Shown: positions 1-64,000, counted from the stretch's first letter. The stretch: 64,000 nucleotides of DNA from Chloroflexota bacterium (GCA_030603665.1 JAUVXJ010000013.1:23910-87909), one strand, 5' to 3'. Numbers and translations: made by a program. The notes: generated by a model not told the origin, from the letters alone.

Positions 1-411
1 GTGAGCCAGCCTCTCGATTTCCAATGGGCTCAGGTTGTTCACCCTGGCCAAGACTCTTCTCGCGATGACTATGTCGACCGTGTCAAGCGAAGGCTCAAGG
101 CGCGGCTTCCCACCTAGTGCATGAGCCTTCTTGGGATACGGCGAAGCTCTGCGACTTGCCGCAATGGTGACGCTGATTTCGAAGCCATCCATATCCTCAA
201 CGGAGGAATCGAAATTCCTAGCGAGTGGTCCCTTCTTCTGGCGAGTATAGCTTTCGCCAGTCATCGTCTCGCCAATCAGCCTTACTTTTTCGACGTCGAT
301 CAAGTAGACAATCTTTGCAAGCTCGATAGCACCCGGCTCTCTGTCCATTTCAGAGAGAACGAAAAACATCAGGCTGTGAAGTACTGTCGGTGAGAATCCA
401 ATACTATCCAT
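1..411 (-). CDS. Panacea-domain (DUF4065, SocA-like antitoxin) protein, 3'-partial (C-terminus runs off the window start)
   Basis: The reverse-strand translation from the ATG at 411 reads MDSIGFSPTVLHSLMFFVLSEMDREPGAIELAKIVYLIDVEKVRLIGETMTGESYTRQKKGPLARNFDSSV...LSPLEIERLAH. The pattern KxxYLxDxE...xTGxxYxxxxxGPxxxxx and the later LSxxExxxLxH match the Panacea fold. Local GC is low. The ORF is missing from the supplied track because it has no in-window stop. Confidence 0.6.
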   Translation of the reverse strand, partial: MDSIGFSPTVLHSLMFFVLSEMDREPGAIELAKIVYLIDVEKVRLIGETMTGESYTRQKKGPLARNFDSSVEDMDGFEISVTIAASRRASPYPKKAHALGGKPRLEPSLDTVDIVIARRVLARVNNLSPLEIERLAH

Positions 412-555
412 GTCTCTCCTCCAGACGTATCCTGTGTACCCTGCCTCGTCCTCATCGAGATTCTTCCGAAGTACCATAGCCAGTTTATCAGAGAATCTGC
501 GCCCTGTCAAGTTGTTCCGCTTCACATACTATTACGCAACGGGCTATTCCTTGTC

Positions 556-1684
556 AAGCCAAGCACAACACCCGTTCCAGCTCCATTGCCGTATTTGCGA
601 CCCACACGCCCAGGCGTGCAGCTACTAAATGCGGCAGAGCATCCAGGCTGACCGAGCAAACAGTACCAGGCAGCCAACATAGTGGTGCCAGCCTGCAAGA
701 AGGAATTGCCGACTCGCGCCATCCAGCGTAGAATAGGCCGGTCTCACAGGCTACAGATGGACCACCAAGCTGAAGGATGCTCCACATGTCCTGGAGTGTT
801 GTCCACAACGTCCTCATGACTGGACCGCCCGGGGCCGGCAAGACTCTCATGGCGCGGTCCTTGCCTTCCATCCTGCCCAGCATGACCATCGAGGAAGCCC
901 TCGACGTGACCAAGATCTACTCTGTCTCGAGCCTGTTGCCTCCTGAGACCCCCCTCATCCGCCACCGTCCTTTCCGCGCCCCCCACCATACCATCAGCCA
1001 CGCGGGTCTCGTCGGCGGCGGCCAGTGGCCTCGCCCAGGGGAGATCAGCCTGGCCCACCACGGCGTCCTCTTCCTGGACGAGGTCCCAGAGTTCGGCACC
1101 CGGGTACTAGAGGTGATGCGCCAGCCCATGGAGGACAAGGTGGTCACCATCAGCCGGGCCCAGGGTACCCTCACCTTCCCAGCCAAGTTCACCCTGATAG
1201 GAGCCATGAACCCCTGCCCGTGTGGCTACTTCGGAGACCCTAGCCGGGAGTGCACCTGCGCCCTGTCCATGGTCAGCCGGTACCAGAAGCGCCTCTCGGG
1301 ACCTCTGCTGGATCGCATCGATATCCACATCGACGTACCCCGGGTGGATTATGAGAAGCTAACCGACGATCGTCTGGGCGAGCCGTCGGAGGCCATCCGC
1401 AAACGCGTGGAGAAGGCCCGCCGCGCGCAGCGCCAGCGCTTCGAGGGCACGCCAATGACCTGCAACGCAGACATGGGCCCGGCCGAGGTTAGAGAGTATT
1501 GCCAGGTTGACGACGCGGGAGGGAGCCTGCTGCGCGCGGCCATGGAGCAGCTGCAGATGAGCGCCCGAGCTTTTCACCGGGTGCTCAAGCTGGGCCGCAC
1601 CATCGCCGACCTGGCCGGGTCGGAGACCATCGAGACCGCCCACCTGGCCGAGGCTATCCAGTACCGGCCCAGGACGCACATGTA
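556..1684 (+). repeat. Direct repeat, copy 1 (about 1.13 kb), comprising a roughly 250-bp leader plus a truncated comM-like CDS. It pairs with 14126-15262.
   Basis: By eye the leader is about 80% identical to copy 2 and the CDS about 97%. Similarity begins at gtcaa(g/c)ccaagcacaacacccg and ends exactly at the stop codon. Confidence 0.85.
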
Positions 1685-1685
1685 G
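777..1685 (+). CDS. comM: YifB/ComM-family Mg-chelatase-like AAA+ ATPase, N-terminally truncated form (AAA+ core and C-terminal domain only, no Lon-like N domain)
   Basis: It carries Walker A GPPGAGKT and Walker B VLFLDEVPEF. The PCPCGYFGD...CTC zinc motif and the C-terminal Mg_chelatase_C-like region are present. The start coincides with strand beta1 (HNVLMTG). Confidence 0.8.
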   Translation: MLHMSWSVVHNVLMTGPPGAGKTLMARSLPSILPSMTIEEALDVTKIYSVSSLLPPETPLIRHRPFRAPHHTISHAGLVGGGQWPRPGEISLAHHGVLFLDEVPEFGTRVLEVMRQPMEDKVVTISRAQGTLTFPAKFTLIGAMNPCPCGYFGDPSRECTCALSMVSRYQKRLSGPLLDRIDIHIDVPRVDYEKLTDDRLGEPSEAIRKRVEKARRAQRQRFEGTPMTCNADMGPAEVREYCQVDDAGGSLLRAAMEQLQMSARAFHRVLKLGRTIADLAGSETIETAHLAEAIQYRPRTHM

Positions 1686-2086
1686 GGCGGCGCGAGGACG
1701 CGCTGGCCAGAGTCAGTCGTTGTTCACCCTTCGAGGGGCGGCAAATGGCTGTGGCTGAGCGTGATCCCGCCGAGTAGTGCACGCGCTCCGGCATACGGGC
1801 AGTGCAGGGCCTGCGGGGATTCTGACATCTCCCGCGTATCTGCGGCTCACCATAGAGCAGGATGCTCAACCTTGCCACTGAGCTAGCCTATGTCCGCTTG
1901 CTCCGCTCTCGCGCGGACGAGACGTGGTCCACGTAGGCAGCCCTGGGCAATGGAGGTCAACTTGTGATAGCGGTGCTAAGTCGGTGCATTCTTGGCCATG
2001 GCCCTATGCGGCCAGCGTTGCTCACGTAGGTCAGGGATGGGCACCCTTTCGTGTGTCCCAGAGGTCCGGCGGAGAGGAGAGGATTG

Positions 2087-2368
2087 ATGGCGCATTGTCT
2101 GGTCACCTGCGACCTATTCAGAGCTGATCTCGACAGCCTGCCCCGCAAGATCCAAACTCGCACCGTAGCGAAGTTCCCCTTTCTCGAACGAAACCCGCGC
2201 CACCCCAGTCTGAACAGCCACAGGGTTCACGCTTCTCCCAGTGGCAGAGACATCTGGGAATCGTACGTAGACAAGACGAGGTACCGAATCCTGTGGGAGT
2301 TCCTCCCGGGACAGGACCTTGCCCTCTGGCGCACGCTCACAGAGATATCATTCAGCGGGCAGCACTGA
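2087..2368 (+). CDS. RelE/ParE-family type II toxin-like protein (orphan; no antitoxin ORF is evident upstream)
   Basis: CDLFRADLDSLPRKIQTRTVAKFPFLERNPRHPSLNSHRVHASPSGRDIWESYVDKTRYRILWEF fits the RelE/ParE pattern (KDLkkLpk..q.ri...i..L.enP..p.l..h.L.g.....we.rv.dyRIi). The region is lower in GC. Confidence 0.5.
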   Translation: MAHCLVTCDLFRADLDSLPRKIQTRTVAKFPFLERNPRHPSLNSHRVHASPSGRDIWESYVDKTRYRILWEFLPGQDLALWRTLTEISFSGQH

Positions 2369-2841
2369 ATGGCGAACATTGAGTCAGGTTGCGGATGGTC
2401 CGGTCAAATCAATGTCCGGGTCGCAGCCTTGACTCATGTAGGTAGCCGAGCTAGAATAGACTCGCGAGGCTGTGCACTATGCCACCCTCATCTCTGAGGA
2501 TCCACTGCCATGCAAGATGACATTGACTTCAGCCCCCAGGTGCGCTCTTGCATCGTGAGTTCCTGGAGTCTGCATCAACCGATGACACAGCAGACCTCGA
2601 TCAAGGCAGGGCAAGGATGAGACCCAAGACCTGGACGCGAAGTACCGAAACTGTGGTGGGTTGTGCTATTGCGCGAGCCCGTGTCCATATGCGCTCAACC
2701 TGACCCTTCCCTTGAATAGCACAAGGTTTCGATGAGAGAATCCTAGCTTGACCAGGGATTCCGTGAACTGGGCATCTGCAGAACAATGGAACAACCAGTT
2801 TTCGTTGGTCAGTTCTTGATGGGCAAGGGGGAGTTCTCACC

Positions 2842-3780
2842 ATGGAGGTCCTGACTGGTGTATTCATTGTCGCGCTCTATAGGACAATGGAGAAGATTTG
2901 GGAGAAGAGCTTCGACGCGGCGTGGGAGCCCGTAGACGACACATTGAAAGCCAGATTCACCATTTGGGCTGGAAGTGGCGACGAGCGGAAACGCCGCATC
3001 GCCTTCGGAAGGGCCGCAGGCAAAGCCCGGAACTTGACCCTGCTCAAGGCTGAGGACGATCCACTGCAGAGAGTGCAGACAGAGCTGGTTCTCAAGGTAC
3101 TAGACGAAGGGCTGACGGACAGCGCTGCTGAGGAGTTGGCTGAAGAAGCTGCCAAGCTCATACTTTTCTCGGAGGACCCAGACATCGCTCGCATGACGAC
3201 ATACTGCCAAGAGCGCCTGAAGTGGGATGTGCTATGGTCTGGGGGTGAGCGCCCAGAAAGCAACGCCGTAACAGCCGTCTTAACTGCATTTCTGGACAAC
3301 CTGCGGGGATCGTTGCTGGACCAGGAGATCTACCGTGACGTTATGCACGACAAAGAACTGCTGGGGTTGCTGGGGAAGATAGCGCATGACCAACACCGCA
3401 CCGCAGAGGCCACGGTTCGGTGGTTGGAGGCGTCTGAGGACGCGGGACCGGCACCGGCCAGCATTGTGTGTGCGAAGGCTGTTAGTAGAGCCTCAATGCA
3501 AGGGGCAAGACTACTTGACGCCTCCAGCCAAAGACCTTTGCCACGAAGATGTCGTAGCCGCCGTTGTAGGTTCTGTCGAAGGCCCCGGGCGTCGTTGGAA
3601 AGCCTGAACACTCAGTGTGACCGGTCACATATGCATCACCCCCGGTATCCACAGCAATGCCGAAGGCAACGGACCAGCACCAGCTGCCACCCAGCCATTG
3701 GCGGAATACCAGGTCTGTTCCAGCCTCATTCAGCTTCGCCACGAAAGCCATGGCGTAGCCCGGCCCGGCAGAACCCGTGA
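2842..3780 (+). CDS. Hypothetical protein. The 3' end is uncertain, because the reading frame runs 300 nt into the convergent SBBP gene.
   Basis: It is a long ORF with coding-like composition over 2842 to about 3480. It has no NTPase or other recognisable motif. The last roughly 100 codons are Arg/Cys/Pro-rich junk, antisense to real SBBP repeats. Confidence 0.3.
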   Translation: MEVLTGVFIVALYRTMEKIWEKSFDAAWEPVDDTLKARFTIWAGSGDERKRRIAFGRAAGKARNLTLLKAEDDPLQRVQTELVLKVLDEGLTDSAAEELAEEAAKLILFSEDPDIARMTTYCQERLKWDVLWSGGERPESNAVTAVLTAFLDNLRGSLLDQEIYRDVMHDKELLGLLGKIAHDQHRTAEATVRWLEASEDAGPAPASIVCAKAVSRASMQGARLLDASSQRPLPRRCRSRRCRFCRRPRASLESLNTQCDRSHMHHPRYPQQCRRQRTSTSCHPAIGGIPGLFQPHSASPRKPWRSPARQNP

Positions 3781-5725
3781 TGTATGCCGAGCCCCTCTGA
3801 TCCACATCAATCGCCCCGGGCCATGAGCAGACTCGCTGTCCCAGGTATTGCCATCCCATGAAGGTGCTGTATACCAGGCCCGTACCATTGCTGTTCAACT
3901 TCGTCACGAAAGTATCAAGATCCCATTCGTCCTCACCCGCGTAGGTCCTGCAGAATGCTCCAGGCGTGGTCGGGAAGTCGAAAGAGCTCGTATAGCCAGA
4001 GACATAGGCTTCGCCTGCTGAGTTAGCGGCGACCCCGCCCCCAAAATACGAGTCGACGCCATCATTGTAGCTTCCTCCCAGCAATGTGCAGTACTCGAGA
4101 TCAGTGCCAGAAGGGTTCAGCTTGGCCACAACAGCGTCACTCTCACCATCCCGCGTTCTGTCGAAGGCACCGGTAGTTGTGGGGAACGTCGTCGAGCGCG
4201 TCCAGCCTGCCACATAAGCCGACCCTGTGGGATCCACCGCAACTCCCAAGGCTTCGTCGAAGTCGCTTCCTCCCAGAAACGTGCTGTAGACGAGATCGCT
4301 TCCGCTGGGGTTCAGCTTGGTGATGAAGAAGTCGGCGGTACCTCCGTTGTACGTGCTGTCATAGGCGCCAACCGTTGTGGGGAATCCAGAGCCCGCCCGG
4401 CCCGCCACATACGCGGAGTTGTCGTCGCCTATCGCGATCGAGAATCCTGTGCCGCCGCCGAGCGAAGTGCTGTAGACTAGGTCGCTTCCACTGGGATTCA
4501 GCTTCGCCACGAAGGCACCGCTCCCCGTTGCGTATGCCCCCGGTGTGGTTGGGAAGTCGGACGAGCCCGAGCCAACGACGTAGGCGGCGCCCGAAGCATC
4601 GACCGCTATGTCGTAGCTACGGTCGTCTCCCGACCCGCCGAGAAGGGTGCTGTAGACGAGAGCCGTGCCGTTCGGATTCAGCTTGGCCACGAAGACATCT
4701 AATCCTCCTCCATGGCTCGGGTCAAAGGAACCAGGAGTGGTGGGGAAGCCCGACGAGTATGTCTCGCCCGCCACGTAGGCAGCGCCAGAACCATCGACGG
4801 CAACCACCGCGCTTTGTGCCACTGGATCCGGCCACGGCTCGCCCACCGTGCCAAGGAAGGTGCTGTAGAGAAGACTGAACGAGCCCTCTGCCAGATGGGC
4901 GTCGCTACCACTCGGAACCCTGTCGGTGAATGGAGACAGGATCTCGAAGCTTCCTTCTCCGCGCTGGTAGATGCAAGGTTCGGCACTGACGTCGAACTGC
5001 TCGACTGACAACAAAGGCAAGGCCAAATCACCCAGCGTAGTACCCACCAGCAAGTGATCGGTGTCCGTCTGCACCCCAGTTGCACCATCCAGCCGCAGTC
5101 GAACAGCACTACTGTCGGAGTCCGGAGCCATGGCTGCGCGCAGCATCAGCTGACCATTCTCGCTGCTGACCTCAAGATCAATGCCAGGGTACAGGTCTTT
5201 GTAGCGCACACCGGCCCAGGCTGCTACTCCTATGTGCCACTCAGACGGTGCGTCACCGGTCAAATAGGATACGAGAGTGTCTTGCCTATTGAAGCCGACG
5301 AGTGCAGGATGAGGGTTGGCACCAACGAAGGTGACCTTGAGGCTCACGCCACGCAACTCTGCGGCCGCACTCTCCGCCGACCGATTGAAGAGCTCTCGCG
5401 ATGCGCCAAGACCTACCGAAGCACGAGAGGGCCGCGTGAGCGAGAGCCACATCGCATTCTCGGTAAGGGACAAGGACGCTCCGTTACCGACCGCTTGGAA
5501 CCGCACCTGGGGATCATACTGGCCAGCATTCTCCACGAACGCGGACAGCACAACGCTAGGTAGGCCGGTCACCTCCGCGCGGGGAGTTCGAGAGGTGTTA
5601 CCGGACTGGACGGCACTGGGAGGCTGCTCCATTGTGCGCGAGCGTGCTGCTGACCAGACCGCTGGGCACGAAGCCACGAGCAACGCGAGCGCAAAGAGGA
5701 ACCTAGGCAATCGTCTCAGCTCCAT
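3482..5725 (-). CDS. Secreted SBBP (beta-propeller repeat, PF06739-like) repeat protein
   Basis: It has an N-terminal signal peptide, MELRRLPRFLFALALLVASCPAVWSAA. About 8 copies of ...G.AYV.G.T.S.DFPTT.GA.D.......D.FV.KLN..G..L.YST.LGGS... continue through to the C-terminus. Confidence 0.7.
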   Translation of the reverse strand: MELRRLPRFLFALALLVASCPAVWSAARSRTMEQPPSAVQSGNTSRTPRAEVTGLPSVVLSAFVENAGQYDPQVRFQAVGNGASLSLTENAMWLSLTRPSRASVGLGASRELFNRSAESAAAELRGVSLKVTFVGANPHPALVGFNRQDTLVSYLTGDAPSEWHIGVAAWAGVRYKDLYPGIDLEVSSENGQLMLRAAMAPDSDSSAVRLRLDGATGVQTDTDHLLVGTTLGDLALPLLSVEQFDVSAEPCIYQRGEGSFEILSPFTDRVPSGSDAHLAEGSFSLLYSTFLGTVGEPWPDPVAQSAVVAVDGSGAAYVAGETYSSGFPTTPGSFDPSHGGGLDVFVAKLNPNGTALVYSTLLGGSGDDRSYDIAVDASGAAYVVGSGSSDFPTTPGAYATGSGAFVAKLNPSGSDLVYSTSLGGGTGFSIAIGDDNSAYVAGRAGSGFPTTVGAYDSTYNGGTADFFITKLNPSGSDLVYSTFLGGSDFDEALGVAVDPTGSAYVAGWTRSTTFPTTTGAFDRTRDGESDAVVAKLNPSGTDLEYCTLLGGSYNDGVDSYFGGGVAANSAGEAYVSGYTSSFDFPTTPGAFCRTYAGEDEWDLDTFVTKLNSNGTGLVYSTFMGWQYLGQRVCSWPGAIDVDQRGSAYITGSAGPGYAMAFVAKLNEAGTDLVFRQWLGGSWCWSVAFGIAVDTGGDAYVTGHTECSGFPTTPGAFDRTYNGGYDIFVAKVFGWRRQVVLPLALRLY

Positions 5726-6023
5726 CCCTGACCTCCTTCACGCGGACGTCGCGTTTCCGCGGTGCCGCTCCTTGCAGGCGAAGCAAAACGGCCTCGCTGA
5801 GATGACGCGCCGCAAGTCGGCAGATGGGTCATCAGCAGGATCCGCCTGTCACACGCAGGATGCGGCCCTCCGGCGACCGATTCCCTTGTGGGCTAGGTCC
5901 GCAGCGGTCTGGTGCGCATTCGCTGCAACAGATGCTGGATCGTAAGCTATCGATATCGAGACCTCTTCTGCCGCGCGCACTGGTACAGGGGTGAACTGCT
6001 CGGTTAAGGGATTGACAACAGGT

Positions 6024-9000
6024 TCATCGTGTCGCCTTGTGCAGTCCTCGCCAGAGTTGCACCCCCGCCGGCAGTACCAACACTAGGGGCAGAGCAGCGC
6101 CCCAACACGGCCCGCGTCCGCCAGTCGTCGGCGTTGGCTCCAAAGCAGCTTCGGCAACCTCCGTCGTAGCCTCCGTGGCAACGCCAACATCCACGTCGCC
6201 TGTCAACTTCCCTCCATCCCCTGTCAACACGAAAGCTGCCCAGTAGTATGGATGCGGATACTCTGCTCTCACATCAATCTGTGCCTGACGTAGCGCCTCC
6301 GCTTTGCCCATCCCGGCACGAAGATGAGTGTAGAACCGCTCCATCAGCAGCGCCGTCGCCTCGTCATCGACGCTCCACAGGCTGGCAAGCACGCTCGGCG
6401 TTCCAGCGTAGAGGAACGCTCGACTCAAACCCACCACTTCATCACCTGCGCTCAACGTGCCGAGTTGCGTCTGGCACGCGCTGAGGACTACCAGATTGGT
6501 GGCTGCCGTCAAGTCTAGTCCGTAGACTTCGTGGACTTCCAGACGGCCGTCGTTTTGGGTATCTTCTGCCAGATAGATTGTGCTGAACAAGGGGTTGTTG
6601 CGGTCGTATTCGCCATGGGCTGCGATATGCAAGACACCTGCACCGCCACCCTGTGACCACACCACACTTTCCGTAGCGTCTTCTCCCGTCATGGCCTGCG
6701 TCCCGAAAAGTGCTGCGATGCTTATGGCTTCCTGTTCGGCAAAGCGCAACGCAGGCATTGGCTCGACAATGGTTGGATTGCCTAGCGCTAGCAGGTTGCC
6801 AGATTCGGACTTGCATTTCCCCTTAACGAAGGGCAGTAGGCTGGCACTGGGTAGGGTGAACAAGCCATGGTCGTCGCTCAGATACCTGTCGCCATCGGTG
6901 AGGGCGGCAAAGGGAAGGTAGTGGAGCACGTTGTGGGGGACAATCCCGAGCATCGAGGTGGTCAGATATGCTCTCAGCGGGGAGATGAGCCAGGCATAGA
7001 GTTGTTGCAGACTGGCCGGGTGGGGATCCTCCAGCCTGGCGAAATCCCGGAAGATTGTGATGGTCTCCGTTAGGTCTTCGCGACTGATGTCCAGCGCTAG
7101 GGCATTGAAGGTATCATGGGTGATGATGAAGGCCAGTGTTCGTCCTTCAGTTACGAAGTATTCGACCAATGTGGTGTTGGCGTCAAGCAGACCTTGGATC
7201 TCAGCCAACGAGGCCACGTCGACGCTGACGAGCGAGGCGAGCTCAGAGCTCTGTAGTTTGAGTTCGATCAGCAGGGCTTCGTAGTCTGCTTCAAGAGTGA
7301 TGAGCTCAGCTTGCGTGTCCATGATCGCACTAGTGTCCCGTTGCTCACGGGGACGATTGCGAAGAGTCACTAGTTGGGCGCGTCGCGCTGCGATTTCCGC
7401 GCGAAGCGTCTGCTCTTGGTCTAGCAGTATACGGGGGGCTCCGGCTCGGAAGTCTACCAGGCCACCCGCAAGTTGGTCGAGGAGTGCCCTTGCTCGAGCA
7501 CGCTCCGCATACTCGAAGGCCTCTTGGAGGCGACCCTCTTCCCAAAGGAGGTTGACGAGACGATCGTACACCGCGACCTCTTGAGCTGCATAGGTTCCCT
7601 TCAGTTCTGGGATCCCGATCTCTTTCTGAATGGACTCGACGACATCAGCGGCCTGCTGGTAGAAGGCGATCGCCTCTGAAACAAGACCGAGTTGCTCGTA
7701 TGCCAACCCAATCTTGTTGAGTGTCTTTCCTTCCCCCCTCCGGTCGCCGATCTCCTGTTGGATAGCCAGCGCCCGCTGGTGATAGTCAAGAGCCTGCTCA
7801 TTTTCGCCCAAGCTCCCGTAGACTGAGCCGATGTTGTCGAGCGTGTATCCTTCCCCGGCCCGGTCGCCGATCTCCTGTTGGATAGTCAGCGCCCGCTGGT
7901 GGTAGACCAGAGCCTGCTCATGTTGCCCCAGGGTCCAGTAGATCGTCCCAATGTTGTAGAGCGTGTTTCCTTCCCCGGCCCGGTCGCCGATCTCCTGTTG
8001 GATAGCCAGCGCCCGCTGGTAGTAGTCCAGAGCCTGCTCGTATTGGTTCGGACTCTCGTCGGCCCCGATGCTGTCCCGCGTGGCTGACTCGTCCGTCTGG
8101 TCGCCAGTGTCCTCGAGAGCATCATCGTGCCGGTGGTATACTAGACCAATGTTGTTGAGCGTCGTTGCTTCGCCCATCCGGTCGCCGATCTCTTGTTGGA
8201 CAGCCAGCGCCCGCTGATAGTACTCCAGCGCCCGGTCGTCTTGCCCCAAGTAGTCATAGACCAGACCGATGTTGTTGAGCCCGGATCCTTGTCCCAGCCG
8301 GTATCCAATCTCCTGGTAGACGGCCAGCGCCTGATGAAAGTAGACCAGCGCCTCCTCGTATTGGCCCAGGCTCCAGTAGACTGCCCCAGTGTTGTTGAGC
8401 GTCAGTGCTTCGTCCGCCGGGTCCTCGATCTCCTGTTGGATGGCCAGCGCCCGCTGGTGGTAGTCTAGAGCCCGCTCGTATTGGCCCAGGAGCCAGTAGA
8501 CTACACCGGTGTTCTGGAGCGTGGCTCCTTCCCCCGCCCGGTCTCCGATCTCCTGTCGGATGGCCAGCGAGCGCTGGTGGTAGTCAAGGGCATGATCGTA
8601 TCGGCCTAAGCTCCGGTAGACTGCCCCAATTGCGTTGAGCGCCCTTCCTTCTCCCGCGCGGTCGCCGATCTCCTGTTGGATAGCCAGCGCCTGCTGGTGG
8701 CAGTCCAGAGCCTCCTCATTCTGGCCCAAGTTCCCGTAGACTGTCCCGATCCTGTCGAGCACCGTTCCTTCGTGCCGCCGGTCGCCGATCTCCCGTTGGA
8801 TAGCCAGCGCCCGCTGGTAGTAGTCCAGAGCCTCCTTGTATTGGCCTAGGCTTGAGTAGATCGCCCCGATGTTATGCAGCGTTGCTCCTTCTCCCTCCCG
8901 GTCGCCGATCTCCTGTTGGATGCCCAGCGCGCGCTGGCAGTAGTCCAGAGCCTGCTCGTACTGGCCCACGCTCGCGTAGAAGGCAGCAATGTTGGCGAGC

Positions 9001-9389
9001 GTTGTTCCTTCTCCCTCCCGATCGCCGATCTCCTGTTGGATGCCTAGCGCCCGCTCGTAGTAGTCCATCGCCTGCTCATCCTGCCCCAGGTCGTAGTGGA
9101 CCACCCCGATGTCGTTCAGCGCCTCTGCTTCCCCCGCCCGGTCTCCGATCTCCTGTCGGATAGCGAGCACAGCTTCCAACGTACTAAGTGCTCCCTGGTA
9201 GTCTGCGTCATTATAGAGGCCGACGGCTTCCTCATAGAGGGCATCGGCCTGTGCCTGCGGATCATCCTGAGTGGCTGGAGTAGCGGCGATTTGGGCTGGA
9301 AACAGGGCCAGAACTAGCGTCGCGACCAGCAGCCAGGCACCTATGCAATTGACCCACAACTTCCTCAGACTACTGCCGCTCCTCTTCAC
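6024..9389 (-). CDS. Exported TPR-repeat protein with a C-terminal CHAT (caspase-like) protease domain and a C-terminal hydrophobic anchor-like tail
   Basis: It has a signal peptide, MKRSGSSLRKLWVNCIGAWLLVATLVLALFPAQIAA. About 13 TPR_12-like 40-42 aa units follow (YEQALDYYQRALAIQQEIGDRAGEG.TLNNIG.VY). It then has a CHAT core, with the His-Cys catalytic dyad in LHIAAHG...LVVLSACQT...PYYWAAFVLTGD. It ends in GGRGPCWGAALPLVLVLPAGVQLWRGLHKATR. Confidence 0.85.
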   Translation of the reverse strand: MKRSGSSLRKLWVNCIGAWLLVATLVLALFPAQIAATPATQDDPQAQADALYEEAVGLYNDADYQGALSTLEAVLAIRQEIGDRAGEAEALNDIGVVHYDLGQDEQAMDYYERALGIQQEIGDREGEGTTLANIAAFYASVGQYEQALDYCQRALGIQQEIGDREGEGATLHNIGAIYSSLGQYKEALDYYQRALAIQREIGDRRHEGTVLDRIGTVYGNLGQNEEALDCHQQALAIQQEIGDRAGEGRALNAIGAVYRSLGRYDHALDYHQRSLAIRQEIGDRAGEGATLQNTGVVYWLLGQYERALDYHQRALAIQQEIEDPADEALTLNNTGAVYWSLGQYEEALVYFHQALAVYQEIGYRLGQGSGLNNIGLVYDYLGQDDRALEYYQRALAVQQEIGDRMGEATTLNNIGLVYHRHDDALEDTGDQTDESATRDSIGADESPNQYEQALDYYQRALAIQQEIGDRAGEGNTLYNIGTIYWTLGQHEQALVYHQRALTIQQEIGDRAGEGYTLDNIGSVYGSLGENEQALDYHQRALAIQQEIGDRRGEGKTLNKIGLAYEQLGLVSEAIAFYQQAADVVESIQKEIGIPELKGTYAAQEVAVYDRLVNLLWEEGRLQEAFEYAERARARALLDQLAGGLVDFRAGAPRILLDQEQTLRAEIAARRAQLVTLRNRPREQRDTSAIMDTQAELITLEADYEALLIELKLQSSELASLVSVDVASLAEIQGLLDANTTLVEYFVTEGRTLAFIITHDTFNALALDISREDLTETITIFRDFARLEDPHPASLQQLYAWLISPLRAYLTTSMLGIVPHNVLHYLPFAALTDGDRYLSDDHGLFTLPSASLLPFVKGKCKSESGNLLALGNPTIVEPMPALRFAEQEAISIAALFGTQAMTGEDATESVVWSQGGGAGVLHIAAHGEYDRNNPLFSTIYLAEDTQNDGRLEVHEVYGLDLTAATNLVVLSACQTQLGTLSAGDEVVGLSRAFLYAGTPSVLASLWSVDDEATALLMERFYTHLRAGMGKAEALRQAQIDVRAEYPHPYYWAAFVLTGDGGKLTGDVDVGVATEATTEVAEAALEPTPTTGGRGPCWGAALPLVLVLPAGVQLWRGLHKATR
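7560..9200. repeat. Intragenic tandem repeat array (about 120-126 bp units) encoding the TPR units of the CHAT protein
   Basis: The near-identical 40-mer ccggtcgccgatctcctgttggatagccagcgcccgctggt recurs about every 120 bp (for example near 7741, 7861, 7981, 8656, 8776, 8896, 9016). One divergent unit with an acidic insertion lies near 8040-8160. Confidence 0.8.
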
Positions 9390-10471
9390 TGGCTCAAATC
9401 CCCGAGACGTTCCTCCAACTCGGTCACTCGTTGCGCATCCCCCAAGACTTCGTATCCAGCAAGCGCCCGCTCCAGCCAGCGTACTGCGTGGTACACATTC
9501 CCCATCTTTCCATACATTTCCCCTAATCCAGCCTGCGCCGCCGCTTGCCCCTCTACATCTCCGGCGGCCTCCGCCAGCTCGACGGCCGTCGAGTATCGAG
9601 CCTCAGCCTCAAGGCTGACTCCAATGTGCCGATAGAGATCGCCCAACGTCCGGTAAACGGCCGCGGACTGGCTCCCAGCCTGCACCAACCTTTCGAGAAT
9701 CTCGATCGCTTCGGCAGTGAGATCATAGCCAGTGTAGAGCTGAGCCAAGCCAAAGGCTTCCGCGTCAGGTGTCAATCCCAGGTCAGCGAGTCTGCCAGCA
9801 GCGGCCCGCACGCGTTGGGCGTCATTGGCATTGAGCAAGGTGAGCCCCAGTCCAGGCACATCTTCATCCTGAGAAGATGCGCCATTGTCGGCTTCAACAA
9901 TGAGTAGATAGGTAGCCCCAGATTCGAGGGCTGGCTCACCCGGATAGGTCACACCAGACTCATCCGTCATCGTGCTCCAAATGATCCGGCCCGTGTTGGT
10001 GCCCTTGATCTGCACACTATAGATGGATGCACCTGGGATTTCATTCCAGCGCAGTATCGGCGTACCACTCAGGAGCTGAGTTCTCCGTGGGCTGATGATG
10101 TAGGGAATAGAGGGATCACCTACGCCGCGAGTACTGCCAAGCCCGCTTCCTTCACGCATTCGCGCAGTTTCCTCTGGCGCCGGGCAACCATTCATCACGC
10201 CAGATACCTTGCCGGCGAGCGGAGACCAGGCGGTAAGGTCGTCACAGAGGACAATTGCCCTCGCCTCGCTCGTCGGTTTCAGCAGGTCCCCGCGATGGAG
10301 CACTGCGCCAAAGGCCGTACGGTGGTAGTCCGACCACACCCCGCGCCTCAACCACACTTCGCCCTCGGCCACTATCAGCAGATTGACACTGCTGTCAGCG
10401 GGGGCAGCAGGAGTTGGCTGACTACAAGAGCCAGCAAGAGCTATCGGAATCAGTATCAGTGCTATCGACAA
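9386..10471 (-). CDS. Secreted hypothetical protein with a C-terminal TPR-like helical region, in the CHAT operon (4-bp ATGA overlap with the downstream gene)
   Basis: It has an N-terminal hydrophobic signal, MSIALILIPIALAGSCS. The middle looks beta-rich and the C-terminal helical region is Ala/Leu-rich. Its stop overlaps the CHAT gene start. Confidence 0.55.
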   Translation of the reverse strand: MSIALILIPIALAGSCSQPTPAAPADSSVNLLIVAEGEVWLRRGVWSDYHRTAFGAVLHRGDLLKPTSEARAIVLCDDLTAWSPLAGKVSGVMNGCPAPEETARMREGSGLGSTRGVGDPSIPYIISPRRTQLLSGTPILRWNEIPGASIYSVQIKGTNTGRIIWSTMTDESGVTYPGEPALESGATYLLIVEADNGASSQDEDVPGLGLTLLNANDAQRVRAAAGRLADLGLTPDAEAFGLAQLYTGYDLTAEAIEILERLVQAGSQSAAVYRTLGDLYRHIGVSLEAEARYSTAVELAEAAGDVEGQAAAQAGLGEMYGKMGNVYHAVRWLERALAGYEVLGDAQRVTELEERLGDLSQ

Positions 10472-10497
10472 AGATGCTGCGCGTCTGATCGTTCCTC

Positions 10498-11700
10498 CTA
10501 TTCTGCTTCCAGGCGTTGGCTAGCGAATCCGATCCATGCATCTTCATCTGGGTTGCGTGCACTGGCAAGTCTCAGGCAGTCTTCCCATTCAGGCCGAGCA
10601 CGTGCTGCGTCGCCCAGGCCTTCCAGCACCTGGGCGAGCAAACAGTGAGCAGGGGCCTCGTCCTTCGCCAGATCAATGGCGCTCCGTAGGTGATACTCTG
10701 CCTCGTCATAGCGAGCTTGGCCCAGTCGTGCCCAACCCAGGTTCTTGAGCATGTCGTACCTCACCTGGTCCTCCTCGGCGAGGTCTAGACCGCTCAACAG
10801 CAGGGAGACAGCTGCCGCATAGTCTCCGTCCAGCACGTATAAGCGAGCGAGGTTGTTGTAAGCCGCGTCGAGCCCGCCTTGCATCGCAATCCTGTACTCC
10901 GTGCGGGCAAGGTCGAGATCGTGCAGATCTTCGTATAGCAGCCCTAGGTTGTAGTGAGCTTCCGCGTAGTCAGGCCTGAGTTTGATGGCCCGGGAGTAGT
11001 CAGATTGGGCGCTATCCCATCGACCGCCACGGTAGTTCTCCAGACCGCGGTTGTTGTAGGAGACCGCGATCCTTGGCAAGGAGGAACGGAAAAGCATCAG
11101 GCCAAGCAAGAGTACCATCGTGAGGCCAAGCTCGGTTTCCTGCCACGCACTCCTAGGAATACGCAGACTCATGAGTATCCGCTCGATCGCCTTCCGCCCA
11201 GATGTACTCAGCGCGCCCCCAGCTACCAGCATGGTCACCACAATCTGAGCGATGACCGCAAAGACCCCCAGCGCATCTGGACCGTCAGCTAAGAACCTCC
11301 AGGAGATATCCACTATCAGGCTCAAGGATGCTATCAGGCACAGAACAGCCAGGACGCTCCACAGCCAATCGAGGCGTGCCGCCCGCTGAGGCTGCTTGGA
11401 GGTCTCAAAGAACCACCACCATGCCTCGGGTGATGGATTCAACGTGCTGCGCCATTGCGACAGTCCCGCCACCTGGGCGATAGACTCAGATTGCTTCCTC
11501 AGCCGGTCATCTAGCTCGACAAGGGTGATCAGGGTGTGCGCGGAGTCCTGCGTCTTGTCAGTCAATCTTGCGTGAACGGCATCGCGAGCGACAAGGGCTT
11601 CAAGAGCTTGCTCGGCTGATGGATGGGGGGCAGCGTCTTCCAGCACAGTGAGCTTGCTGCCATAGCGTCTGAGGGCACGCTCCAACTGCGAGGCAGTCAT
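10498..11700 (-). CDS. Membrane-anchored TPR-repeat protein, first gene of the CHAT operon
   Basis: It has three predicted TM segments (LWSVLAVLCLIASLSLIV, VFAVIAQIVVTMLVAGGAL, LGLTMVLLLGLMLF). C-terminal TPR motifs follow (AIKLRPDYAEAHYNLGLLYEDL...). It lies 26 bp upstream of the next gene on the same strand. Confidence 0.6.
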   Translation of the reverse strand: MTASQLERALRRYGSKLTVLEDAAPHPSAEQALEALVARDAVHARLTDKTQDSAHTLITLVELDDRLRKQSESIAQVAGLSQWRSTLNPSPEAWWWFFETSKQPQRAARLDWLWSVLAVLCLIASLSLIVDISWRFLADGPDALGVFAVIAQIVVTMLVAGGALSTSGRKAIERILMSLRIPRSAWQETELGLTMVLLLGLMLFRSSLPRIAVSYNNRGLENYRGGRWDSAQSDYSRAIKLRPDYAEAHYNLGLLYEDLHDLDLARTEYRIAMQGGLDAAYNNLARLYVLDGDYAAAVSLLLSGLDLAEEDQVRYDMLKNLGWARLGQARYDEAEYHLRSAIDLAKDEAPAHCLLAQVLEGLGDAARARPEWEDCLRLASARNPDEDAWIGFASQRLEAE

Positions 11701-12378
11701 TTGCTACCTCCTTCAAGGTAGGGAGACTGCATCCTTCGACTGACGTGTGAGCTCATTCCCATGTGCGGGCAACTTCCCTACTCTAGGGACGGCGGTCACT
11801 TGGCTGCCGGAGTAGAGCCGAAGTCACTGGATGATAGCACAAGTAGAGAGAGAGGGCAAGCCAGGTTGCCTATAGTGGAACGAGGCCCCGCTGTTGAGGA
11901 GAGAATGTACCAGAAGGTTTGATCAACCTCTGTATCTCGCAACGGGGCCTCAAGGGGATTCTAGCAGCAACGCCCATCGTCGGCAATCGACTCCCTCTCG
12001 ATACGCTTGACCTCTCGCTGAAACAACAGTGCTGACGCTGCACGAGCGGCTTGGTGTTCCGGGTTCAACTGTAGCACCGCTTGTAGAAAGCACCACTTGT
12101 CCTCAACGTCGTCGGTCTCTGCTGCCAGCCACAGCCAGGCGTGGATCACAAGGGGGCGGGGGCGGCGGACGAATCGGACCTTGAGTTTGGCCGCAGTGGT
12201 ACGGAGCTGGTCAAGCTTGGGAAGGCGGGAGCATCACCGATAGTGGAACCGTTGACCATGCCCAGCGGACGCGGCAAGAATCTCAGATCGCACGGGATGT
12301 CTTGGGGCGGAATGACAGATCACTACAGCGTTCAGGGTATCCCTCGGTCCTCACGGCAGCCGGGGCATGTTGCCTGCG

Positions 12379-12678
12379 CTAGATCAGGCCTTGACTCAGT
12401 TTCTCGTGCAGCATCTCCTCGTAGTCGGGGCCGGTAAGAGTGCAATCGACAAGGTGGTCGAACTCGTCATGGTTGAGCTGAAGATCCTTCCTGACAGATT
12501 CCTGAAAACCGATTCCCCACTCGCCACGCCCCTTTGGGACTCGGACCTTGAAGCGTTTCCGTCCCTCTAGGACAACCCAGTAGATCTCCTCTTTGCCGGA
12601 TCTGTACTGGCCCGGTACCTTCTTGTCCACCGCCGATCGGACTTTCTGCTTACGATATCTTTTCGCTCTTGGCGACAT
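12379..12678 (-). CDS. Small basic hypothetical protein (possible toxin-like partner), last gene of a 3-gene module
   Basis: It is an ORF with an Lys/Arg-rich N-terminus, MSPRAKRYRKQKVRSAVDKK. It lies immediately downstream of the HicB-like gene with an overlap, and I recognise no family. Confidence 0.35.
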   Translation of the reverse strand: MSPRAKRYRKQKVRSAVDKKVPGQYRSGKEEIYWVVLEGRKRFKVRVPKGRGEWGIGFQESVRKDLQLNHDEFDHLVDCTLTGPDYEEMLHEKLSQGLI

Positions 12679-13252
12679 AGTCTCGAAGTACCCTCGACCA
12701 AGCCGTGGGGAGCTTGCCAAGTTCTTCCGGGTCGGCCTCAGTCAGTTCCTCGTATAGAAGTATGACTTGGTCCTTGAGGTCATTGACTGCCTCAGCAGGC
12801 GTGGTGCCCCAGCCGCGGGCCTCCACTTCCAGGAACGTCGCGACCGCTTCGTCGCGGTACTCTTCGACCACGACGGGAATCGGATGCCGGAGGGAGTATG
12901 ACGATGAGTTTAGATCAACGATCGCGGTGCTGGTCACGACCGGTCTACTCAGCAATGCTTCGCTTAGCTCCAATACTGCACCCTCCAGCCTCTCCAACCT
13001 GTCTTCGAGGTTGGCCGGCGTGCGGGTGCCAAGCTCCCCCGTGCGCATCATGGAGAGCCACTGCTGGCCGAGTGTGGGCCACTCCTGAGAGTACTCTAGT
13101 GGTAGGATGTCCGTCGACAAGGCAACCGGATCCTCCCAATGACCCTCGTCGTACTTCAACACCAAGCGTACCGATTCGCCAATCTTCAGGGTGCCGCGGG
13201 CGATTGTGGGGTCGTCCTTCCACGCACCGTCCAGTTCTTTCCACTCACTCAT
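12650..13252 (-). CDS. Hypothetical protein with a C-terminal HicB-like (UPF0150 / RNase-H-fold antitoxin-like) domain
   Basis: The C-terminus IPVVVEEYRDEAVATFLEVEARGWGTTPAEAVNDLKDQVILLYEELTE matches the HicB pattern. The likely true start is MSEWKELDGAW, which gives an 8-bp overlap with the upstream gene. Confidence 0.5.
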   Translation of the reverse strand: MSEWKELDGAWKDDPTIARGTLKIGESVRLVLKYDEGHWEDPVALSTDILPLEYSQEWPTLGQQWLSMMRTGELGTRTPANLEDRLERLEGAVLELSEALLSRPVVTSTAIVDLNSSSYSLRHPIPVVVEEYRDEAVATFLEVEARGWGTTPAEAVNDLKDQVILLYEELTEADPEELGKLPTAWSRVLRDYVAKSEKIS

Positions 13253-13895
13253 CTGGCCCACCAAACTCCTTCGAAATACCCGCCGCGAATCGCAGGACGT
13301 CACTAGGCAGCTCTGGCGTGAATCTTGACAAGTACTCAAACGATATCAAATGTCTCACCGTGTCGGCCTTAGGTGGTGCATGATCGATGATTATGTCATA
13401 CAAGTGTGCTTCGTCTCGCACCTTGGCCAAGTGCACCCCTCGGATATCGGTGTAGGGCAATCTCGTTGCGTGACCGACTACAAGAGGCATGGGAACACAC
13501 GAGACATATTCGCTCGCTCGATATCGGAAACTGGCTCGGCAGTCGAACGCGTGCTCCTCAGGCATGTCAGAAAGCATGTGTAGCATGTCAAGCACGGGTC
13601 TTGTCCCCTCGGGCACTGGCACAGATGCCGTCGTGCCAACCGAATAGGTCAAAACAAGCCGATATTCTTCACCTCCTGGTTTGACCTGGACAATGCTACC
13701 CAAGCAGGCGTGTTCGACCCGACTCCTCCGGTACTCAGTATAGAAGAAAGCGACGCTTCTGCCTGAGGAGGCTCTCACCGCGTATTCGACCAGTAGGTCG
13801 GTGAAGGATGCGGAATCGAGCTCTAATAGGGCCTCAAGGGCCAATTCCGTAGCAGATGATCGTACTAGGTCGAGTCTTGAGGGGTCGCTAGCCAT
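13245..13895 (-). CDS. Hypothetical protein, first gene of the 3-gene module
   Basis: It is a 216-aa ORF with coding-like composition. Its stop overlaps the next gene's start. I recognise no motif. Confidence 0.4.
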   Translation of the reverse strand: MASDPSRLDLVRSSATELALEALLELDSASFTDLLVEYAVRASSGRSVAFFYTEYRRSRVEHACLGSIVQVKPGGEEYRLVLTYSVGTTASVPVPEGTRPVLDMLHMLSDMPEEHAFDCRASFRYRASEYVSCVPMPLVVGHATRLPYTDIRGVHLAKVRDEAHLYDIIIDHAPPKADTVRHLISFEYLSRFTPELPSDVLRFAAGISKEFGGPDE

Positions 13896-14125
13896 TAGCG
13901 CTCGATGGCGAGGTAGTTCGCGGGCGTCATTAGATTCTTCGCTCTCACGGGCGTCCGCATTGTCTTGCGCGACAGCATACGAGCAGGAAGCCCGTTGGAT
14001 GGCGCTTCCCGAGCACTACACGATCGCCCGCTCAGTGCTGACGCAACCGCCAGCTCACCATACGCAGAGTCGGGCGAATCACATGCCGGCGGACTCACTG
14101 CCAATGGAGACATTGTACATCGATT

Positions 14126-15262
14126 CTCCAAGAATGTCAACCCAAGCACAACACCCGCTCCAGCTCTACCGCCGTATTTGCGCTCCACACGGGCAGGCGT
14201 GTGGCTACTGCGGTAAGGCACCCAAGCTGACCAAGCCCACACTATGAGGCAGCCAAAATGTGGTGCCAGCGTGGCAGAACGAATTGCCGCCCCGCTCGAT
14301 CCAACGTACAATGGGTTGGCCTCACTGACTATAGATGTATCACCAAGCTGAAAGGCGCTCCAGATGCGCTGGAGTATTGTCCACAACGTGCTCATGACTG
14401 GACCGCCCGGAGCTGGCAAGACTCTCATGGCGCGGTCCTTGCCTTCCATCCTGCCCAGCATGACCATCGAGGAAGCCCTCGACGTGACCAAGATCTACTC
14501 CGTCTCTGGTCTGTTGCCCCCTGAGACCCCCCTCATCCGCCACCGTCCTTTCCGCGCCCCCCACCATACCATCAGCCACGCCGGTCTCGTGGGCGGCGGC
14601 CAGTGGCCTCGCCCAGGGGAGATCAGCCTAGCCCACCACGGAGTGCTTTTCCTGGACGAGGTCCCAGAGTTCGGCACCCGGGTGCTAGAGGTGATGCGCC
14701 AGCCCATGGAGGACAAGGTGGTGACCATCAGCCGGGCCCAGGGTACCCTCACCTTCCCAGCCAAGTTCACCCTGATAGGAGCCATGAACCCCTGTCCGTG
14801 TGGCTACTTCGGAGACCCTAGCCGGGAGTGCACCTGCGCCCTGTCCATGGTCAGCCGGTACCAGAAGCGCCTCTCGGGACCCCTACTGGACCGCATCGAC
14901 ATCCACATCGACGTGCCGCGGGTGGATTATGAGAAGCTAACCGACGATCGTCTGGGCGAGCCGTCGGAGGCCATCCGCAAGCGCGTGGAGAAAGCCCGCC
15001 GCGCACAGCGCCAGCGCTTCGAGGGCACGCCAATGACCTGCAACGCAGACATGGGCCCCGCCGAGGTTAGAGAGTATTGCCAGGTCGATGACGCGGGAGG
15101 GAGCCTGCTGCGGGCAGCCATGGAGCAGCTGCAGATGAGCGCCCGAGCCTTCCATCGCGTGCTCAAGCTGGGCCGCACCATCGCCGACCTGGCCGGGTCG
15201 GAGACCATCGAGACCGCCCACCTGGCCGAGGCTATCCAGTACCGGCCCAGGACGCACATGTA
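14126..15262 (+). repeat. Direct repeat, copy 2 (pairs with 556-1684)
   Basis: See copy 1. Confidence 0.85.
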
Positions 15263-15263
15263 A
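14364..15263 (+). CDS. comM: YifB/ComM-family AAA+ ATPase, truncated form, second copy
   Basis: The protein is identical to copy 1 apart from the first 6 residues and one S/G change. Nearly all nucleotide differences are synonymous. Confidence 0.8.
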   Translation: MRWSIVHNVLMTGPPGAGKTLMARSLPSILPSMTIEEALDVTKIYSVSGLLPPETPLIRHRPFRAPHHTISHAGLVGGGQWPRPGEISLAHHGVLFLDEVPEFGTRVLEVMRQPMEDKVVTISRAQGTLTFPAKFTLIGAMNPCPCGYFGDPSRECTCALSMVSRYQKRLSGPLLDRIDIHIDVPRVDYEKLTDDRLGEPSEAIRKRVEKARRAQRQRFEGTPMTCNADMGPAEVREYCQVDDAGGSLLRAAMEQLQMSARAFHRVLKLGRTIADLAGSETIETAHLAEAIQYRPRTHM

Positions 15264-15508
15264 GTCTGTCGGCTTGTTGCGACGCTCTGGATGCGCGATG
15301 AGGAGCATCGCCAACTCGCGCAGACAGGAGTGTTACTACTGGTGCGTTCGATGGGCCTAGCCCAGGGGGTTCTGCCCGAGAGGGTGGCAATCTCAGTTCC
15401 GCAATCTCATTGGGAGGGGCGGCGTCAACCCAGAAACGGCAGATTTCTGGACCTCTGCGCAGTATCGCGGAGACAGATGAGGAGGTTGGATCACCAAGGA
15501 GGAGAGAG

Positions 15509-16213
15509 ATGAGGAGGAAATCGCTGCTCGTAGCAGCATCGGTGTTGGCCCTGTGGATACTGCTAGTGACGCCAGCGTTCGCTCAGGGTCCATCGCCTGA
15601 GGAGAAACTACAGGAACTCGCTTCCCAGGCTGGGCCGGCCCAATTCGTGATGTGTGGGCTCGATTTCTGCGCCTACGTCACCAACGAGGACAACCTGAAC
15701 AACGCCGGTGTGGACACCGCCGACAATGACATGGGATGGAATCGGCCGCTGTACGATGCCATATATCGCACCTGCCAGGGCAATGCCAAGCATCCCATCG
15801 AGTCCACCATCGACGTGCCCAGCGCGCCCTTCAACACCGACGCCACACTCTCCCTCAACGCATTGGACACCGGCATCCTGTGGCCGGATATTCAACGCGT
15901 CGAGTTAAATGGATCGTTGTGGGAACCGGAGATAGAGTACGTCCACACCAATCCAGACGGCCGGACCTGGGTCTGGTGGCAAGGCCACATCGACCCCGCT
16001 CACGTACGAGTGGCCCCCAGCCAGAATCTGGTGAGGGTATACCTGAAGAGTGGGCGATGCATCCAGCTCGGGGGCAGCTTCATTCTCATGACCGACCACG
16101 CCATCGTCCTCGAGGAAGAGTTCGTGCCCGAGCCCGGTACCATCGTCCTCCTAGGTAGCGGGATGGCTGGGCTGGCAGGATATGCCAGCTGGCGCTGGAG
16201 GACGAGAAGGTAG
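15509..16213 (+). CDS. PEP-CTERM sorting-domain secreted protein
   Basis: It has the signal peptide MRRKSLLVAASVLALWILLVTPAFA. The C-terminus VPEPGTIVLLGSGMAGLAGYASWRWRTRR shows PEP, a TM segment and an Arg-rich tail. An RBS ggagg lies upstream of the ATG at 15509. Confidence 0.75.
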   Translation: MRRKSLLVAASVLALWILLVTPAFAQGPSPEEKLQELASQAGPAQFVMCGLDFCAYVTNEDNLNNAGVDTADNDMGWNRPLYDAIYRTCQGNAKHPIESTIDVPSAPFNTDATLSLNALDTGILWPDIQRVELNGSLWEPEIEYVHTNPDGRTWVWWQGHIDPAHVRVAPSQNLVRVYLKSGRCIQLGGSFILMTDHAIVLEEEFVPEPGTIVLLGSGMAGLAGYASWRWRTRR

Positions 16214-16360
16214 TGCCCCTGTACCAAGCGAGGGGGCGGCAAAGGGGCCAGCAAGCAGCAGTGTCCTGGTCTCCGGTATCGGACCGCCGGCTCCCATGGC
16301 AGCGGGCAGACGGGGCCCTCAAGGAGCCGCCCAGTCGACGCGCGCGAAAGGAGAGTCCAA

Positions 16361-17365
16361 ATGACGAGGACCCTGGTAGCGACCGCGCTCCTCGCGGTAG
16401 CCCTGCTGACGCTCCTCACCGGCTGCGGTCAACTGGCAACACAGGTACCTGCACCGACCCTACCGCCAGAGCCATCGGCCACTCCGCCGCCGCCCACCAA
16501 CACTGTGCCACCTACACCGCCTGAAACGGTCACCGCCCCTCCGCCCGCTGCCACGCCGACCAGCACTCATATCCCTACTCACACACCGGGGCCAAGGATA
16601 CTTGCCTTCCAGATCACGCCGACCGCCACGGCCAACGTGGGCGACGTACTCACGATGTCCTGGCAGGCAACGGGCGAGCGGGCCGAGATCTGCCCCGTCG
16701 GTGCCTTGGGACCCATCGAGCAGCTTTGCCGTGCCGTGTCCGTGTCAGGGAGCACACAGTGGACGACCGACGAAGAGGCGATGAGCTACTCCGGCTTTGC
16801 CCTGCGGGCCTGGTATGGCACGGCCAATACGCTGAAGGTCGTCGAAGTCAAGCTTCAGTGCCAGAACCTGCGCCAGTGGTTCTTCCCCAACCCCCCGCAG
16901 AACTGCCCCGCCGCCCAGGCCGCTACCTCCTATGCTGTCGGTCAGTATTTTGAGGACGGCTTCATGATCTGGATCCAGGAGCCAGACAGCTTCTACGTCT
17001 TCTATCAAGGCCAGGACGCAGCAGGGTTCCAGACCTTCGACTGGGTCATTGATCCCGGCACGGCGCTCAAGCGGGGCGCCTCGCCCGACAACCGGGTTGG
17101 GGAGCCGACGCCAGCTGGCCTGTTCGAGCCGGTGAGCGGCTTTGGCATGGTCTGGCGAGGAGAGATCAACGGCATCCGCCCCGACGTACGTGAGCGCCTG
17201 GGCTGGGCGACTGAGCCCGAATTCGCCTTCGACAGCGCCCACCAATGCATGACCCTATCGCTAATGCGCTACTGGGTCTGTTTCCAGCGCGGACCGCGCG
17301 GCGAGATCCTGCACCTGCACCCCGATTCGACCGCCCAGGTGCGCTTTCTTTGGGAAGAATGGTAG
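16361..17365 (+). CDS. Lipoprotein with a Pro/Thr-rich linker, function unknown
   Basis: It has a lipobox LLTGC after the signal peptide. A PT-rich low-complexity stretch is followed by a globular Cys-containing domain. Confidence 0.6.
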   Translation: MTRTLVATALLAVALLTLLTGCGQLATQVPAPTLPPEPSATPPPPTNTVPPTPPETVTAPPPAATPTSTHIPTHTPGPRILAFQITPTATANVGDVLTMSWQATGERAEICPVGALGPIEQLCRAVSVSGSTQWTTDEEAMSYSGFALRAWYGTANTLKVVEVKLQCQNLRQWFFPNPPQNCPAAQAATSYAVGQYFEDGFMIWIQEPDSFYVFYQGQDAAGFQTFDWVIDPGTALKRGASPDNRVGEPTPAGLFEPVSGFGMVWRGEINGIRPDVRERLGWATEPEFAFDSAHQCMTLSLMRYWVCFQRGPRGEILHLHPDSTAQVRFLWEEW

Positions 17366-17532
17366 AACGGTCGCCGCGAACCAGGCGGGGTGGAGTAGGT
17401 GTGGTTCAGAAGCAACCGGATGCGGTAACCCCGCCGTCCCTCGCGCAAGGCAGCGCGATGTGCTAGAGTCACAGTGAGAGACGTTTTGGAACGCTTGTAC
17501 TCATCAGATATTGGACCGAAGGAGGTAGCAGA

Positions 17533-18090
17533 GTGCTAGTAGACCGCATCATCGGAGCGTTCACCTTCCGCAAGGGAGTCTATGCGGAAGTCGAGCAGGA
17601 TGCCGCGTTCTCCACCACTGCGTGGATCCTCGTCGTCGTGGTGGCGTTTTTCAACCAGCTTGGGGCAGCTGCATCCCCAAACCTCACAGGATGGCTGATT
17701 GGCGCGGCGGTGGGCACAGTCATTGCAGTCGTCGCTTTCGCCCTGGGCGCCTTCGTTGTCAACCTGGTGGGGCGCGCGGCATATAACGCCGAAGTGAACT
17801 TCGACGAGATGGTTCGCACCCTGGGACTGGCCTACGTCTGGCAAATCGTGGGAGCCATCGGCATCGTGGCCGCCTTCTCACCCGCCCTATCCGGCGTGAC
17901 GACTCTTGCAGTCGCTGTGGCCGCGGTATTGGGGCTCATCGCCTGGCTCGTGGCGACGAAGGAAGCGCTGGATCTAGCGTGGCTTCATACCATCGTGACC
18001 GTGATCATCGGCTGGCTGGTATTCGCGTCCATCGTGGTAGCAGGCAACATAGTGCTGTCGAACCTGGGCCTCGGTGTGCCTGTGGTGTGA
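17533..18090 (+). CDS. Yip1-family integral membrane protein
   Basis: It has about 5 TM helices with the characteristic N-terminal region (GVYAEVEQD...). It is 185 aa and carries an upstream RBS ggagg. Confidence 0.55.
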   Translation: MLVDRIIGAFTFRKGVYAEVEQDAAFSTTAWILVVVVAFFNQLGAAASPNLTGWLIGAAVGTVIAVVAFALGAFVVNLVGRAAYNAEVNFDEMVRTLGLAYVWQIVGAIGIVAAFSPALSGVTTLAVAVAAVLGLIAWLVATKEALDLAWLHTIVTVIIGWLVFASIVVAGNIVLSNLGLGVPVV

Positions 18091-18200
18091 GGGCTCCTCG
18101 CGTATCCAGGTCCTGACAGCAATTAGTCAACACCCGCGCCGAGGGCCAGCGGCAGGCGCGGAAAGCGGCCATCTCTGCCCTCATCACTCTTCATGGTCTT

Positions 18201-19373
18201 TCACCTGCGATTGCCCCCTGCACTTCTCGCTGCCTTTCGCTGGCGCTGCAGAAGGTATTTCGGCATTCTGGGAATCAGCCACCTGAGATACCGCTCGTAG
18301 GTCCACTGCGCAGTAGCCACTCTGGCGAAGTTGTCGATCACGTCCTGGCTACCAGCGAGTAGCTTGAACAAGACCCCGGGGAAGCGGTGCATCAACCTGG
18401 CCAGGAGCAGCGAGTACCGCAAGTTAGCCCCGAACTCCTCCTCACAGATCGTCTGGTATTCTCGCAGCGCTTCAGAATCGCCGCTGGAGGACAACGAATC
18501 ACCTATCACCTTTACCGCATTCTGGCCCGAGCGGATGGCGTAGGCGATGCCCTCCCCCGTGAAGGAATCCAGAAGCCCGGCGGCGTCCCCCGCCAGCAGG
18601 ATCCGTCGGCTGGCCAGGGTCCGCCTGATCCCTCCCGCGGGAATCATGTGTCCTGTCATCCTGTGATTTGGATCGAAGCCCCGGTCGCGAAGGAACCCGG
18701 CCATGATTCTCCTGGGCCTGTGCAGCGAACTGGCCAGCCCACCGATGCCCACTGAGCGGTACTCACCGTGGGGGAAGACCCAGCCATAGCCCATGCCCCC
18801 GATGCCGAAGTGGATATCGATGGCGTCCTGGGGATACTCCTGTGAGGTGCCTTCGTTCTGGATCTCCGCGACCAGGCAGACACCGTATTCGTCCTTCCGG
18901 TCTCTGCTGCGGATTCCGTGCTGAAGTGTCCCCTGCGCACCCTCGGCGACGATCACGAACGTTGCTTCGTAGGCCCCCTGGTCGGTGAAGACCTCCACAG
19001 CGTTCTCCTTCTCCTCCAGTCCCCTGACCCTCTCGCCCATGCGCGCGGTGATGCCGCTTTGCCGTGCCTTTTCCAATAGAAGAGCGTCGAAAGCGCTCCT
19101 GCTCACCATGACAGCCAGTGGATTCTCGCCCCGGGCCTCGATGGATCTGCCCTCATAGTGGACTCTCATCGCGAAGATGGTCGCTTCACGCAGGTGAGCG
19201 GGGAGATCGAAATCGAGATAGGACAGCGCCTGCTCCGTGACGGCGCCCCCGCAGGCTTTGTACCTGGGGAACTGCTCCTTCTCCAGCAGCAGGGTCTCCA
19301 AACCCAGATTCCCTGCCAGCCTGGCGGCAGACGAGCCAGCTGGACCACCGCCCACGACGATCAGGTCGAACAT
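18201..19373 (-). CDS. Geranylgeranyl reductase family FAD-dependent oxidoreductase
   Basis: The N-terminus is MFDLIVVGGGPAGSSAARLAG. It has a C-terminal helical domain typical of ChlP or archaeal GGR-like enzymes. Confidence 0.7.
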   Translation of the reverse strand: MFDLIVVGGGPAGSSAARLAGNLGLETLLLEKEQFPRYKACGGAVTEQALSYLDFDLPAHLREATIFAMRVHYEGRSIEARGENPLAVMVSRSAFDALLLEKARQSGITARMGERVRGLEEKENAVEVFTDQGAYEATFVIVAEGAQGTLQHGIRSRDRKDEYGVCLVAEIQNEGTSQEYPQDAIDIHFGIGGMGYGWVFPHGEYRSVGIGGLASSLHRPRRIMAGFLRDRGFDPNHRMTGHMIPAGGIRRTLASRRILLAGDAAGLLDSFTGEGIAYAIRSGQNAVKVIGDSLSSSGDSEALREYQTICEEEFGANLRYSLLLARLMHRFPGVLFKLLAGSQDVIDNFARVATAQWTYERYLRWLIPRMPKYLLQRQRKAARSAGGNRR

Positions 19374-19665
19374 CCTGCCCTCTCCGCTCTGAGGTTAGCC
19401 AAGGAGCGTCTTCACGTCAAGTCCTCGTCAACTCAGAGCATACGTGCGCCACACAGAAGGCGCTGCCGAATCGTTCCTTGGATACGACCTACGGTGTGCT
19501 CAGGATGTGTGCGGCCGCGTGCAGATCCCGAATACCAGCTGTCTCCGCTTCGAAGTCTCGTTCCGCCGTGTCCTTGTCGTCCGCTGGGGCTTGCATTTCG
19601 GAACACGCGAGCGTACATTGTGGCGGGCTAGGAGACGCCACAGACCAGGAAGTTTGGAGGGCCAC

Positions 19666-20403
19666 ATGCCACCAGAGAGGAGCGAACAGAAGCCAGCACC
19701 CAGCGTGGAAGAGGACCCCACTTACTTCGAGCTGCACGCCTACACCGGTGCCACCAAGCACATGGGAGGCCTGAGAACGACCAAGGAGCTGATAGAGCTG
19801 TGCGGCATAGACGAAGGGACCTACGTGCTGGAAATCGGCTGCGGCGTCGGTGCCACGGCCTGCTACATGGCCAAAGAGATCGGGTGCCGTGTCTTGGGCG
19901 TGGACATCCGCCCCAGCATGATCGAGCGGGCCAAGGAAAGGGCAGCTAGAGAACATGTGGAGGACAGGTTAGAGTTCAGGGTGGCCGACGCCACGGACCT
20001 ACCCTTCGAGGACGGCCTTTTCGACGCCGCCCTGGTGGAGTCGGTGACCACCTTCATTGAGGACAAGACCGCGGCCATCCAAGAGTACGCGCGGGTCCTC
20101 AAGCCGGGCGGCTGCGCGGGGCTCAACGAGGAGATTTGGCTGAAGACGCCACCTCCAGAGGAGATCGTCGACTACGCCGCCAAGACCTGGGACATCCACA
20201 CTGAGATCGTCACGCTTGACCGCTGGGTGGAACTCCTCGAAGCCTCCGGCCTGGAGATCACCCTCGCCAGCCCGCGCACCTTCGGCGTCATGACCAACGT
20301 CAGCGAGCTGGCACGGTACGGCTGCCGGGATTTCCTCACCCTGCTCTGGCGCACGACGAAGCTGTACTTCACTAGCGCCCCCTTCAGGCAGGGCAGTACA
20401 TGA
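19666..20403 (+). CDS. Class I SAM-dependent methyltransferase
   Basis: It carries motif I, VLEIGCGVGATACYMA. The acidic post-I residue and motif II (LEFRVADATDLPFEDGLFDAAL) are present. The start was chosen at MPPERSEQ. Confidence 0.7.
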   Translation: MPPERSEQKPAPSVEEDPTYFELHAYTGATKHMGGLRTTKELIELCGIDEGTYVLEIGCGVGATACYMAKEIGCRVLGVDIRPSMIERAKERAAREHVEDRLEFRVADATDLPFEDGLFDAALVESVTTFIEDKTAAIQEYARVLKPGGCAGLNEEIWLKTPPPEEIVDYAAKTWDIHTEIVTLDRWVELLEASGLEITLASPRTFGVMTNVSELARYGCRDFLTLLWRTTKLYFTSAPFRQGST

Positions 20404-20585
20404 GGAAGCGGGGCCGCCTGCCCAGGGGCATCTGGGACTACCTGGGGTATGCACTCCTCGTGGGCCGCAAGTAGCGAACAAGTAAGTTCGCCTCCCCAAT
20501 ATCGCGCGAAACCAACAGGCGAGGGAATGAACTCCCCCGCTAGGGTCGACAGGTCCCTCCGGGAGTCAACTCCTCCATGACACCC

Positions 20586-20614
20586 TTGCGAAAAGCCACC
20601 TCAGGTGATATACT
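20586..20614 (+). promoter_or_regulatory. Candidate sigma70-type promoter for mrfA (TTGCGA-17 nt-TATACT)
   Basis: TTGCGA lies at 20586-20591. A 17-nt spacer precedes TATACT at 20609-20614, about 37 nt upstream of the GTG start. GAGG lies about 7 nt before the start. Confidence 0.4.
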
Positions 20615-20650
20615 GAACATCAGTTCTATTCCTCCGATTCGAGGCCAAGT

Positions 20651-22918
20651 GTGAAGCTTAGCCAGGTTCTCACCCAGATGCAGGCCACCCCGAAGCTTCG
20701 GGACCACGTCACCGCCTGGAAGGTCACGCCCCGCTCCGAGGGAACCTTTGCCGACTTCCCTGTCAGTGTCGACCCGCGCCTGGTCAGCGTCCTGCGCGAG
20801 CGAGGCATCGAGCGCCTCTTCACCCACCAAAGGGAGGCCATCGAGGCCGTGCTCCAGGGCGAAAACGTGGTCGTGGTCACGCCCACCGCCTCGGGCAAGA
20901 CACTGTGCTACAACGTCCCCATCCTCAACTCCCTGCTGGAGAACTCCGAGTCCCGGGCCATGTATCTCTTTCCCACCAAGGCCCTCTCCCAGGATCAGCT
21001 GGACGAGCTCCACGGGCTGATCACCGATCTCGGTGTAGACATCAAGACCTACACCTACGACGGCGACACCCCGGTCAACGCCAGAAAGGCCATCCGCGCC
21101 GCCGGGCACGTGGTGATCACCAACCCCGACATGCTGCACACCGGCATCCTCCCCCACCACACCAAGTGGGTCAAGCTCTTCGAGAATCTCCAGTACGTGG
21201 TCATCGACGAAGTCCACCAATACCGCGGCGTCTTCGGCAGCCACTTGGCCAACGTCATCCGCAGGCTGAAGCGCATCTGTCAGTGGTACGGCGCCGATCC
21301 CACCTTCGTCCTCTGCTCCGCCACCATCGCCAATCCGGACGAACTGGCCCGTAGGCTCATCGAGGAGGACGTGCGCCTCATTGACACCGACGGCTCGCCC
21401 AAGGGGGAGAAGCACTTCGTCTTCTACAACCCTCCAGTGGTGAACAAGGAGCTGGGCATCCGCCGCTCCTCGGTCCACGAGGCCCGCTCCATGGCCAGGA
21501 ACTTCCTGCTCAACGACGTGCAGACTATCGTCTTCGCCCGCCGCCGCAAGACGGTGGAGGTGCTCCTTTCCTACCTCCAAGAGGACCTGAAGGGGACGCG
21601 CAGGGGAAGAAAGCAGGTGCGAGGCTATCGCGGAGGATATCTTCCCCAGGAGCGCAGGGAGATCGAAAAAGGGCTTCGCGAAGGAAAGGTGCGGGGCGTG
21701 GTGGCCACCAACGCCCTGGAGCTGGGCATAGACATCGGCGCTCTAGACGCCTGTGTGATCACCGGGTATCCCGGTACGATAACGAGCACCTGGCAGCAGG
21801 CCGGTCGCGCCGGCCGCCGGGCCGACGTCTCCTGCGCCGTCCTCGTCGCCAGTTCGTCGCCATTGGACCAGTACATCGTCACCCACCCGGAGTATTTCTT
21901 TGCACAGCCGCCGGAGCACGCTCTGGTCAATCCCGACAACCTGCTCATCCTCTTGAGCCACATCAAATGCGCTGCCTTCGAGCTGCCCTTCCAAGAAGGT
22001 GAGCCGTACGGTGGACAATCCATCGATCAGATCCTTCAATTCCTGGAAGAGCAAGGCATCCTCCACAAGGCGGGAGACACCTACCACTGGAGCGCCGACG
22101 CGTACCCTGCAGGGGAGATTAGCCTCCGCACCGCAGCCCGCGACAACTTCGTGATCATCGACACCTCTGGCAGCGAGCCCCGCGTTATCGGGGAGGTGGA
22201 TAGCTTCAGCGCCCCCACCACGGTCCACGAAGATGCCATCTACATCCACCAGGGAGAGCAGTATCAGATCGACACGCTGGATTGGGAAGGGAAGAAGGCC
22301 TACGCCACCCACGTGGACGTCGACTACTACACGCAGGCCAGCCTGGCCGTCGAGGTGAGGGTCATAGATGAGTTCCAGGCGGAGCGCATCCAAAGATGCG
22401 ACAAGGCCCACGGAGAGGTCCTCCTCTCCGCCCTGGCTACCATCTACAAGAAGATCAAGCTGTGGACCCACGAGAATATCGGCTGGGGGGACGTGCGGCT
22501 CCCTGAGCAAGAGATGCAAACCACCGCCTACTGGCTCAGCTTCCCAGAAGAATTGACGGCGACCTTCAAGGCCTCCGACGTGGAAAGCGGGCTGGTGGGG
22601 CTCTCCAACGTCCTGGCCAACGTCGCCCCCCTCTTTCTGATGTGCGATCCTGGCGACGTTGGTGTGAAGGCCGAGGTGCGCTCCCCTCACACCAAGAAAG
22701 CCACCATCTTCATCTACGACCGGGTACCAGCGGGCATAGGCTTCGCCGAGAAATTGTATCGCGTTCATGGCCAGCTTCTGCATGCGGCCGAGCAGTTGAT
22801 CGGCGACTGTGGCTGTCCCACTGGCTGTCCCTCTTGCGTGGGCCCGGAGGACGAAATAGGTACAAGGGGAAAGAGGAACGCCCTCCGCCTGTTGGAGGAA
22901 GCCAGGAAGGACAACTAG
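20651..22918 (+). CDS. mrfA: MrfA/YprA-family DEAD/DEAH-box helicase with a C-terminal DUF1998 zinc domain
   Basis: Helicase motifs are TPTASGKT, VIDEVHQY and QQAGRAGRR. The C-terminal four-Cys cluster is GDCGCPTGCPSC. Confidence 0.8.
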   Translation: MKLSQVLTQMQATPKLRDHVTAWKVTPRSEGTFADFPVSVDPRLVSVLRERGIERLFTHQREAIEAVLQGENVVVVTPTASGKTLCYNVPILNSLLENSESRAMYLFPTKALSQDQLDELHGLITDLGVDIKTYTYDGDTPVNARKAIRAAGHVVITNPDMLHTGILPHHTKWVKLFENLQYVVIDEVHQYRGVFGSHLANVIRRLKRICQWYGADPTFVLCSATIANPDELARRLIEEDVRLIDTDGSPKGEKHFVFYNPPVVNKELGIRRSSVHEARSMARNFLLNDVQTIVFARRRKTVEVLLSYLQEDLKGTRRGRKQVRGYRGGYLPQERREIEKGLREGKVRGVVATNALELGIDIGALDACVITGYPGTITSTWQQAGRAGRRADVSCAVLVASSSPLDQYIVTHPEYFFAQPPEHALVNPDNLLILLSHIKCAAFELPFQEGEPYGGQSIDQILQFLEEQGILHKAGDTYHWSADAYPAGEISLRTAARDNFVIIDTSGSEPRVIGEVDSFSAPTTVHEDAIYIHQGEQYQIDTLDWEGKKAYATHVDVDYYTQASLAVEVRVIDEFQAERIQRCDKAHGEVLLSALATIYKKIKLWTHENIGWGDVRLPEQEMQTTAYWLSFPEELTATFKASDVESGLVGLSNVLANVAPLFLMCDPGDVGVKAEVRSPHTKKATIFIYDRVPAGIGFAEKLYRVHGQLLHAAEQLIGDCGCPTGCPSCVGPEDEIGTRGKRNALRLLEEARKDN

Positions 22919-22958
22919 CATCGCTCAACCTCACAGCAGGCACACAGAGAAGACATCT

Positions 22959-24221
22959 ATGGTCGAGGACCTGCGCCAGCAACTGGAGCGGTTGGTATCG
23001 GGCCGGCTAGGGACCACTCATCTGCAGCGACCAGAGAGGGTGCGCTCCCGACCCATCGAGGAGTTGGTCGGCGGCGAGGTGAGAGAGGCCTCGCACGGCA
23101 CTTGCGTCGTTGTGGATCAGATCTACCCAGCCGGGTACCAGCAAGGACAGGTGGAGATCAGCAGCGCGCTGTCTCACCGTTCGCAGACGGTGGCCGGCAT
23201 AGGTCGCGACCCCGGGCTGGAGGCGCTGGAGCTCCAGAAGAGCGCCTTCCTCGATGTGGAGACTACGGGACTGGCAGGAGGCGCGGGCACCTACGCGTTC
23301 CTGGTGGGCATAGGATGGTTCGATGGGCAGGACTTCCGCCTCCGCCAGGTCTTCATGCGCGACTACGGAGAGGAACCAGCCCTCGTCTCTGCGCTAGAGG
23401 AAACTCTGGAGCCTCTATCAGGCGTAGTCTCCTTCAACGGCAAGGCCTTCGACGTTCCCCTGCTGGAGACCCGTTTCATCATGTCACGGCGGCGCTTCCC
23501 CCTCTCCTCCGCACCACACCTTGACCTCCTGCACATGGCGCGCCGTCTGTGGAGTCTGCGATTGGAGAACTGCCGGCTCTCCAGCCTGGAGACGGAGATC
23601 CTGGGACTCGAACGTCACGGTGACGTGCCCAGCCATCTCGTGCCCCAACTCTACTTCGACTACTTGAGGCACGGCCGCGCGGAGCCACTGGAGGGAGTGT
23701 TCTACCACAACGCTCAGGACATCCTCTCCCTGGCGGCCCTGACCGCGCTCTCATGCACGGTCTATGAGGACCCCCTGAGCCACGAGACGACGTGCGGCGA
23801 AGATCTCTACAGCCTGGGAAGGCTCTATTCCCTCGCTGGGCTGGGTGACCGCGCCGAGATAGCGCTCCGCGCTGCCCTGGATGCACCTATCCCTGAAGAA
23901 CTGAGGTGGCAGACGGTCCACCACCTCTCCTTCCATCTCAAGCGCCAGGGCATGTGGCCAGAGGCCATTGAGCTGTGGCAGTTGGCCATCGAAGAAAATC
24001 ACGGGAGGCTGTACCCTTTCTTGGAGCTGGCCAAGTACTACGAGCACCGAGCCAAGGACTTCCAAACGGCTGAGGCGCTGGTCTTGAGAGCCATGGAACT
24101 CGTACAGGCTTCGGCTGCCAGTCGCGGGACGTGGTGGACCGAGAGGCGGCTGGGGGAGCTGGAGCACCGGCTGCGGCGGGTGCAGCTCAAGAGAGCCCGC
24201 CACGGGGACGGTGAAAGCTGA
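22959..24221 (+). CDS. mrfB: MrfB/YprB-like RNase-H-fold exonuclease with a C-terminal TPR-like domain
   Basis: It has the DnaQ/RNaseH-like motif FLDVETTGL and the later acidic residues. It lies immediately downstream of mrfA, as in Bacillus mrfAB. Confidence 0.65.
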   Translation: MVEDLRQQLERLVSGRLGTTHLQRPERVRSRPIEELVGGEVREASHGTCVVVDQIYPAGYQQGQVEISSALSHRSQTVAGIGRDPGLEALELQKSAFLDVETTGLAGGAGTYAFLVGIGWFDGQDFRLRQVFMRDYGEEPALVSALEETLEPLSGVVSFNGKAFDVPLLETRFIMSRRRFPLSSAPHLDLLHMARRLWSLRLENCRLSSLETEILGLERHGDVPSHLVPQLYFDYLRHGRAEPLEGVFYHNAQDILSLAALTALSCTVYEDPLSHETTCGEDLYSLGRLYSLAGLGDRAEIALRAALDAPIPEELRWQTVHHLSFHLKRQGMWPEAIELWQLAIEENHGRLYPFLELAKYYEHRAKDFQTAEALVLRAMELVQASAASRGTWWTERRLGELEHRLRRVQLKRARHGDGES

Positions 24222-24251
24222 TCGTCTGACGGACGGAGGAGGCCAGACATC

Positions 24252-24806
24252 GTGAGCCAGCAGAAACTACCCTTGTCGTATGAGGAAATCACGGAAGCAG
24301 ATATACCCCAGCTCACAGAAGTGATGACCAGAGCCTTCGACGACGATTCCCAAAAGCACCGGGGACTGGAGCGGGGAGGCCCTGAAGGATACGACAACGG
24401 GGACTTCTTCCGGACGTGGCTCTTTCCGTATGAGCAGAGCGTCGGCTACAAGATTCTCTCGGAAGGTGAACTCATCGGCGGCATCATCGTCTGGATACTG
24501 CCAGAAGGACACAACATCTTGGGAACGATATTCGTCGACCCGGCCTACCAGGACCGTGGGGTGGGAGCGCAAACCTGGCAGTTCATCGAGGCCACCTATC
24601 CTGAGACCAAGAGCTGGCGGCTGGCCACCCCAGATTGGGCAACGAAGAACCACCATTTCTATGCAGAGAAGTGCGGCTTTGAGAAGGTCGACTCGGACCC
24701 CCTGATCCCCGAGCCAGAAGGCAACACCATCTATCGGAAAGAGATGGGCGACACGGCATCCGGTCCGGCGGTATCGCCAGCCCCTGACGTCAGCCTGACT
24801 GACTGA
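24252..24806 (+). CDS. GNAT-family N-acetyltransferase
   Basis: The acetyl-CoA binding motif is VDPAYQDRGVGAQTW. It is 184 aa. Confidence 0.65.
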   Translation: MSQQKLPLSYEEITEADIPQLTEVMTRAFDDDSQKHRGLERGGPEGYDNGDFFRTWLFPYEQSVGYKILSEGELIGGIIVWILPEGHNILGTIFVDPAYQDRGVGAQTWQFIEATYPETKSWRLATPDWATKNHHFYAEKCGFEKVDSDPLIPEPEGNTIYRKEMGDTASGPAVSPAPDVSLTD

Positions 24807-24937
24807 CGGCGTCACCTGGCGTCATACCCCTGCCTGTCAGGTGGAGCGCCAGCGAGCTCGTCCAGGCTGAGTAGGAATCAGTCTCACGTCAGAAGTTGCG
24901 TCCGCACTGGAACCCCCATCAATACCCAGGAGTGCTC

Positions 24938-26035
24938 ATGCCTGAGAAACTCAAGGATCTCTTCTTCACCCCCTCGTTTGTCGCCCAACTGGGTAATGCC
25001 ATCCAGCAAGTCCTCCCCAACTTCGACAAAGCGAACTTGAACGATCTCGTATTCGACGCCGGCTGGGAGACCAGAGAGCTGAAAGAGAGGATGCGCCACA
25101 TCACTGAGTGCCTGCATGAGACGCTGAACAAGGAGTACCCCGAGGCGCTAGAGATTCTGCTCAAGGTAGCCCCATCGTTCACTGGTTTCGATTCCATGAT
25201 CTTCCCGGACTACGTAGAGCGGTACGGCTTGGAGCACTGGGACCTGTCCATTCACGCTCTGGCCTTCTTCACCACGTTGTGCAGCTCCGAGTACGCCATC
25301 CGCCCCTTTCTGGACCGGGACCCACAGCGAGCGATGCAGTTTCTGTATGCCTGGGCGGAGGACGAGAACCACCATGTGCGGCGCCTGGCCAGCGAGGGCT
25401 GCCGCCCCAGGCTTCCCTGGGGAATGGCGCTGCCCCAATTCAAGAAAGACCCCAGCCTCATACTGCCGGTTCTGGAGAAACTGAAGGATGACCCGTCGGA
25501 GTACGTGCGCAAGAGCGTCGCCAACAACCTGAACGAGATCTCCAAAGACCACCCGGAATTGGTGCTGGACATCTGTGAGCGTTGGTATGGACACAGCGCA
25601 GACACCGACTGGATAGTCAAACATGCCTGCCGCACTCTGCTGAAAGCAGGCAATAGACGAGCCATGCTGCTCTTTGGCTTCGCGGACCCCACCGAAATCA
25701 GCGTGGAGAACCTGATACTGGATAGAGAAGCCCTCGCCATCGGCGACGACTTGCGTTTCACATTCGATCTCGGAGTTGACACCCCTACCCCCTCCAAGGT
25801 GCGCCTGGAGTACGTCATCGAGTACGTGAGACCGAGGGGCAAGACATCGCGCAAGATATTCCAGCTCAAAGAAGCGAGCTTTGGCCCCGGCAGTCACCCT
25901 ATCTCCAAGAAGCGGTCCTTTGCGGACCAGTCCACCCGAAAGCACTATCCAGGGCAGCACAAGATCTCCGTGATTGTCAACGGCGTGAAGAAGGCGGCGG
26001 CGGCCTTTCGCTTGAGGGAAGCTGCGCCTCATTGA
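24938..26035 (+). CDS. DNA alkylation repair protein (AlkC/AlkD-like HEAT-repeat glycosylase family)
   Basis: HHVRRLASEGCRPRLPWGMALPQF and later HEAT-like repeats are typical of PF08713. Confidence 0.6.
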   Translation: MPEKLKDLFFTPSFVAQLGNAIQQVLPNFDKANLNDLVFDAGWETRELKERMRHITECLHETLNKEYPEALEILLKVAPSFTGFDSMIFPDYVERYGLEHWDLSIHALAFFTTLCSSEYAIRPFLDRDPQRAMQFLYAWAEDENHHVRRLASEGCRPRLPWGMALPQFKKDPSLILPVLEKLKDDPSEYVRKSVANNLNEISKDHPELVLDICERWYGHSADTDWIVKHACRTLLKAGNRRAMLLFGFADPTEISVENLILDREALAIGDDLRFTFDLGVDTPTPSKVRLEYVIEYVRPRGKTSRKIFQLKEASFGPGSHPISKKRSFADQSTRKHYPGQHKISVIVNGVKKAAAAFRLREAAPH

Positions 26036-26103
26036 AGGGCGAGATGGCAAGAATCACCGCTCGACAGCCCAAATACGGCGCGCGGTCTGCGCAGAGCAGA
26101 GAT

Positions 26104-26502
26104 ATGCAACGGGAGACAACAAGCGAGAAGACCGTGACCAATAAGACTCAAGAAGTGGCCAACTACCTGGAGGAGCTCGATCCTCAGCGCCGAGCCGCCC
26201 TGACCTAAGTGAGATCGCTGATCCTGGCAACCGTACCGGACGCCCTGGAGAGCGTGAAGTACAAGATGCCCACCTATGACTGCGATGGCGCGATGCTCTG
26301 TGCCTTTACCTCCCAGAAGCGGTACATGAGCCTGTACATGGAGCCGCGCATCGTGGACAGGCACAGGCCAGAGCTCAAGCACCTCAATCTCGGCAAAAGC
26401 TGCATCAGGTTCAAGAGCATCGACCAGCTCCCGCTAGATATCGTCGGCCAGATGCTCGAGGAGACGGTGGAAGCAATAGACGAGGACCAGGCCTCCTCCT
26501 GA
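26104..26502 (+). pseudogene. DUF1801 (YdhG-like) domain gene interrupted by one in-frame TAA (26206-26208)
   Basis: The ATG at 26104 gives MQRETTSEKTVTNKTQEVANYLEELDPQRRAALT*. The same frame continues as VRSLILATVPDALESVKYKMPTYDCDGAMLCAFTSQKRYMSLYMEP..., which is a typical DUF1801 layout. Confidence 0.6.
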
Positions 26503-26702
26503 TTTGCCCATGGGGTCCAGCTGAAACATCGGCCAGTCACTCCCCTACGACCCAGACTGTGGCCAGGCGATGGGGCTGGGTTGCTGCCTGATTCTCCGCA
26601 CCTCACTTCACCACATGCCGGGCTCAGGCTAGCCGTTCGCCGGAGAGCCGGTGTACAATGGCTGCACCGCGCAGGACCCCTGATGCGAGGAGGAGATCAG
26701 CA

Positions 26703-28190
26703 ATGACAGTGGCGGACCACACGTCTATGGAAGAGACCCTTGATCCCCAGGACTGGGAGTCCATGCGCGCGCTCGGCCATCGCATGCTGGACGACATGAT
26801 GACCTATCTCGAAACGGTAGAAGAGCGCCCCGTATGGCAACCTATCCCCGACGAGGTCAAGGCGCGCCTCCGCACGTCTCTGCCGCTCGAGCCAGGTGAT
26901 CCGCAAGAGATCTACGAGGAGTTCCTGAAACTGGTGCTACCCTACCCCATGGGCAACATACATCCCAGGTTCTGGGGCTGGGCGTTGGGCACCGGCACAC
27001 CCTTCGGCATGCTGGCGGAGATGCTGTCGTCGGGCCTGAACTCCGTCCCTGGCGGCGGAGAGCAGGTGCCCAACGATGTCGAGTTGCAGGTGCTCGATTG
27101 GTGCAAGGAGATGCTTGGCTTTCCCTTGGAGGCCAGCGGGCTGCTGGTCAGCGGCTGCTCCATGGCCAACTTGGTGGGACTGACCGTGGCGCGCAACGCC
27201 ATGGCCGGATTCAACCTCCGCCAGGAAGGCCTACAGGCTTCACGCCATAGAATGACCTTCTACTGCTCCACTGAGACTCATAGTTCGGTCCAGAAGGCCA
27301 TAGAGTTGCTGGGGCTCGGCGCCGAATACCTGCGCCAGGTACCTGTGAACGAGGAGTTTCAGATCGACCTCGCGGCACTACAGCAGGCAATCGCCGAGGA
27401 CCGGGATGCTGGTCACAAGCCAACCTGTATCGTGGGCAACGCGGGTACGATCAACACCGGCGCCTTCGATGATCTCGATTCCCTGGCGGACATCTGTGAG
27501 CGCGAGGGGATGTGGTTCCACGTTGACGGCGCCTTTGGCGCGTGGGCCGCCCTCGCCCCTCAGCTGCGGCCGATGGTGGCGGGTATGGAGCGTGCTCAGT
27601 CCCTCGCCTGCGACCTGCACAAATGGATGTACATGCCCTATGAGATAGCGTGCGTCCTGGTGCGTAGCGCGGAAGACCACCGTCGGTCCTTTTCGCTGAG
27701 CCCGGACTATCTTGAGCACCACACCCGGGGACTGGCCGGCGGAAAGGTCTGGTTCACCGACTATGGCATTCAGCTCTCGAGGAGCTTTCGGGCCCTGAAG
27801 GCCTGGATGTCCCTCAAAGAGCACGGCATCGAGAAGTACGGGCGCTTGATACAGCAGAACGTGGACCAGGCGCGCTACCTGGCAAACCTCGTGGAGTCCT
27901 CGCCAAAACTGGAGATGCTGGCACCCGTCCCTCTCAACACGGTCTGTTTCCGCTTCCATGCCGATCAGCTCGATGAGCCAACTATGAACCGGCTCAATGA
28001 GGAGTTGATGATTCGCCTTCAAGAAGAGGGGAAGGTGCTCATCTCGTACACGACCTTGAATGGCACGTACGCCCTCCGCGCGGGGATCACCAATCACCGC
28101 AGCCGCAAAGAGGATTTCGATCTCCTCATCCAAGAGGTGGCGAGGGTCGGAGGGGAGCTGCTCGACGAGGGCTTCGTCGGCGCTGAGTAG
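26703..28190 (+). CDS. PLP-dependent group II decarboxylase (aromatic-L-amino-acid / glutamate / diaminobutyrate decarboxylase family)
   Basis: It has the PLP-Lys motif DLHKWMYMPYEIACVLVR and the family-typical N-terminal helix (ETVEERPVWQPIP). Confidence 0.75.
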   Translation: MTVADHTSMEETLDPQDWESMRALGHRMLDDMMTYLETVEERPVWQPIPDEVKARLRTSLPLEPGDPQEIYEEFLKLVLPYPMGNIHPRFWGWALGTGTPFGMLAEMLSSGLNSVPGGGEQVPNDVELQVLDWCKEMLGFPLEASGLLVSGCSMANLVGLTVARNAMAGFNLRQEGLQASRHRMTFYCSTETHSSVQKAIELLGLGAEYLRQVPVNEEFQIDLAALQQAIAEDRDAGHKPTCIVGNAGTINTGAFDDLDSLADICEREGMWFHVDGAFGAWAALAPQLRPMVAGMERAQSLACDLHKWMYMPYEIACVLVRSAEDHRRSFSLSPDYLEHHTRGLAGGKVWFTDYGIQLSRSFRALKAWMSLKEHGIEKYGRLIQQNVDQARYLANLVESSPKLEMLAPVPLNTVCFRFHADQLDEPTMNRLNEELMIRLQEEGKVLISYTTLNGTYALRAGITNHRSRKEDFDLLIQEVARVGGELLDEGFVGAE

Positions 28191-28351
28191 CGCAGCAAGC
28201 TGAGTCCCTTGGTTTGCCCGCGGCAGCGGACCCCTCCGTAGGGTAGTACGCGGCTTTTCTTATGCGATTCCGGTGCAGGATGGCCGCCACAGGTGGTCTG
28301 GTCGGTCCAGTCTTCCATCCGGAGCCTTAGACATATCAGGAGGCCCTCATC

Positions 28352-29260
28352 ATGAGCTTTCTCAGAAGATTCGTGTCGGATAAGGGACCACTGATCAAAC
28401 GCGTTCTTGGCGGCAGCCTGATGGTCTTCTCGGCGCTGGGCCTGGTGATCAGCTTGCTCGGACTGGGGGGCGTCTGCAGGTTCAGCGGACCAGTTGCCGC
28501 CAGCGCTGACGAGGCCCTCACACTGACCGTCGCCGCCTTGACCTCGACCCAAGAGAACCTCGACCTGGCCCAGACGGCACTGGGAGAGGCACAAGTTGCC
28601 CTCGGCGCCATGCAAGACCTGGTAGAGGGCGCAGGCGAAGGCATGGAGAACACCAGTGCGCTGGTGGGGTCGGTGGGTGACATGCTGCTGAAGGATCTGC
28701 CAGACGTGATTGAGGAATCACAGCTCTCGCTGGCCGCCGCGGAGGAGGGCGCCGCGGTGATAGAGGAGTTGCTCTACGGGCTGAACGCCATCTCCAGACT
28801 CACCGGTGTGACCTATGACCCGGATGTCTCGCTGACGGAAGGCTTCGCTCGCATCAACGAGAGCCTGGATGCGCTTCCGGAATCACTGGCCGAGCTTGAT
28901 GGAAGCCTGAACGCAACTCAAGAGAATCTCGATGACCTGCAAACCACATTCACGGAGCTGACCGGCCCGCTTTCTGAGAGCCAGGCAGTCCTGTCGGAAG
29001 CCCAGTCGAGTGTGGAAACCTACAGCGATACGATCGAACAACTGACCCTCAGGGTCAGCAATCTCCGGGAGAGTCTCCCCAATTGGATCCGCATCACTGT
29101 AGTCTCTCTATACTTCTTGCTCATCTGGCTAGCGGTCTCCCAGATGGGACTCCTCTGGCAGGGCTGGGAGATGCTAAGCCATCATCCCAGACTGTTGGAG
29201 GATCGCGTCCGAGAGCTGGAGGAGAAGGTGGAAGAACTTGCGATGCACTCCAGAGAATAG
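28352..29260 (+). CDS. Membrane-anchored coiled-coil hypothetical protein
   Basis: It has an N-terminal TM (LGGSLMVFSALGLVISLLGLGG) and a C-terminal TM (ITVVSLYFLLIWLAV). The helical core is Leu/Glu/Ala-rich. Confidence 0.45.
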   Translation: MSFLRRFVSDKGPLIKRVLGGSLMVFSALGLVISLLGLGGVCRFSGPVAASADEALTLTVAALTSTQENLDLAQTALGEAQVALGAMQDLVEGAGEGMENTSALVGSVGDMLLKDLPDVIEESQLSLAAAEEGAAVIEELLYGLNAISRLTGVTYDPDVSLTEGFARINESLDALPESLAELDGSLNATQENLDDLQTTFTELTGPLSESQAVLSEAQSSVETYSDTIEQLTLRVSNLRESLPNWIRITVVSLYFLLIWLAVSQMGLLWQGWEMLSHHPRLLEDRVRELEEKVEELAMHSRE

Positions 29261-29904
29261 AACAGCCTAGCTCCTCCAATCACGCCGTTCGCCGACGATG
29301 CCATCGACGAATCACCCTACGGCATCCTCATCGGATATGTCGCCTCATGGTCCTAGCACCTAGCTTGTCCTGCAACAGACAACACGCATGGGCCGAAATG
29401 GCTATTGACAGTACAGATGCTAGACCGATATACGCAGCTACCGATGCATCCGTGCCCATGTCCCCGGCTCGACTCCTTGACAGTCGGGATCACACGCCAG
29501 AAGGGAGATGGATCGCGAACTTGCAGACATCGTCGCCTTGGAGCACGCTCTCCAGCATCTCCACTTCGACGCTCTGTTGCAGTATCTCCTCCCAGATGCC
29601 CCTGTAGAAGCCACCCCCACAGTAGCAGTACGTTGGAGAGATGCTCACGGATGACTTCAACGCATCCCGGACTCTAGGGCAATGACAGTACAGCTGCTGC
29701 CACGTGGCCCCCGGCAAGGGATGTACCCCACTCTTGCCCGCTTGTGCCCCTCAGCGTATCATTAGTCAACTAGGAGACGGCGCATCACTCCCGCGGGGCA
29801 TGCTCCGAGGAACCAGTGCGGGGTGGCAGGGTCGGCGGCGAGCACAGGACCCCCGGCATCAAGCGGGTCCCTGACGCGAATAGCCAGAAGGGTAGGAGGG
29901 CACC

Positions 29905-30465
29905 ATGCGTATCGAGAAAGCATCATTCCTGGGAGGCGCCGACTTCCAATCAGGCGATCAGACCTACAAGGACGTTTTCGAGACCGCCAGACTCCTGGCT
30001 CAGAGCAGCATCACGGTGTTGAACGGTGGCGGCCCCGGTGTGATGCGAGCTGCAACCGAGGGAGCTCATGAAGGCGGCGGCCGCGCCGTGGGAGTCACCT
30101 ACTACCCCAAGTACGAACACGCCACGTACGAAGGCAGGGATTTCCTCAACCATTTCGATGAAGAGGTGGTAACGGCAGACTATTTCGAGCGTACCCAGAC
30201 TCTCTTGGAGATGGGAGATGTCCACATAGTGTTCAGGGGCGGGACGGGCACCATCAGTGAATTCGGCATGAGCTGGGCCCTGTCCAGGATTCACCTGGGC
30301 CACAGCGTCCCCCTGCTCCTCTTCGGAGGGTTCTGGGAGGAGATCACCAACTGCCTCAAGGAGTACATGTACATGCGGGAGGACGAGTTCCGCATCTACC
30401 ATGTCGTCACTTCCCCACAAGAGGTCCTCGATACGATACGGAAGCTGGAGCAAGCCACAACCTGA
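29905..30465 (+). CDS. LOG-family (TIGR00730, Rossmann-fold nucleotide-binding) protein
   Basis: It has the motifs LNGGGPGVMRAATEGA and FRGGTGTISEF (GGGxGxM / PGGxGTxxE) and is 186 aa. Confidence 0.7.
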   Translation: MRIEKASFLGGADFQSGDQTYKDVFETARLLAQSSITVLNGGGPGVMRAATEGAHEGGGRAVGVTYYPKYEHATYEGRDFLNHFDEEVVTADYFERTQTLLEMGDVHIVFRGGTGTISEFGMSWALSRIHLGHSVPLLLFGGFWEEITNCLKEYMYMREDEFRIYHVVTSPQEVLDTIRKLEQATT

Positions 30466-30493
30466 CAGCGCATCTAGAGAGGGAGAGTAGTCC

Positions 30494-31351
30494 ATGACCA
30501 GCGAGAAGATCACGGTCGTGAAGCGCTCCGGGGAATACGAGCCCTTCTCCGAAAGAAAGGTTCGAACCTCCCTCATGAGGGCCGGAGCAGATGATGGGCT
30601 CATCGACGCCATCGTCCGCCGGGTCGAGAGAGAGCTCTACGATGGCATCTCCACCAGGGAGATCTATGCCCACGTCTTCGCACTGCTCAGAGAACTCCAG
30701 AGCCCCCTGGTGTCCAAGTATGACTTGAAGAGATCGATCATGGAGCTTGGTCCCTCGGGCTTTCCCTTCGAGAAGTTCGTGGCCGGTGTCCTCCAGGCCC
30801 AGGGGTTCACCGTGGCGGTGGGGCAGATAGTCCAGGGTAAGTGCGTCGACCATGAGGTGGATATGATCGCCCAGAAGGGTCACAGGCATTACATGATCGA
30901 GGCCAAGTTTCACAACCAGCCCGGCCTTAAATCGGACATCAAAGATGCACTGTACACCTATGCCAGGTTTCTGGACGTCGAGCAAATCTGGGTGGAGATC
31001 GCCGGCCACCGGGCTCACCTGCACCGGGCCTGGCTCATCACCAACACCAAGGTCACGTCGAAAGTGAGGGAATACGCCAAGTGCGCAGGCATGCGGGTGA
31101 CGAGCTGGAACTACCCCTCCAGAGCCAGTCTGAGGTTGATGGTAGAAGAGAGCGGCCTGCTCCCTGTGACCTCTCTCCAGTCCCTTGGCCCAGAGGACAA
31201 GGCGAGGCTCCTCGGGGAAGGTATCATCTTCTGTCGCGAGCTGCCGGAACGGGACATCCCCTTCCTGAGCCGCCACAAGCTCGAGAAAGCACGCAAGGAG
31301 GCCCTGGAGGCGTGCAGAGGGAAGGTCTCTCCATCCCAGGTAGAGTCATGA
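30494..31351 (+). CDS. ATP-cone domain fused to a Mrr-cat-like PD-(D/E)xK restriction-endonuclease domain
   Basis: The N-terminus ITVVKRSGEYEPFSERKVRTSLMRAG matches the ATP-cone start. The nuclease core is FEKFVAGVLQAQGFTVAV...VDHEVDMIAQK...YMIEAKFH...LITNTKVTSKVREYAKCAGM. Confidence 0.65.
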   Translation: MTSEKITVVKRSGEYEPFSERKVRTSLMRAGADDGLIDAIVRRVERELYDGISTREIYAHVFALLRELQSPLVSKYDLKRSIMELGPSGFPFEKFVAGVLQAQGFTVAVGQIVQGKCVDHEVDMIAQKGHRHYMIEAKFHNQPGLKSDIKDALYTYARFLDVEQIWVEIAGHRAHLHRAWLITNTKVTSKVREYAKCAGMRVTSWNYPSRASLRLMVEESGLLPVTSLQSLGPEDKARLLGEGIIFCRELPERDIPFLSRHKLEKARKEALEACRGKVSPSQVES

Positions 31352-31448
31352 ATGCCCGGACCGAGGTGGCAGGATTCACATCAAGCTTCGTAGGCGCGAC
31401 GCCACACACCTGCCGTGGAATGCCTCGCCCATCACAGCGCTGATCCAC

Positions 31449-32639
31449 CTACACTCCCTTCAGCGCCTCTGCCGAGAATGACCGCTCCAGCTCCTCGTCG
31501 ACGAACACTCCATCTTCTCGAATGAGCTCGCCGTCGAAGTAGATCTCCCCGCCACCGTACTCCTTCCGCTGGATCTGCACCAGGTCCCAGTGTATGGCAG
31601 ACCGATTCCCGTTGGACGCATCGTCGTAGCAGTTACCGGCGGCCAGATGCAAGGAGCCGGCTATCTTCTCCGTGAACAGGACGTCCCTGCTGGGATGCAG
31701 GATGAAGGGATTGAGACCGAGAGCGAATTCCCCGATGTAGCGCGCACCTTCGTCGGTGTCCAGAATCTGATTCAACCGCTCGTTGTCGCCTTGACACGTG
31801 GCGTCAACGATCTTGCCATCGCGCAGCTCGAACCTAACATCGTGGAACACCGACCCCTTGAATAACCCCGGGGTGTTGAAGGTGATCGTCCCGTTGACAG
31901 AATCCTTCACGGGGGCTGTCAACAGCTCGCCATCCGGGATGTTGCTCTTGCCGTCCCATTTCATGGAGGGGATACCCTTGATGGAAAAGGTGAGGTCGGT
32001 GCCTGGCGCAACGAGGTGTACGATATCTGTCCTCTCCATCAGCTCTGCCAGAGGGTCCATGGCCTTCGACATCCTGGCATAGTCCAGGCAGCAGACGTCG
32101 TAGTAGAGGTCCTCATAGGACTCCTGACTCATCTCCGACAGCTGAGCAATGGAGTTGGAAGGGTAATGGAGTATGCACCATTTGGTTCTCCTGACACGGA
32201 TCTCTTGGTGGACCGGTTTCACGTAAAGCGTTTGGTTCATCCGTAACTGCTGAGCTGAGACATCGGCCAGGTCGAAGGGATTGTCGTCGGCGATCACCAC
32301 GAGCCAGGCATCACTCTGCTCCACGAGCCTCAGATGCCAGTCTGTGCGAGCCCTGAACTGCTCCTCCGTGGCGAACGGAATCCACTGGCGCTGAAACGAT
32401 GCGTCGTTGAAGTACCAGAAGGGCACGGCGCCCCTCTGCGTAGCCTGCCTGACCAGGACCTTGGTCAGTTCCAGAGCCTCTCTCCCGGAGACCTCGATGA
32501 ACAAGCGCTCGCCAGGCTGCAATTCGATGGAGTACCCCAGAAGCTGTCTCGCCAGGACTTCGTTTCGCTCGTCTCTCACGATCGTCCCTTTCTCCCTCCT
32601 GCCACGAAGGCTGCCCGCACCCACGGTGGAGGCGCCCAC
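31449..32639 (-). CDS. M29-family aminopeptidase (AmpS/PepS-like)
   Basis: EGARYIGEFALGLNP and the overall length fit the M29 family. The exact start is uncertain, and the N-terminal MGASTVGAG... may be upstream extension. Confidence 0.55.
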   Translation of the reverse strand: MGASTVGAGSLRGRREKGTIVRDERNEVLARQLLGYSIELQPGERLFIEVSGREALELTKVLVRQATQRGAVPFWYFNDASFQRQWIPFATEEQFRARTDWHLRLVEQSDAWLVVIADDNPFDLADVSAQQLRMNQTLYVKPVHQEIRVRRTKWCILHYPSNSIAQLSEMSQESYEDLYYDVCCLDYARMSKAMDPLAELMERTDIVHLVAPGTDLTFSIKGIPSMKWDGKSNIPDGELLTAPVKDSVNGTITFNTPGLFKGSVFHDVRFELRDGKIVDATCQGDNERLNQILDTDEGARYIGEFALGLNPFILHPSRDVLFTEKIAGSLHLAAGNCYDDASNGNRSAIHWDLVQIQRKEYGGGEIYFDGELIREDGVFVDEELERSFSAEALKGV

Positions 32640-32653
32640 CTTCGCATCCGCCC

Positions 32654-33289
32654 CTACCCAGCTCCAACAAGCTCGCTCGCTTTCCTCACCGCCGCGGATG
32701 CATCTGGAGCGTAGCCGTTGGCACCTATCTCGTCGCAGTACTCCTGGGACAAGGGCGCGCCGCCCACCAGCACCTTCACCCCATCGAGCAGACCGGCCTT
32801 GGCCAGCGCCTTCATGGTCCTCTCCATAGCGGGCATGGTGGTAGTCATCAGCGCCGACATGCCCACGATATCCGTCTTGGCCTGTTGCAGCGCTGCTACG
32901 AACTTCTCAGGAGCCACGTCTGCTCCCAGGTCAACGATCTCAAAGCCCGCTCCTTCGAGCATCGTACAGACCAGGTTCTTCCCCAAGTCGTGCATGTCGC
33001 CCTGCACGGTCCCCATGGCCACACGACCGACTGCGGTCGATTGTTCACCCACCATCAAGGGCCTCAACACACCGAGTCCAGCCTGCATCGCACGAGACGC
33101 GATGAGCATCTCAGGCACGAAGAACTCGGCTCTCTCGAACCGAGCACCCACCTCCGCCATAGCCGGAACGAGACTCTCGGCGATGACCTGCTGAGGTGTT
33201 GCACCTTCTGCCACAGCCTGCTTCACCAGTGTCTCAACAGAAGTCCCGTCGCCTCGCAACACCGCGTCGTATATCTCTCTCACGTCCAT
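32654..33289 (-). CDS. Corrinoid (B12)-binding protein of a methyltransferase system
   Basis: The B12-binding motif is GTVQGDMHDLGKN (DxHxxG). A Rossmann-like C-terminal domain and an N-terminal helical cap are present. The start is taken at MDVREIYDAV. Confidence 0.7.
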   Translation of the reverse strand: MDVREIYDAVLRGDGTSVETLVKQAVAEGATPQQVIAESLVPAMAEVGARFERAEFFVPEMLIASRAMQAGLGVLRPLMVGEQSTAVGRVAMGTVQGDMHDLGKNLVCTMLEGAGFEIVDLGADVAPEKFVAALQQAKTDIVGMSALMTTTMPAMERTMKALAKAGLLDGVKVLVGGAPLSQEYCDEIGANGYAPDASAAVRKASELVGAG

Positions 33290-33402
33290 CGATGATCCTC
33301 CGGCCTCCTGCACCGCCTGCGTTCTCCGGCCCAACTGCCGCTGACTTATGACCTATTGGGAATACTGCACTCCCGATCCGCGCCCGTCTCCAAGCCCTCC
33401 GA

Positions 33403-34548
33403 TTACCCTCCGATAGGATACTGGCCGTATTCGTGTGCGGCTTCGAACAGAGCCACGATATTATCCGGGGGTACATCGGGCTGTATGTTGTGTATAGTAC
33501 CAAAAACGAATCCTCCCCCCGGCGCCAAGTCGTTGATACGCCTCCTTGCCTCCTCCTTCACATCACGCGGCGTTCCAAAGGGCAGCACCCGTATTGGATC
33601 GGCGCCTCCACCCCAGAAGACGATGTCCCGTCCAAACTCCCGCTTCAGTCTGTCCGTCTCCATGTCCCTGGCTGAGACCTGCACCGGGTTGATGATGTCT
33701 ACTCCGCTCTCGATTATGTCGGATAGGGCCCAGTAGATAGATCCACAGCAGTGCAGGAAGATCTTGGCATCGGTCTTCTGGTGAATGAGATCCGTGAGGC
33801 GACGATGCCGCAGCTTGTACACCTCCCGGTACAGGTCGGGGGAGAAAAGAGGCCCGTGTTGGCCACCCAGGTCGTCGCTCAACTCGACCACGTGAACGGA
33901 TGGTCCCACCTCGTCCAGCACCAGGCTCCAGAACTCCAGCAGCCACTCCAGCACCCTCTCGGCCAGGGCCTCCACGTACGCCCTGTTATCCGCCATGTCC
34001 ATGAACAACGCTTCAAGTCCGCGCAGCCAGTACGACTGTTCGAAGACACCGCCGATGGGCGCGTGAATCATTACCGCCTTGTCGGTCTCCTCCAGCAGGC
34101 GCTTGGCCTCATCCGCCAGGCCCTTCACTCGACTGGGGTCGCCCGCGTCGGGAAACTGGAAGTTCTTCAACTCCTCGATGGTCCCCTCCTGGAGAGGATG
34201 ACCTGCCAGATCATACCAGTATCCCCCTGGAGGTCGCCGGTAGACCACGCCCCACTCGTCCACGAAGCTGTCGGTCTCCGGGTCAAGCTTGAACTCGAAA
34301 TCGGCTGCATCGTGAGGAAAGAAGCCCACGACATCCGCATGGAACATATCCTTCACTGCAGGTGCCGGGTCCACTATCTGCTGGAAGGTGTCCATGATGG
34401 GGATGTCGTCCGTCGGGAGTCCCAGATACAGGAGAAGGTTGCGATAAGCCTCGTGGTGCAGCGAGGTGACCAGCCCCCCGAAGTCGATGGGCACCCGATC
34501 AGGCTCTTGGTGGTCCAGAGCAAGAAGAACTCTCTCCCGACTGTTCAT
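33403..34548 (-). CDS. Uroporphyrinogen-decarboxylase-family methyltransferase (MtaA/MtbA/CmuA-like, methylcorrinoid:acceptor)
   Basis: It has a URO-D-like TIM-barrel signature (PIDFGG near the N-terminus; FLHCCGS). It is adjacent to a corrinoid protein. Confidence 0.6.
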   Translation of the reverse strand: MNSRERVLLALDHQEPDRVPIDFGGLVTSLHHEAYRNLLLYLGLPTDDIPIMDTFQQIVDPAPAVKDMFHADVVGFFPHDAADFEFKLDPETDSFVDEWGVVYRRPPGGYWYDLAGHPLQEGTIEELKNFQFPDAGDPSRVKGLADEAKRLLEETDKAVMIHAPIGGVFEQSYWLRGLEALFMDMADNRAYVEALAERVLEWLLEFWSLVLDEVGPSVHVVELSDDLGGQHGPLFSPDLYREVYKLRHRRLTDLIHQKTDAKIFLHCCGSIYWALSDIIESGVDIINPVQVSARDMETDRLKREFGRDIVFWGGGADPIRVLPFGTPRDVKEEARRRINDLAPGGGFVFGTIHNIQPDVPPDNIVALFEAAHEYGQYPIGG

Positions 34549-34647
34549 TCAAACCTCCAGACCATGAGCGCCCCTTGGAGAAAGGTCGCGTGCAGCATTC
34601 GCGTATCTGCCGAGTACGATTGCCCGTAGGCCCATTCCCACGCATGA

Positions 34648-35289
34648 TCACGGTTCCAGCACCGGGAGATCGTCACAGGGGCCGTTCATGTTCAGGGTCG
34701 CGGCAGGGACCCATCCTGTTATGTCCATCCCTGTGCTACCTAGACTCAGGTCGACCTGAGCCCAGTCGCCGCTCATGCCCAAGACTGCAGCATAGTCGCC
34801 GTGCAACAGTGTCGCCACCACTTCAGACGACCGGTCAGGCTCGGCGTGAACCTGGACCTCGTCCATGGGCATGGTGAAGCAGACCCCGGCAGGAGGCCCG
34901 ATCAGCTCCGGAACTCCCCCACACTGACCCTCCAGACGAACAGCGCCGTTTCCCTCGACCCAGCGTAGCCTGAAGACTCCCACGTTGGCCGCCTGTGCGA
35001 CACCGGGCTCAAGACCCCACCAGCCATCCAGCGTTCTGCCCTCCACCCTCGCGCGGGAGCCTGGCTGCATCACGCCGAAGACGGCGGCGCTGGGATCTGG
35101 CCTGTTGTAGACAATGACCTCACCCTCGGCAACTAGTTCACAGAGCTCAGCGGGTCCGGCGCCCCGCCCGCCGAGATCTCCGTTCGATTGACCTCTCAGG
35201 GCGCAGCCACCACAGAACAGTATGACCAGCAAGGCTCCAGACAATGCCGCCCTTCCCACGCGTCGCTCTACCCCCTCGCCAGCACTCAC
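34648..35289 (-). CDS. Secreted hypothetical protein with SH3b-like repeats
   Basis: It has a signal/TM segment, ALSGALLVILFCGGCA. Two similar beta-rich modules with W...G motifs follow. Confidence 0.45.
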   Translation of the reverse strand: MSAGEGVERRVGRAALSGALLVILFCGGCALRGQSNGDLGGRGAGPAELCELVAEGEVIVYNRPDPSAAVFGVMQPGSRARVEGRTLDGWWGLEPGVAQAANVGVFRLRWVEGNGAVRLEGQCGGVPELIGPPAGVCFTMPMDEVQVHAEPDRSSEVVATLLHGDYAAVLGMSGDWAQVDLSLGSTGMDITGWVPAATLNMNGPCDDLPVLEP

Positions 35290-35975
35290 CAGTACCGCCG
35301 GGGATGCCGATTTGCCACCGCCTCGAGAAGGATGCGCACGTAGTTCGGATCCCCCCGCACCTCCCGGGAGAACCCGGTATCCGAAAGCTCCTCCGTCCCG
35401 TGGGTCCGTACCAGCTCCCTGGCCCTATCCACCATGGGTTCAACCATCGAAGCCAGAGACTCTGCGCTCTCAGCTGAAGGCTGGAGTTGCCGTGCCCGGT
35501 CGTAGAAGTCCTCGATCAGTTCTGAGTACTCCGATCCCTCCTGGAACTGCTCCGGGGGGAGGTGATACCCGGCCGCCACCAGCTTCTCCCACACTCTGAA
35601 GACTTGCCCCGCCATCTCTGGACTTCGAAGCCACCCTGCCCCATACAGCTCGGTCAGAGTGGCGTTGACATCCTCTATCCTCCTGTCCACGTGGGACACG
35701 TCGCTGCCAGGCGGCTTATCTCCTGAGGCCTGCGGGATAAGCGTCGTCAGGTACTCCTGCATCTTCTCCGTCAGGCCAGTACTTGTCTGGGTCTTCACAC
35801 CGTCCTCTATGTCCAGCAGCAAGGAGGCCAGGCTCCTGAGGCTGCCCCTGGGGACCCCCGCCGCCTCCCCGAGATCGCGGGCCTGCTTGGCCATCGACAG
35901 CATCTTCCTGGAGAAGTTCAGGACGTCTCCAAAGCTCAGACTCTCCTGCTCCCAGCTACGCTTTCTAGCGCACAT
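35286..35975 (-). CDS. Hypothetical protein
   Basis: It is a 229-aa ORF with coding-like composition and a 4-bp overlap with the downstream gene. I recognise no motif. Confidence 0.35.
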   Translation of the reverse strand: MCARKRSWEQESLSFGDVLNFSRKMLSMAKQARDLGEAAGVPRGSLRSLASLLLDIEDGVKTQTSTGLTEKMQEYLTTLIPQASGDKPPGSDVSHVDRRIEDVNATLTELYGAGWLRSPEMAGQVFRVWEKLVAAGYHLPPEQFQEGSEYSELIEDFYDRARQLQPSAESAESLASMVEPMVDRARELVRTHGTEELSDTGFSREVRGDPNYVRILLEAVANRHPRRYW

Positions 35976-36266
35976 CTATCCGGCCCTCCTTCAAGCTACC
36001 AAGCACTTCCGCCACCGACGGCTACCGAGAGGATTCTATCAGGGCATGTTAGCACCGGCAAGCGTTGCTCCAAGACGCTGTTCCAGGATATTCCAGCTCA
36101 CCTTTCAGCGGCGCTGCTCAAGCACGCAGCGCCATCGGATCCCTTCCTCGACCAAGATTCTAGCCGGCCGGTGCACGCGGCTTGCGTAGTCGGGGCGTCT
36201 GCAAAGCGGGGCGGGGTCAGGGCGATGCCCGGACTAGCGGCCTACTACTAGGGCATCCAGAAAGGC

Positions 36267-37514
36267 CTACTCCGCCTCCTTTTCCCAGGGGTGCGGTGTC
36301 GGTTGGTCATGCCGCGGCGAGGGACGCCTGCGCCCAATGATCAAGAAAGCCACCGTGCCCACCGCGGCCAGGCCCAGGGTCAGGTACCAGACTCCCACGG
36401 GGGCCACGTTGTCATATACGTATCCGCTGGCGATGGGGCCGATTCCCCAGGCGATGCTGCCCACTATGCCATATACCGCCATGTATCTGCCGCGCATGTC
36501 GATAGGCGCCATCCTGGCCACGAAGGACACGGAGGTGGGAGCCCAGATCAGCTCTCCGACGGTAAGAACGATCATGGCGAGAAGGAACCACCATATGTTG
36601 TATGAAAGGGCCACGGCAAACGCAGCCATCCCTGTCCACAAGGCACCGGCGGCCATCACGTAGGCCTCCGCGTACTTCTCCGTCCTCCTGGTCACTGCAA
36701 ACTGGAAGAAGACCACCATCAGAGCATTGACGGTCATGATCAGGCCAAAACCGCTCTCCGGGATGGCAAACCCCTCCTTCATGTACACTGGGAGAAGCTG
36801 CATGAACGGCTCGTACGCCATCCACAGCAGGATGGAGGCCAGACAGAAGGCTACGAAGTAGTAGTCGCGCAGGATGTACCCATAACCGCCTCCCGGCCGC
36901 TCCACCTTCTCCACCTCAGAAAGCTCTGGCTTGGTCTCCCTGACCAGGAAGACAACCAACAGCAGCGCGATGCTGGCGGCAACTGCCGCAGCGCTGAAGG
37001 TCAAAAAATAGGAAGCAGCGGCCAGAAAGCCGCCCACGGCGGGACCTATGGCGATGCCAGCGTTCGACACCATCCTCAAGAGGGCGTATGCCCCAGCGCG
37101 CTTCTCCTCATCTATCAGATCGGCGATCATGGCGTCCGATCCTATGCGGGAAGCAGGTTCGATGAGTCCGCTCATGGCGATCAGAACAGCATACGCCTGC
37201 AGCGAACCCAGCAGTGCGAAGCCCATCATGATCACGACCTCGTTCGCCAGCCCGGCGACCATGGCCGTCTTCCGCCCGTACTTGTCCACGACGGGGCCCC
37301 ACAACACCTGAGAGAACAGGCCCACCCCCGCATTGAGGGCGAAGAGAACCCCTATTGTAGTCAGAGGGATCTCCAGCCTCTGCCGGAGGTACACCGTGAG
37401 AAAAGGCCATACCAGGCTACCCCCGGTGGCCCCGATGAACCTGGCCACGAACAGGATCCAGAACTGGAGAGGGTATTCGGCTATGGTGTTTCTGATCCTT
37501 GAAATCATCCCCAC
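36267..37514 (-). CDS. MFS transporter (candidate substrate permease of the MtmB-like system)
   Basis: It has 12 predicted TM helices and the MFS motif GPVVDKYGRK. It lies directly downstream of the mtmB-like gene. Confidence 0.7.
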   Translation of the reverse strand: MGMISRIRNTIAEYPLQFWILFVARFIGATGGSLVWPFLTVYLRQRLEIPLTTIGVLFALNAGVGLFSQVLWGPVVDKYGRKTAMVAGLANEVVIMMGFALLGSLQAYAVLIAMSGLIEPASRIGSDAMIADLIDEEKRAGAYALLRMVSNAGIAIGPAVGGFLAAASYFLTFSAAAVAASIALLLVVFLVRETKPELSEVEKVERPGGGYGYILRDYYFVAFCLASILLWMAYEPFMQLLPVYMKEGFAIPESGFGLIMTVNALMVVFFQFAVTRRTEKYAEAYVMAAGALWTGMAAFAVALSYNIWWFLLAMIVLTVGELIWAPTSVSFVARMAPIDMRGRYMAVYGIVGSIAWGIGPIASGYVYDNVAPVGVWYLTLGLAAVGTVAFLIIGRRRPSPRHDQPTPHPWEKEAE

Positions 37515-37761
37515 AACCTATGAGGTCGGAGCCGCATCACTGGAACGTAGCTCCACCTCAGGCACGGACTTTGGACAATGAGTGCTATTGTACCACAATG
37601 ATCTGACAATGCCCCTTCAGGATTGCTCCAACGTCGCCGAGGCTGATGCGCGAGGTGCAGACACACAGAGAGATCATACGCGACAAAGGGGGTGCAGCGT
37701 TCAGACCTGCGGTCGCCGGGCACCTTGGTGGGACAGGGAGCTCGCTACGCGTGCTCCGTGG

Positions 37762-39147
37762 TCAATAGGGGAACTGGAGGCCCAGAGTTGCTAGCTGTTC
37801 CTTGACTCGCCGGTAGAGGCCGAGATAATCCTCACTCGGCAGAGATGTCCGCACATCGTAGCACTCCCGGAACTCACTGCCCAGAGGTGCATCGGCGATC
37901 TGCTCTTCGTACCTGTCCAGGATCTTCGAGACGAGATCGTTGGCCTCCTTGCGACTGAGCCGCATATTGGCGACGGCGTGTCCCGTTTCAGCAGCCATGC
38001 GCGCCTCCATGGGGGTGGCCCGATTCTTGTGTTTGTTGCGCGCTGGCGCCGCCTCCCAGAGATTAGCGCCGGACACAGTGCTGGTCAGCGCGTGAGCTGC
38101 CGCTTCGTAGAGCACCATCTCCGTTGCCGGGCCTGCGTTGAGGAAGCCATTGGACACAGAGATGATCTTGCTGTTTCTGGCAACGGCCTGATGGCTGGCG
38201 CTGGCCACCCACAGCAGTTCCCTGCTCGTTCCGGACGTGTAGTGGATGTGGAAGGGGAAGTTCATCTGGTAGTGCGCCTGATGGACCAGCAGACCCATGA
38301 GATGATAGGCCACCTGAAGCACGGCCGTCCCCTCAGCCCGGCCCGCGTATCCACCAAAGATCGGTCCTGTCAGGCTCCCGGTGAAACAGCCGAACTGCTG
38401 ATAGTGAGCAGCCTTATTGAGCAGCGCGTTGTCGATCTTCAGCTCGGTCAGTCCTCCAACGAGGCGGCTGTCCGAAGTCCGCACCCCCCAATCGGAACTG
38501 CTGATCGATATCTGCCCCACGTCCGACTCGGCGGTCCCCGCGGCGACCAGGAAGATGCCCGGGCGCCCCACCAGCTTGGCCGCCTCACGCAGACTCATAG
38601 CATGTTCCATGCTCCCCGCCAGTTCGGTGGGCGTCTTGGCCTTGATCTTCAGACCCATGCTCTCCTCGAGAATGGGAGCGCAAAACCCGTCGGCCAGGGG
38701 TTCTCTCAAGTACGCCACGCACATGGGCAGGAACAGCTCCTCGTCGCAGGAGATGTCAGGACTGAAGATCACGAAGGGAGGGTCCTCGTCCTCCACGTCA
38801 CGGCATCTCAACAGGCAGGAATCCTTGCCCAAACCGACCGTGTACTGTCCGGGAATCAAGTATAGCGCTTCCCGCACCTCACTCTCATCGAAGGTGAGAA
38901 TGCGGTGGGTATCCACGCAGAGAACGCCCACCTCCAGGAAGAACTCCACCCCGGCTTGCCACACGGCGTCGGCCAACGCATCATCGCTGGGGATAGGAGT
39001 GGCAGGATCGTACTCTATGCCGTACTTCTTGATCACCTCCTGCATCTTGGGCATGAAGCGGTCCATGGTGAACGCCTCGTCCTCACAGAAGGGGCCCGTG
39101 CGAGCTCGCTCCAGGATCTCCCACATCTTATACGGTGGCGCTGGCAT
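37762..39147 (-). CDS. MtmB-superfamily (monomethylamine methyltransferase-like) protein lacking pyrrolysine
   Basis: It is 461 aa, the same size as MtmB. A GRPG motif lies near residue 210 where MtmB carries Pyl, with no in-frame TAG here. The C-terminal FRECYDVRT...LGLQF resembles the MtmB C-terminus as I recall it. The gene order corrinoid protein - this gene - permease mirrors mtmCBP. Confidence 0.5.
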   Translation of the reverse strand: MPAPPYKMWEILERARTGPFCEDEAFTMDRFMPKMQEVIKKYGIEYDPATPIPSDDALADAVWQAGVEFFLEVGVLCVDTHRILTFDESEVREALYLIPGQYTVGLGKDSCLLRCRDVEDEDPPFVIFSPDISCDEELFLPMCVAYLREPLADGFCAPILEESMGLKIKAKTPTELAGSMEHAMSLREAAKLVGRPGIFLVAAGTAESDVGQISISSSDWGVRTSDSRLVGGLTELKIDNALLNKAAHYQQFGCFTGSLTGPIFGGYAGRAEGTAVLQVAYHLMGLLVHQAHYQMNFPFHIHYTSGTSRELLWVASASHQAVARNSKIISVSNGFLNAGPATEMVLYEAAAHALTSTVSGANLWEAAPARNKHKNRATPMEARMAAETGHAVANMRLSRKEANDLVSKILDRYEEQIADAPLGSEFRECYDVRTSLPSEDYLGLYRRVKEQLATLGLQFPY

Positions 39148-39793
39148 CCCCTCTCCTCAACTCCATCACCTTGCCCAAGACTGCCACGGCTTGCATGGCA
39201 TTCTCCGCCCACGAATCGGCGCCGATCTCCTCCGCCCAGGCATCCGTCACGGGCGTGCCTCCTACCATGACGATGAAGCGCTCGCGCAGCCCCATGTCCT
39301 TCAACAACTCGACTATCTCCTGCTGGCCGGGCATCGTCGTGGTCATCAATGCCGAGGCGCCGATGACGTCAGCGTCAACCTCCTGTGCCTTCTTGATGAA
39401 ATCGAGGGCGTTGACGTCGGGCCCCATATCGTGAACAGTGTAGCCGTTCACCTCGAGAAGCAGAGCCACGATGCTCTTGCCGATCTCATGGATGTCTCCT
39501 TCCACCGTGCCGATGACCACTGTGCCTTTCGGGGGCCGCTTCTCCTTCAGTAGCTCCAGGTGGGGAGCTACTGGCTCCAGGGCCTTCTGCATGGCCTGGG
39601 CCGCCAGCATCATCTCCGGCAGGAAGACCTCCATGCGCTCGAAACGGTCCCCCACCTCCCGGATGGCATCGGTCAAGGCATCCACCACTGCCAGAGGATC
39701 CATCTTGTCCGCCATAGCCTGTTGGGCCAGGGCCAGGGCATCCTCGTCTTCACCGTCTTCCACAGCCTGCACCAGACTCTCCAGCAAATCCAT
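39128..39793 (-). CDS. Corrinoid (B12)-binding protein, translationally coupled to the MtmB-like gene (20-bp overlap)
   Basis: The B12-binding motif is GTVEGDIHEIGKS (DxHxxG) and it is 221 aa. Its stop at 39128 lies inside the start region of the next gene. Confidence 0.7.
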   Translation of the reverse strand: MDLLESLVQAVEDGEDEDALALAQQAMADKMDPLAVVDALTDAIREVGDRFERMEVFLPEMMLAAQAMQKALEPVAPHLELLKEKRPPKGTVVIGTVEGDIHEIGKSIVALLLEVNGYTVHDMGPDVNALDFIKKAQEVDADVIGASALMTTTMPGQQEIVELLKDMGLRERFIVMVGGTPVTDAWAEEIGADSWAENAMQAVAVLGKVMELRRGDASATV

Positions 39794-39987
39794 CGAACCA
39801 CGCCTCCTCGCTCGTATTGCTGGTCACATTATAGGCGAATGGGAGCCCGCCAGCAATGGTCGCAGAGCCAGCGCGATCTCCCCTGGGGGCAGCGCCGCGC
39901 AATCCCCCCAGAGGATGTCGCCCTTGTAAGGGCATGGCCGGGATGGTATGATCCCTGCGAGAAAACCGCAGGGCAGGGAAGGCAGCA

Positions 39988-40863
39988 ATGGGATTCTTGG
40001 ACAGGCTCGCTACCGGTGAGACGCTCCTGGCCGACGGCGCCATGGGTACCATGCTACAGGCCGCTGGGCTGGAGAAGGGACATGCCCCCGAGGAGATGAA
40101 CCTCACTCAGCCCGACAAAGTCCTGGCCGTTCACAAGGGATACGTCGATGCTGGCTCCGAGCTCATCCTCACCAACACCTTCGGCGCCAACCGCTTCAGG
40201 CTGGAGAAGTACGGTCTGGCGGACAGAATCTATGAGCTCAGCCGTCGCGCTTCGGAAATCGCCCGAAAGGCAGGTGCCTCCTTCGTCGCTGGCTCCATTG
40301 GCCCCACTGGGGAGTTCCTCGCCCCTCTGGGCACTCTCAGTCCGGAGGACGCCAGAGACACCTTCGGTGAGCAGGCAAGAGGGTTGGCCGCCGGCGGTGC
40401 GGACCTTTTGGTCATCGAGACCATGTCCGATCTCCAAGAGGTGGAAGCGGCGGTCCAGGCCGCGCGCGAGAACACCAATCTGCCCCTCCTCTGCACCATG
40501 ACCTTTCAGCAGAAGCTGCACACGGTGATGGGGGTCACCCCCAAGGAGGCCGCAGAGAGGCTCAGCGGCTGGGGCGTAGCCGCCATGGGAGCCAATTGCG
40601 GCACAGGTCCCCAGGAGGTAGAGCAGGTGTTGGCACAGATGAAGGAGGCCGTCCCCGACGCCGCGCTGGTGGCCAAGCCTAACGCGGGGGTCCCGCGCCT
40701 GGTTGAAGGGCGCACGGAGTACGACGCGACGCCCGAACTCATGGCCGACCACGCCCTTCGCTTCGCGCAAGCGGGAGTGACCATCATCGGCGCCTGCTGC
40801 GGTTCCACACCCGAGCACATCTCAGCCATGGCGCAGGCGCTGGGCAAGTCCGCAAGCGCATGA
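39988..40863 (+). CDS. Homocysteine S-methyltransferase domain protein (MetH N-domain / BHMT-like)
   Basis: The motifs are LADGAMGTML, TNTF and the zinc motif GACCGSTPEHI. Confidence 0.75.
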   Translation: MGFLDRLATGETLLADGAMGTMLQAAGLEKGHAPEEMNLTQPDKVLAVHKGYVDAGSELILTNTFGANRFRLEKYGLADRIYELSRRASEIARKAGASFVAGSIGPTGEFLAPLGTLSPEDARDTFGEQARGLAAGGADLLVIETMSDLQEVEAAVQAARENTNLPLLCTMTFQQKLHTVMGVTPKEAAERLSGWGVAAMGANCGTGPQEVEQVLAQMKEAVPDAALVAKPNAGVPRLVEGRTEYDATPELMADHALRFAQAGVTIIGACCGSTPEHISAMAQALGKSASA

Positions 40864-40927
40864 GGGATGCCATCCCGCTGACCGGCGGGGTTTCAGCCTG
40901 CCCGTCCTCGGCGCTTCCGGCACATCA

Positions 40928-41809
40928 CTACACGTCTGCGCTGAATGGGAGTTGTGAGACGACACCAGCTTGCACGATGACGCTCCCGTTGATGTCCCCG
41001 AAGCGGCCAAGACCAAGACTGGCGGTGTAGGTGTACTCACCAGGTGGCAACTCGATGCGGCGATTGGAGTTGGCCTCCACCGTGTACATCTGACCCGAGA
41101 TGGTGAAGGTCATGCTGGTGCCGCAGTAGTTCTGCACCTCCACCCACCCCACCGCTGGCCCGGGCTCCGCTGTCGGGCTGAAGGTAGCGGTCGGCTCTGG
41201 TCGGGATGTGGGTGTACTGGTAGGCGCTGGAGCAACGGTCTGAGTTGGCGCTGGCGGCTGAGTCGCAGTCTGCGTCGGCGCCTGAGTCGCGGTCGGCGTT
41301 GGTGCCTCTCGGACCTCGCAGCTGTCCTGAAGCACCACCCGATCACCAACCTTGACAACTAGCTCGTAGATGCCGGGCTCAAGGGGCTTCCCCTCCTTGC
41401 CGAAGATCCACTGCCACTGATTGCCCGACTCGTACTCCAAGGTTCCGTACTCTCCGTAGAAATGAGAGCCATCGTGGTAGAAGTCCCACCGGAAGCGCTC
41501 TCCCCCTTCCACATCTTCGTACGGCCAGTAAGCGTACAGTCTGGCAATGCCGTGGTCGAAGGCCATCCCCACATCCACTGGCTCTTGCTCTTGGTCGTCG
41601 AAATCGCTGCTGAAGGTCACTGGCCCGAAGGACGGCGTGCGCACAGGGCTGGGCGTGACGACGGTCGTAGGCTCGGGGTCCGCCGGCAGCGTCGCCCTGG
41701 CCGGTTCCACCGTCGGGGACGCCGCCCCTCCATCACAGGCCATCAGCCCGAGCAACATCGAGGCGGTCAAGATCAGCAACAGCGTTCTGCCCCCGCTCCA
41801 CATCAGCAA
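40928..41809 (-). CDS. Lipoprotein with a PT-rich linker, function unknown
   Basis: A lipobox-like LGLMAC follows the signal peptide. It is flanked by two beta-rich domains. Confidence 0.5.
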   Translation of the reverse strand: MLMWSGGRTLLLILTASMLLGLMACDGGAASPTVEPARATLPADPEPTTVVTPSPVRTPSFGPVTFSSDFDDQEQEPVDVGMAFDHGIARLYAYWPYEDVEGGERFRWDFYHDGSHFYGEYGTLEYESGNQWQWIFGKEGKPLEPGIYELVVKVGDRVVLQDSCEVREAPTPTATQAPTQTATQPPAPTQTVAPAPTSTPTSRPEPTATFSPTAEPGPAVGWVEVQNYCGTSMTFTISGQMYTVEANSNRRIELPPGEYTYTASLGLGRFGDINGSVIVQAGVVSQLPFSADV

Positions 41810-42074
41810 GTCTCCTTCCTATGCCCGGCACTCAACGCGTGCGCCGGTGAAGTCACCGTACGCCCATGCATGCGCAATTCTCTCACGTCTAGCTGGATTT
41901 GTCAAGCCTCGCCCGATGGTTCGCGGACTAGCCGGCCCGTGACTCCCTGTGCCTGACCATTGGGTCACACAGCAGTCCACCACGCCATGACCCGCAGTCC
42001 AAGTTGCATACTCTTGGCCGAACGGCGTAGAATAGCTATAGTGAGACCACTCCACCCGTGAGATCCCTGGCTGG

Positions 42075-42851
42075 GTGCAGCAGATGGACATTCAATGGAC
42101 GCCGGTCATCATCGGCTTCGCAACAGGCGCCCTCAGCGGCGCTCTGGTCACGTACTTCCGGCACTGGCTCGCCCAGCGTAGAGAAGCGGAGAGTCGCGAG
42201 TTCGCCAAGGGACAGGAGCGGGAGCGCATCAGGCGCGAGCACTACGCCCGCACACTGGCTTACGCCAACACCAAAGAGAGCCTGCGGGGCTGTGACCTGG
42301 CTGAGCAGGACCTGGCCGGAGTATACCTCGCCAAAGCAGACCTCCAACGCGCGACTCTCAGCGCCGCAGACCTCTCCAACTCGAACCTGGAGGAGGCCAA
42401 CCTCATCGGCGCAGACCTCAGGGGGGCAAACCTGACAGGAGCCAACCTGACGAAGACGGCGCTGGAAGGGGCCAACCTGGAGGGCGCAACCATTCGGTCC
42501 GCGGTACTCACGTACACCAACTTGGCCGGGGCCAGCCTACGACGAACCGATCTGCGCGATGCGGTGCTCGAAGATACAAACCTGGAATGGGCCGATCTCC
42601 GAGAGGCCCAGCTCCAGGGGGCGGAGCTCAAGAAAGCTAACATGAAGGCCGCGAGTCTGGAAAGGGCCAACCTCGAAGGGGCCAACCTCAAAGGGGCCCG
42701 CCTGGTAGAGGCCAGACTGGAGGGCGCGAACCTCCTGGGCGCCGACCTCAAGAAGGCGGAACTGGCAGGTGCCCATCTCAAAGGCGCGAAGCTGGATTCC
42801 ACCTCCATCATGCCTAAGGACTGGGAGACCGCCGTAGCCAGCAAGCCATGA
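42075..42851 (+). CDS. Pentapeptide-repeat protein with an N-terminal TM anchor
   Basis: The pentapeptide repeat A(N/D)L.GA.L runs for about 35 consecutive repeats. Confidence 0.8.
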   Translation: MQQMDIQWTPVIIGFATGALSGALVTYFRHWLAQRREAESREFAKGQERERIRREHYARTLAYANTKESLRGCDLAEQDLAGVYLAKADLQRATLSAADLSNSNLEEANLIGADLRGANLTGANLTKTALEGANLEGATIRSAVLTYTNLAGASLRRTDLRDAVLEDTNLEWADLREAQLQGAELKKANMKAASLERANLEGANLKGARLVEARLEGANLLGADLKKAELAGAHLKGAKLDSTSIMPKDWETAVASKP

Positions 42852-43270
42852 GGGGAGAACTGCCTTGACTCCAGGACCCTGCTGCGAGCGCTCAGCGCTC
42901 CTCCTGGCATCATTCGCACGCTGCTCCAAAGGGTCGCGGACTGGCCCATCCAAGCTGCATACCCGTACCAGGACGCTCAGCCGGCTTTGCCTACCTATAT
43001 CGCCAGTGCCACACCTGCTGCATTTGCAGCGTAGCTTTGATTGTGCTATATTGAACTAGGATGTCGGTAGGGTCCATGGCCCTGCCATCCAGCGTAGTCG
43101 GAAGAAAACGTCGAGCACATCGCCGCCAGCGCACGGGCAGTCGGTTCCGGGACCAGGCGAGAGGAAGACTAATCAAGCCGTGGCGAGCACCCTCCCGCCC
43201 CGCCCGTGCCCGTGCATTGATGAGGGAGTATGTACTCCGCAGGCAAGAGACGGAAAGGAGAACGAGAACA

Positions 43271-43417
43271 ATGGAAGGCTACTGCGTCAAGGAGAAGATG
43301 AAGCGGGAGATAGTCGATCCTAAGGAAGTCGTGCTCAAGAACGGGCGCCATGCCGTTCAAGGGACCTGTGCGGTCTGCGGCACGAAGATGACGAGATTCG
43401 TCAAGAAGAGTTCCTGA
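43271..43417 (+). CDS. Small zinc-ribbon protein (DUF5679-like)
   Basis: The sequence MEGYCVKEKMKREIVDPKEVVLKNGRHAVQGTCAVCGTKMTRFVKKSS carries CxxC...CxxC. It has a strong RBS, ggaaaggag. Confidence 0.5.
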   Translation: MEGYCVKEKMKREIVDPKEVVLKNGRHAVQGTCAVCGTKMTRFVKKSS

Positions 43418-43695
43418 GCCACCAAGACCAGGAGTGTTTCCGTCGGGTACTGCGGTCGGCTGAGGCGACGGGCCGGGTCAAAGGTCCATACAGCACAGCG
43501 TCGGCAGCATCTGGCGGAAACTTCCTGCGGCAAACCCAGTCCCTTCGGGATGCACGTCGCCTAGGCCTTCCCCGTCAAAGACGCCGAGCAACTGGCCTCT
43601 TTGCTGCGACCCCAGCTCACCTCGTGGACGCCGAGCCAGGCCTCCTGTTCGTACAACCAACTAGCACTAGAGATTGAAAGAGGCGATCACCAGGC

Positions 43696-44514
43696 ATGGA
43701 GCCCGCAGCCACCACGATTCGCCTCGGTGTTCAGGGGTTCAGCCCCAAGGACTGGAAAGGCACTTTCTACCCGCCCCGCTTCCCCGCGAACCAGTTCCTA
43801 CCGTTCTACGCTCGCGTCTTCGGCTCCGTGGAGATAAACAGCACCTTCTACGCCATACCCTCTACTTCCACCGTCCGGTCATGGGCCCAGCGAACGCCGC
43901 CGAACTTCGTTTTCGCCTGCAAGATGCCACAAGAGATCACCCATGACCAGCGCCTCAAGGGGCCGGCAGACCGGCTCGCCATCTTCCTGGACCAGATGGG
44001 GAATCTGGGGGAGAAGCTGGGACCGGTGGTCATCCAGTTCCCAGGCTCCTTCACCAGGCGCTTCGAGGAAAACCTACGTGACTTCCTCCCCCTGCTGCCC
44101 GAGGACGTGCGCTTCGTCACCGAGTTCCGCTCCCCATCCTGGAACGACGACGAGGTATTCGATCTCTTGCGGGAGTTCAACGTTGCCTGGTGTATCAATC
44201 ACTGGCAGGACCTGCCACCCGTGGTGGAGACAACCACGGACCTTGCCTACCTGCGCCTGGTTGGCTACCACAGGGAGTTCAAATACCTGGGGGAGGTGCA
44301 GAGGGACAGGTCAGAGGACTTGGCCATGTGGGCCAGCACGATCAAGGATCTGGCGATCCGGGTCCCGCGCGTCTACGTCTTTGTCAACAACCACTACGCG
44401 GGCCACGCCCCGGCCACAGTGAATCGACTGGCTGAGTTGCTGGACCTGCCCACCGTCGATCCCCACAGCCTGTGGCCTGACCAGACCACCATGTTCAAGG
44501 ACGAGGAGGGGTAA
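43696..44514 (+). CDS. DUF72 (UPF0759) family protein
   Basis: It has the N-terminal motif IRLGVQGFSPKDWKGTFYP and the family-typical NSTFY. Confidence 0.75.
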   Translation: MEPAATTIRLGVQGFSPKDWKGTFYPPRFPANQFLPFYARVFGSVEINSTFYAIPSTSTVRSWAQRTPPNFVFACKMPQEITHDQRLKGPADRLAIFLDQMGNLGEKLGPVVIQFPGSFTRRFEENLRDFLPLLPEDVRFVTEFRSPSWNDDEVFDLLREFNVAWCINHWQDLPPVVETTTDLAYLRLVGYHREFKYLGEVQRDRSEDLAMWASTIKDLAIRVPRVYVFVNNHYAGHAPATVNRLAELLDLPTVDPHSLWPDQTTMFKDEEG

Positions 44515-44554
44515 GCCTCTCGCCTCTCAGTTTGGATAGCCCGTCGGATCTCCT

Positions 44555-44902
44555 CTACTCTTGGTATGGGTTAAACTGGGATTCAGGCCAGTCCCCCATC
44601 AGTCGGGTGGGGCCGAACTCCAGAATGTCGGAGACCTCCCTGAAGGCAGCGTGCTTTTCTGGGGTGGAGGTCAGATCCTCATCCAGCCGGTCGTAGGTGC
44701 CGTAGCCTTCGATCTCTCTCCAGATCTCAAGCTGATACTCCCCACCGAAGCCGAACTGCACGGCGTGGGCCCTCACAGACTTGGTGCCAGGCGCGACTCT
44801 GCCGCGTCTCCGCCCTTGTTGGGCTTGATCTTGATGCTGGTAACCTCGTAGATACGATACTTCTCCACGGCTCGGACCTCCTCCTGCAGACATCCATTGC
44901 AT
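44555..44902 (-). CDS. Hypothetical protein (start uncertain)
   Basis: It is an ORF with coding-like C-terminal two-thirds. The N-terminal roughly 40 aa are low complexity. Confidence 0.25.
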   Translation of the reverse strand: MQWMSAGGGPSRGEVSYLRGYQHQDQAQQGRRRGRVAPGTKSVRAHAVQFGFGGEYQLEIWREIEGYGTYDRLDEDLTSTPEKHAAFREVSDILEFGPTRLMGDWPESQFNPYQE

Positions 44903-45031
44903 GTTATGGAGGATTGTCGGGCCGCTTCAAGTGCCAGCGAGGTGCGCCGCAGTCATCACAACCAGGTTAGGCGAACCGCCCGACCTGCCTCTGCCACACA
45001 CACTACATCACCACGTCTTGACGCAGCAGGT

Positions 45032-45349
45032 TCACTTCTCGGCAAGCGAGGCGCCACAATACTCACAGAAAGCGTTGTCCGCCGGGTTGTCCGCCCCACA
45101 GGAACCACACGAGATCAGGTCAGGCACCGCCACCGCCTTGGGCTTCGCTTCAGCGGCGGGCTTGGGTTCCACCACAACTGCCGCCTTGGGTGGACTCGCC
45201 TTCTTGGGCTCGGCCTTGGGCTTCTTGCGCCCGAAAACCACCAGCAACACGATCACCGCGCCCACTCCCAGGACTATGGGGACGCAGCAGACCGCCAGAG
45301 GCACAATCATCTGGACCAAGCCCTCAACCATATCGAAATCCATCGCCAT
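45032..45349 (-). CDS. Small membrane protein with a C-terminal zinc ribbon
   Basis: It has a TM helix (MIVPLAVCCVPIVLGVGAVIVLLVVF), a Lys/Pro/Ala linker and CGSCGADN...CEYCG. Confidence 0.5.
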   Translation of the reverse strand: MAMDFDMVEGLVQMIVPLAVCCVPIVLGVGAVIVLLVVFGRKKPKAEPKKASPPKAAVVVEPKPAAEAKPKAVAVPDLISCGSCGADNPADNAFCEYCGASLAEK

Positions 45350-45394
45350 TCATCTCCTTTGCTGCTCGATGCGTCAATCTACAGGCGGCAGGGC

Positions 45395-46588
45395 CTATCG
45401 ATCTGCCAATGCTAGACCACAATAAGGACACGCCACCCAGTCAGGTTCGGTTGTCTTGCCGCACTGCGGACACTCAGCCGTCGTCCTGGTACCGCAGTAT
45501 GGGCAAGCCTGCCAGTCCTCCTCGATGGGCTTTCCACACTCTAGACAGGTGCCGGCAAGCGCCTCTTCCGCAGATGGTTCATCCTGCGCCGGTTCCTCGA
45601 CAGCTGGTTCCTCGACCTCTGGCTCCAGGGCCGGCTCTTCAGCCTCTCCCAGGCCATGACCGCACTTGCCACAAAACAGCACCCCTTGTCTCACAGACTC
45701 GCCGCAGTTGGAGCACTGATCTCCTACCGTCTCCTTAGCCTCCGCTTCCTCAGCGTCGAAGCTATGGCCGCACTTGCCGCAGAACTGGACACCAGATCTG
45801 AGGGGAGCACCGCATTCCGCACAGACCGCTGCCTCCTCCTCAGCCACCGCCGCTACTGCAACTTGCACCAGGGCCTTCTCCTCACTCGGTCTCTCATCCG
45901 CTGCTGCCGCAGCTGTGGCAGGTGTGTCCGTCTCCACTGCCTCGCGCCCTTCTGAGCCTCCACCTGGCGGAGTCTTGATCGCACGGCGCGTATCGTTCTC
46001 CATCAGCCACAGCTCACCTGCCGAGACAGGGATACGGCTGTCGTAAGCCTCCATCAGCTGGTCGTACAGTTCACGACCCTTTCCCCCTTGGAACTTGCCG
46101 CTCTCCGAATTCAACCACTCGAGGCCGGACAGTTCGTACTCGAAGGCTTCATCCTCCTTGCCGTCGGTGCGGGTGAGGACACCTGAGATCATGATCTGCC
46201 GACCTACGATGCCCTTCTTGAATCTGGGGCGGACCAGGCCCAAGGAGGCGTACTCTCTCTTCCTCACCGTGCCTTTCTGCCACGTACGACCTTCGGTGTC
46301 CACCGCGAACCAGTAGGAGCGACAGAGGTCGCTGAACACCGAGGCGGCCCTGTAGAAGACCACGCGGTACGGCGAGATACCCATGTACACCCCAAAGTCC
46401 TTGTTATTGCGCGTGGAGAACATCTCTGTGTCCACCTTGCCGATCCATCGCACACGCTCTCCGACAAAAGTAGCCACGGCTATCGGTTCCCCACTGCGCA
46501 GCCTGTCCCCGCGCTTATAGAATGGTGACGGAGCACCCATGGACCAGTTGTCCATCAGCTTCTTGAGTTCGGCGTGGCTTATGTCCAT
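45395..46588 (-). CDS. Protein with an N-terminal unknown domain and four C-terminal zinc-ribbon (CxxC-x-CxxC) repeats
   Basis: The motifs are CAECGAP...CGKCGH, CSNCGES...CGKCGH, CLECGKP...CPYCG and CPQCGKT...CPYCG. The start is taken at MDISHAEL. Confidence 0.5.
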   Translation of the reverse strand: MDISHAELKKLMDNWSMGAPSPFYKRGDRLRSGEPIAVATFVGERVRWIGKVDTEMFSTRNNKDFGVYMGISPYRVVFYRAASVFSDLCRSYWFAVDTEGRTWQKGTVRKREYASLGLVRPRFKKGIVGRQIMISGVLTRTDGKEDEAFEYELSGLEWLNSESGKFQGGKGRELYDQLMEAYDSRIPVSAGELWLMENDTRRAIKTPPGGGSEGREAVETDTPATAAAAADERPSEEKALVQVAVAAVAEEEAAVCAECGAPLRSGVQFCGKCGHSFDAEEAEAKETVGDQCSNCGESVRQGVLFCGKCGHGLGEAEEPALEPEVEEPAVEEPAQDEPSAEEALAGTCLECGKPIEEDWQACPYCGTRTTAECPQCGKTTEPDWVACPYCGLALADR

Positions 46589-46806
46589 CTCCGCCTCCGA
46601 TTGACCTCTGTGTAGTCCGTTGCTCGAGCTCTCTAACGCAGGTGGGAGAACTCCCAGCCCAGCCGCCCCTCCCGGCCACGCTCCGGACGCGTCCGCTTGA
46701 GTGGCGCCGCGCAGTACGGTAAGAATAGTCCAGGGCAAGGACAGATGCCACCGCGGCCCTCTCCCTGCGCGGCCTCACCCTCCTCCTCCGCCGCAGTCAC
46801 CGGCCC

Positions 46807-47874
46807 TCACATGCGCATCACTTCGGGACCAGAGGGGGTATCCCTCACCTGCCAGCCCAGCTCCGCGATGCGGTCTCGCAGTTCGTCGGAGGTGGCCCAA
46901 TCCCGCCGTTCGCGGGCCGCTTCACGCTCTGCCACCAAAGAGGCCACGTCTGGAGGAGGGTCGGAGGTCGGTTCTTCGTTTGACCCGCGATCAGCAGCGA
47001 GGACCTGCTCCCAGACATCCTGCGGTATCAACTCCTCGGGTGCTGGCAGCCGGAAAGGCCCCAACTCAGACACAGCGAACCTTTCCCCGGCCTGGTGTTG
47101 AGTCTCCTGGCCACTTCGGATCAGGGTGACGGCACCCTTCCCCATGACCTGGCATGCTCCGCTCTCCAGATCGATGATCAGCGCCGTGTGCTCGTCTATT
47201 CCGACCACCGTCACCTCACCAGGGAGCATAGCCACCAGTTCCTCAAAGCGGGCTCGCCCCATGAAACCACAGCAGGTGTCCAGCTCTGCCCCGCCTTCGG
47301 TGTTGTCCCAGTGAGACACGATGGCCAGTAAGAGGCCGTACGCCCCGAAGAGATCCAGCCCCTCGGTCCAATGCAGGTCAGCCCCCACCTTGTAGATCTC
47401 ATACACGGGAAGGGTGTGCGAGCCGCTGGCGATGGCCGCGGCGCTGCCCATAACCATCGCTGCTCCCAGTCGGTGCCGGGCCACCATCAGGCGCCAGGCC
47501 AGGCTGTTCTCCAGCTGTCGCACGGCGTAGCTGGGGCTTCCTGGTCCCCAGAAGATGTAGTTGGCATGGAGAAGAGGTGCCACTATCTCCGGTTCGTCGG
47601 GACTGAACGGAGTGCCCCGCTTGCGGGCAGGAATCACCGTCACCTGAGGATCGTAGTTCTGAAGGCTATGGCTCACGAACTCCGCCATCTTGCGGGCCAC
47701 CACATCTGAGTTAGGCTGAAAACCCGCCGGCGTCTCGAGGATCGCCATTCTGATGGGAAGCGACAGCTGGCGCATCACCCAGTCGTGAACCTTTCGGCCG
47801 CTGGGCGCGATCTCTCCCGATCCGAAGAGGACCACCAGTCCCGGTGGCCTGACGCCTTGATCTAGGTTGGTCAC
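46807..47874 (-). CDS. Type-1 glutamine-amidotransferase-like / S51-peptidase-like protein with a C-terminal CysRS-C-terminal-like (DALR-2-like) tail
   Basis: GSAAA lies around a putative nucleophile Ser. The C-terminal DWATSDELRDRIAELGWQVRDTPSGPEV resembles the CysRS C-terminal motif. Confidence 0.4.
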   Translation of the reverse strand: MTNLDQGVRPPGLVVLFGSGEIAPSGRKVHDWVMRQLSLPIRMAILETPAGFQPNSDVVARKMAEFVSHSLQNYDPQVTVIPARKRGTPFSPDEPEIVAPLLHANYIFWGPGSPSYAVRQLENSLAWRLMVARHRLGAAMVMGSAAAIASGSHTLPVYEIYKVGADLHWTEGLDLFGAYGLLLAIVSHWDNTEGGAELDTCCGFMGRARFEELVAMLPGEVTVVGIDEHTALIIDLESGACQVMGKGAVTLIRSGQETQHQAGERFAVSELGPFRLPAPEELIPQDVWEQVLAADRGSNEEPTSDPPPDVASLVAEREAARERRDWATSDELRDRIAELGWQVRDTPSGPEVMRM

Positions 47875-48259
47875 AGATTGAGACTCCCCTCTACTCCGTT
47901 TCTCTCAGGACGCGGGGATGATTCGCTCTCCCAGCTCCACATGTCACGGCACTTCGCTAAGGTGCTGCGCCATGCGTGAGTGCCGTCGCTCTGTTTGCAG
48001 GTGTGGAGTCAACCTCCAGCCAAACGGCCGGTGTGATTCTAGCACCTGGACTACGTGTCGGCAAACCGGAGAGGCGCCGCACTATCCAAGATGAGCGCTC
48101 TCTATCTACAGCGTGGCCGCAGCAGATGCCTGTCGCCCACTGTCGAAGGGTGCAGCGGATCGCGGCTACAAGGGGCCTCCCCTCTCCTCAAGCCCTCAAG
48201 AGATATGCCCTAGCCGAGACGTTGCTCGGACCCTCCAGTGTTGAGGGAAGTGAAAGCTA

Positions 48260-49261
48260 TCACTCACCCTGTGATTCGAAGCCCACGCTGGTCTGAGGTT
48301 GGTCATTCACTTCGAGGCGGAACACGTCGGGTCGCGAGTAGTGCCCGTCCGTGTCCAGGAGCATCTGCCCCTCGGTTACGCGGTCCAGGTCCAGCTCGGC
48401 GCAGATGATGCCTGGTTCTTCGAACACTGGCTCCACGACATACCTGTAGTCGGGGCCGATGACGGCGCTGCCCCCCTTCATCAGCAGGTCCTCGTCCTCA
48501 CCAGGTAGAGCTTCTAGCAGCTCGAGGGCCTGGGTGTCCTTCTCCCCCAGCGAATGGAAACCCTCGATGACATCTCCCTTGGTCAGCACGCAACCCGCGG
48601 CGATGACGAAGCACTGACCCTCAAAGGCGTAGTGCCTGCTGGCTAGCTGGTGCAACCCTCTCACCCAGGGCCATTGGGCGATGTGGATCGTCTCCTTCTT
48701 GGCATGCATGGCCGCCCGGGCCAAGGGCATCCAGTGCTCCCAGCAGATCAATCCTCCGAGGTTGCCCCACTCGGTCTCCAGCACGCTGAGTGTGCTGCCG
48801 TCGCCGCGACCCCAGACCAACCGCTCGGTGTAAGTGGGGACGAGCTTGCGATGGACCTTGAACTGTTCACCGTCCTTGTGGATGAAGATCATGGTGTTGT
48901 AGAGCGTGCCGCCCAGTCGCTCGTGAGCGCCCATAACCACGTAGGTACTTGTCGTGCGAGCGACCTCCATGAGCGTGTCCAGGTGCTTGCCGGGTAGAGT
49001 GATGGAATTGTCGGCCAGCAGCCGGTAGAGGGCCTTGGCCGCAGGGTGACCCCACAGCGCAGCTTCGGGCGACGAGTCGATCCACACGGGATAGCCCGGC
49101 AGCCAGGTCTCGGGGAAGACCACAAGGTCCGCTTCCTGCCCCATTGCAGCCCCCACGATCAAGGAGCATGCCTTCTCGACGCTGGCATCGAGATTGAGGA
49201 AGACAGGCGGATGCTGGATGACCGCCGCCTTCGCCAACGATGCCGTGATCGCTTCACTCAT
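48260..49261 (-). CDS. Nitrilase / cyanide hydratase family carbon-nitrogen hydrolase
   Basis: The catalytic Glu (FPETW), Lys and Cys (LICWEHWMP) contexts are present. The start is taken at MSEAITAS. Confidence 0.75.
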   Translation of the reverse strand: MSEAITASLAKAAVIQHPPVFLNLDASVEKACSLIVGAAMGQEADLVVFPETWLPGYPVWIDSSPEAALWGHPAAKALYRLLADNSITLPGKHLDTLMEVARTTSTYVVMGAHERLGGTLYNTMIFIHKDGEQFKVHRKLVPTYTERLVWGRGDGSTLSVLETEWGNLGGLICWEHWMPLARAAMHAKKETIHIAQWPWVRGLHQLASRHYAFEGQCFVIAAGCVLTKGDVIEGFHSLGEKDTQALELLEALPGEDEDLLMKGGSAVIGPDYRYVVEPVFEEPGIICAELDLDRVTEGQMLLDTDGHYSRPDVFRLEVNDQPQTSVGFESQGE

Positions 49262-49377
49262 GGTTCGCCTCCAACCTTCCAGGATGTGGCCGCCTGACGC
49301 CCCTCGTCTCGGCAACCGTGTCCATTCCGAAACCGATGATGTAGGACGAGCTTGAGCTCGTCCTACGGGTGGCCGCC

Positions 49378-49770
49378 CTATGCATTCCGCAAACGATACG
49401 GCACCCCGAAGAAGGTCTTCCCACCGATAATCTCCTCAATGGCTAGCCTATTCTGATGCGTGGCGTAGCTGATGATGATGTCCGCCCTACCAGGGCACGT
49501 CCAGGCATCCACCTCCACGAAGATGAATCCAGGGTTGACGTCCTCTATCGCCTCCAGCACATCCTGGTGCACGTCGAGAATCCGGTTGACCTCCTCAGAG
49601 GTGGGGAGTTCCTCACAGGGTAGGAAGTGATCATAGTTGTCCAGCACTATGTCGTTGTAGAGTCTCCCCAACAGGCTGCCTCTGACCACGGACACCACTG
49701 CCCCACAGCACAGGGTCGCGGCGAGCACGAATACAAGACGAACGGCTCTCCCCGTTTTCCAACTGCTCAT
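49378..49770 (-). CDS. Small secreted/membrane hypothetical protein
   Basis: It has an N-terminal hydrophobic segment (VRLVFVLAATLCCGAVVSV) and is 130 aa. Confidence 0.35.
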   Translation of the reverse strand: MSSWKTGRAVRLVFVLAATLCCGAVVSVVRGSLLGRLYNDIVLDNYDHFLPCEELPTSEEVNRILDVHQDVLEAIEDVNPGFIFVEVDAWTCPGRADIIISYATHQNRLAIEEIIGGKTFFGVPYRLRNA

Positions 49771-49866
49771 GGTAGGTCTCCCTACTCCTTGGGCCGCCGC
49801 TCCCTGATGGCCCGGCACCACGGGACAACGAGCCCAGCACGTGTGGGCCGGGTCGCTCAGCTGAGA

Positions 49867-50178
49867 CTAAGACAGACGAGCCCCTTGGAGAGCGAGGGAT
49901 GCCTGAAGTTCCGATCGGTCAATCTCCCTGGGCGTCACACCCTGCGCCACCGCCATCGCTGCCGCGGTTCCAGCTGCCTGTCCCGTGGCCAGACAGGGCG
50001 GGATGAGCCTCACGCAGCTATGCACCACAGTGTCAAGGGAGATACACCGTCCCGCGGCGATGGCTGCCGCCAGGCCCGCAGGTCCTCCTCCCACCACGAG
50101 CACATCGGTTCGGTCCAGTACAGGAATCTCGCGCGTTTGCTCCAAGACGGTTTCCCCGTGCTTCTCTGGCCGTTTCAA
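49867..50178 (-). pseudogene. FAD-dependent oxidoreductase (FAD_oxidored family) remnant with an in-frame internal deletion of about 330 codons
   Basis: The N-terminal Rossmann motif DVLVVGGGPAGLAAAIAAGR is joined directly to the family's C-terminal segment CISLDTVVHSCVRLIPPCLATGQAAGTAAAMAVAQGVTPREIDRSELQ. Confidence 0.6.
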
Positions 50179-50391
50179 ACCCTGCCTCCTTGTCTATCGG
50201 AGCGTTACATGAGCGGACTTCGCCCCGATTGCCTGGATTGTACCGCCACGCGCGGCCAAAGGCAAGGCCTATGGCGGATGCAGACAGCCCGTTGACAAGA
50301 TGGTCCAAGCCGCGTATAATGACAGGGAACGAACTCGGCACAGCGTATGTGTCCCCTCACGCTCGCCGCCACGAGCCAACTAACAGCCGCC

Positions 50392-50850
50392 ATGAACATC
50401 CTAGTCATCTACGATTCCACGTACGGCACTACTGAGCAACTCGCCCAGGCCATTCTCGACGCACTGGGGGAACGCGCCTCTGTTCGGCTGATCAGGGTCA
50501 ACAAGGTGCAGCACTCTGACCTGGAGAATGTCGACCTGCTGGTACTCGGTTGCCCTACTCACAAGCGGAAGCCAACGCACGCAGTGCAGGCCTTTCTGGA
50601 TTGCGTCTCCAAGAGGTCTCTGGACGGCATCTCCGCAGCCGTCTTCGACACACGATACCGCAAACCACGGCTCCTCACCGGATCCGCGGCCGCGCGGGTG
50701 GCGAAGAGCCTTCGCAAAGCCGGAGCGGATGTGGAAGCTCCGGCTGAGAGCTTCTTCGTGGCGTCCAGGGAAGGTCCTCTGGAAGAGGGAGAGTCGGGCC
50801 GGGCGGCCGACTGGGCTCTACAGATCCTCCACACGTTGCAGGAATCCTAG
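50392..50850 (+). CDS. Flavodoxin-like protein
   Basis: The N-terminus MNILVIYDSTYGTTEQLAQAI and a second loop LLVLGCPTH are present. Confidence 0.65.
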   Translation: MNILVIYDSTYGTTEQLAQAILDALGERASVRLIRVNKVQHSDLENVDLLVLGCPTHKRKPTHAVQAFLDCVSKRSLDGISAAVFDTRYRKPRLLTGSAAARVAKSLRKAGADVEAPAESFFVASREGPLEEGESGRAADWALQILHTLQES

Positions 50851-51166
50851 ACAGAGGGTTACTGCTTGACGTGTCCCATCCGCGCCACCACCGGCGCCCA
50901 CGGGCCTCACTGAGCAAGAAGAAGTGGCCCCATGAGCCCAAGAACCGTGCTCTCGTACGCCTAGCGGGTGCCGGTGTGTGGCCTGGCATTCTTGGCGGCC
51001 ACCATTCTCGGGAACATCCTGGCCGATTCTATGATCTACGCCTGGGTGATAGTGGTCCTGCTTTGGGGATCGCGCGAGCCGCGTTGGCCAGTCTGTGAGT
51101 AGCCACGTATAATCACAGCCGCCTCAAACGTAGCCCGGAGTTCAACCGTCGTTCGGAAGGTGTGCT

Positions 51167-52066
51167 ATGCCTCAAACCATACTCGAGACACGAAACCTGG
51201 TGAAGCGATACAACGGCTTCACAGCGGTGGATGACCTCTCCTTCGAGGTGTACGAAGGCGAGATCTTCGGCCTGCTGGGACCCAACGGGGCAGGGAAGAC
51301 CACCGCCATCCGCACCATCATGGACATCTTCAAACCTGACGAGGGCACGATAACCGTCCTGGGCGAGCCTCCGGGGGTGGTCCGCAGGCGGATCGGCTAC
51401 CTACCCGAGGAACGGGGTCTGTATCAGGACCTCAAGGTACTCGACGTCCTCGTGTACCTCGCCCAGTTGAAGGGCACCTCACGATCCACGGCGCGCGAGC
51501 AATCGCTGATCTGGCTCGACAAAGTGGAGCTGGGCGACTGGGCGAACAAGAAGGTGCAGGATCTCAGCCGCGGCATGCAGCAGAAACTCCAGTTTGTGGC
51601 CAGCGTGGTTCACGACCCGCAGCTGCTGATCCTCGACGAGCCGTTCCAGGGACTGGACCCCATCAATGTGGATCTGCTTAAAGGACTGATACGGGACCTG
51701 CGCAGCGAGGGCAAGACGGTGATGCTCAGCGCTCACCAGATGAACCTGGTGGAAGCCCTCTGCGATCGCATCCTGCTCATCGACGACGGCAAGGGCGTGC
51801 TCTACGGCGACCTGGCGGAGATCAAGCGCCGTCATGCACCTGGCACCGTGCGGCTCCGCACCTCTGATCCCCTGGTGGAGCTACCAGGTGTGATACGGGT
51901 AGAGCAGCGCGACGACACCTACACCCTCACTCTGGAAGGCGTCACAGCGCAGGATCTGCTCAGAGAGCTCTTGGAGAGAGATATCTCCGTTGGATCCTTC
52001 GAGGTAGCCACGGCACCTCTGGAGGACATCTTCATCGCCGTGGTCAAGGAGAGAGACGATGCGTAG
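51167..52066 (+). CDS. ABC transporter ATP-binding protein
   Basis: It has Walker A GPNGAGKTT, the signature LSRGMQQKL and Walker B LLILDEP. Confidence 0.85.
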   Translation: MPQTILETRNLVKRYNGFTAVDDLSFEVYEGEIFGLLGPNGAGKTTAIRTIMDIFKPDEGTITVLGEPPGVVRRRIGYLPEERGLYQDLKVLDVLVYLAQLKGTSRSTAREQSLIWLDKVELGDWANKKVQDLSRGMQQKLQFVASVVHDPQLLILDEPFQGLDPINVDLLKGLIRDLRSEGKTVMLSAHQMNLVEALCDRILLIDDGKGVLYGDLAEIKRRHAPGTVRLRTSDPLVELPGVIRVEQRDDTYTLTLEGVTAQDLLRELLERDISVGSFEVATAPLEDIFIAVVKERDDA

Positions 52067-53294
52067 AGTGCTCATCGTCGCACGCCACGAGTACCTGGTC
52101 AACGTGCGCCGGGTCGGCTTCATTGTCATGACACTTCTGGTCCCCTTGATCGGAGCATTGGGCCTCTTCGTGGCCGCCTTCTTCGGCGGCCAGGCGGCCT
52201 CCCTCTTGGCCAGCACCTTCACCCCCGAGGAGGGGAACATCGGCGTGGTGGACCAGATGGGGGCCTTCACCCCTCTCCTGTCGGAGTATGAGGAACGGAT
52301 CAGCCTCTACCTGGATGAAGAACAAGGGCGCGCCGCCGTCCGGGAGGAGAAGATCACCACGCTGCTGGTCATCCCTGAGGACTATATTGAGACCGGGAAG
52401 GTGATCATCATCAGCAAGGAGGGAGGCTTCGGCTCCGCGATCCTGGAGGAGTCCGACACCTTGCGGGCCTTTTTCGTGGATCACCTTCTCCGGGATGAGG
52501 TCGACCCTGCGCTCAGACAGCGTCTGGCCAATCCCATCGAGCCCGTGGTGGTCAGTCTGGAGCAGGAAGGGGAACCCGAGGGAGGACCGCTGAGCATCAT
52601 CCTCAACATGATGGTGCCCTATTTCCTGGGCATGCTCCTGGTGATGACCATCTTCGTCTCGTCGGGCTACCTGCTGCAGGGGGTGGCCAAGGAGAAGACG
52701 AGCCGGGTGATAGAGATCCTCCTCTCCTCTGTGACCGCTCGTGAGCTTCTGGCGGGCAAAGTCCTGGGGCTGGGAGCGCTGGGCCTCACCCAGATATCCA
52801 TCTGGCTGGCTTCCTCCGTTGTCCTGAGCGGTGGCAGCGCGGGCCTCCTGGGCATATCCCTGCCATTCATGGTGCGACCTCAGGTGCTGATTCTGGGGGT
52901 GGTCTACTACGTTCTCGGTTTTCTGGTCTACGCCGTCTTGATGGGAGGGGTCGGGGCGCTGGGCACCAACCAGCAGGAGTCTCAGCAATTGGCCGGCATC
53001 TTCTCCCTCATGGCCGCCATCCCACTTATGGTCAGTGGATTCATGTTCACCAACCCCAATATGACCTTTGTCCGGGTCCTGTCCTGGTTCCCGCTCACCG
53101 CTCCAACCATGATGCTGCTCCGGATGCCCATGGCTGAAGTGCCCATGGTAGACGTTGTGGGTAGCATCGTGATGCTCATCATCTCCATCCCCATCATACT
53201 GTGGGCAGGCAGCAAGCTCTTCCGCATGGGCCTGCTGATGTATGGGAAGCGACCCAGTCTGAGGCAGATCGCCAGGGCCCTTCGGCAGGCCTAG
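52059..53294 (+). CDS. ABC-2 family transporter permease
   Basis: It has an 8-bp overlap with the ATPase gene and 6 TM helices, with a large first extracytoplasmic loop. Confidence 0.7.
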   Translation: MRRVLIVARHEYLVNVRRVGFIVMTLLVPLIGALGLFVAAFFGGQAASLLASTFTPEEGNIGVVDQMGAFTPLLSEYEERISLYLDEEQGRAAVREEKITTLLVIPEDYIETGKVIIISKEGGFGSAILEESDTLRAFFVDHLLRDEVDPALRQRLANPIEPVVVSLEQEGEPEGGPLSIILNMMVPYFLGMLLVMTIFVSSGYLLQGVAKEKTSRVIEILLSSVTARELLAGKVLGLGALGLTQISIWLASSVVLSGGSAGLLGISLPFMVRPQVLILGVVYYVLGFLVYAVLMGGVGALGTNQQESQQLAGIFSLMAAIPLMVSGFMFTNPNMTFVRVLSWFPLTAPTMMLLRMPMAEVPMVDVVGSIVMLIISIPIILWAGSKLFRMGLLMYGKRPSLRQIARALRQA

Positions 53295-53456
53295 CAGAAG
53301 CTCAAGAATCGCCGATTCACTGCGTAGGCCACCGAAGTGGCATCAGTCAGTGAGACACTCGCCAGCTCACTACCGCGCAGGCCGCACCTTCCGACACCAT
53401 TCAGTATTGGGATAGCAGACAGCACGACCACTGACGAAGAGGAGGGTACACTCACT

Positions 53457-54617
53457 ATGACAGTCACTCTCATCGAGGAGATTCCCCTGGGCGATGATCG
53501 CCTGCGCGAATTCGTGGAGCTGCCCTGGCGCCTGTACAAGGGCGATCCCTTCTGGACCCCACCTCTCAGGTCGGAGTACCTGGGTAGCAGGCTGCTGGGC
53601 ACACCCGGGCTGCTGACCTCCAGACACCCCTACCACCAGCACGCAGAGGTCACCCACTTTCTGGCCAGAAGAGGTTCACAAGTCGTGGGTCGCATCTCAG
53701 CGGCCGTCAACCACCGCTTCAATGAATACCATAACACAAAGATCGGATTCTTCGGATTCTTCGAAACGGTCGAGGACTTCGAGGTGGCCCGCAGTCTGCT
53801 GGATGCTGCCCGAGACTGGGTGGAGAAGCGGGGCATGAAGGTGCTGCGCGGCCCTGGGGAGTACTCCAACGCCACCCACGAACGTCAGGGTGTGCTGGTC
53901 CACGGCTTCGACACTCCGCCCACGGTGGAATTGACCCACAATCCGCCCTATTACGGCGATCTACTGGAGCAGTATGGATTTCGCAAGGCCAAGGACTACT
54001 ACGCCTACATGGCAGAGGACTTCAGGGCCGAGAACGCCTCCCGGCTGGCTCGCCTGTCGGAGCGCGTTCGAAAGCGGTACGGCATCACCACCCGTGTGGT
54101 CGATCTCGACTCGCTGGACGAGGAGATTCAGATCCTGGTCAGTATCTACAATGAAGCGTGGGCGCGGAATTGGGGCTTCCTGCCTCTGACGGATGAGGAC
54201 GCTTCCGCCCTGGCGGAGACCCTGCGCCCCGTGCTCATACCAGAGCTGCTACGTTTCGCCTTCGTGAAGGGGGAACCAGCCGCGGTGGTGGGTGCCCTAC
54301 CCGACCTCTACGTTCCCCTGAGACCTCGCTGGCGCTGGCCCCTGGACACGGATCTGGTGCGCACCCTGCGTGTGCTGCGGCAGCGAAGGCGCATCCCCAG
54401 GCTGCGCATCATGTTCATGGGTACGCGGCCGGAATTCAGGCAAATGGGAGCAGACGCCGTCCTGTTCCACGAACTGTACACCGCTGCCGCGCCCATGGGC
54501 TTCACCATGGCGGAGGGGTCCATGATGCTGGAGGACAACGAGGACGTCACCAGGCTCACCAGCGCCATTGGCTTCCACCACTACAAGACCTGGCGCATCT
54601 ACGACCTGAATCTCTGA
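53457..54617 (+). CDS. GNAT-like N-acyltransferase family protein
   Basis: It has a two-lobed GNAT-like fold signature (FGFFETVED..., RQMGADAVLF). Confidence 0.5.
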   Translation: MTVTLIEEIPLGDDRLREFVELPWRLYKGDPFWTPPLRSEYLGSRLLGTPGLLTSRHPYHQHAEVTHFLARRGSQVVGRISAAVNHRFNEYHNTKIGFFGFFETVEDFEVARSLLDAARDWVEKRGMKVLRGPGEYSNATHERQGVLVHGFDTPPTVELTHNPPYYGDLLEQYGFRKAKDYYAYMAEDFRAENASRLARLSERVRKRYGITTRVVDLDSLDEEIQILVSIYNEAWARNWGFLPLTDEDASALAETLRPVLIPELLRFAFVKGEPAAVVGALPDLYVPLRPRWRWPLDTDLVRTLRVLRQRRRIPRLRIMFMGTRPEFRQMGADAVLFHELYTAAAPMGFTMAEGSMMLEDNEDVTRLTSAIGFHHYKTWRIYDLNL

Positions 54618-54677
54618 AAGCCAACACCGCCTCAGTCGCCCGGCTGTAAGAGGAACGCCGATCGCAGATCTGCTCCG

Positions 54678-56192
54678 CTACGCGTTTTGGGCGCCAGCAG
54701 ACCGCCCTCGCCAGATCAAGTATCCGGCGTAGGCCAATGGCGCCCCAAAGATCAGCGACACCGCGACCAAAGTCACGCCCATTGAGTTGCCCCACATCAT
54801 GAGAGGGAAGAACCACATCAGCAAGAAGATGTAGACCACGTAGTTCCACGTCGCTGTGTAGGAGAACAGCATGGTCAATCTAGCTATTCCGACAGAAGGT
54901 ATCACCGCCCCCAGCGCCACCAGCCAGACCACATACCAGGGCTGCCACCATAGCACCGCGAAACTCAGGAAGACGAACACCGTCCAGTAGAGACTCATGA
55001 GCAGCGAGTGCATCCCTCTCTTCAGTCTGACAATCTGCCAGACGTAGAACAGGCCAAATAGACCCAACGCCGCGTACCGCACCGAACTCTGCACCAGCTC
55101 CGCGCCCTCCACCCACCGTCGCACGGCCAGCATGGCCAGCGTCGCGAACGACGACGTGAACATGTTTTGCCGTTCCAGCCAGCCCAACGAGGCCCTGCCT
55201 TCCCACAAAGGCGCATGAAGTAGGAGCACCAGGGCTACGGTCAATCCCAACCCCAGCGCCATGACGCGCAATCTGCTACGCTTCCCCGAGAGTGCCCGCC
55301 ATCCGGCAACGACGAACAAGGGGACTACGATCACCGTAGGCATCTTCACCAGACAGGAAAGCGTGGCCACAGGGATGGCCAAGGCGAAGCGCCCCCGCGC
55401 AAAGAGGAGCAACGCCAGCAGAATGAAGGACACCACCAGTCCATCGTGGTGGCCGCCCGCTGCGCTCTCGAACAGCACCAGGGGGTTCCAGGCGTAGAGT
55501 ACCGCGCCCGCCAGCGCATAGGAGGGTCGCCAGCGAGCCAGGAGGGCATAGATCAGTCCTGAGTTCAGCAGATGTACGGCCAGAGCCAAGCCCTTGAACA
55601 GCAGTAGATAGGTCAGCAGGCTGGATCCGCTGAGCATGCCGATGGCTGCCGACAGGTAGGTCCATACAGGACCATACGGGGAGGTGATGTGGGGCCAGGC
55701 CGAATACCACATCAAAGGATCGCCCAGGAAGTCCGCCGGCCGGTACAGATGAGGATTGACCCCGTGATGGACCGTGATCCTCGCGTAGGCGATGTACTCG
55801 AAGATGTCGACAGCGGTGATAGGATATACCAGGACCAGAGCCAGGCCGCACAGGAAGGCAAACAGCAGTACCAGCAGCAGGCCAAACCAGGAAGACCGCC
55901 CGCGGCACAACACGTACGCCGCGTAAGCGAGGGCAAAGAGCACCAAGAAGACGAGGACAAAATCGCGGGCCGCATCGTGGCTGTAGCTCGTCACCTTCCC
56001 CAGATCGAGGAGAGGCACATCGTACAGCCTGAGTAGTGGGTATGGCCTGAGGAAGTACCTGAGATACAGTAGTTGCGAGAGGAGCCCCAGAATGATGAGG
56101 CACAACCAGTGCAGATTGGACGTGCACACAGCCGCAAAGCGTGCAGGCAACTCGCTCAGAGGTATGCCGGTACTCGCTCCAGAATCGTGCAC
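54678..56192 (-). CDS. Polytopic membrane protein, probable GT-C-fold glycosyltransferase (DUF2029 / PMT_2-like)
   Basis: It has about 12 or more TM helices and the loop motif ITAVDIFEYIAYARITVHHGVNPH early in the protein. Confidence 0.45.
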   Translation of the reverse strand: MHDSGASTGIPLSELPARFAAVCTSNLHWLCLIILGLLSQLLYLRYFLRPYPLLRLYDVPLLDLGKVTSYSHDAARDFVLVFLVLFALAYAAYVLCRGRSSWFGLLLVLLFAFLCGLALVLVYPITAVDIFEYIAYARITVHHGVNPHLYRPADFLGDPLMWYSAWPHITSPYGPVWTYLSAAIGMLSGSSLLTYLLLFKGLALAVHLLNSGLIYALLARWRPSYALAGAVLYAWNPLVLFESAAGGHHDGLVVSFILLALLLFARGRFALAIPVATLSCLVKMPTVIVVPLFVVAGWRALSGKRSRLRVMALGLGLTVALVLLLHAPLWEGRASLGWLERQNMFTSSFATLAMLAVRRWVEGAELVQSSVRYAALGLFGLFYVWQIVRLKRGMHSLLMSLYWTVFVFLSFAVLWWQPWYVVWLVALGAVIPSVGIARLTMLFSYTATWNYVVYIFLLMWFFPLMMWGNSMGVTLVAVSLIFGAPLAYAGYLIWRGRSAGAQNA

Positions 56193-56321
56193 AGGAGGAA
56201 CCGCAACCTTGTCCGATTAGCACTGTAGTGCGGCCCCGCCCCTGGTCAACGAACCGGAGCGGCGAGGCCACCATCCCCACACTTCACTGCGCGACGGCCT
56301 GGCACCGCGGGCAAGAGAATC

Positions 56322-58799
56322 CTACTCGCGCAACTTGGCTCCCAGTTCCTTGCTCAATCGCTTGACAATCTTGGAGTGCACCTTCGCCACCTGCTTGTCG
56401 GTCAGGGTGCGTTCCTCGTGTCTATATGTTAGCGAATAGGCCAGGCTCTTCTTGCCAGCCGGTATCGGATCGCCTCGGTACACATCGAACAGAGTCACGC
56501 CCACAAGGAGTCGGCCGCCTGCCTTCCGGATGAGGTCCTCCATCCGCTGGGCGGAGACCCCCTCGTCGACGACCAGGGACATGTCCTGACTGACGGACGG
56601 GAAGCGCGGTAGAGGCTGGAGATGGCGGATCGGCTCCACTTGAGCCAGCAACTCCTCCAGGTCCAGCTCCAGCAGGCAGACAGGTTGCTCAGGAAGATCG
56701 AACCCATCCCGCACCGTGGCATCCACCTCTCCCATCACGCCGATCTCCGTCTCACCCAACCGCAGGACCGCCGCACCCCCGGCGTGGAAGGTTGGATGCT
56801 CCAGCCGAACGAAGCTCGATTCAGGAAGAACCAGGTGGTCCAGCAAGGTCTCCACCACCCCTTTGAGGGCGAAGAAGTCCACGTGCTCCTGATTCTGACC
56901 CATCCAAGAGCGCTCCTGCCAGAGCCCGGTCATCGCTATGCAGAGTCTCCGCGGCTCCTTCGGCAGCTCCTCCCCAGGATCAGGCAGGTACACCCGCCCG
57001 ATCTCGAACAGCGCCACTCGATCCGTGTAGCGAAGGTTGTCGCGCACCGCCTCCAGAAGACTCGCCAGCAGAGTGCGGCGCATGAACTCACGCTCAGTGG
57101 TCAGTGGATTGGCGATTCGCACATAATCCGCCGGGTCCGGCTCAGGCTGCCCCGGAGTAAGCTTGCCGAAGGTCTCCAGATTCCCTAGGGAGTAAGTGAT
57201 CGCTTCGGTAAGCCCGCAACCGACCAAGATGTCACGAACCCTCTCCTCCCCCTCCAGCGAGAAGTCGCGCTCCTGGGGCGGCAGCTCGTCCGTCATCAAG
57301 GTCGTGGGCAGCCTGTCGTAGCCCCAAACGCGAGCCACGTCCTCAATCAAGTCCGCGGCCACGGTCACGTCCAGCCGATAGTAGGGTACAGTGGCACGAA
57401 TGGTCCCTTCTACGACCTGGCAGTCGAACTCCAACGACTCCAGGATGTTCACGATCTGCTCTGTCTCCAGGTCGACGCCAAGGATACGCTCCACTTCTGC
57501 TGCGGTCAGCTCAATCCCCTTGCCCTCCGGCCTTAGCGGGTAGGCATCCCCGTGCCCCTCCTCCATCGTACCGCCAGCCAGCTCTTCCATCATTCTGGCG
57601 GAGCGCTGCACGGCGATCATCGACAGGTCGGGCGGCACTCCACGGCCAAAGCGCGCAGAGGCCTCGCTGGGCAACTTCAAGGCCTGGGAGGTCTTGCGTA
57701 TGCTGATGTTGTTGAAGTTCGCCGACTCGATGAGGATGTTGGTGGTTGCCTCGGTGATCTCGCTTTGCAGACCGCCCATCACTCCGGCCACCGCCACCGG
57801 CCCGCCACCGTCGGTGATGAGTAGCATGTCCTCGGTGAGAGCGTGGTGCTCCCCATCCAGCGTGGTCATTGTCTCGCCGGGACGCGCCCTGCGGATGACG
57901 ATCAGCGGCACGCTGGACGGTGGAGTCTTTCCGTCGCGGCCTCTCAAGAGGTCGTAGTCGAAGGCATGCAACGGCTGACCCCATTCCAGCATCACGTAGT
58001 TGGTCACGTCCACGGTGTTGCTGATGGGCCTCATGCCGGCGAGAGTCAATCGCCGCTGCATCCAAGAAGGCGATGGGCCGCTGCTCAGACCTCTCACCAG
58101 CGCAGTTGTGTACCGTGGGCACAGATCTGGATCAGCGATCTCTATCTCCACCCAGGGAATAGACTCAGACCCCACCACGCTCGCCAACTCCGGCCACTCT
58201 CCCAGCCTGCACTCCTGCCCCGTCAGGGCGGCCACCTCGCGGGCCACACCGACCATGGAGAAGCAGCGGGCCAGATTGGGCGTCAGGTCCAGGTCTAGCA
58301 CCACATCACCCATGTAGTCGCGCAACGGCATGCCCGTCGGCGCGTCATCGTCCAGAATCATGATGCCTTCATGATCTTCGGAGATGCCCAACTCCTTCTC
58401 GGAGCAGACCATGCCCTCCGATGGCACTCCCCGGATCTTCGTCGGCTTTAGAGTGATGTACTTCAGTTCCTCGGAATAGCCATCAATGAGACGTGCCCCC
58501 GTCGTCGCGAATGGAACCTTCACCCCCTTGTCTCCGACTCGGATGTTCGGCGCGCCGGTGACAACGGCCATGGGCTCGCCGGCGCCGTACTCGACCACCG
58601 CGATCGTCAGCCGGTCGGCGTTGGGATGAGGTCCTACCTCCAGTATCTCGCCTACGAACATCTTGTCCCGATCCCACTCGGCACCGACATGCTCGATCGC
58701 TCCTACTTCCAACCCGGCCATGGTCAAACGCTCGGCGAGTTCCTCGAGCGGTATAGTTATCTCAACGTAATCCTTCAGCCAGCTGATGGGTACCCTCAT
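56322..58799 (-). CDS. pheT: Phenylalanine--tRNA ligase beta subunit
   Basis: The N-terminal tRNA-binding domain is MRVPISWLKDYV.... The B3/4 and FDX-ACB regions are present. It lies immediately downstream of pheS. Confidence 0.9.
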   Translation of the reverse strand: MRVPISWLKDYVEITIPLEELAERLTMAGLEVGAIEHVGAEWDRDKMFVGEILEVGPHPNADRLTIAVVEYGAGEPMAVVTGAPNIRVGDKGVKVPFATTGARLIDGYSEELKYITLKPTKIRGVPSEGMVCSEKELGISEDHEGIMILDDDAPTGMPLRDYMGDVVLDLDLTPNLARCFSMVGVAREVAALTGQECRLGEWPELASVVGSESIPWVEIEIADPDLCPRYTTALVRGLSSGPSPSWMQRRLTLAGMRPISNTVDVTNYVMLEWGQPLHAFDYDLLRGRDGKTPPSSVPLIVIRRARPGETMTTLDGEHHALTEDMLLITDGGGPVAVAGVMGGLQSEITEATTNILIESANFNNISIRKTSQALKLPSEASARFGRGVPPDLSMIAVQRSARMMEELAGGTMEEGHGDAYPLRPEGKGIELTAAEVERILGVDLETEQIVNILESLEFDCQVVEGTIRATVPYYRLDVTVAADLIEDVARVWGYDRLPTTLMTDELPPQERDFSLEGEERVRDILVGCGLTEAITYSLGNLETFGKLTPGQPEPDPADYVRIANPLTTEREFMRRTLLASLLEAVRDNLRYTDRVALFEIGRVYLPDPGEELPKEPRRLCIAMTGLWQERSWMGQNQEHVDFFALKGVVETLLDHLVLPESSFVRLEHPTFHAGGAAVLRLGETEIGVMGEVDATVRDGFDLPEQPVCLLELDLEELLAQVEPIRHLQPLPRFPSVSQDMSLVVDEGVSAQRMEDLIRKAGGRLLVGVTLFDVYRGDPIPAGKKSLAYSLTYRHEERTLTDKQVAKVHSKIVKRLSKELGAKLRE

Positions 58800-58859
58800 G
58801 ATGGTTTCCTCCTGTTGATGGCTCCTCTGCCAGGTAGTCCGCGCACCCCCTCGTGGCAA

Positions 58860-59897
58860 CTACCCAAACTGCCGTGCAAAGCGCAGATCGTTGCTATAGA
58901 AGAGCCGGATGTCGTCGATGCTGTACTTGATCATGGCGATTCGTTCGGGTCCCATCCCGAATGCGTAGCCGCTATAGACGTCCGGATCATAACCGCCGTT
59001 CCTCAGCACCTGCGGATGCACCATTCCTGCACCGGAGATCTCGACCCACCCGGTGTGTTTGCACACCCGGCATCCCTCGCCTGCACAGATGATGCAATCC
59101 ATGTCCACCTCCACGCTGGGCTCAGTGAAGGGGAAGTGGCTGCAGCGGAATCGCACCTTGCGGTCCGCGCCAAACATCTGGCGGGCGAAATCGACCATCG
59201 TCCCTTTCAGATCGGCCAAGGTGATCCGTTTCCCAACCGCCAACCCCTCAACCTGGTAGAACATGAACTCAGAGCGGGCAGTGACCGCCTCATATCTGTA
59301 GCACTTACCAGGGAGGATGACCCTTATGGGATCTGGACAGTGTTTCCTCATGCTGCGAATCTGACCGGGAGAGGTATGGGTTCGGAGCACCACCTTCGGA
59401 TTCACGTAGAACGTGTCCCACATGTCCCTGGCAGGATGATGAGGAGGCATGTTGAGCAACTCGAAATTGAGCAAGTCGCTCTCCACCTCGGGCCACTCCT
59501 CTACCTGGAAACCCATGCGTGCGAAGATGGCGTATATCTCCCTCAGGGTTTGAGTCGTAATGTGCAGCCGACCCACGTTGACCGGTCTGCCTGGCAGCGT
59601 AATGTCCAGGGCCTCAGCCGGGCCTGCGGCCGCTCGGCTCAGTTCCTCGTGGCGGGCATCATAGGACTCAGCCAGCAACTCCTTGAGTTCGTTGGCGGCC
59701 TGACCGAAGGCAGGCCGGTCCTCAGGAGGAAGCTCCCCCACACCTCGGAGCAGCTGGGCCACCGCTCCCTTCCGTCCGAGGTACTTGACTCGCCAATCAG
59801 CCAGCTGGTCCAGACTGGACGTTGCCTGCAAGGCCTCTCGGGCCTCCTCTCCAAGCTTGTCTAGCTTCCCCGACATCGCACTCACTCCTTGTTTCAT
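58860..59897 (-). CDS. pheS: Phenylalanine--tRNA ligase alpha subunit
   Basis: It has class II aaRS motifs (FRCSHFPFTEPS, GAGMVHPQVL) and a coiled-coil N-terminus. Confidence 0.9.
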   Translation of the reverse strand: MKQGVSAMSGKLDKLGEEAREALQATSSLDQLADWRVKYLGRKGAVAQLLRGVGELPPEDRPAFGQAANELKELLAESYDARHEELSRAAAGPAEALDITLPGRPVNVGRLHITTQTLREIYAIFARMGFQVEEWPEVESDLLNFELLNMPPHHPARDMWDTFYVNPKVVLRTHTSPGQIRSMRKHCPDPIRVILPGKCYRYEAVTARSEFMFYQVEGLAVGKRITLADLKGTMVDFARQMFGADRKVRFRCSHFPFTEPSVEVDMDCIICAGEGCRVCKHTGWVEISGAGMVHPQVLRNGGYDPDVYSGYAFGMGPERIAMIKYSIDDIRLFYSNDLRFARQFG

Positions 59898-59933
59898 AAG
59901 AAAGAAGCCCCCTTCAGGTCACCTAAAGAGGGC
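59898..59933 (-). terminator. Hairpin plus U-tract immediately upstream of pheS (candidate attenuator/terminator)
   Basis: On the minus strand, GCCCUCUUUAGGUGACCUGAAGGGGGC is followed by UUCUUUCUU. The pheS RBS AAGGAG follows. Confidence 0.3.
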
Positions 59934-60767
59934 TACGTGTGTCAACAGACAATCGACGGATTCATCCGTACGGTACGGGTAGACGGGTGCCCTCTATGGC
60001 ACTAGCAAAGGTGAACATCTGGAGTTCCCCGCGAGCCACCATCGTTGTCTACCTCAGCCGCTCACTCATGCCACATTATAGCACAAAGCCATCCGCTTGG
60101 CAAGGGCACGAACGCAGCTTGTGCGGCTACCCATGCTACGAACACCGCTGGTATTGATCCGTTTGAAACTGCTGCCGCATCGACCTGAAAACCCCAGAGT
60201 GGTCCCACCTGTTGGCGGGTTCGCGCCACTCCTCACCTGCTGCATTCATGGCTCTGCGAACGAACTCGCGATTGCCTAGGTCCGTCAACTGCACTATAAT
60301 CCTTGTGTGTCTTCGTGATATGGAATAGGCAGCACCGGCCGAGGACGACGGTCGCTCGTTCGGCGAGAGCAGAGCCCGGTGGAGTGGGTGGCGCGGCTGT
60401 GGGACCCTCACATCCGGAGATAGCTCCGACCAGGACCATGTGTGGGCATTCTCAGGTCCTTGAAGCAGGCAGGGCTTGCGTGATCTTCCTCCACAGGAGG
60501 ACAAACACTTGCACGGTGGCCTCTGGACACTTCCTTGCGCAGACCGCGGAGCCAACATGACTTCAACCACGCTCCGCCGGACTCCAGCCTGCCGAAAGCG
60601 CGCATTCGTCCCCCACCGCATTCCCTCCTTGATCCTATCTAGCGTAGGCGGAGCACTGTCGGAGGCTCCTTACAGACGAGATGCGGACACCGGCGAGGCA
60701 ATCCAGGCCGGCCTGGAGATCCTCTCGCCTGTGATCTGCAATACTACACACGGAGGTGAAACGCTCT

Positions 60768-61682
60768 ATGAAAGTTCAGTACCGCCCGGCAGATGACGGG
60801 GACCTCCACCCAGCCCACACGGCCTTGGTGGACTCCCTCAACCAGTTCGCGGCCCAGAGAGCCATGCCGCTGGTCGAACTCGACTTCGAGGAGAACCTCC
60901 CACTGTGGCGGCATCTTCTCGGCGCCGGAGGCAAGGGCTTCCTGGTAGCAGAGGTGAAGAAGAACATCGCTGGCTTCTGCTGCTACATCGTGAGAGATGG
61001 CCTCTGGTTTCTCTCCTACCTGGCTGTGGCACCAGAGTTCCAGGGCACAGGCATCGGCAGGGAACTCTTCGACAGAGCACTCTCTGAGGCCCAAGGCAAC
61101 CAGACGGCCAAGGTGGTAGCAGCGTACACCAACGCCTCCAATTGGCCCTCTATTTCCCTGTACACTCGCAACGGTATCTACCCCCGCATGCCCGTCCTCA
61201 AGCTAGAGGGCAGCATCACCAATCTGTGTGAGCCCCCAGAGCCAGTCGATCCCATGCCAGGGGAGGTGGCGTCCCTCGACGAGGAGACGATAGCTCTTAT
61301 CGACGACATAGACCTCGAAATCAGACACTTCAAGCGAGATATCGATCACCGCTTTTGGCTGGGCGCTCGCAGCATGCGGTGCTACCTCTTCAAGAAGAAC
61401 GGCGGTACGACCGGGTACGCCTACGTGGCCGACGACGGCACCATCGGACCCCTGGCCGCCTTGAGCACAGACGATATCGCCGCCATGCTCTGCTTCTGTC
61501 TAGACCGCCTCTCCTCCCAGGGCGTGGACATGTTCGCCGTGCATGTGCCTGGTGAAAACAGGGCGGCTCTCTCACTGCTCTACGACAGAGGGTTCAAGAT
61601 ACAGGACCTCAGCTTAGTGATGTCCTCACTCCCATTCTGCAAGTGGGAGAACTACGTCATCTCCAGACCCTCTCTGCTGTAG
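60768..61682 (+). CDS. GNAT-family acetyltransferase (two-domain)
   Basis: It has the motif LAVAPEFQGTGIGRELF plus a second GNAT-like half. Confidence 0.6.
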   Translation: MKVQYRPADDGDLHPAHTALVDSLNQFAAQRAMPLVELDFEENLPLWRHLLGAGGKGFLVAEVKKNIAGFCCYIVRDGLWFLSYLAVAPEFQGTGIGRELFDRALSEAQGNQTAKVVAAYTNASNWPSISLYTRNGIYPRMPVLKLEGSITNLCEPPEPVDPMPGEVASLDEETIALIDDIDLEIRHFKRDIDHRFWLGARSMRCYLFKKNGGTTGYAYVADDGTIGPLAALSTDDIAAMLCFCLDRLSSQGVDMFAVHVPGENRAALSLLYDRGFKIQDLSLVMSSLPFCKWENYVISRPSLL

Positions 61683-61718
61683 GACGGCGGTAGGGTTCGA
61701 CAAGCGGAGCCATAGCCT

Positions 61719-62504
61719 ATGTCTCAGAGAAGTAAGTTGCTCGTCGTGGATGACGAGCCAGGCGTGCGTACCTCCCTCGAGGGCATCCTGGAGCAGGAAG
61801 GACATCAGGTGACTACGGCAGCCAGCGGGGAAGAGGCGCTGGCTGCCATGGACAGGGACGTCTTCGATCTGATCCTGGTAGATCTCAAGATGCCGGGTAT
61901 GGATGGCCTGGAGGTGATGGCCGCGGCCAAGGGCATAATGCCCGACACCGTGGTCATCATACTGACCGCATATGGCACCGTCGACTCGGCGATAGACGCG
62001 CTACGCCAAGGGGCGCACGACTACCTCCTCAAGCCCTGCAGTGTCCAGGAAATCGTCGGCAGTGTGGAGATGGGGCTGGCGAAGCACCGGCAAACCCTGC
62101 GCCGTCGCGAACTGGTGAGCAGCATCGAACAGAGCGTGCGCCAGTTGGAGGCCTCGACCGTAGCGCCTAAACAACAAGAAGAAGAACCGTCCCTCCCTCG
62201 CTTCGTCAGAACGAGGCTTCTCCTTCTGGACCGAGAGAAGCAGATCGTGGTTGCCAAAGGCGAGCCCTTGAGCCTGACCCCCACAGAGTTCAGGCTGCTC
62301 GCCTGCCTCATGGACAACATGAACCGTACGCTTAGTTACAAAGGGCTGGCCCGCGCGGTGCTCCACTATGAGTGTTCGGACCTGGAGGCTCGACGCGCGC
62401 TCAAGACCCACCTCTGGCGGCTGCGCAAGAAACTGAGATCCGCAGCCGGAGATGACTCCTGGATCGTCAACACACGAGGCAAAGGGTATATGTTCAAGCC
62501 ATAG
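61719..62504 (+). CDS. OmpR/PhoB-family response regulator
   Basis: A REC domain (DDEPGV...D...DLKMPGMDG...K) is followed by a winged-helix trans_reg_C (LSLTPTEFRLLACLM...RGKGYMF). Confidence 0.8.
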   Translation: MSQRSKLLVVDDEPGVRTSLEGILEQEGHQVTTAASGEEALAAMDRDVFDLILVDLKMPGMDGLEVMAAAKGIMPDTVVIILTAYGTVDSAIDALRQGAHDYLLKPCSVQEIVGSVEMGLAKHRQTLRRRELVSSIEQSVRQLEASTVAPKQQEEEPSLPRFVRTRLLLLDREKQIVVAKGEPLSLTPTEFRLLACLMDNMNRTLSYKGLARAVLHYECSDLEARRALKTHLWRLRKKLRSAAGDDSWIVNTRGKGYMFKP

Positions 62505-62618
62505 GAGAGGTCACTGAATCGGAACTGAATCGTGACCATTCTGGAACTGATGCGCCCCGGGGCGTGTGGTATACTGAAAGCAGACCCGGTATCTGCGCAA
62601 CTAGGGAATGTATGAGAG

Positions 62619-63665
62619 ATGGCTGTGAACAAGCGTGTTCTTATCGTTGATGACGAAGAGAAGGTGGTCTTCTTCCTGCGCGAGAGCCTGGAGGAGTTGG
62701 GGCAGGACTGCACCATAGGCACCGCCAGGTCAGCCGAAGAGGCACTGGAGAAGATCGATACCCATCCATACGACCTGGTCATCAGTGACCTCCGTATGCC
62801 CGGGCTCGACGGACTACAGTTGCTGGAGAGGGTCAAGGAGAAGCACCCCAACACCCGTTTCATCCTGATGACGGCTTATGGCTCCGACGAGGTGGAGACG
62901 CAGGCCCACAGTCTCCAGGTGTACGACTACATCACCAAGCCATTCCACGTATCAGATCTCCTCAGGGTCGCCCGCCACGCGCTTACGGAGATGGCTGCCG
63001 ACGCGGACAACGATGCCGCTCTCCCTGATGAGCAGATGGAGGCCATCAACAGGCCCTTGAGCAACCTGCGCTTCGAAGTGAGTGCCCAGTGTGTGGTTCT
63101 GGCCGATATGAAAGGGCAGGTCGTGTCGGAGGTGGGAATAACACAGGGTCTGGAGACAGGCACCCTCATACCCCTCGTCGCTGATGGACTGACCACCGTC
63201 TCAGGAATGGCCCAGTATCTTCAGGATGAAGAGACATTCAACCTCAACGTCTACGAGGGGAAGAAGTACGACATCTATTCCACCGGCGTCAGCGACAAAC
63301 TCTTCCTGACCCTCGTTTTCGATAGAAGGAAACAACCCAGCCGCATAGGCATGGTCTGGCTATACGTCAAGCGCACCATAGAGGAGCTACTGCGGACGCT
63401 ATACGGGGAGGAGCCCGAAGACGTAGATAGCCAGCTAGAATCCGCGGAGGAAAGCTCTCCCTCGGAGATCGTGCCAGAAAGCCCAGAGGTTGACGTAGAG
63501 GCAGAACCAACGATCTCAGCCATGACCCAGCTGGACGAGACGGTACACGAAAACGAAGTCATCGCTGACTCAGACGACAACGACTCGACCTTCGGTGTGG
63601 AGGAAGCACTCAGGAAGGGGCTGATCGATGAGGACTTCGCTCAGTTGCTGAAGCGAGAGGGCTGA
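62619..63665 (+). CDS. Response-regulator receiver protein with a C-terminal roadblock/LC7-like domain and an acidic tail
   Basis: It has REC motifs (VDDEEKV, DLRMPGLDG, TAYG). The following CVVLADMKGQVVSEVG is roadblock-like. Confidence 0.5.
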   Translation: MAVNKRVLIVDDEEKVVFFLRESLEELGQDCTIGTARSAEEALEKIDTHPYDLVISDLRMPGLDGLQLLERVKEKHPNTRFILMTAYGSDEVETQAHSLQVYDYITKPFHVSDLLRVARHALTEMAADADNDAALPDEQMEAINRPLSNLRFEVSAQCVVLADMKGQVVSEVGITQGLETGTLIPLVADGLTTVSGMAQYLQDEETFNLNVYEGKKYDIYSTGVSDKLFLTLVFDRRKQPSRIGMVWLYVKRTIEELLRTLYGEEPEDVDSQLESAEESSPSEIVPESPEVDVEAEPTISAMTQLDETVHENEVIADSDDNDSTFGVEEALRKGLIDEDFAQLLKREG

Positions 63666-63919
63666 GGAAGGCTACAGGGAATCGAGCCGCGCATAGTGGG
63701 CCACCGCGATGGAATGGTGGCCCTTTCCTGTGTTGACTCAAAGTCTCGACCCCTGCCTGAGACGAGTCGAGATCTGCTCAGCTACTGCTCAGCCCCTCTC
63801 TTGCCGCCTCTGTGGCCGATTCACACTCCGCGAGGGATGCCCGCCCCACAGCAAGTGTGTTATACTGTATGCAACTATCGAGACACGCACCGTGCACCAG
63901 GACTGTGGAGGATGATGGT

Positions 63920-64000
63920 ATGGGAGAGATCCGTGTGTCCACCAAGAGCCGTACAGAGCTCGTTGACATCACCAGCCAGGTACAGGACGCGGTGAGGGAG
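63920..64000 (+). CDS. YjbQ (UPF0047) family protein, 5' fragment that continues beyond the window
   Basis: MGEIRVSTKSRTELVDITSQVQDAVRE matches the YjbQ N-terminus. Confidence 0.45.
   Translation, partial: MGEIRVSTKSRTELVDITSQVQDAVRE

Follow-up and report, generated by a model that had tools for sequence, protein, structure and literature searches.

A B12-dependent methyl-transfer gene set around a pyrrolysine-free MtmB relative in an Anaerolineae-type bacterium

There are numerous homologs of the methyltransferase MtmB that lack pyrrolysine (Pyl), and a single one of these has a demonstrated function (PMC13044021). This is MtqB of Methanococcoides methylutens Q3c (locus ACT9XH_RS04775), which together with MtqC serves as a tetramethylammonium/choline:corrinoid methyltransferase (PMC13044021, 2026). 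The original prediction for the DNA described here held that the substrates of such homologs are essentially uncharacterised, a statement that MtqB has made dated. Non-Pyl MtmB enzymes as such are already known, and what is new here is the substrate predicted for one member. Other described systems are MtgB-MtgC-MtgD-MtgE of Ruegeria pomeroyi and the three-part split methionine synthase of Phaeobacter inhibens (PMC12478193, 2025). MtgE of Ruegeria is constitutive and dispensable for betaine demethylation, and across marine bacteria its gene mostly stands unlinked (PMC12478193).

The window analysed here is a stretch of 64,000 nucleotides from an Anaerolineae-type bacterium, and it carries a B12-dependent methyl-transfer gene set around a Pyl-free MtmB relative. 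All eight genes of the interval 32654-40863 are present at the coordinates given for them. Two of them very likely form a cognate pair, a corrinoid protein (corB) and a Pyl-free MtmB-family methyltransferase (MT1). With a probability of about 0.5, MT1 and corB are a methylhistidine:corrinoid methyltransferase pair whose methyl group probably goes to homocysteine in this lineage.

The MT1 and corB pair

MT1 (37762-39147, minus strand) is an uninterrupted ORF of 461 aa that encodes a predicted substrate:corrinoid methyltransferase. Its proposed membership of the MtmB superfamily is confirmed by PF05369 (MtmB; Pfam), which is matched over profile positions 3-450 of 450 (E=8.3e-103, 345 bits, cutoff 25). 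No PF06253 (MttB) gene was found in the 64-kb window. MtmB1 of Methanosarcina barkeri (PDB 1l2q) is matched over the full length at 31% identity (E=4.4e-74). An AF2 model of MT1 (pLDDT 70.8, pTM 0.78) has 1nth as its best match in the PDB (E=6e-32, TM 0.83), and the next family is MttB, with a TM of ~0.4 to MttB/MtgB structures. As judged from the profile and the model, MT1 is a genuine MtmB-family enzyme without Pyl and has the TIM-barrel fold of MtmB. In the alignment, Pyl202 of M. barkeri MtmB1 falls on Val201 of MT1, and [LFM]-V-A is invariant at this position across the MT1 clade. The in-frame UAG codon is absent at the Pyl202 position of the MT1 ORF, which bears out the predicted lack of an amber codon. 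Neither pyl genes nor a tRNA-Pyl were found within the 64-kb window.

The corrinoid protein gene, corB (39128-39793, minus strand), encodes 221 aa with PF02310 and PF02607. Its DxHxxG motif reads GDIHEIGK. Among NCBIfam models, MtbC and MtgC come closest, and the PDB entry for MttC, 7xcn, is matched with E=8e-48. The predicted overlap of 20 bp between this B12-binding gene and the start of MT1 is exact and lies at 39128-39147. The corB stop codon, TAA, occupies 39130-39128, and the MT1 ATG at 39147 is preceded by GAGGAGAGGGG, which provides a strong ribosome-binding site. In GTDB, essentially all of the 80 loci whose DNA extends upstream of MT1 have a corB-like gene directly before it. Because of the overlap, the ribosome-binding site, and this adjacency, the corB-MT1 pair is probably translationally coupled. 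Upstream of corB, a divergent intergenic region of 194 bp (39794-39987) separates it from the homocysteine methyltransferase gene and is presumed to be a promoter region. A promoter-like site, by consensus match only, lies at 39924-39952 on the plus strand, and a search of these 194 bp for a riboswitch found none.

Other genes of the interval

The homocysteine methyltransferase gene (HcyMT; 39988-40863, plus strand) encodes a stand-alone MetH-type homocysteine-binding module of 291 aa that is MtgE-like. It matches PF02574 (E=2.7e-77, 261 bits) and scores 304.7 bits against NCBIfam PRK07534 ('Bhmt'/MtgE-type), just under the cutoff of 338. The homocysteine domain of Thermotoga maritima MetH (PDB 1q7m) is matched with E=7.8e-60, far above BHMT (81 bits) and HMT. 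The zinc cysteines lie in GANCGTG and GACCGSTPEH, and the triad C204, C270, and C271 is invariant. The family had been named correctly as homocysteine S-methyltransferase, but the zinc motif quoted for it, GGCCGTTPEHI, is GACCGSTPEHI in the sequence.

MT1 is followed after 247 bp by a gene for an MFS_1 permease of 415 aa (36267-37514, minus strand; PF07690, E=5.7e-51), which is a candidate substrate importer. NCBIfam gave only weak matches, to efflux-type models, and the gene is syntenic only in relatives that are at least 80% identical. MtmP belongs to a transporter family other than MFS_1. The proposed likeness to mtmC-mtmB-mtmP is one of gene order, and the permease is a generic MFS_1 protein. 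The next gene in the same lineage encodes a 229-aa protein (35286-35975, minus strand) that has no Pfam or NCBIfam match and is syntenic in close relatives. A Met_synt_B12-like family is encoded at other loci, and the 229-aa protein proved unrelated to it (hhalign probability 0.1%). An SH3_3 protein is encoded at 34648-35289. The original prediction mentioned neither of these last two genes, both of which lie inside the interval.

A divergent URO-D-family methyltransferase of 381 aa, described as MtaA/MtbA-like, is encoded at 33403-34548 on the minus strand. PF01208 supports the family (E=5.8e-23, 82 bits). The likeness to MtaA is weak, with 54 bits against TIGR01463 (cutoff 235) and E=1.5e-4 against MtaA (PDB 4ay7); the MtbA model gives 31 bits (cutoff 600). 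The protein has an H-C-C-G motif; at the position of the third zinc ligand, where a relative has Cys, it has His. The second corrinoid protein that had been predicted is present 68 bp downstream. This is corA (32654-33334, minus strand), which encodes 226 aa with PF02310, PF02607, and a DxHxxG motif that reads GDMHDLGK. It is 40% identical to corB and is absent or degraded in some close relatives. The URO-D/corA pair may supply either another MT2 or a further donor system.

The scan of the 64-kb window, which covered ORFs of 180 aa and longer, found no reductive activator (RamA, RACo, or DUF1638) and no pterin-binding, methyl-THF module of the MtgD type; such a module may lie elsewhere in the genome. 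RACo is found beside related HcyMT and MT1 genes at other loci.

Histidine-related neighbors and the substrate of MT1

Orthologs of MT1 that are 54-95% identical are spread over about 10 phyla (GTDB). The non-Pyl homologs of MtmB form 1048 representative clusters at E<=1e-3. Clustering at 50% identity places the whole MT1 clade under a single representative (53% identity, 576 bits), and the next one lies at 42% and 382 bits. Synteny of the MFS, HcyMT, URO-D, and corA genes is confined to close Anaerolineae relatives. The eight-gene island is not conserved as a unit, and beyond these relatives only the corrinoid-MtmB pair persists. The commonest neighbors of the orthogroup are non-Pyl MttB genes, which are present at 23 of 64 distant loci. 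ABC transporters for amino acids and dipeptides also recur near the pair, as do an Fdh-like Mo-oxidoreductase and sulfonate-type binding proteins.

Genes for histidine utilisation (hutH, hutU, hutI, and ftcD) were found beside the pair at 11 of 80 loci and at none of 80 control loci (Fisher p=3e-4). These four genes were called above NCBIfam equivalog cutoffs, and urocanase was also confirmed by Pfam. The locus whose MT1 is 89% identical to the window protein (L003) has ftcD-hutU-hutI-hutH-HcyMT divergent from CP-MT1-MFS, CP being the corrinoid protein gene. A complete hut operon here lies between the CP and HcyMT genes, and HcyMT ends that operon facing CP-MT1. Other arrangements are CP-MT1-hutU-hutH (L021) and CP-MT1-hutH-hutI-ftcD-hutU (L045). 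Beyond these 11 loci, HutP or HisC-like genes adjoin the pair, as in HutP-CP-MT1-...-HisC of Formimonas and in the IclR-HisC-CP-MT1-(MttB)-IorAB-ACS order of the Spirochaete loci. The hut, HisC, and HutP genes recur at MT1 loci across 6-7 phyla. Counting against such a link, about 60 of the 80 MT1 loci, although many of them are short contigs, have no histidine-related genes, and no hut genes were found within the 64-kb window.

The MT1 orthogroup is repeatedly embedded in histidine-catabolic operons, and a methylated histidine is therefore its most likely substrate, although the chance that the substrate is of this type is put slightly below even. The histidine-utilisation link and the prediction of a methylhistidine substrate are both new here. 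The original prediction spoke of a methylated or quaternary amine, which is broader, and did not mention this link. MT1 would demethylate an N-methylated substrate, possibly brought in by the MFS permease, and pass the methyl group to Co(I) of corB. If the substrate is a methylated histidine, the product would be L-histidine. Candidate isomers are the N-alpha-methyl series from hercynine and the ring-methylated N-pi- and N-tau-methylhistidine. The recurrent Fdh-like Mo-oxidoreductase and sulfonate-type binding proteins are not accounted for by this reading.

It is improbable that MT1 is instead an MtqB-like methyltransferase for a quaternary amine (choline, tetramethylammonium, or another betaine), with the nearby histidine genes coincidental or merely co-regulated. 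MtqB is the only characterised precedent, corB resembles MtbC/MtgC-type corrinoid proteins most closely, as MtqC does, and the non-Pyl MttB genes that so often adjoin the pair belong to quaternary-amine enzymes. However, identity between the MT1 clade and all other MtmB subfamilies falls to at most 42%, and the GTDB hits with at least 54% identity include none from Methanococcoides. Moreover, choline, ethanolamine, and TMA genes are not recurrent in the neighborhoods, in contrast to hut, HisC, and HutP. The substrate could also be another N-methylated amino acid, such as N-methyl-Trp, -Phe, or -Tyr or one of their betaines, or specificity could be broad, with histidine as one product among several. 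Operons for an indolepyruvate:ferredoxin oxidoreductase, an ADP-forming acyl-CoA synthetase, and an aminotransferase surround the pair at about 10 loci. Genes of these three kinds are compatible with any aromatic amino acid. One locus (L026) has an aminotransferase of aromatic type, and the recurring amino-acid and dipeptide transporters would suit such a substrate as well. However, the aminotransferases of these operons exceed the hisC equivalog cutoff, and the dedicated hut enzymes and HutP are specific to histidine. With identities of at least 54%, the orthogroup is tight enough to favor a single substrate, and this second alternative is also judged unlikely. That MT1 is a true monomethylamine methyltransferase which works without Pyl is hardly credible. 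In its favor, the family carries the name 'monomethylamine:corrinoid methyltransferase' in source annotations, and MtqB has trace monomethylamine activity (PMC13044021). Against this, Val stands in place of Pyl, the residue credited with activating methylamine (as cited from Hao 2002). The window also lacks the Pyl machinery, and the neighborhoods suggest amino-acid substrates. The substrate of MT1 is almost certainly not monomethylamine.

The methyl acceptor and comparison with known systems

The methyl relay via cob(I)amide to homocysteine that had been proposed for this locus is plausible, given the MetH-type HcyMT, the presence of its relatives in CP/RACo/MttB clusters, and the precedent of MtgBCDE (PMC12478193). 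In the Anaerolineae lineage, CH3-Co(III) of corB would be demethylated by homocysteine through the adjacent MtgE-like module, giving methionine. Homocysteine as the acceptor in this lineage is a tentative assignment that falls a little short of an even chance. It is quite possible that HcyMT is instead the housekeeping homocysteine module of a split methionine synthase, with the corB methyl group transferred elsewhere, either by a pterin-binding MT2 from outside the window to tetrahydrofolate or by the URO-D protein to a thiol. A 71%-identical HcyMT homolog is a neighbor of mutS and has no MT1 in its vicinity, HcyMT was not present at any distant MT1 locus in the GTDB neighborhoods, and URO-D genes directly follow MT1 at about 6 distant loci. 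In Ruegeria, where MtgE is constitutive, betaine catabolism proceeds via MtgD/THF (PMC12478193). The adjacency of HcyMT could be incidental because it is seen in one lineage only, because the 71% homolog has an unrelated context, and because MtgE is constitutive and dispensable in Ruegeria. On the other side, the divergent HcyMT-corB arrangement is retained in more than 10 Anaerolineae genomes, and in L003 HcyMT closes the hut operon opposite CP-MT1. Relatives of HcyMT with 41-56% identity sit in URO-D-RACo-HcyMT, RACo-CP-HcyMT, and CP-HcyMT-MttB clusters, and the URO-D gene of the window, 3 kb off, comes with a separate corrinoid partner and decays in relatives.

On a wider proposal, the orthogroup would be the first corrinoid-dependent demethylase of methylhistidine. 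At loci where it is accompanied by non-Pyl MttB genes and an MtmB paralog that is ~41% identical, these enzymes together would convert hercynine, or another methylated histidine, to L-histidine in three Pyl-free steps that mirror the TMA, DMA, MMA series. In this bacterium, the methyl group would pass directly to homocysteine via the MetH-type module, making methionine without methyl-tetrahydrofolate. This full scheme is doubtful. The MT1 clade is very well conserved and widespread, and its histidine neighborhood offers a concrete substrate hypothesis that can be tested cheaply. If methylhistidine is the substrate, there would be an anaerobic-style turnover route for methylhistidine or hercynine, and the link between a corrinoid demethylase and a split methionine synthase would extend to a second MT1 family.

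Like MtqB, MT1 is a Pyl-free member of the MtmB family whose gene lies beside an MtbC-like corrinoid gene, and direct methylation of Co(I) from an N-methyl compound is presumed for both. MT1 appears to belong to a different subfamily, as judged from the clade gap and the lack of close Methanococcoides hits. It has a bacterial host and no clear MtbA/CoM branch, and the neighborhoods suggest histidine derivatives rather than choline or tetramethylammonium. The MtmB1/MtmC/MtmP system of M. barkeri (1NTH/1L2Q) shares with the window its fold, its family, and the order of corrinoid protein, MT1, and permease, whereas the window has no amber codon, Val201 for Pyl202, a generic MFS_1 permease, and no clear MtbA/CoM acceptor. 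The non-Pyl MttB enzymes (MtgB, MtcB, MtpB, and MtyB, with a shared corrinoid protein) are likewise Pyl-free relatives of methylamine methyltransferases that act on larger N-methyl compounds; these belong to PF06253 rather than PF05369, with the low structural similarity given above, and the window has no such gene. As in MtgBCDE and split MetH, the functions are divided among individual proteins, namely a substrate-specific MT1, a B12-binding protein, and a MetH-type homocysteine module, and one corrinoid protein may be able to serve both demethylation and methionine synthesis. Unlike MtgBCDE, the MT1 of the window is of the MtmB and not the MttB family, MtgD, RamA, and DUF1638 are not encoded in the window, and the homocysteine module adjoins the MT1/CP pair.

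Genes at 32654-40863 and the MtmB-like protein

On the minus strand of the window, between 32654 and 40863, are genes for a corrinoid protein (corA, 32654-33334), a URO-D-family protein (33403-34548), an SH3_3 protein (34648-35289), a 229-aa protein matching no family (35286-35975), an MFS_1 permease (36267-37514), the 461-aa MtmB-like methyltransferase MT1 (37762-39147), and a second corrinoid protein, corB (39128-39793). A homocysteine S-methyltransferase of 291 aa (HcyMT, 39988-40863) is encoded on the plus strand, divergent from corB. Apart from the SH3_3 and 229-aa proteins, which it did not mention, these genes and families are as the original prediction described them. Both corA and corB contain DxHxxG. 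The stop codon of corB, TAA (39130-39128), falls within the MT1 gene and GAGGAGAGGGG precedes the MT1 ATG at 39147; thus, the proposed 20-bp overlap of the two genes is well supported. The zinc motif of HcyMT had been slightly misquoted and reads GACCGSTPEHI. The 229-aa protein was ruled out as a relative of the MetH activation domain (hhalign probability 0.1%). No riboswitch (cobalamin, SAM, or THF) or other RNA element was found in 30000-43000, and terminator and promoter scans for operon boundaries gave weak consensus matches alone, mostly within genes. No tRNA, pyl gene, RamA/RACo, or pterin-binding methyltransferase was found within the window.

Membership of MT1 in the MtmB family was borne out by PF05369, which covers the protein across the whole profile (E=8.3e-103). 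Methanosarcina barkeri MtmB1 aligns with residues 7-459 (E=4e-74). An AlphaFold model (pLDDT 70.8), in which residues 160-178 and 295-334 are modelled poorly, matches 1NTH with a TM of 0.83 and MttB-family structures with only ~0.4. As predicted, no in-frame amber codon interrupts the reading frame. The alignment position of pyrrolysine (Pyl) 202 of MtmB1 is taken by Val201, which sits in the clade-invariant motif [L/F/M]-V-A-x-G-T-A-E.

The window also contains a direct repeat of ~1.0 kb (682-1690 and 14260-15270, ~95% identical, 13,578 bp apart). Both copies correspond to the 3' two-thirds of a gene for a ComM/YifB-like Mg-chelatase (ORFs 777-1685 and 14364-15263), and the identity ends just beyond the stop codon. 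Between the two are genes for a beta-propeller protein, a TPR+CHAT protein of 1121 aa, and TPR proteins, as well as small unassigned ORFs. This segment resembles an element that inserted into comM and carried in a replacement gene end. Ten repeat copies at 120-nt spacing (7697-9274) in the TPR/CHAT gene (6024-9389) are TPR_12 coding repeats.

Conservation of the corB-MT1 pair

The nearest homologs of MT1 (80-95% identity) are in Anaerolineae/Chloroflexota MAGs. The best 80 loci from a GTDB scan with one genome per species, 54-89% identical to the window protein, are found in Anaerolineae, Caldilineaceae, Clostridia (including 'Ca. Formimonas warabiya'), Bipolaricaulota, Arenicellales, Acetobacteraceae, Desulfobacterales, Thermoleophilia, Actinomycetes, Flavobacteriales, Spirochaetes, Aminicenantes, and Bathyarchaeia. 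In an exhaustive search over 1.8 billion cluster representatives, a single representative at 50% clustering (53% identity, 576 bits) stood for the entire clade, the one after it had 42% identity (382 bits), and the MtmB superfamily numbered 1048 representatives at E <= 1e-3. MT1 therefore belongs to a tight, widespread orthogroup of a diverse, mostly Pyl-free superfamily.

When the window proteins were compared with these loci by tblastn, a corB-like gene was found immediately upstream of MT1 in essentially all loci with upstream DNA. HcyMT, the MFS permease, the 229-aa and SH3 proteins, URO-D, and corA are shared only with relatives at 80% identity or more, where the URO-D/corA pair is partly degraded. 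The Pyl-free MtmB-fold enzyme and its DxHxxG corrinoid protein are thus a tightly coupled, universally conserved gene pair, and the rest of the supposed island is lineage-specific synteny around this two-gene core. The original interpretation is supported in part: the pair stands as proposed; the island is conserved in close relatives only. Two of these relatives suggest decay of the URO-D/corA module or assembly errors: gene calling gives a 157-aa fragment of URO-D in L002 (14657-16118), and the second corrinoid gene has shrunk to a 78-aa ORF in L001 (17405-18793).

The ORFs of 64 distant loci were clustered and cluster representatives annotated. Non-Pyl MttB-family genes are a recurrent partner (23 of the 64). 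ABC transporters of amino-acid and dipeptide type, indolepyruvate:ferredoxin oxidoreductase, ADP-forming acyl-CoA synthetase, class I/II aminotransferases, IclR and GntR regulators, URO-D proteins, and an Fdh-like molybdoenzyme also recur. The adjoining MttB genes all score under the TMA equivalog cutoff and have no specific model match, so known betaine specificities could not be assigned to them. The Fdh-alpha-like molybdopterin oxidoreductase (~714 aa; L034 11558-13702, also L036, L027, L029, L040, and others) is near the MtmB-like gene in ~11 distant loci, directly after it in L034 and L036, and scores 338 bits, well under the FdhA cutoff of 666. In eight loci (L025, L034, L036, L051, L052, L057, L058, and L069), a second MtmB-like paralog that shares 37-42% identity with the window protein lies a few kb from the pair. 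It usually has its own corrinoid gene and often one or two non-Pyl MttB genes, which could together form a multi-step demethylation set.

Across several phyla, the pair is adjoined by activators of the RACo type, which have an N-terminal 2Fe-2S domain (L029 6572-8440, L030, L041), or Met_synt_B12-like small proteins of ~243 aa (L075 12240-12971 and eight other loci); neither was found in the window. In an Actinomycetota locus (L084 6512-9303, the L047 site), gene calling divides the MttB region upstream of the pair into three ORFs (446, 183, and 280 aa), a split that may come from a frameshift or from a stop codon in frame, possibly one for Pyl.

Putative methyl donor and acceptor

The most informative neighbors are genes for histidine degradation, which adjoin the pair in several lineages. 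By NCBIfam equivalog cutoffs, neighboring proteins were identified as histidine ammonia-lyase (550-694 bits, cutoff 539), urocanate hydratase (645, cutoff 375), imidazolonepropionase (375, cutoff 298), and glutamate formimidoyltransferase (379, cutoff 221), and the operon-encoded aminotransferases of Spirochaetes and Formimonas as HisC (314-348, cutoff 277). With CP denoting the corrinoid protein, the arrangements include regulator-CP-MT1-hutU-hutH (L021, Anaerolineae), CP-MT1-hutH-hutI-ftcD-hutU (L045, Actinomycetes), MT1-hutH-hutI (L055, Bacillota), HutP-CP-MT1-GlcD/GlcF-like-NhaC-HisC (Formimonas), and IclR-HisC-CP-MT1-(MttB)-IorA-IorB-ACS (Spirochaetes). In L003, an Anaerolineae MAG locus whose MT1 is 89% identical to that of the window, ftcD-hutU-hutI-hutH-HcyMT is divergent from CP-MT1-MFS. 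This is the window arrangement, except that a complete hut operon is inserted into the divergent spacer, which is 194 bp long in the window. At least one of hutH, hutU, hutI, and ftcD is present in 11 of the best 80 MT1 loci (1.15 Mb) and in none of 80 control loci (0.71 Mb; Fisher p=3e-4). If one hut cluster is assumed per 4 Mb, chance alone would account for about 0.3 such loci. HutP or HisC-like genes occur in ~6 further MT1 loci.

No hut genes were found in the window. A group-II PLP-dependent amino-acid decarboxylase (510 aa, 26658-28190) is encoded 4.5 kb from the cluster. It is unsupported as a histidine decarboxylase (58 bits, cutoff 305), and its best models, diaminobutyrate and aspartate decarboxylase, are both far short of cutoff. 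As to a possible link to dichloromethane (DCM) metabolism, the Formimonas ortholog (P0091, 5.37 Mb) could not be matched to the DCM-induced Ga0180325_111810.

HcyMT scores 206 bits against the Hcy domain of T. maritima MetH (1q7m), 81 against BHMT, and 67 against SMM-type HMT. It scores 305 bits, nearly at the cutoff of 338, with the NCBIfam model from the S. meliloti-type 'Bhmt'. Mausz et al. (2025, PMC12478193) identified this type as MtgE, which serves a split methionine synthase as its homocysteine module. The best 120 homologs are all stand-alone proteins of ~291 aa, mostly from Anaerolineae. More distant relatives occur in an ABC-URO-D-RACo-HcyMT context, and metagenome contigs carry RACo-CP-HcyMT, CP-HcyMT, MttB-like-RACo-CP-HcyMT, and CP-HcyMT-MttB. 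These gene contexts support a probable corrinoid partnership. Counting against dedicated coupling to MT1, a 71%-identical HcyMT homolog adjoins mutS without MT1, and no HcyMT gene was found near MT1 at the distant loci.

The best explanation of the feature, to which we give a probability of roughly 0.5, is as follows. From knowledge of the family, MT1 would put a methyl group on Co(I) of corB, and the MT1/corB part is nearly certain. Comparative genomics points, tentatively, to methylated histidine as the methyl donor, with L-histidine as the product. L-histidine could then be broken down through Hut or HisC/IOR/ACS, where genes adjacent to the pair encode these. The MttB neighbors and the second CP-MT1 paralog (~41% identity, 8 loci) suggest a series running from hercynine through dimethyl-His to methyl-His. 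Ring-methylated histidine derived from anserine-like dipeptides would agree with the dipeptide-type binding proteins and with an M20 amidohydrolase (L021). By chemical reasoning, N-methylimidazolium in its protonated form would also be expected to act as a good leaving group in an enzyme that lacks Pyl. In the window lineage, the most economical acceptor step would be from CH3-Co(III)-corB to homocysteine, giving methionine by the adjacent MetH-type module; the odds of this step, like those of the methylated-histidine donor, are a little short of even. The MFS permease is a putative importer, and URO-D with corA may provide either a second donor system or an alternative MT2.

Comparison with known systems

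The first function for non-Pyl MtmB homologs was published in March 2026 for MtqB, which acts on tetramethylammonium and choline (PMC13044021). As far as indirect evidence goes, MT1 of the window is outside the MtqB clade. A search from the non-Pyl representative nearest MtmB1 reached Methanomassiliicoccales, not Methanococcoides. In the MtgE system, the corrinoid protein MtgC also serves MtgB, a non-Pyl MttB glycine-betaine methyltransferase (PMC12478193). No connection of hercynine or methylhistidine to corrinoid methyltransferases was found in the literature searched. The feature is a corrinoid methyltransferase system of three components in which a non-Pyl MtmB serves as MT1. New but unproven are a histidine-derived substrate for an MtmB-type MT1 and the pairing of such an enzyme with an MtgE-type homocysteine module.
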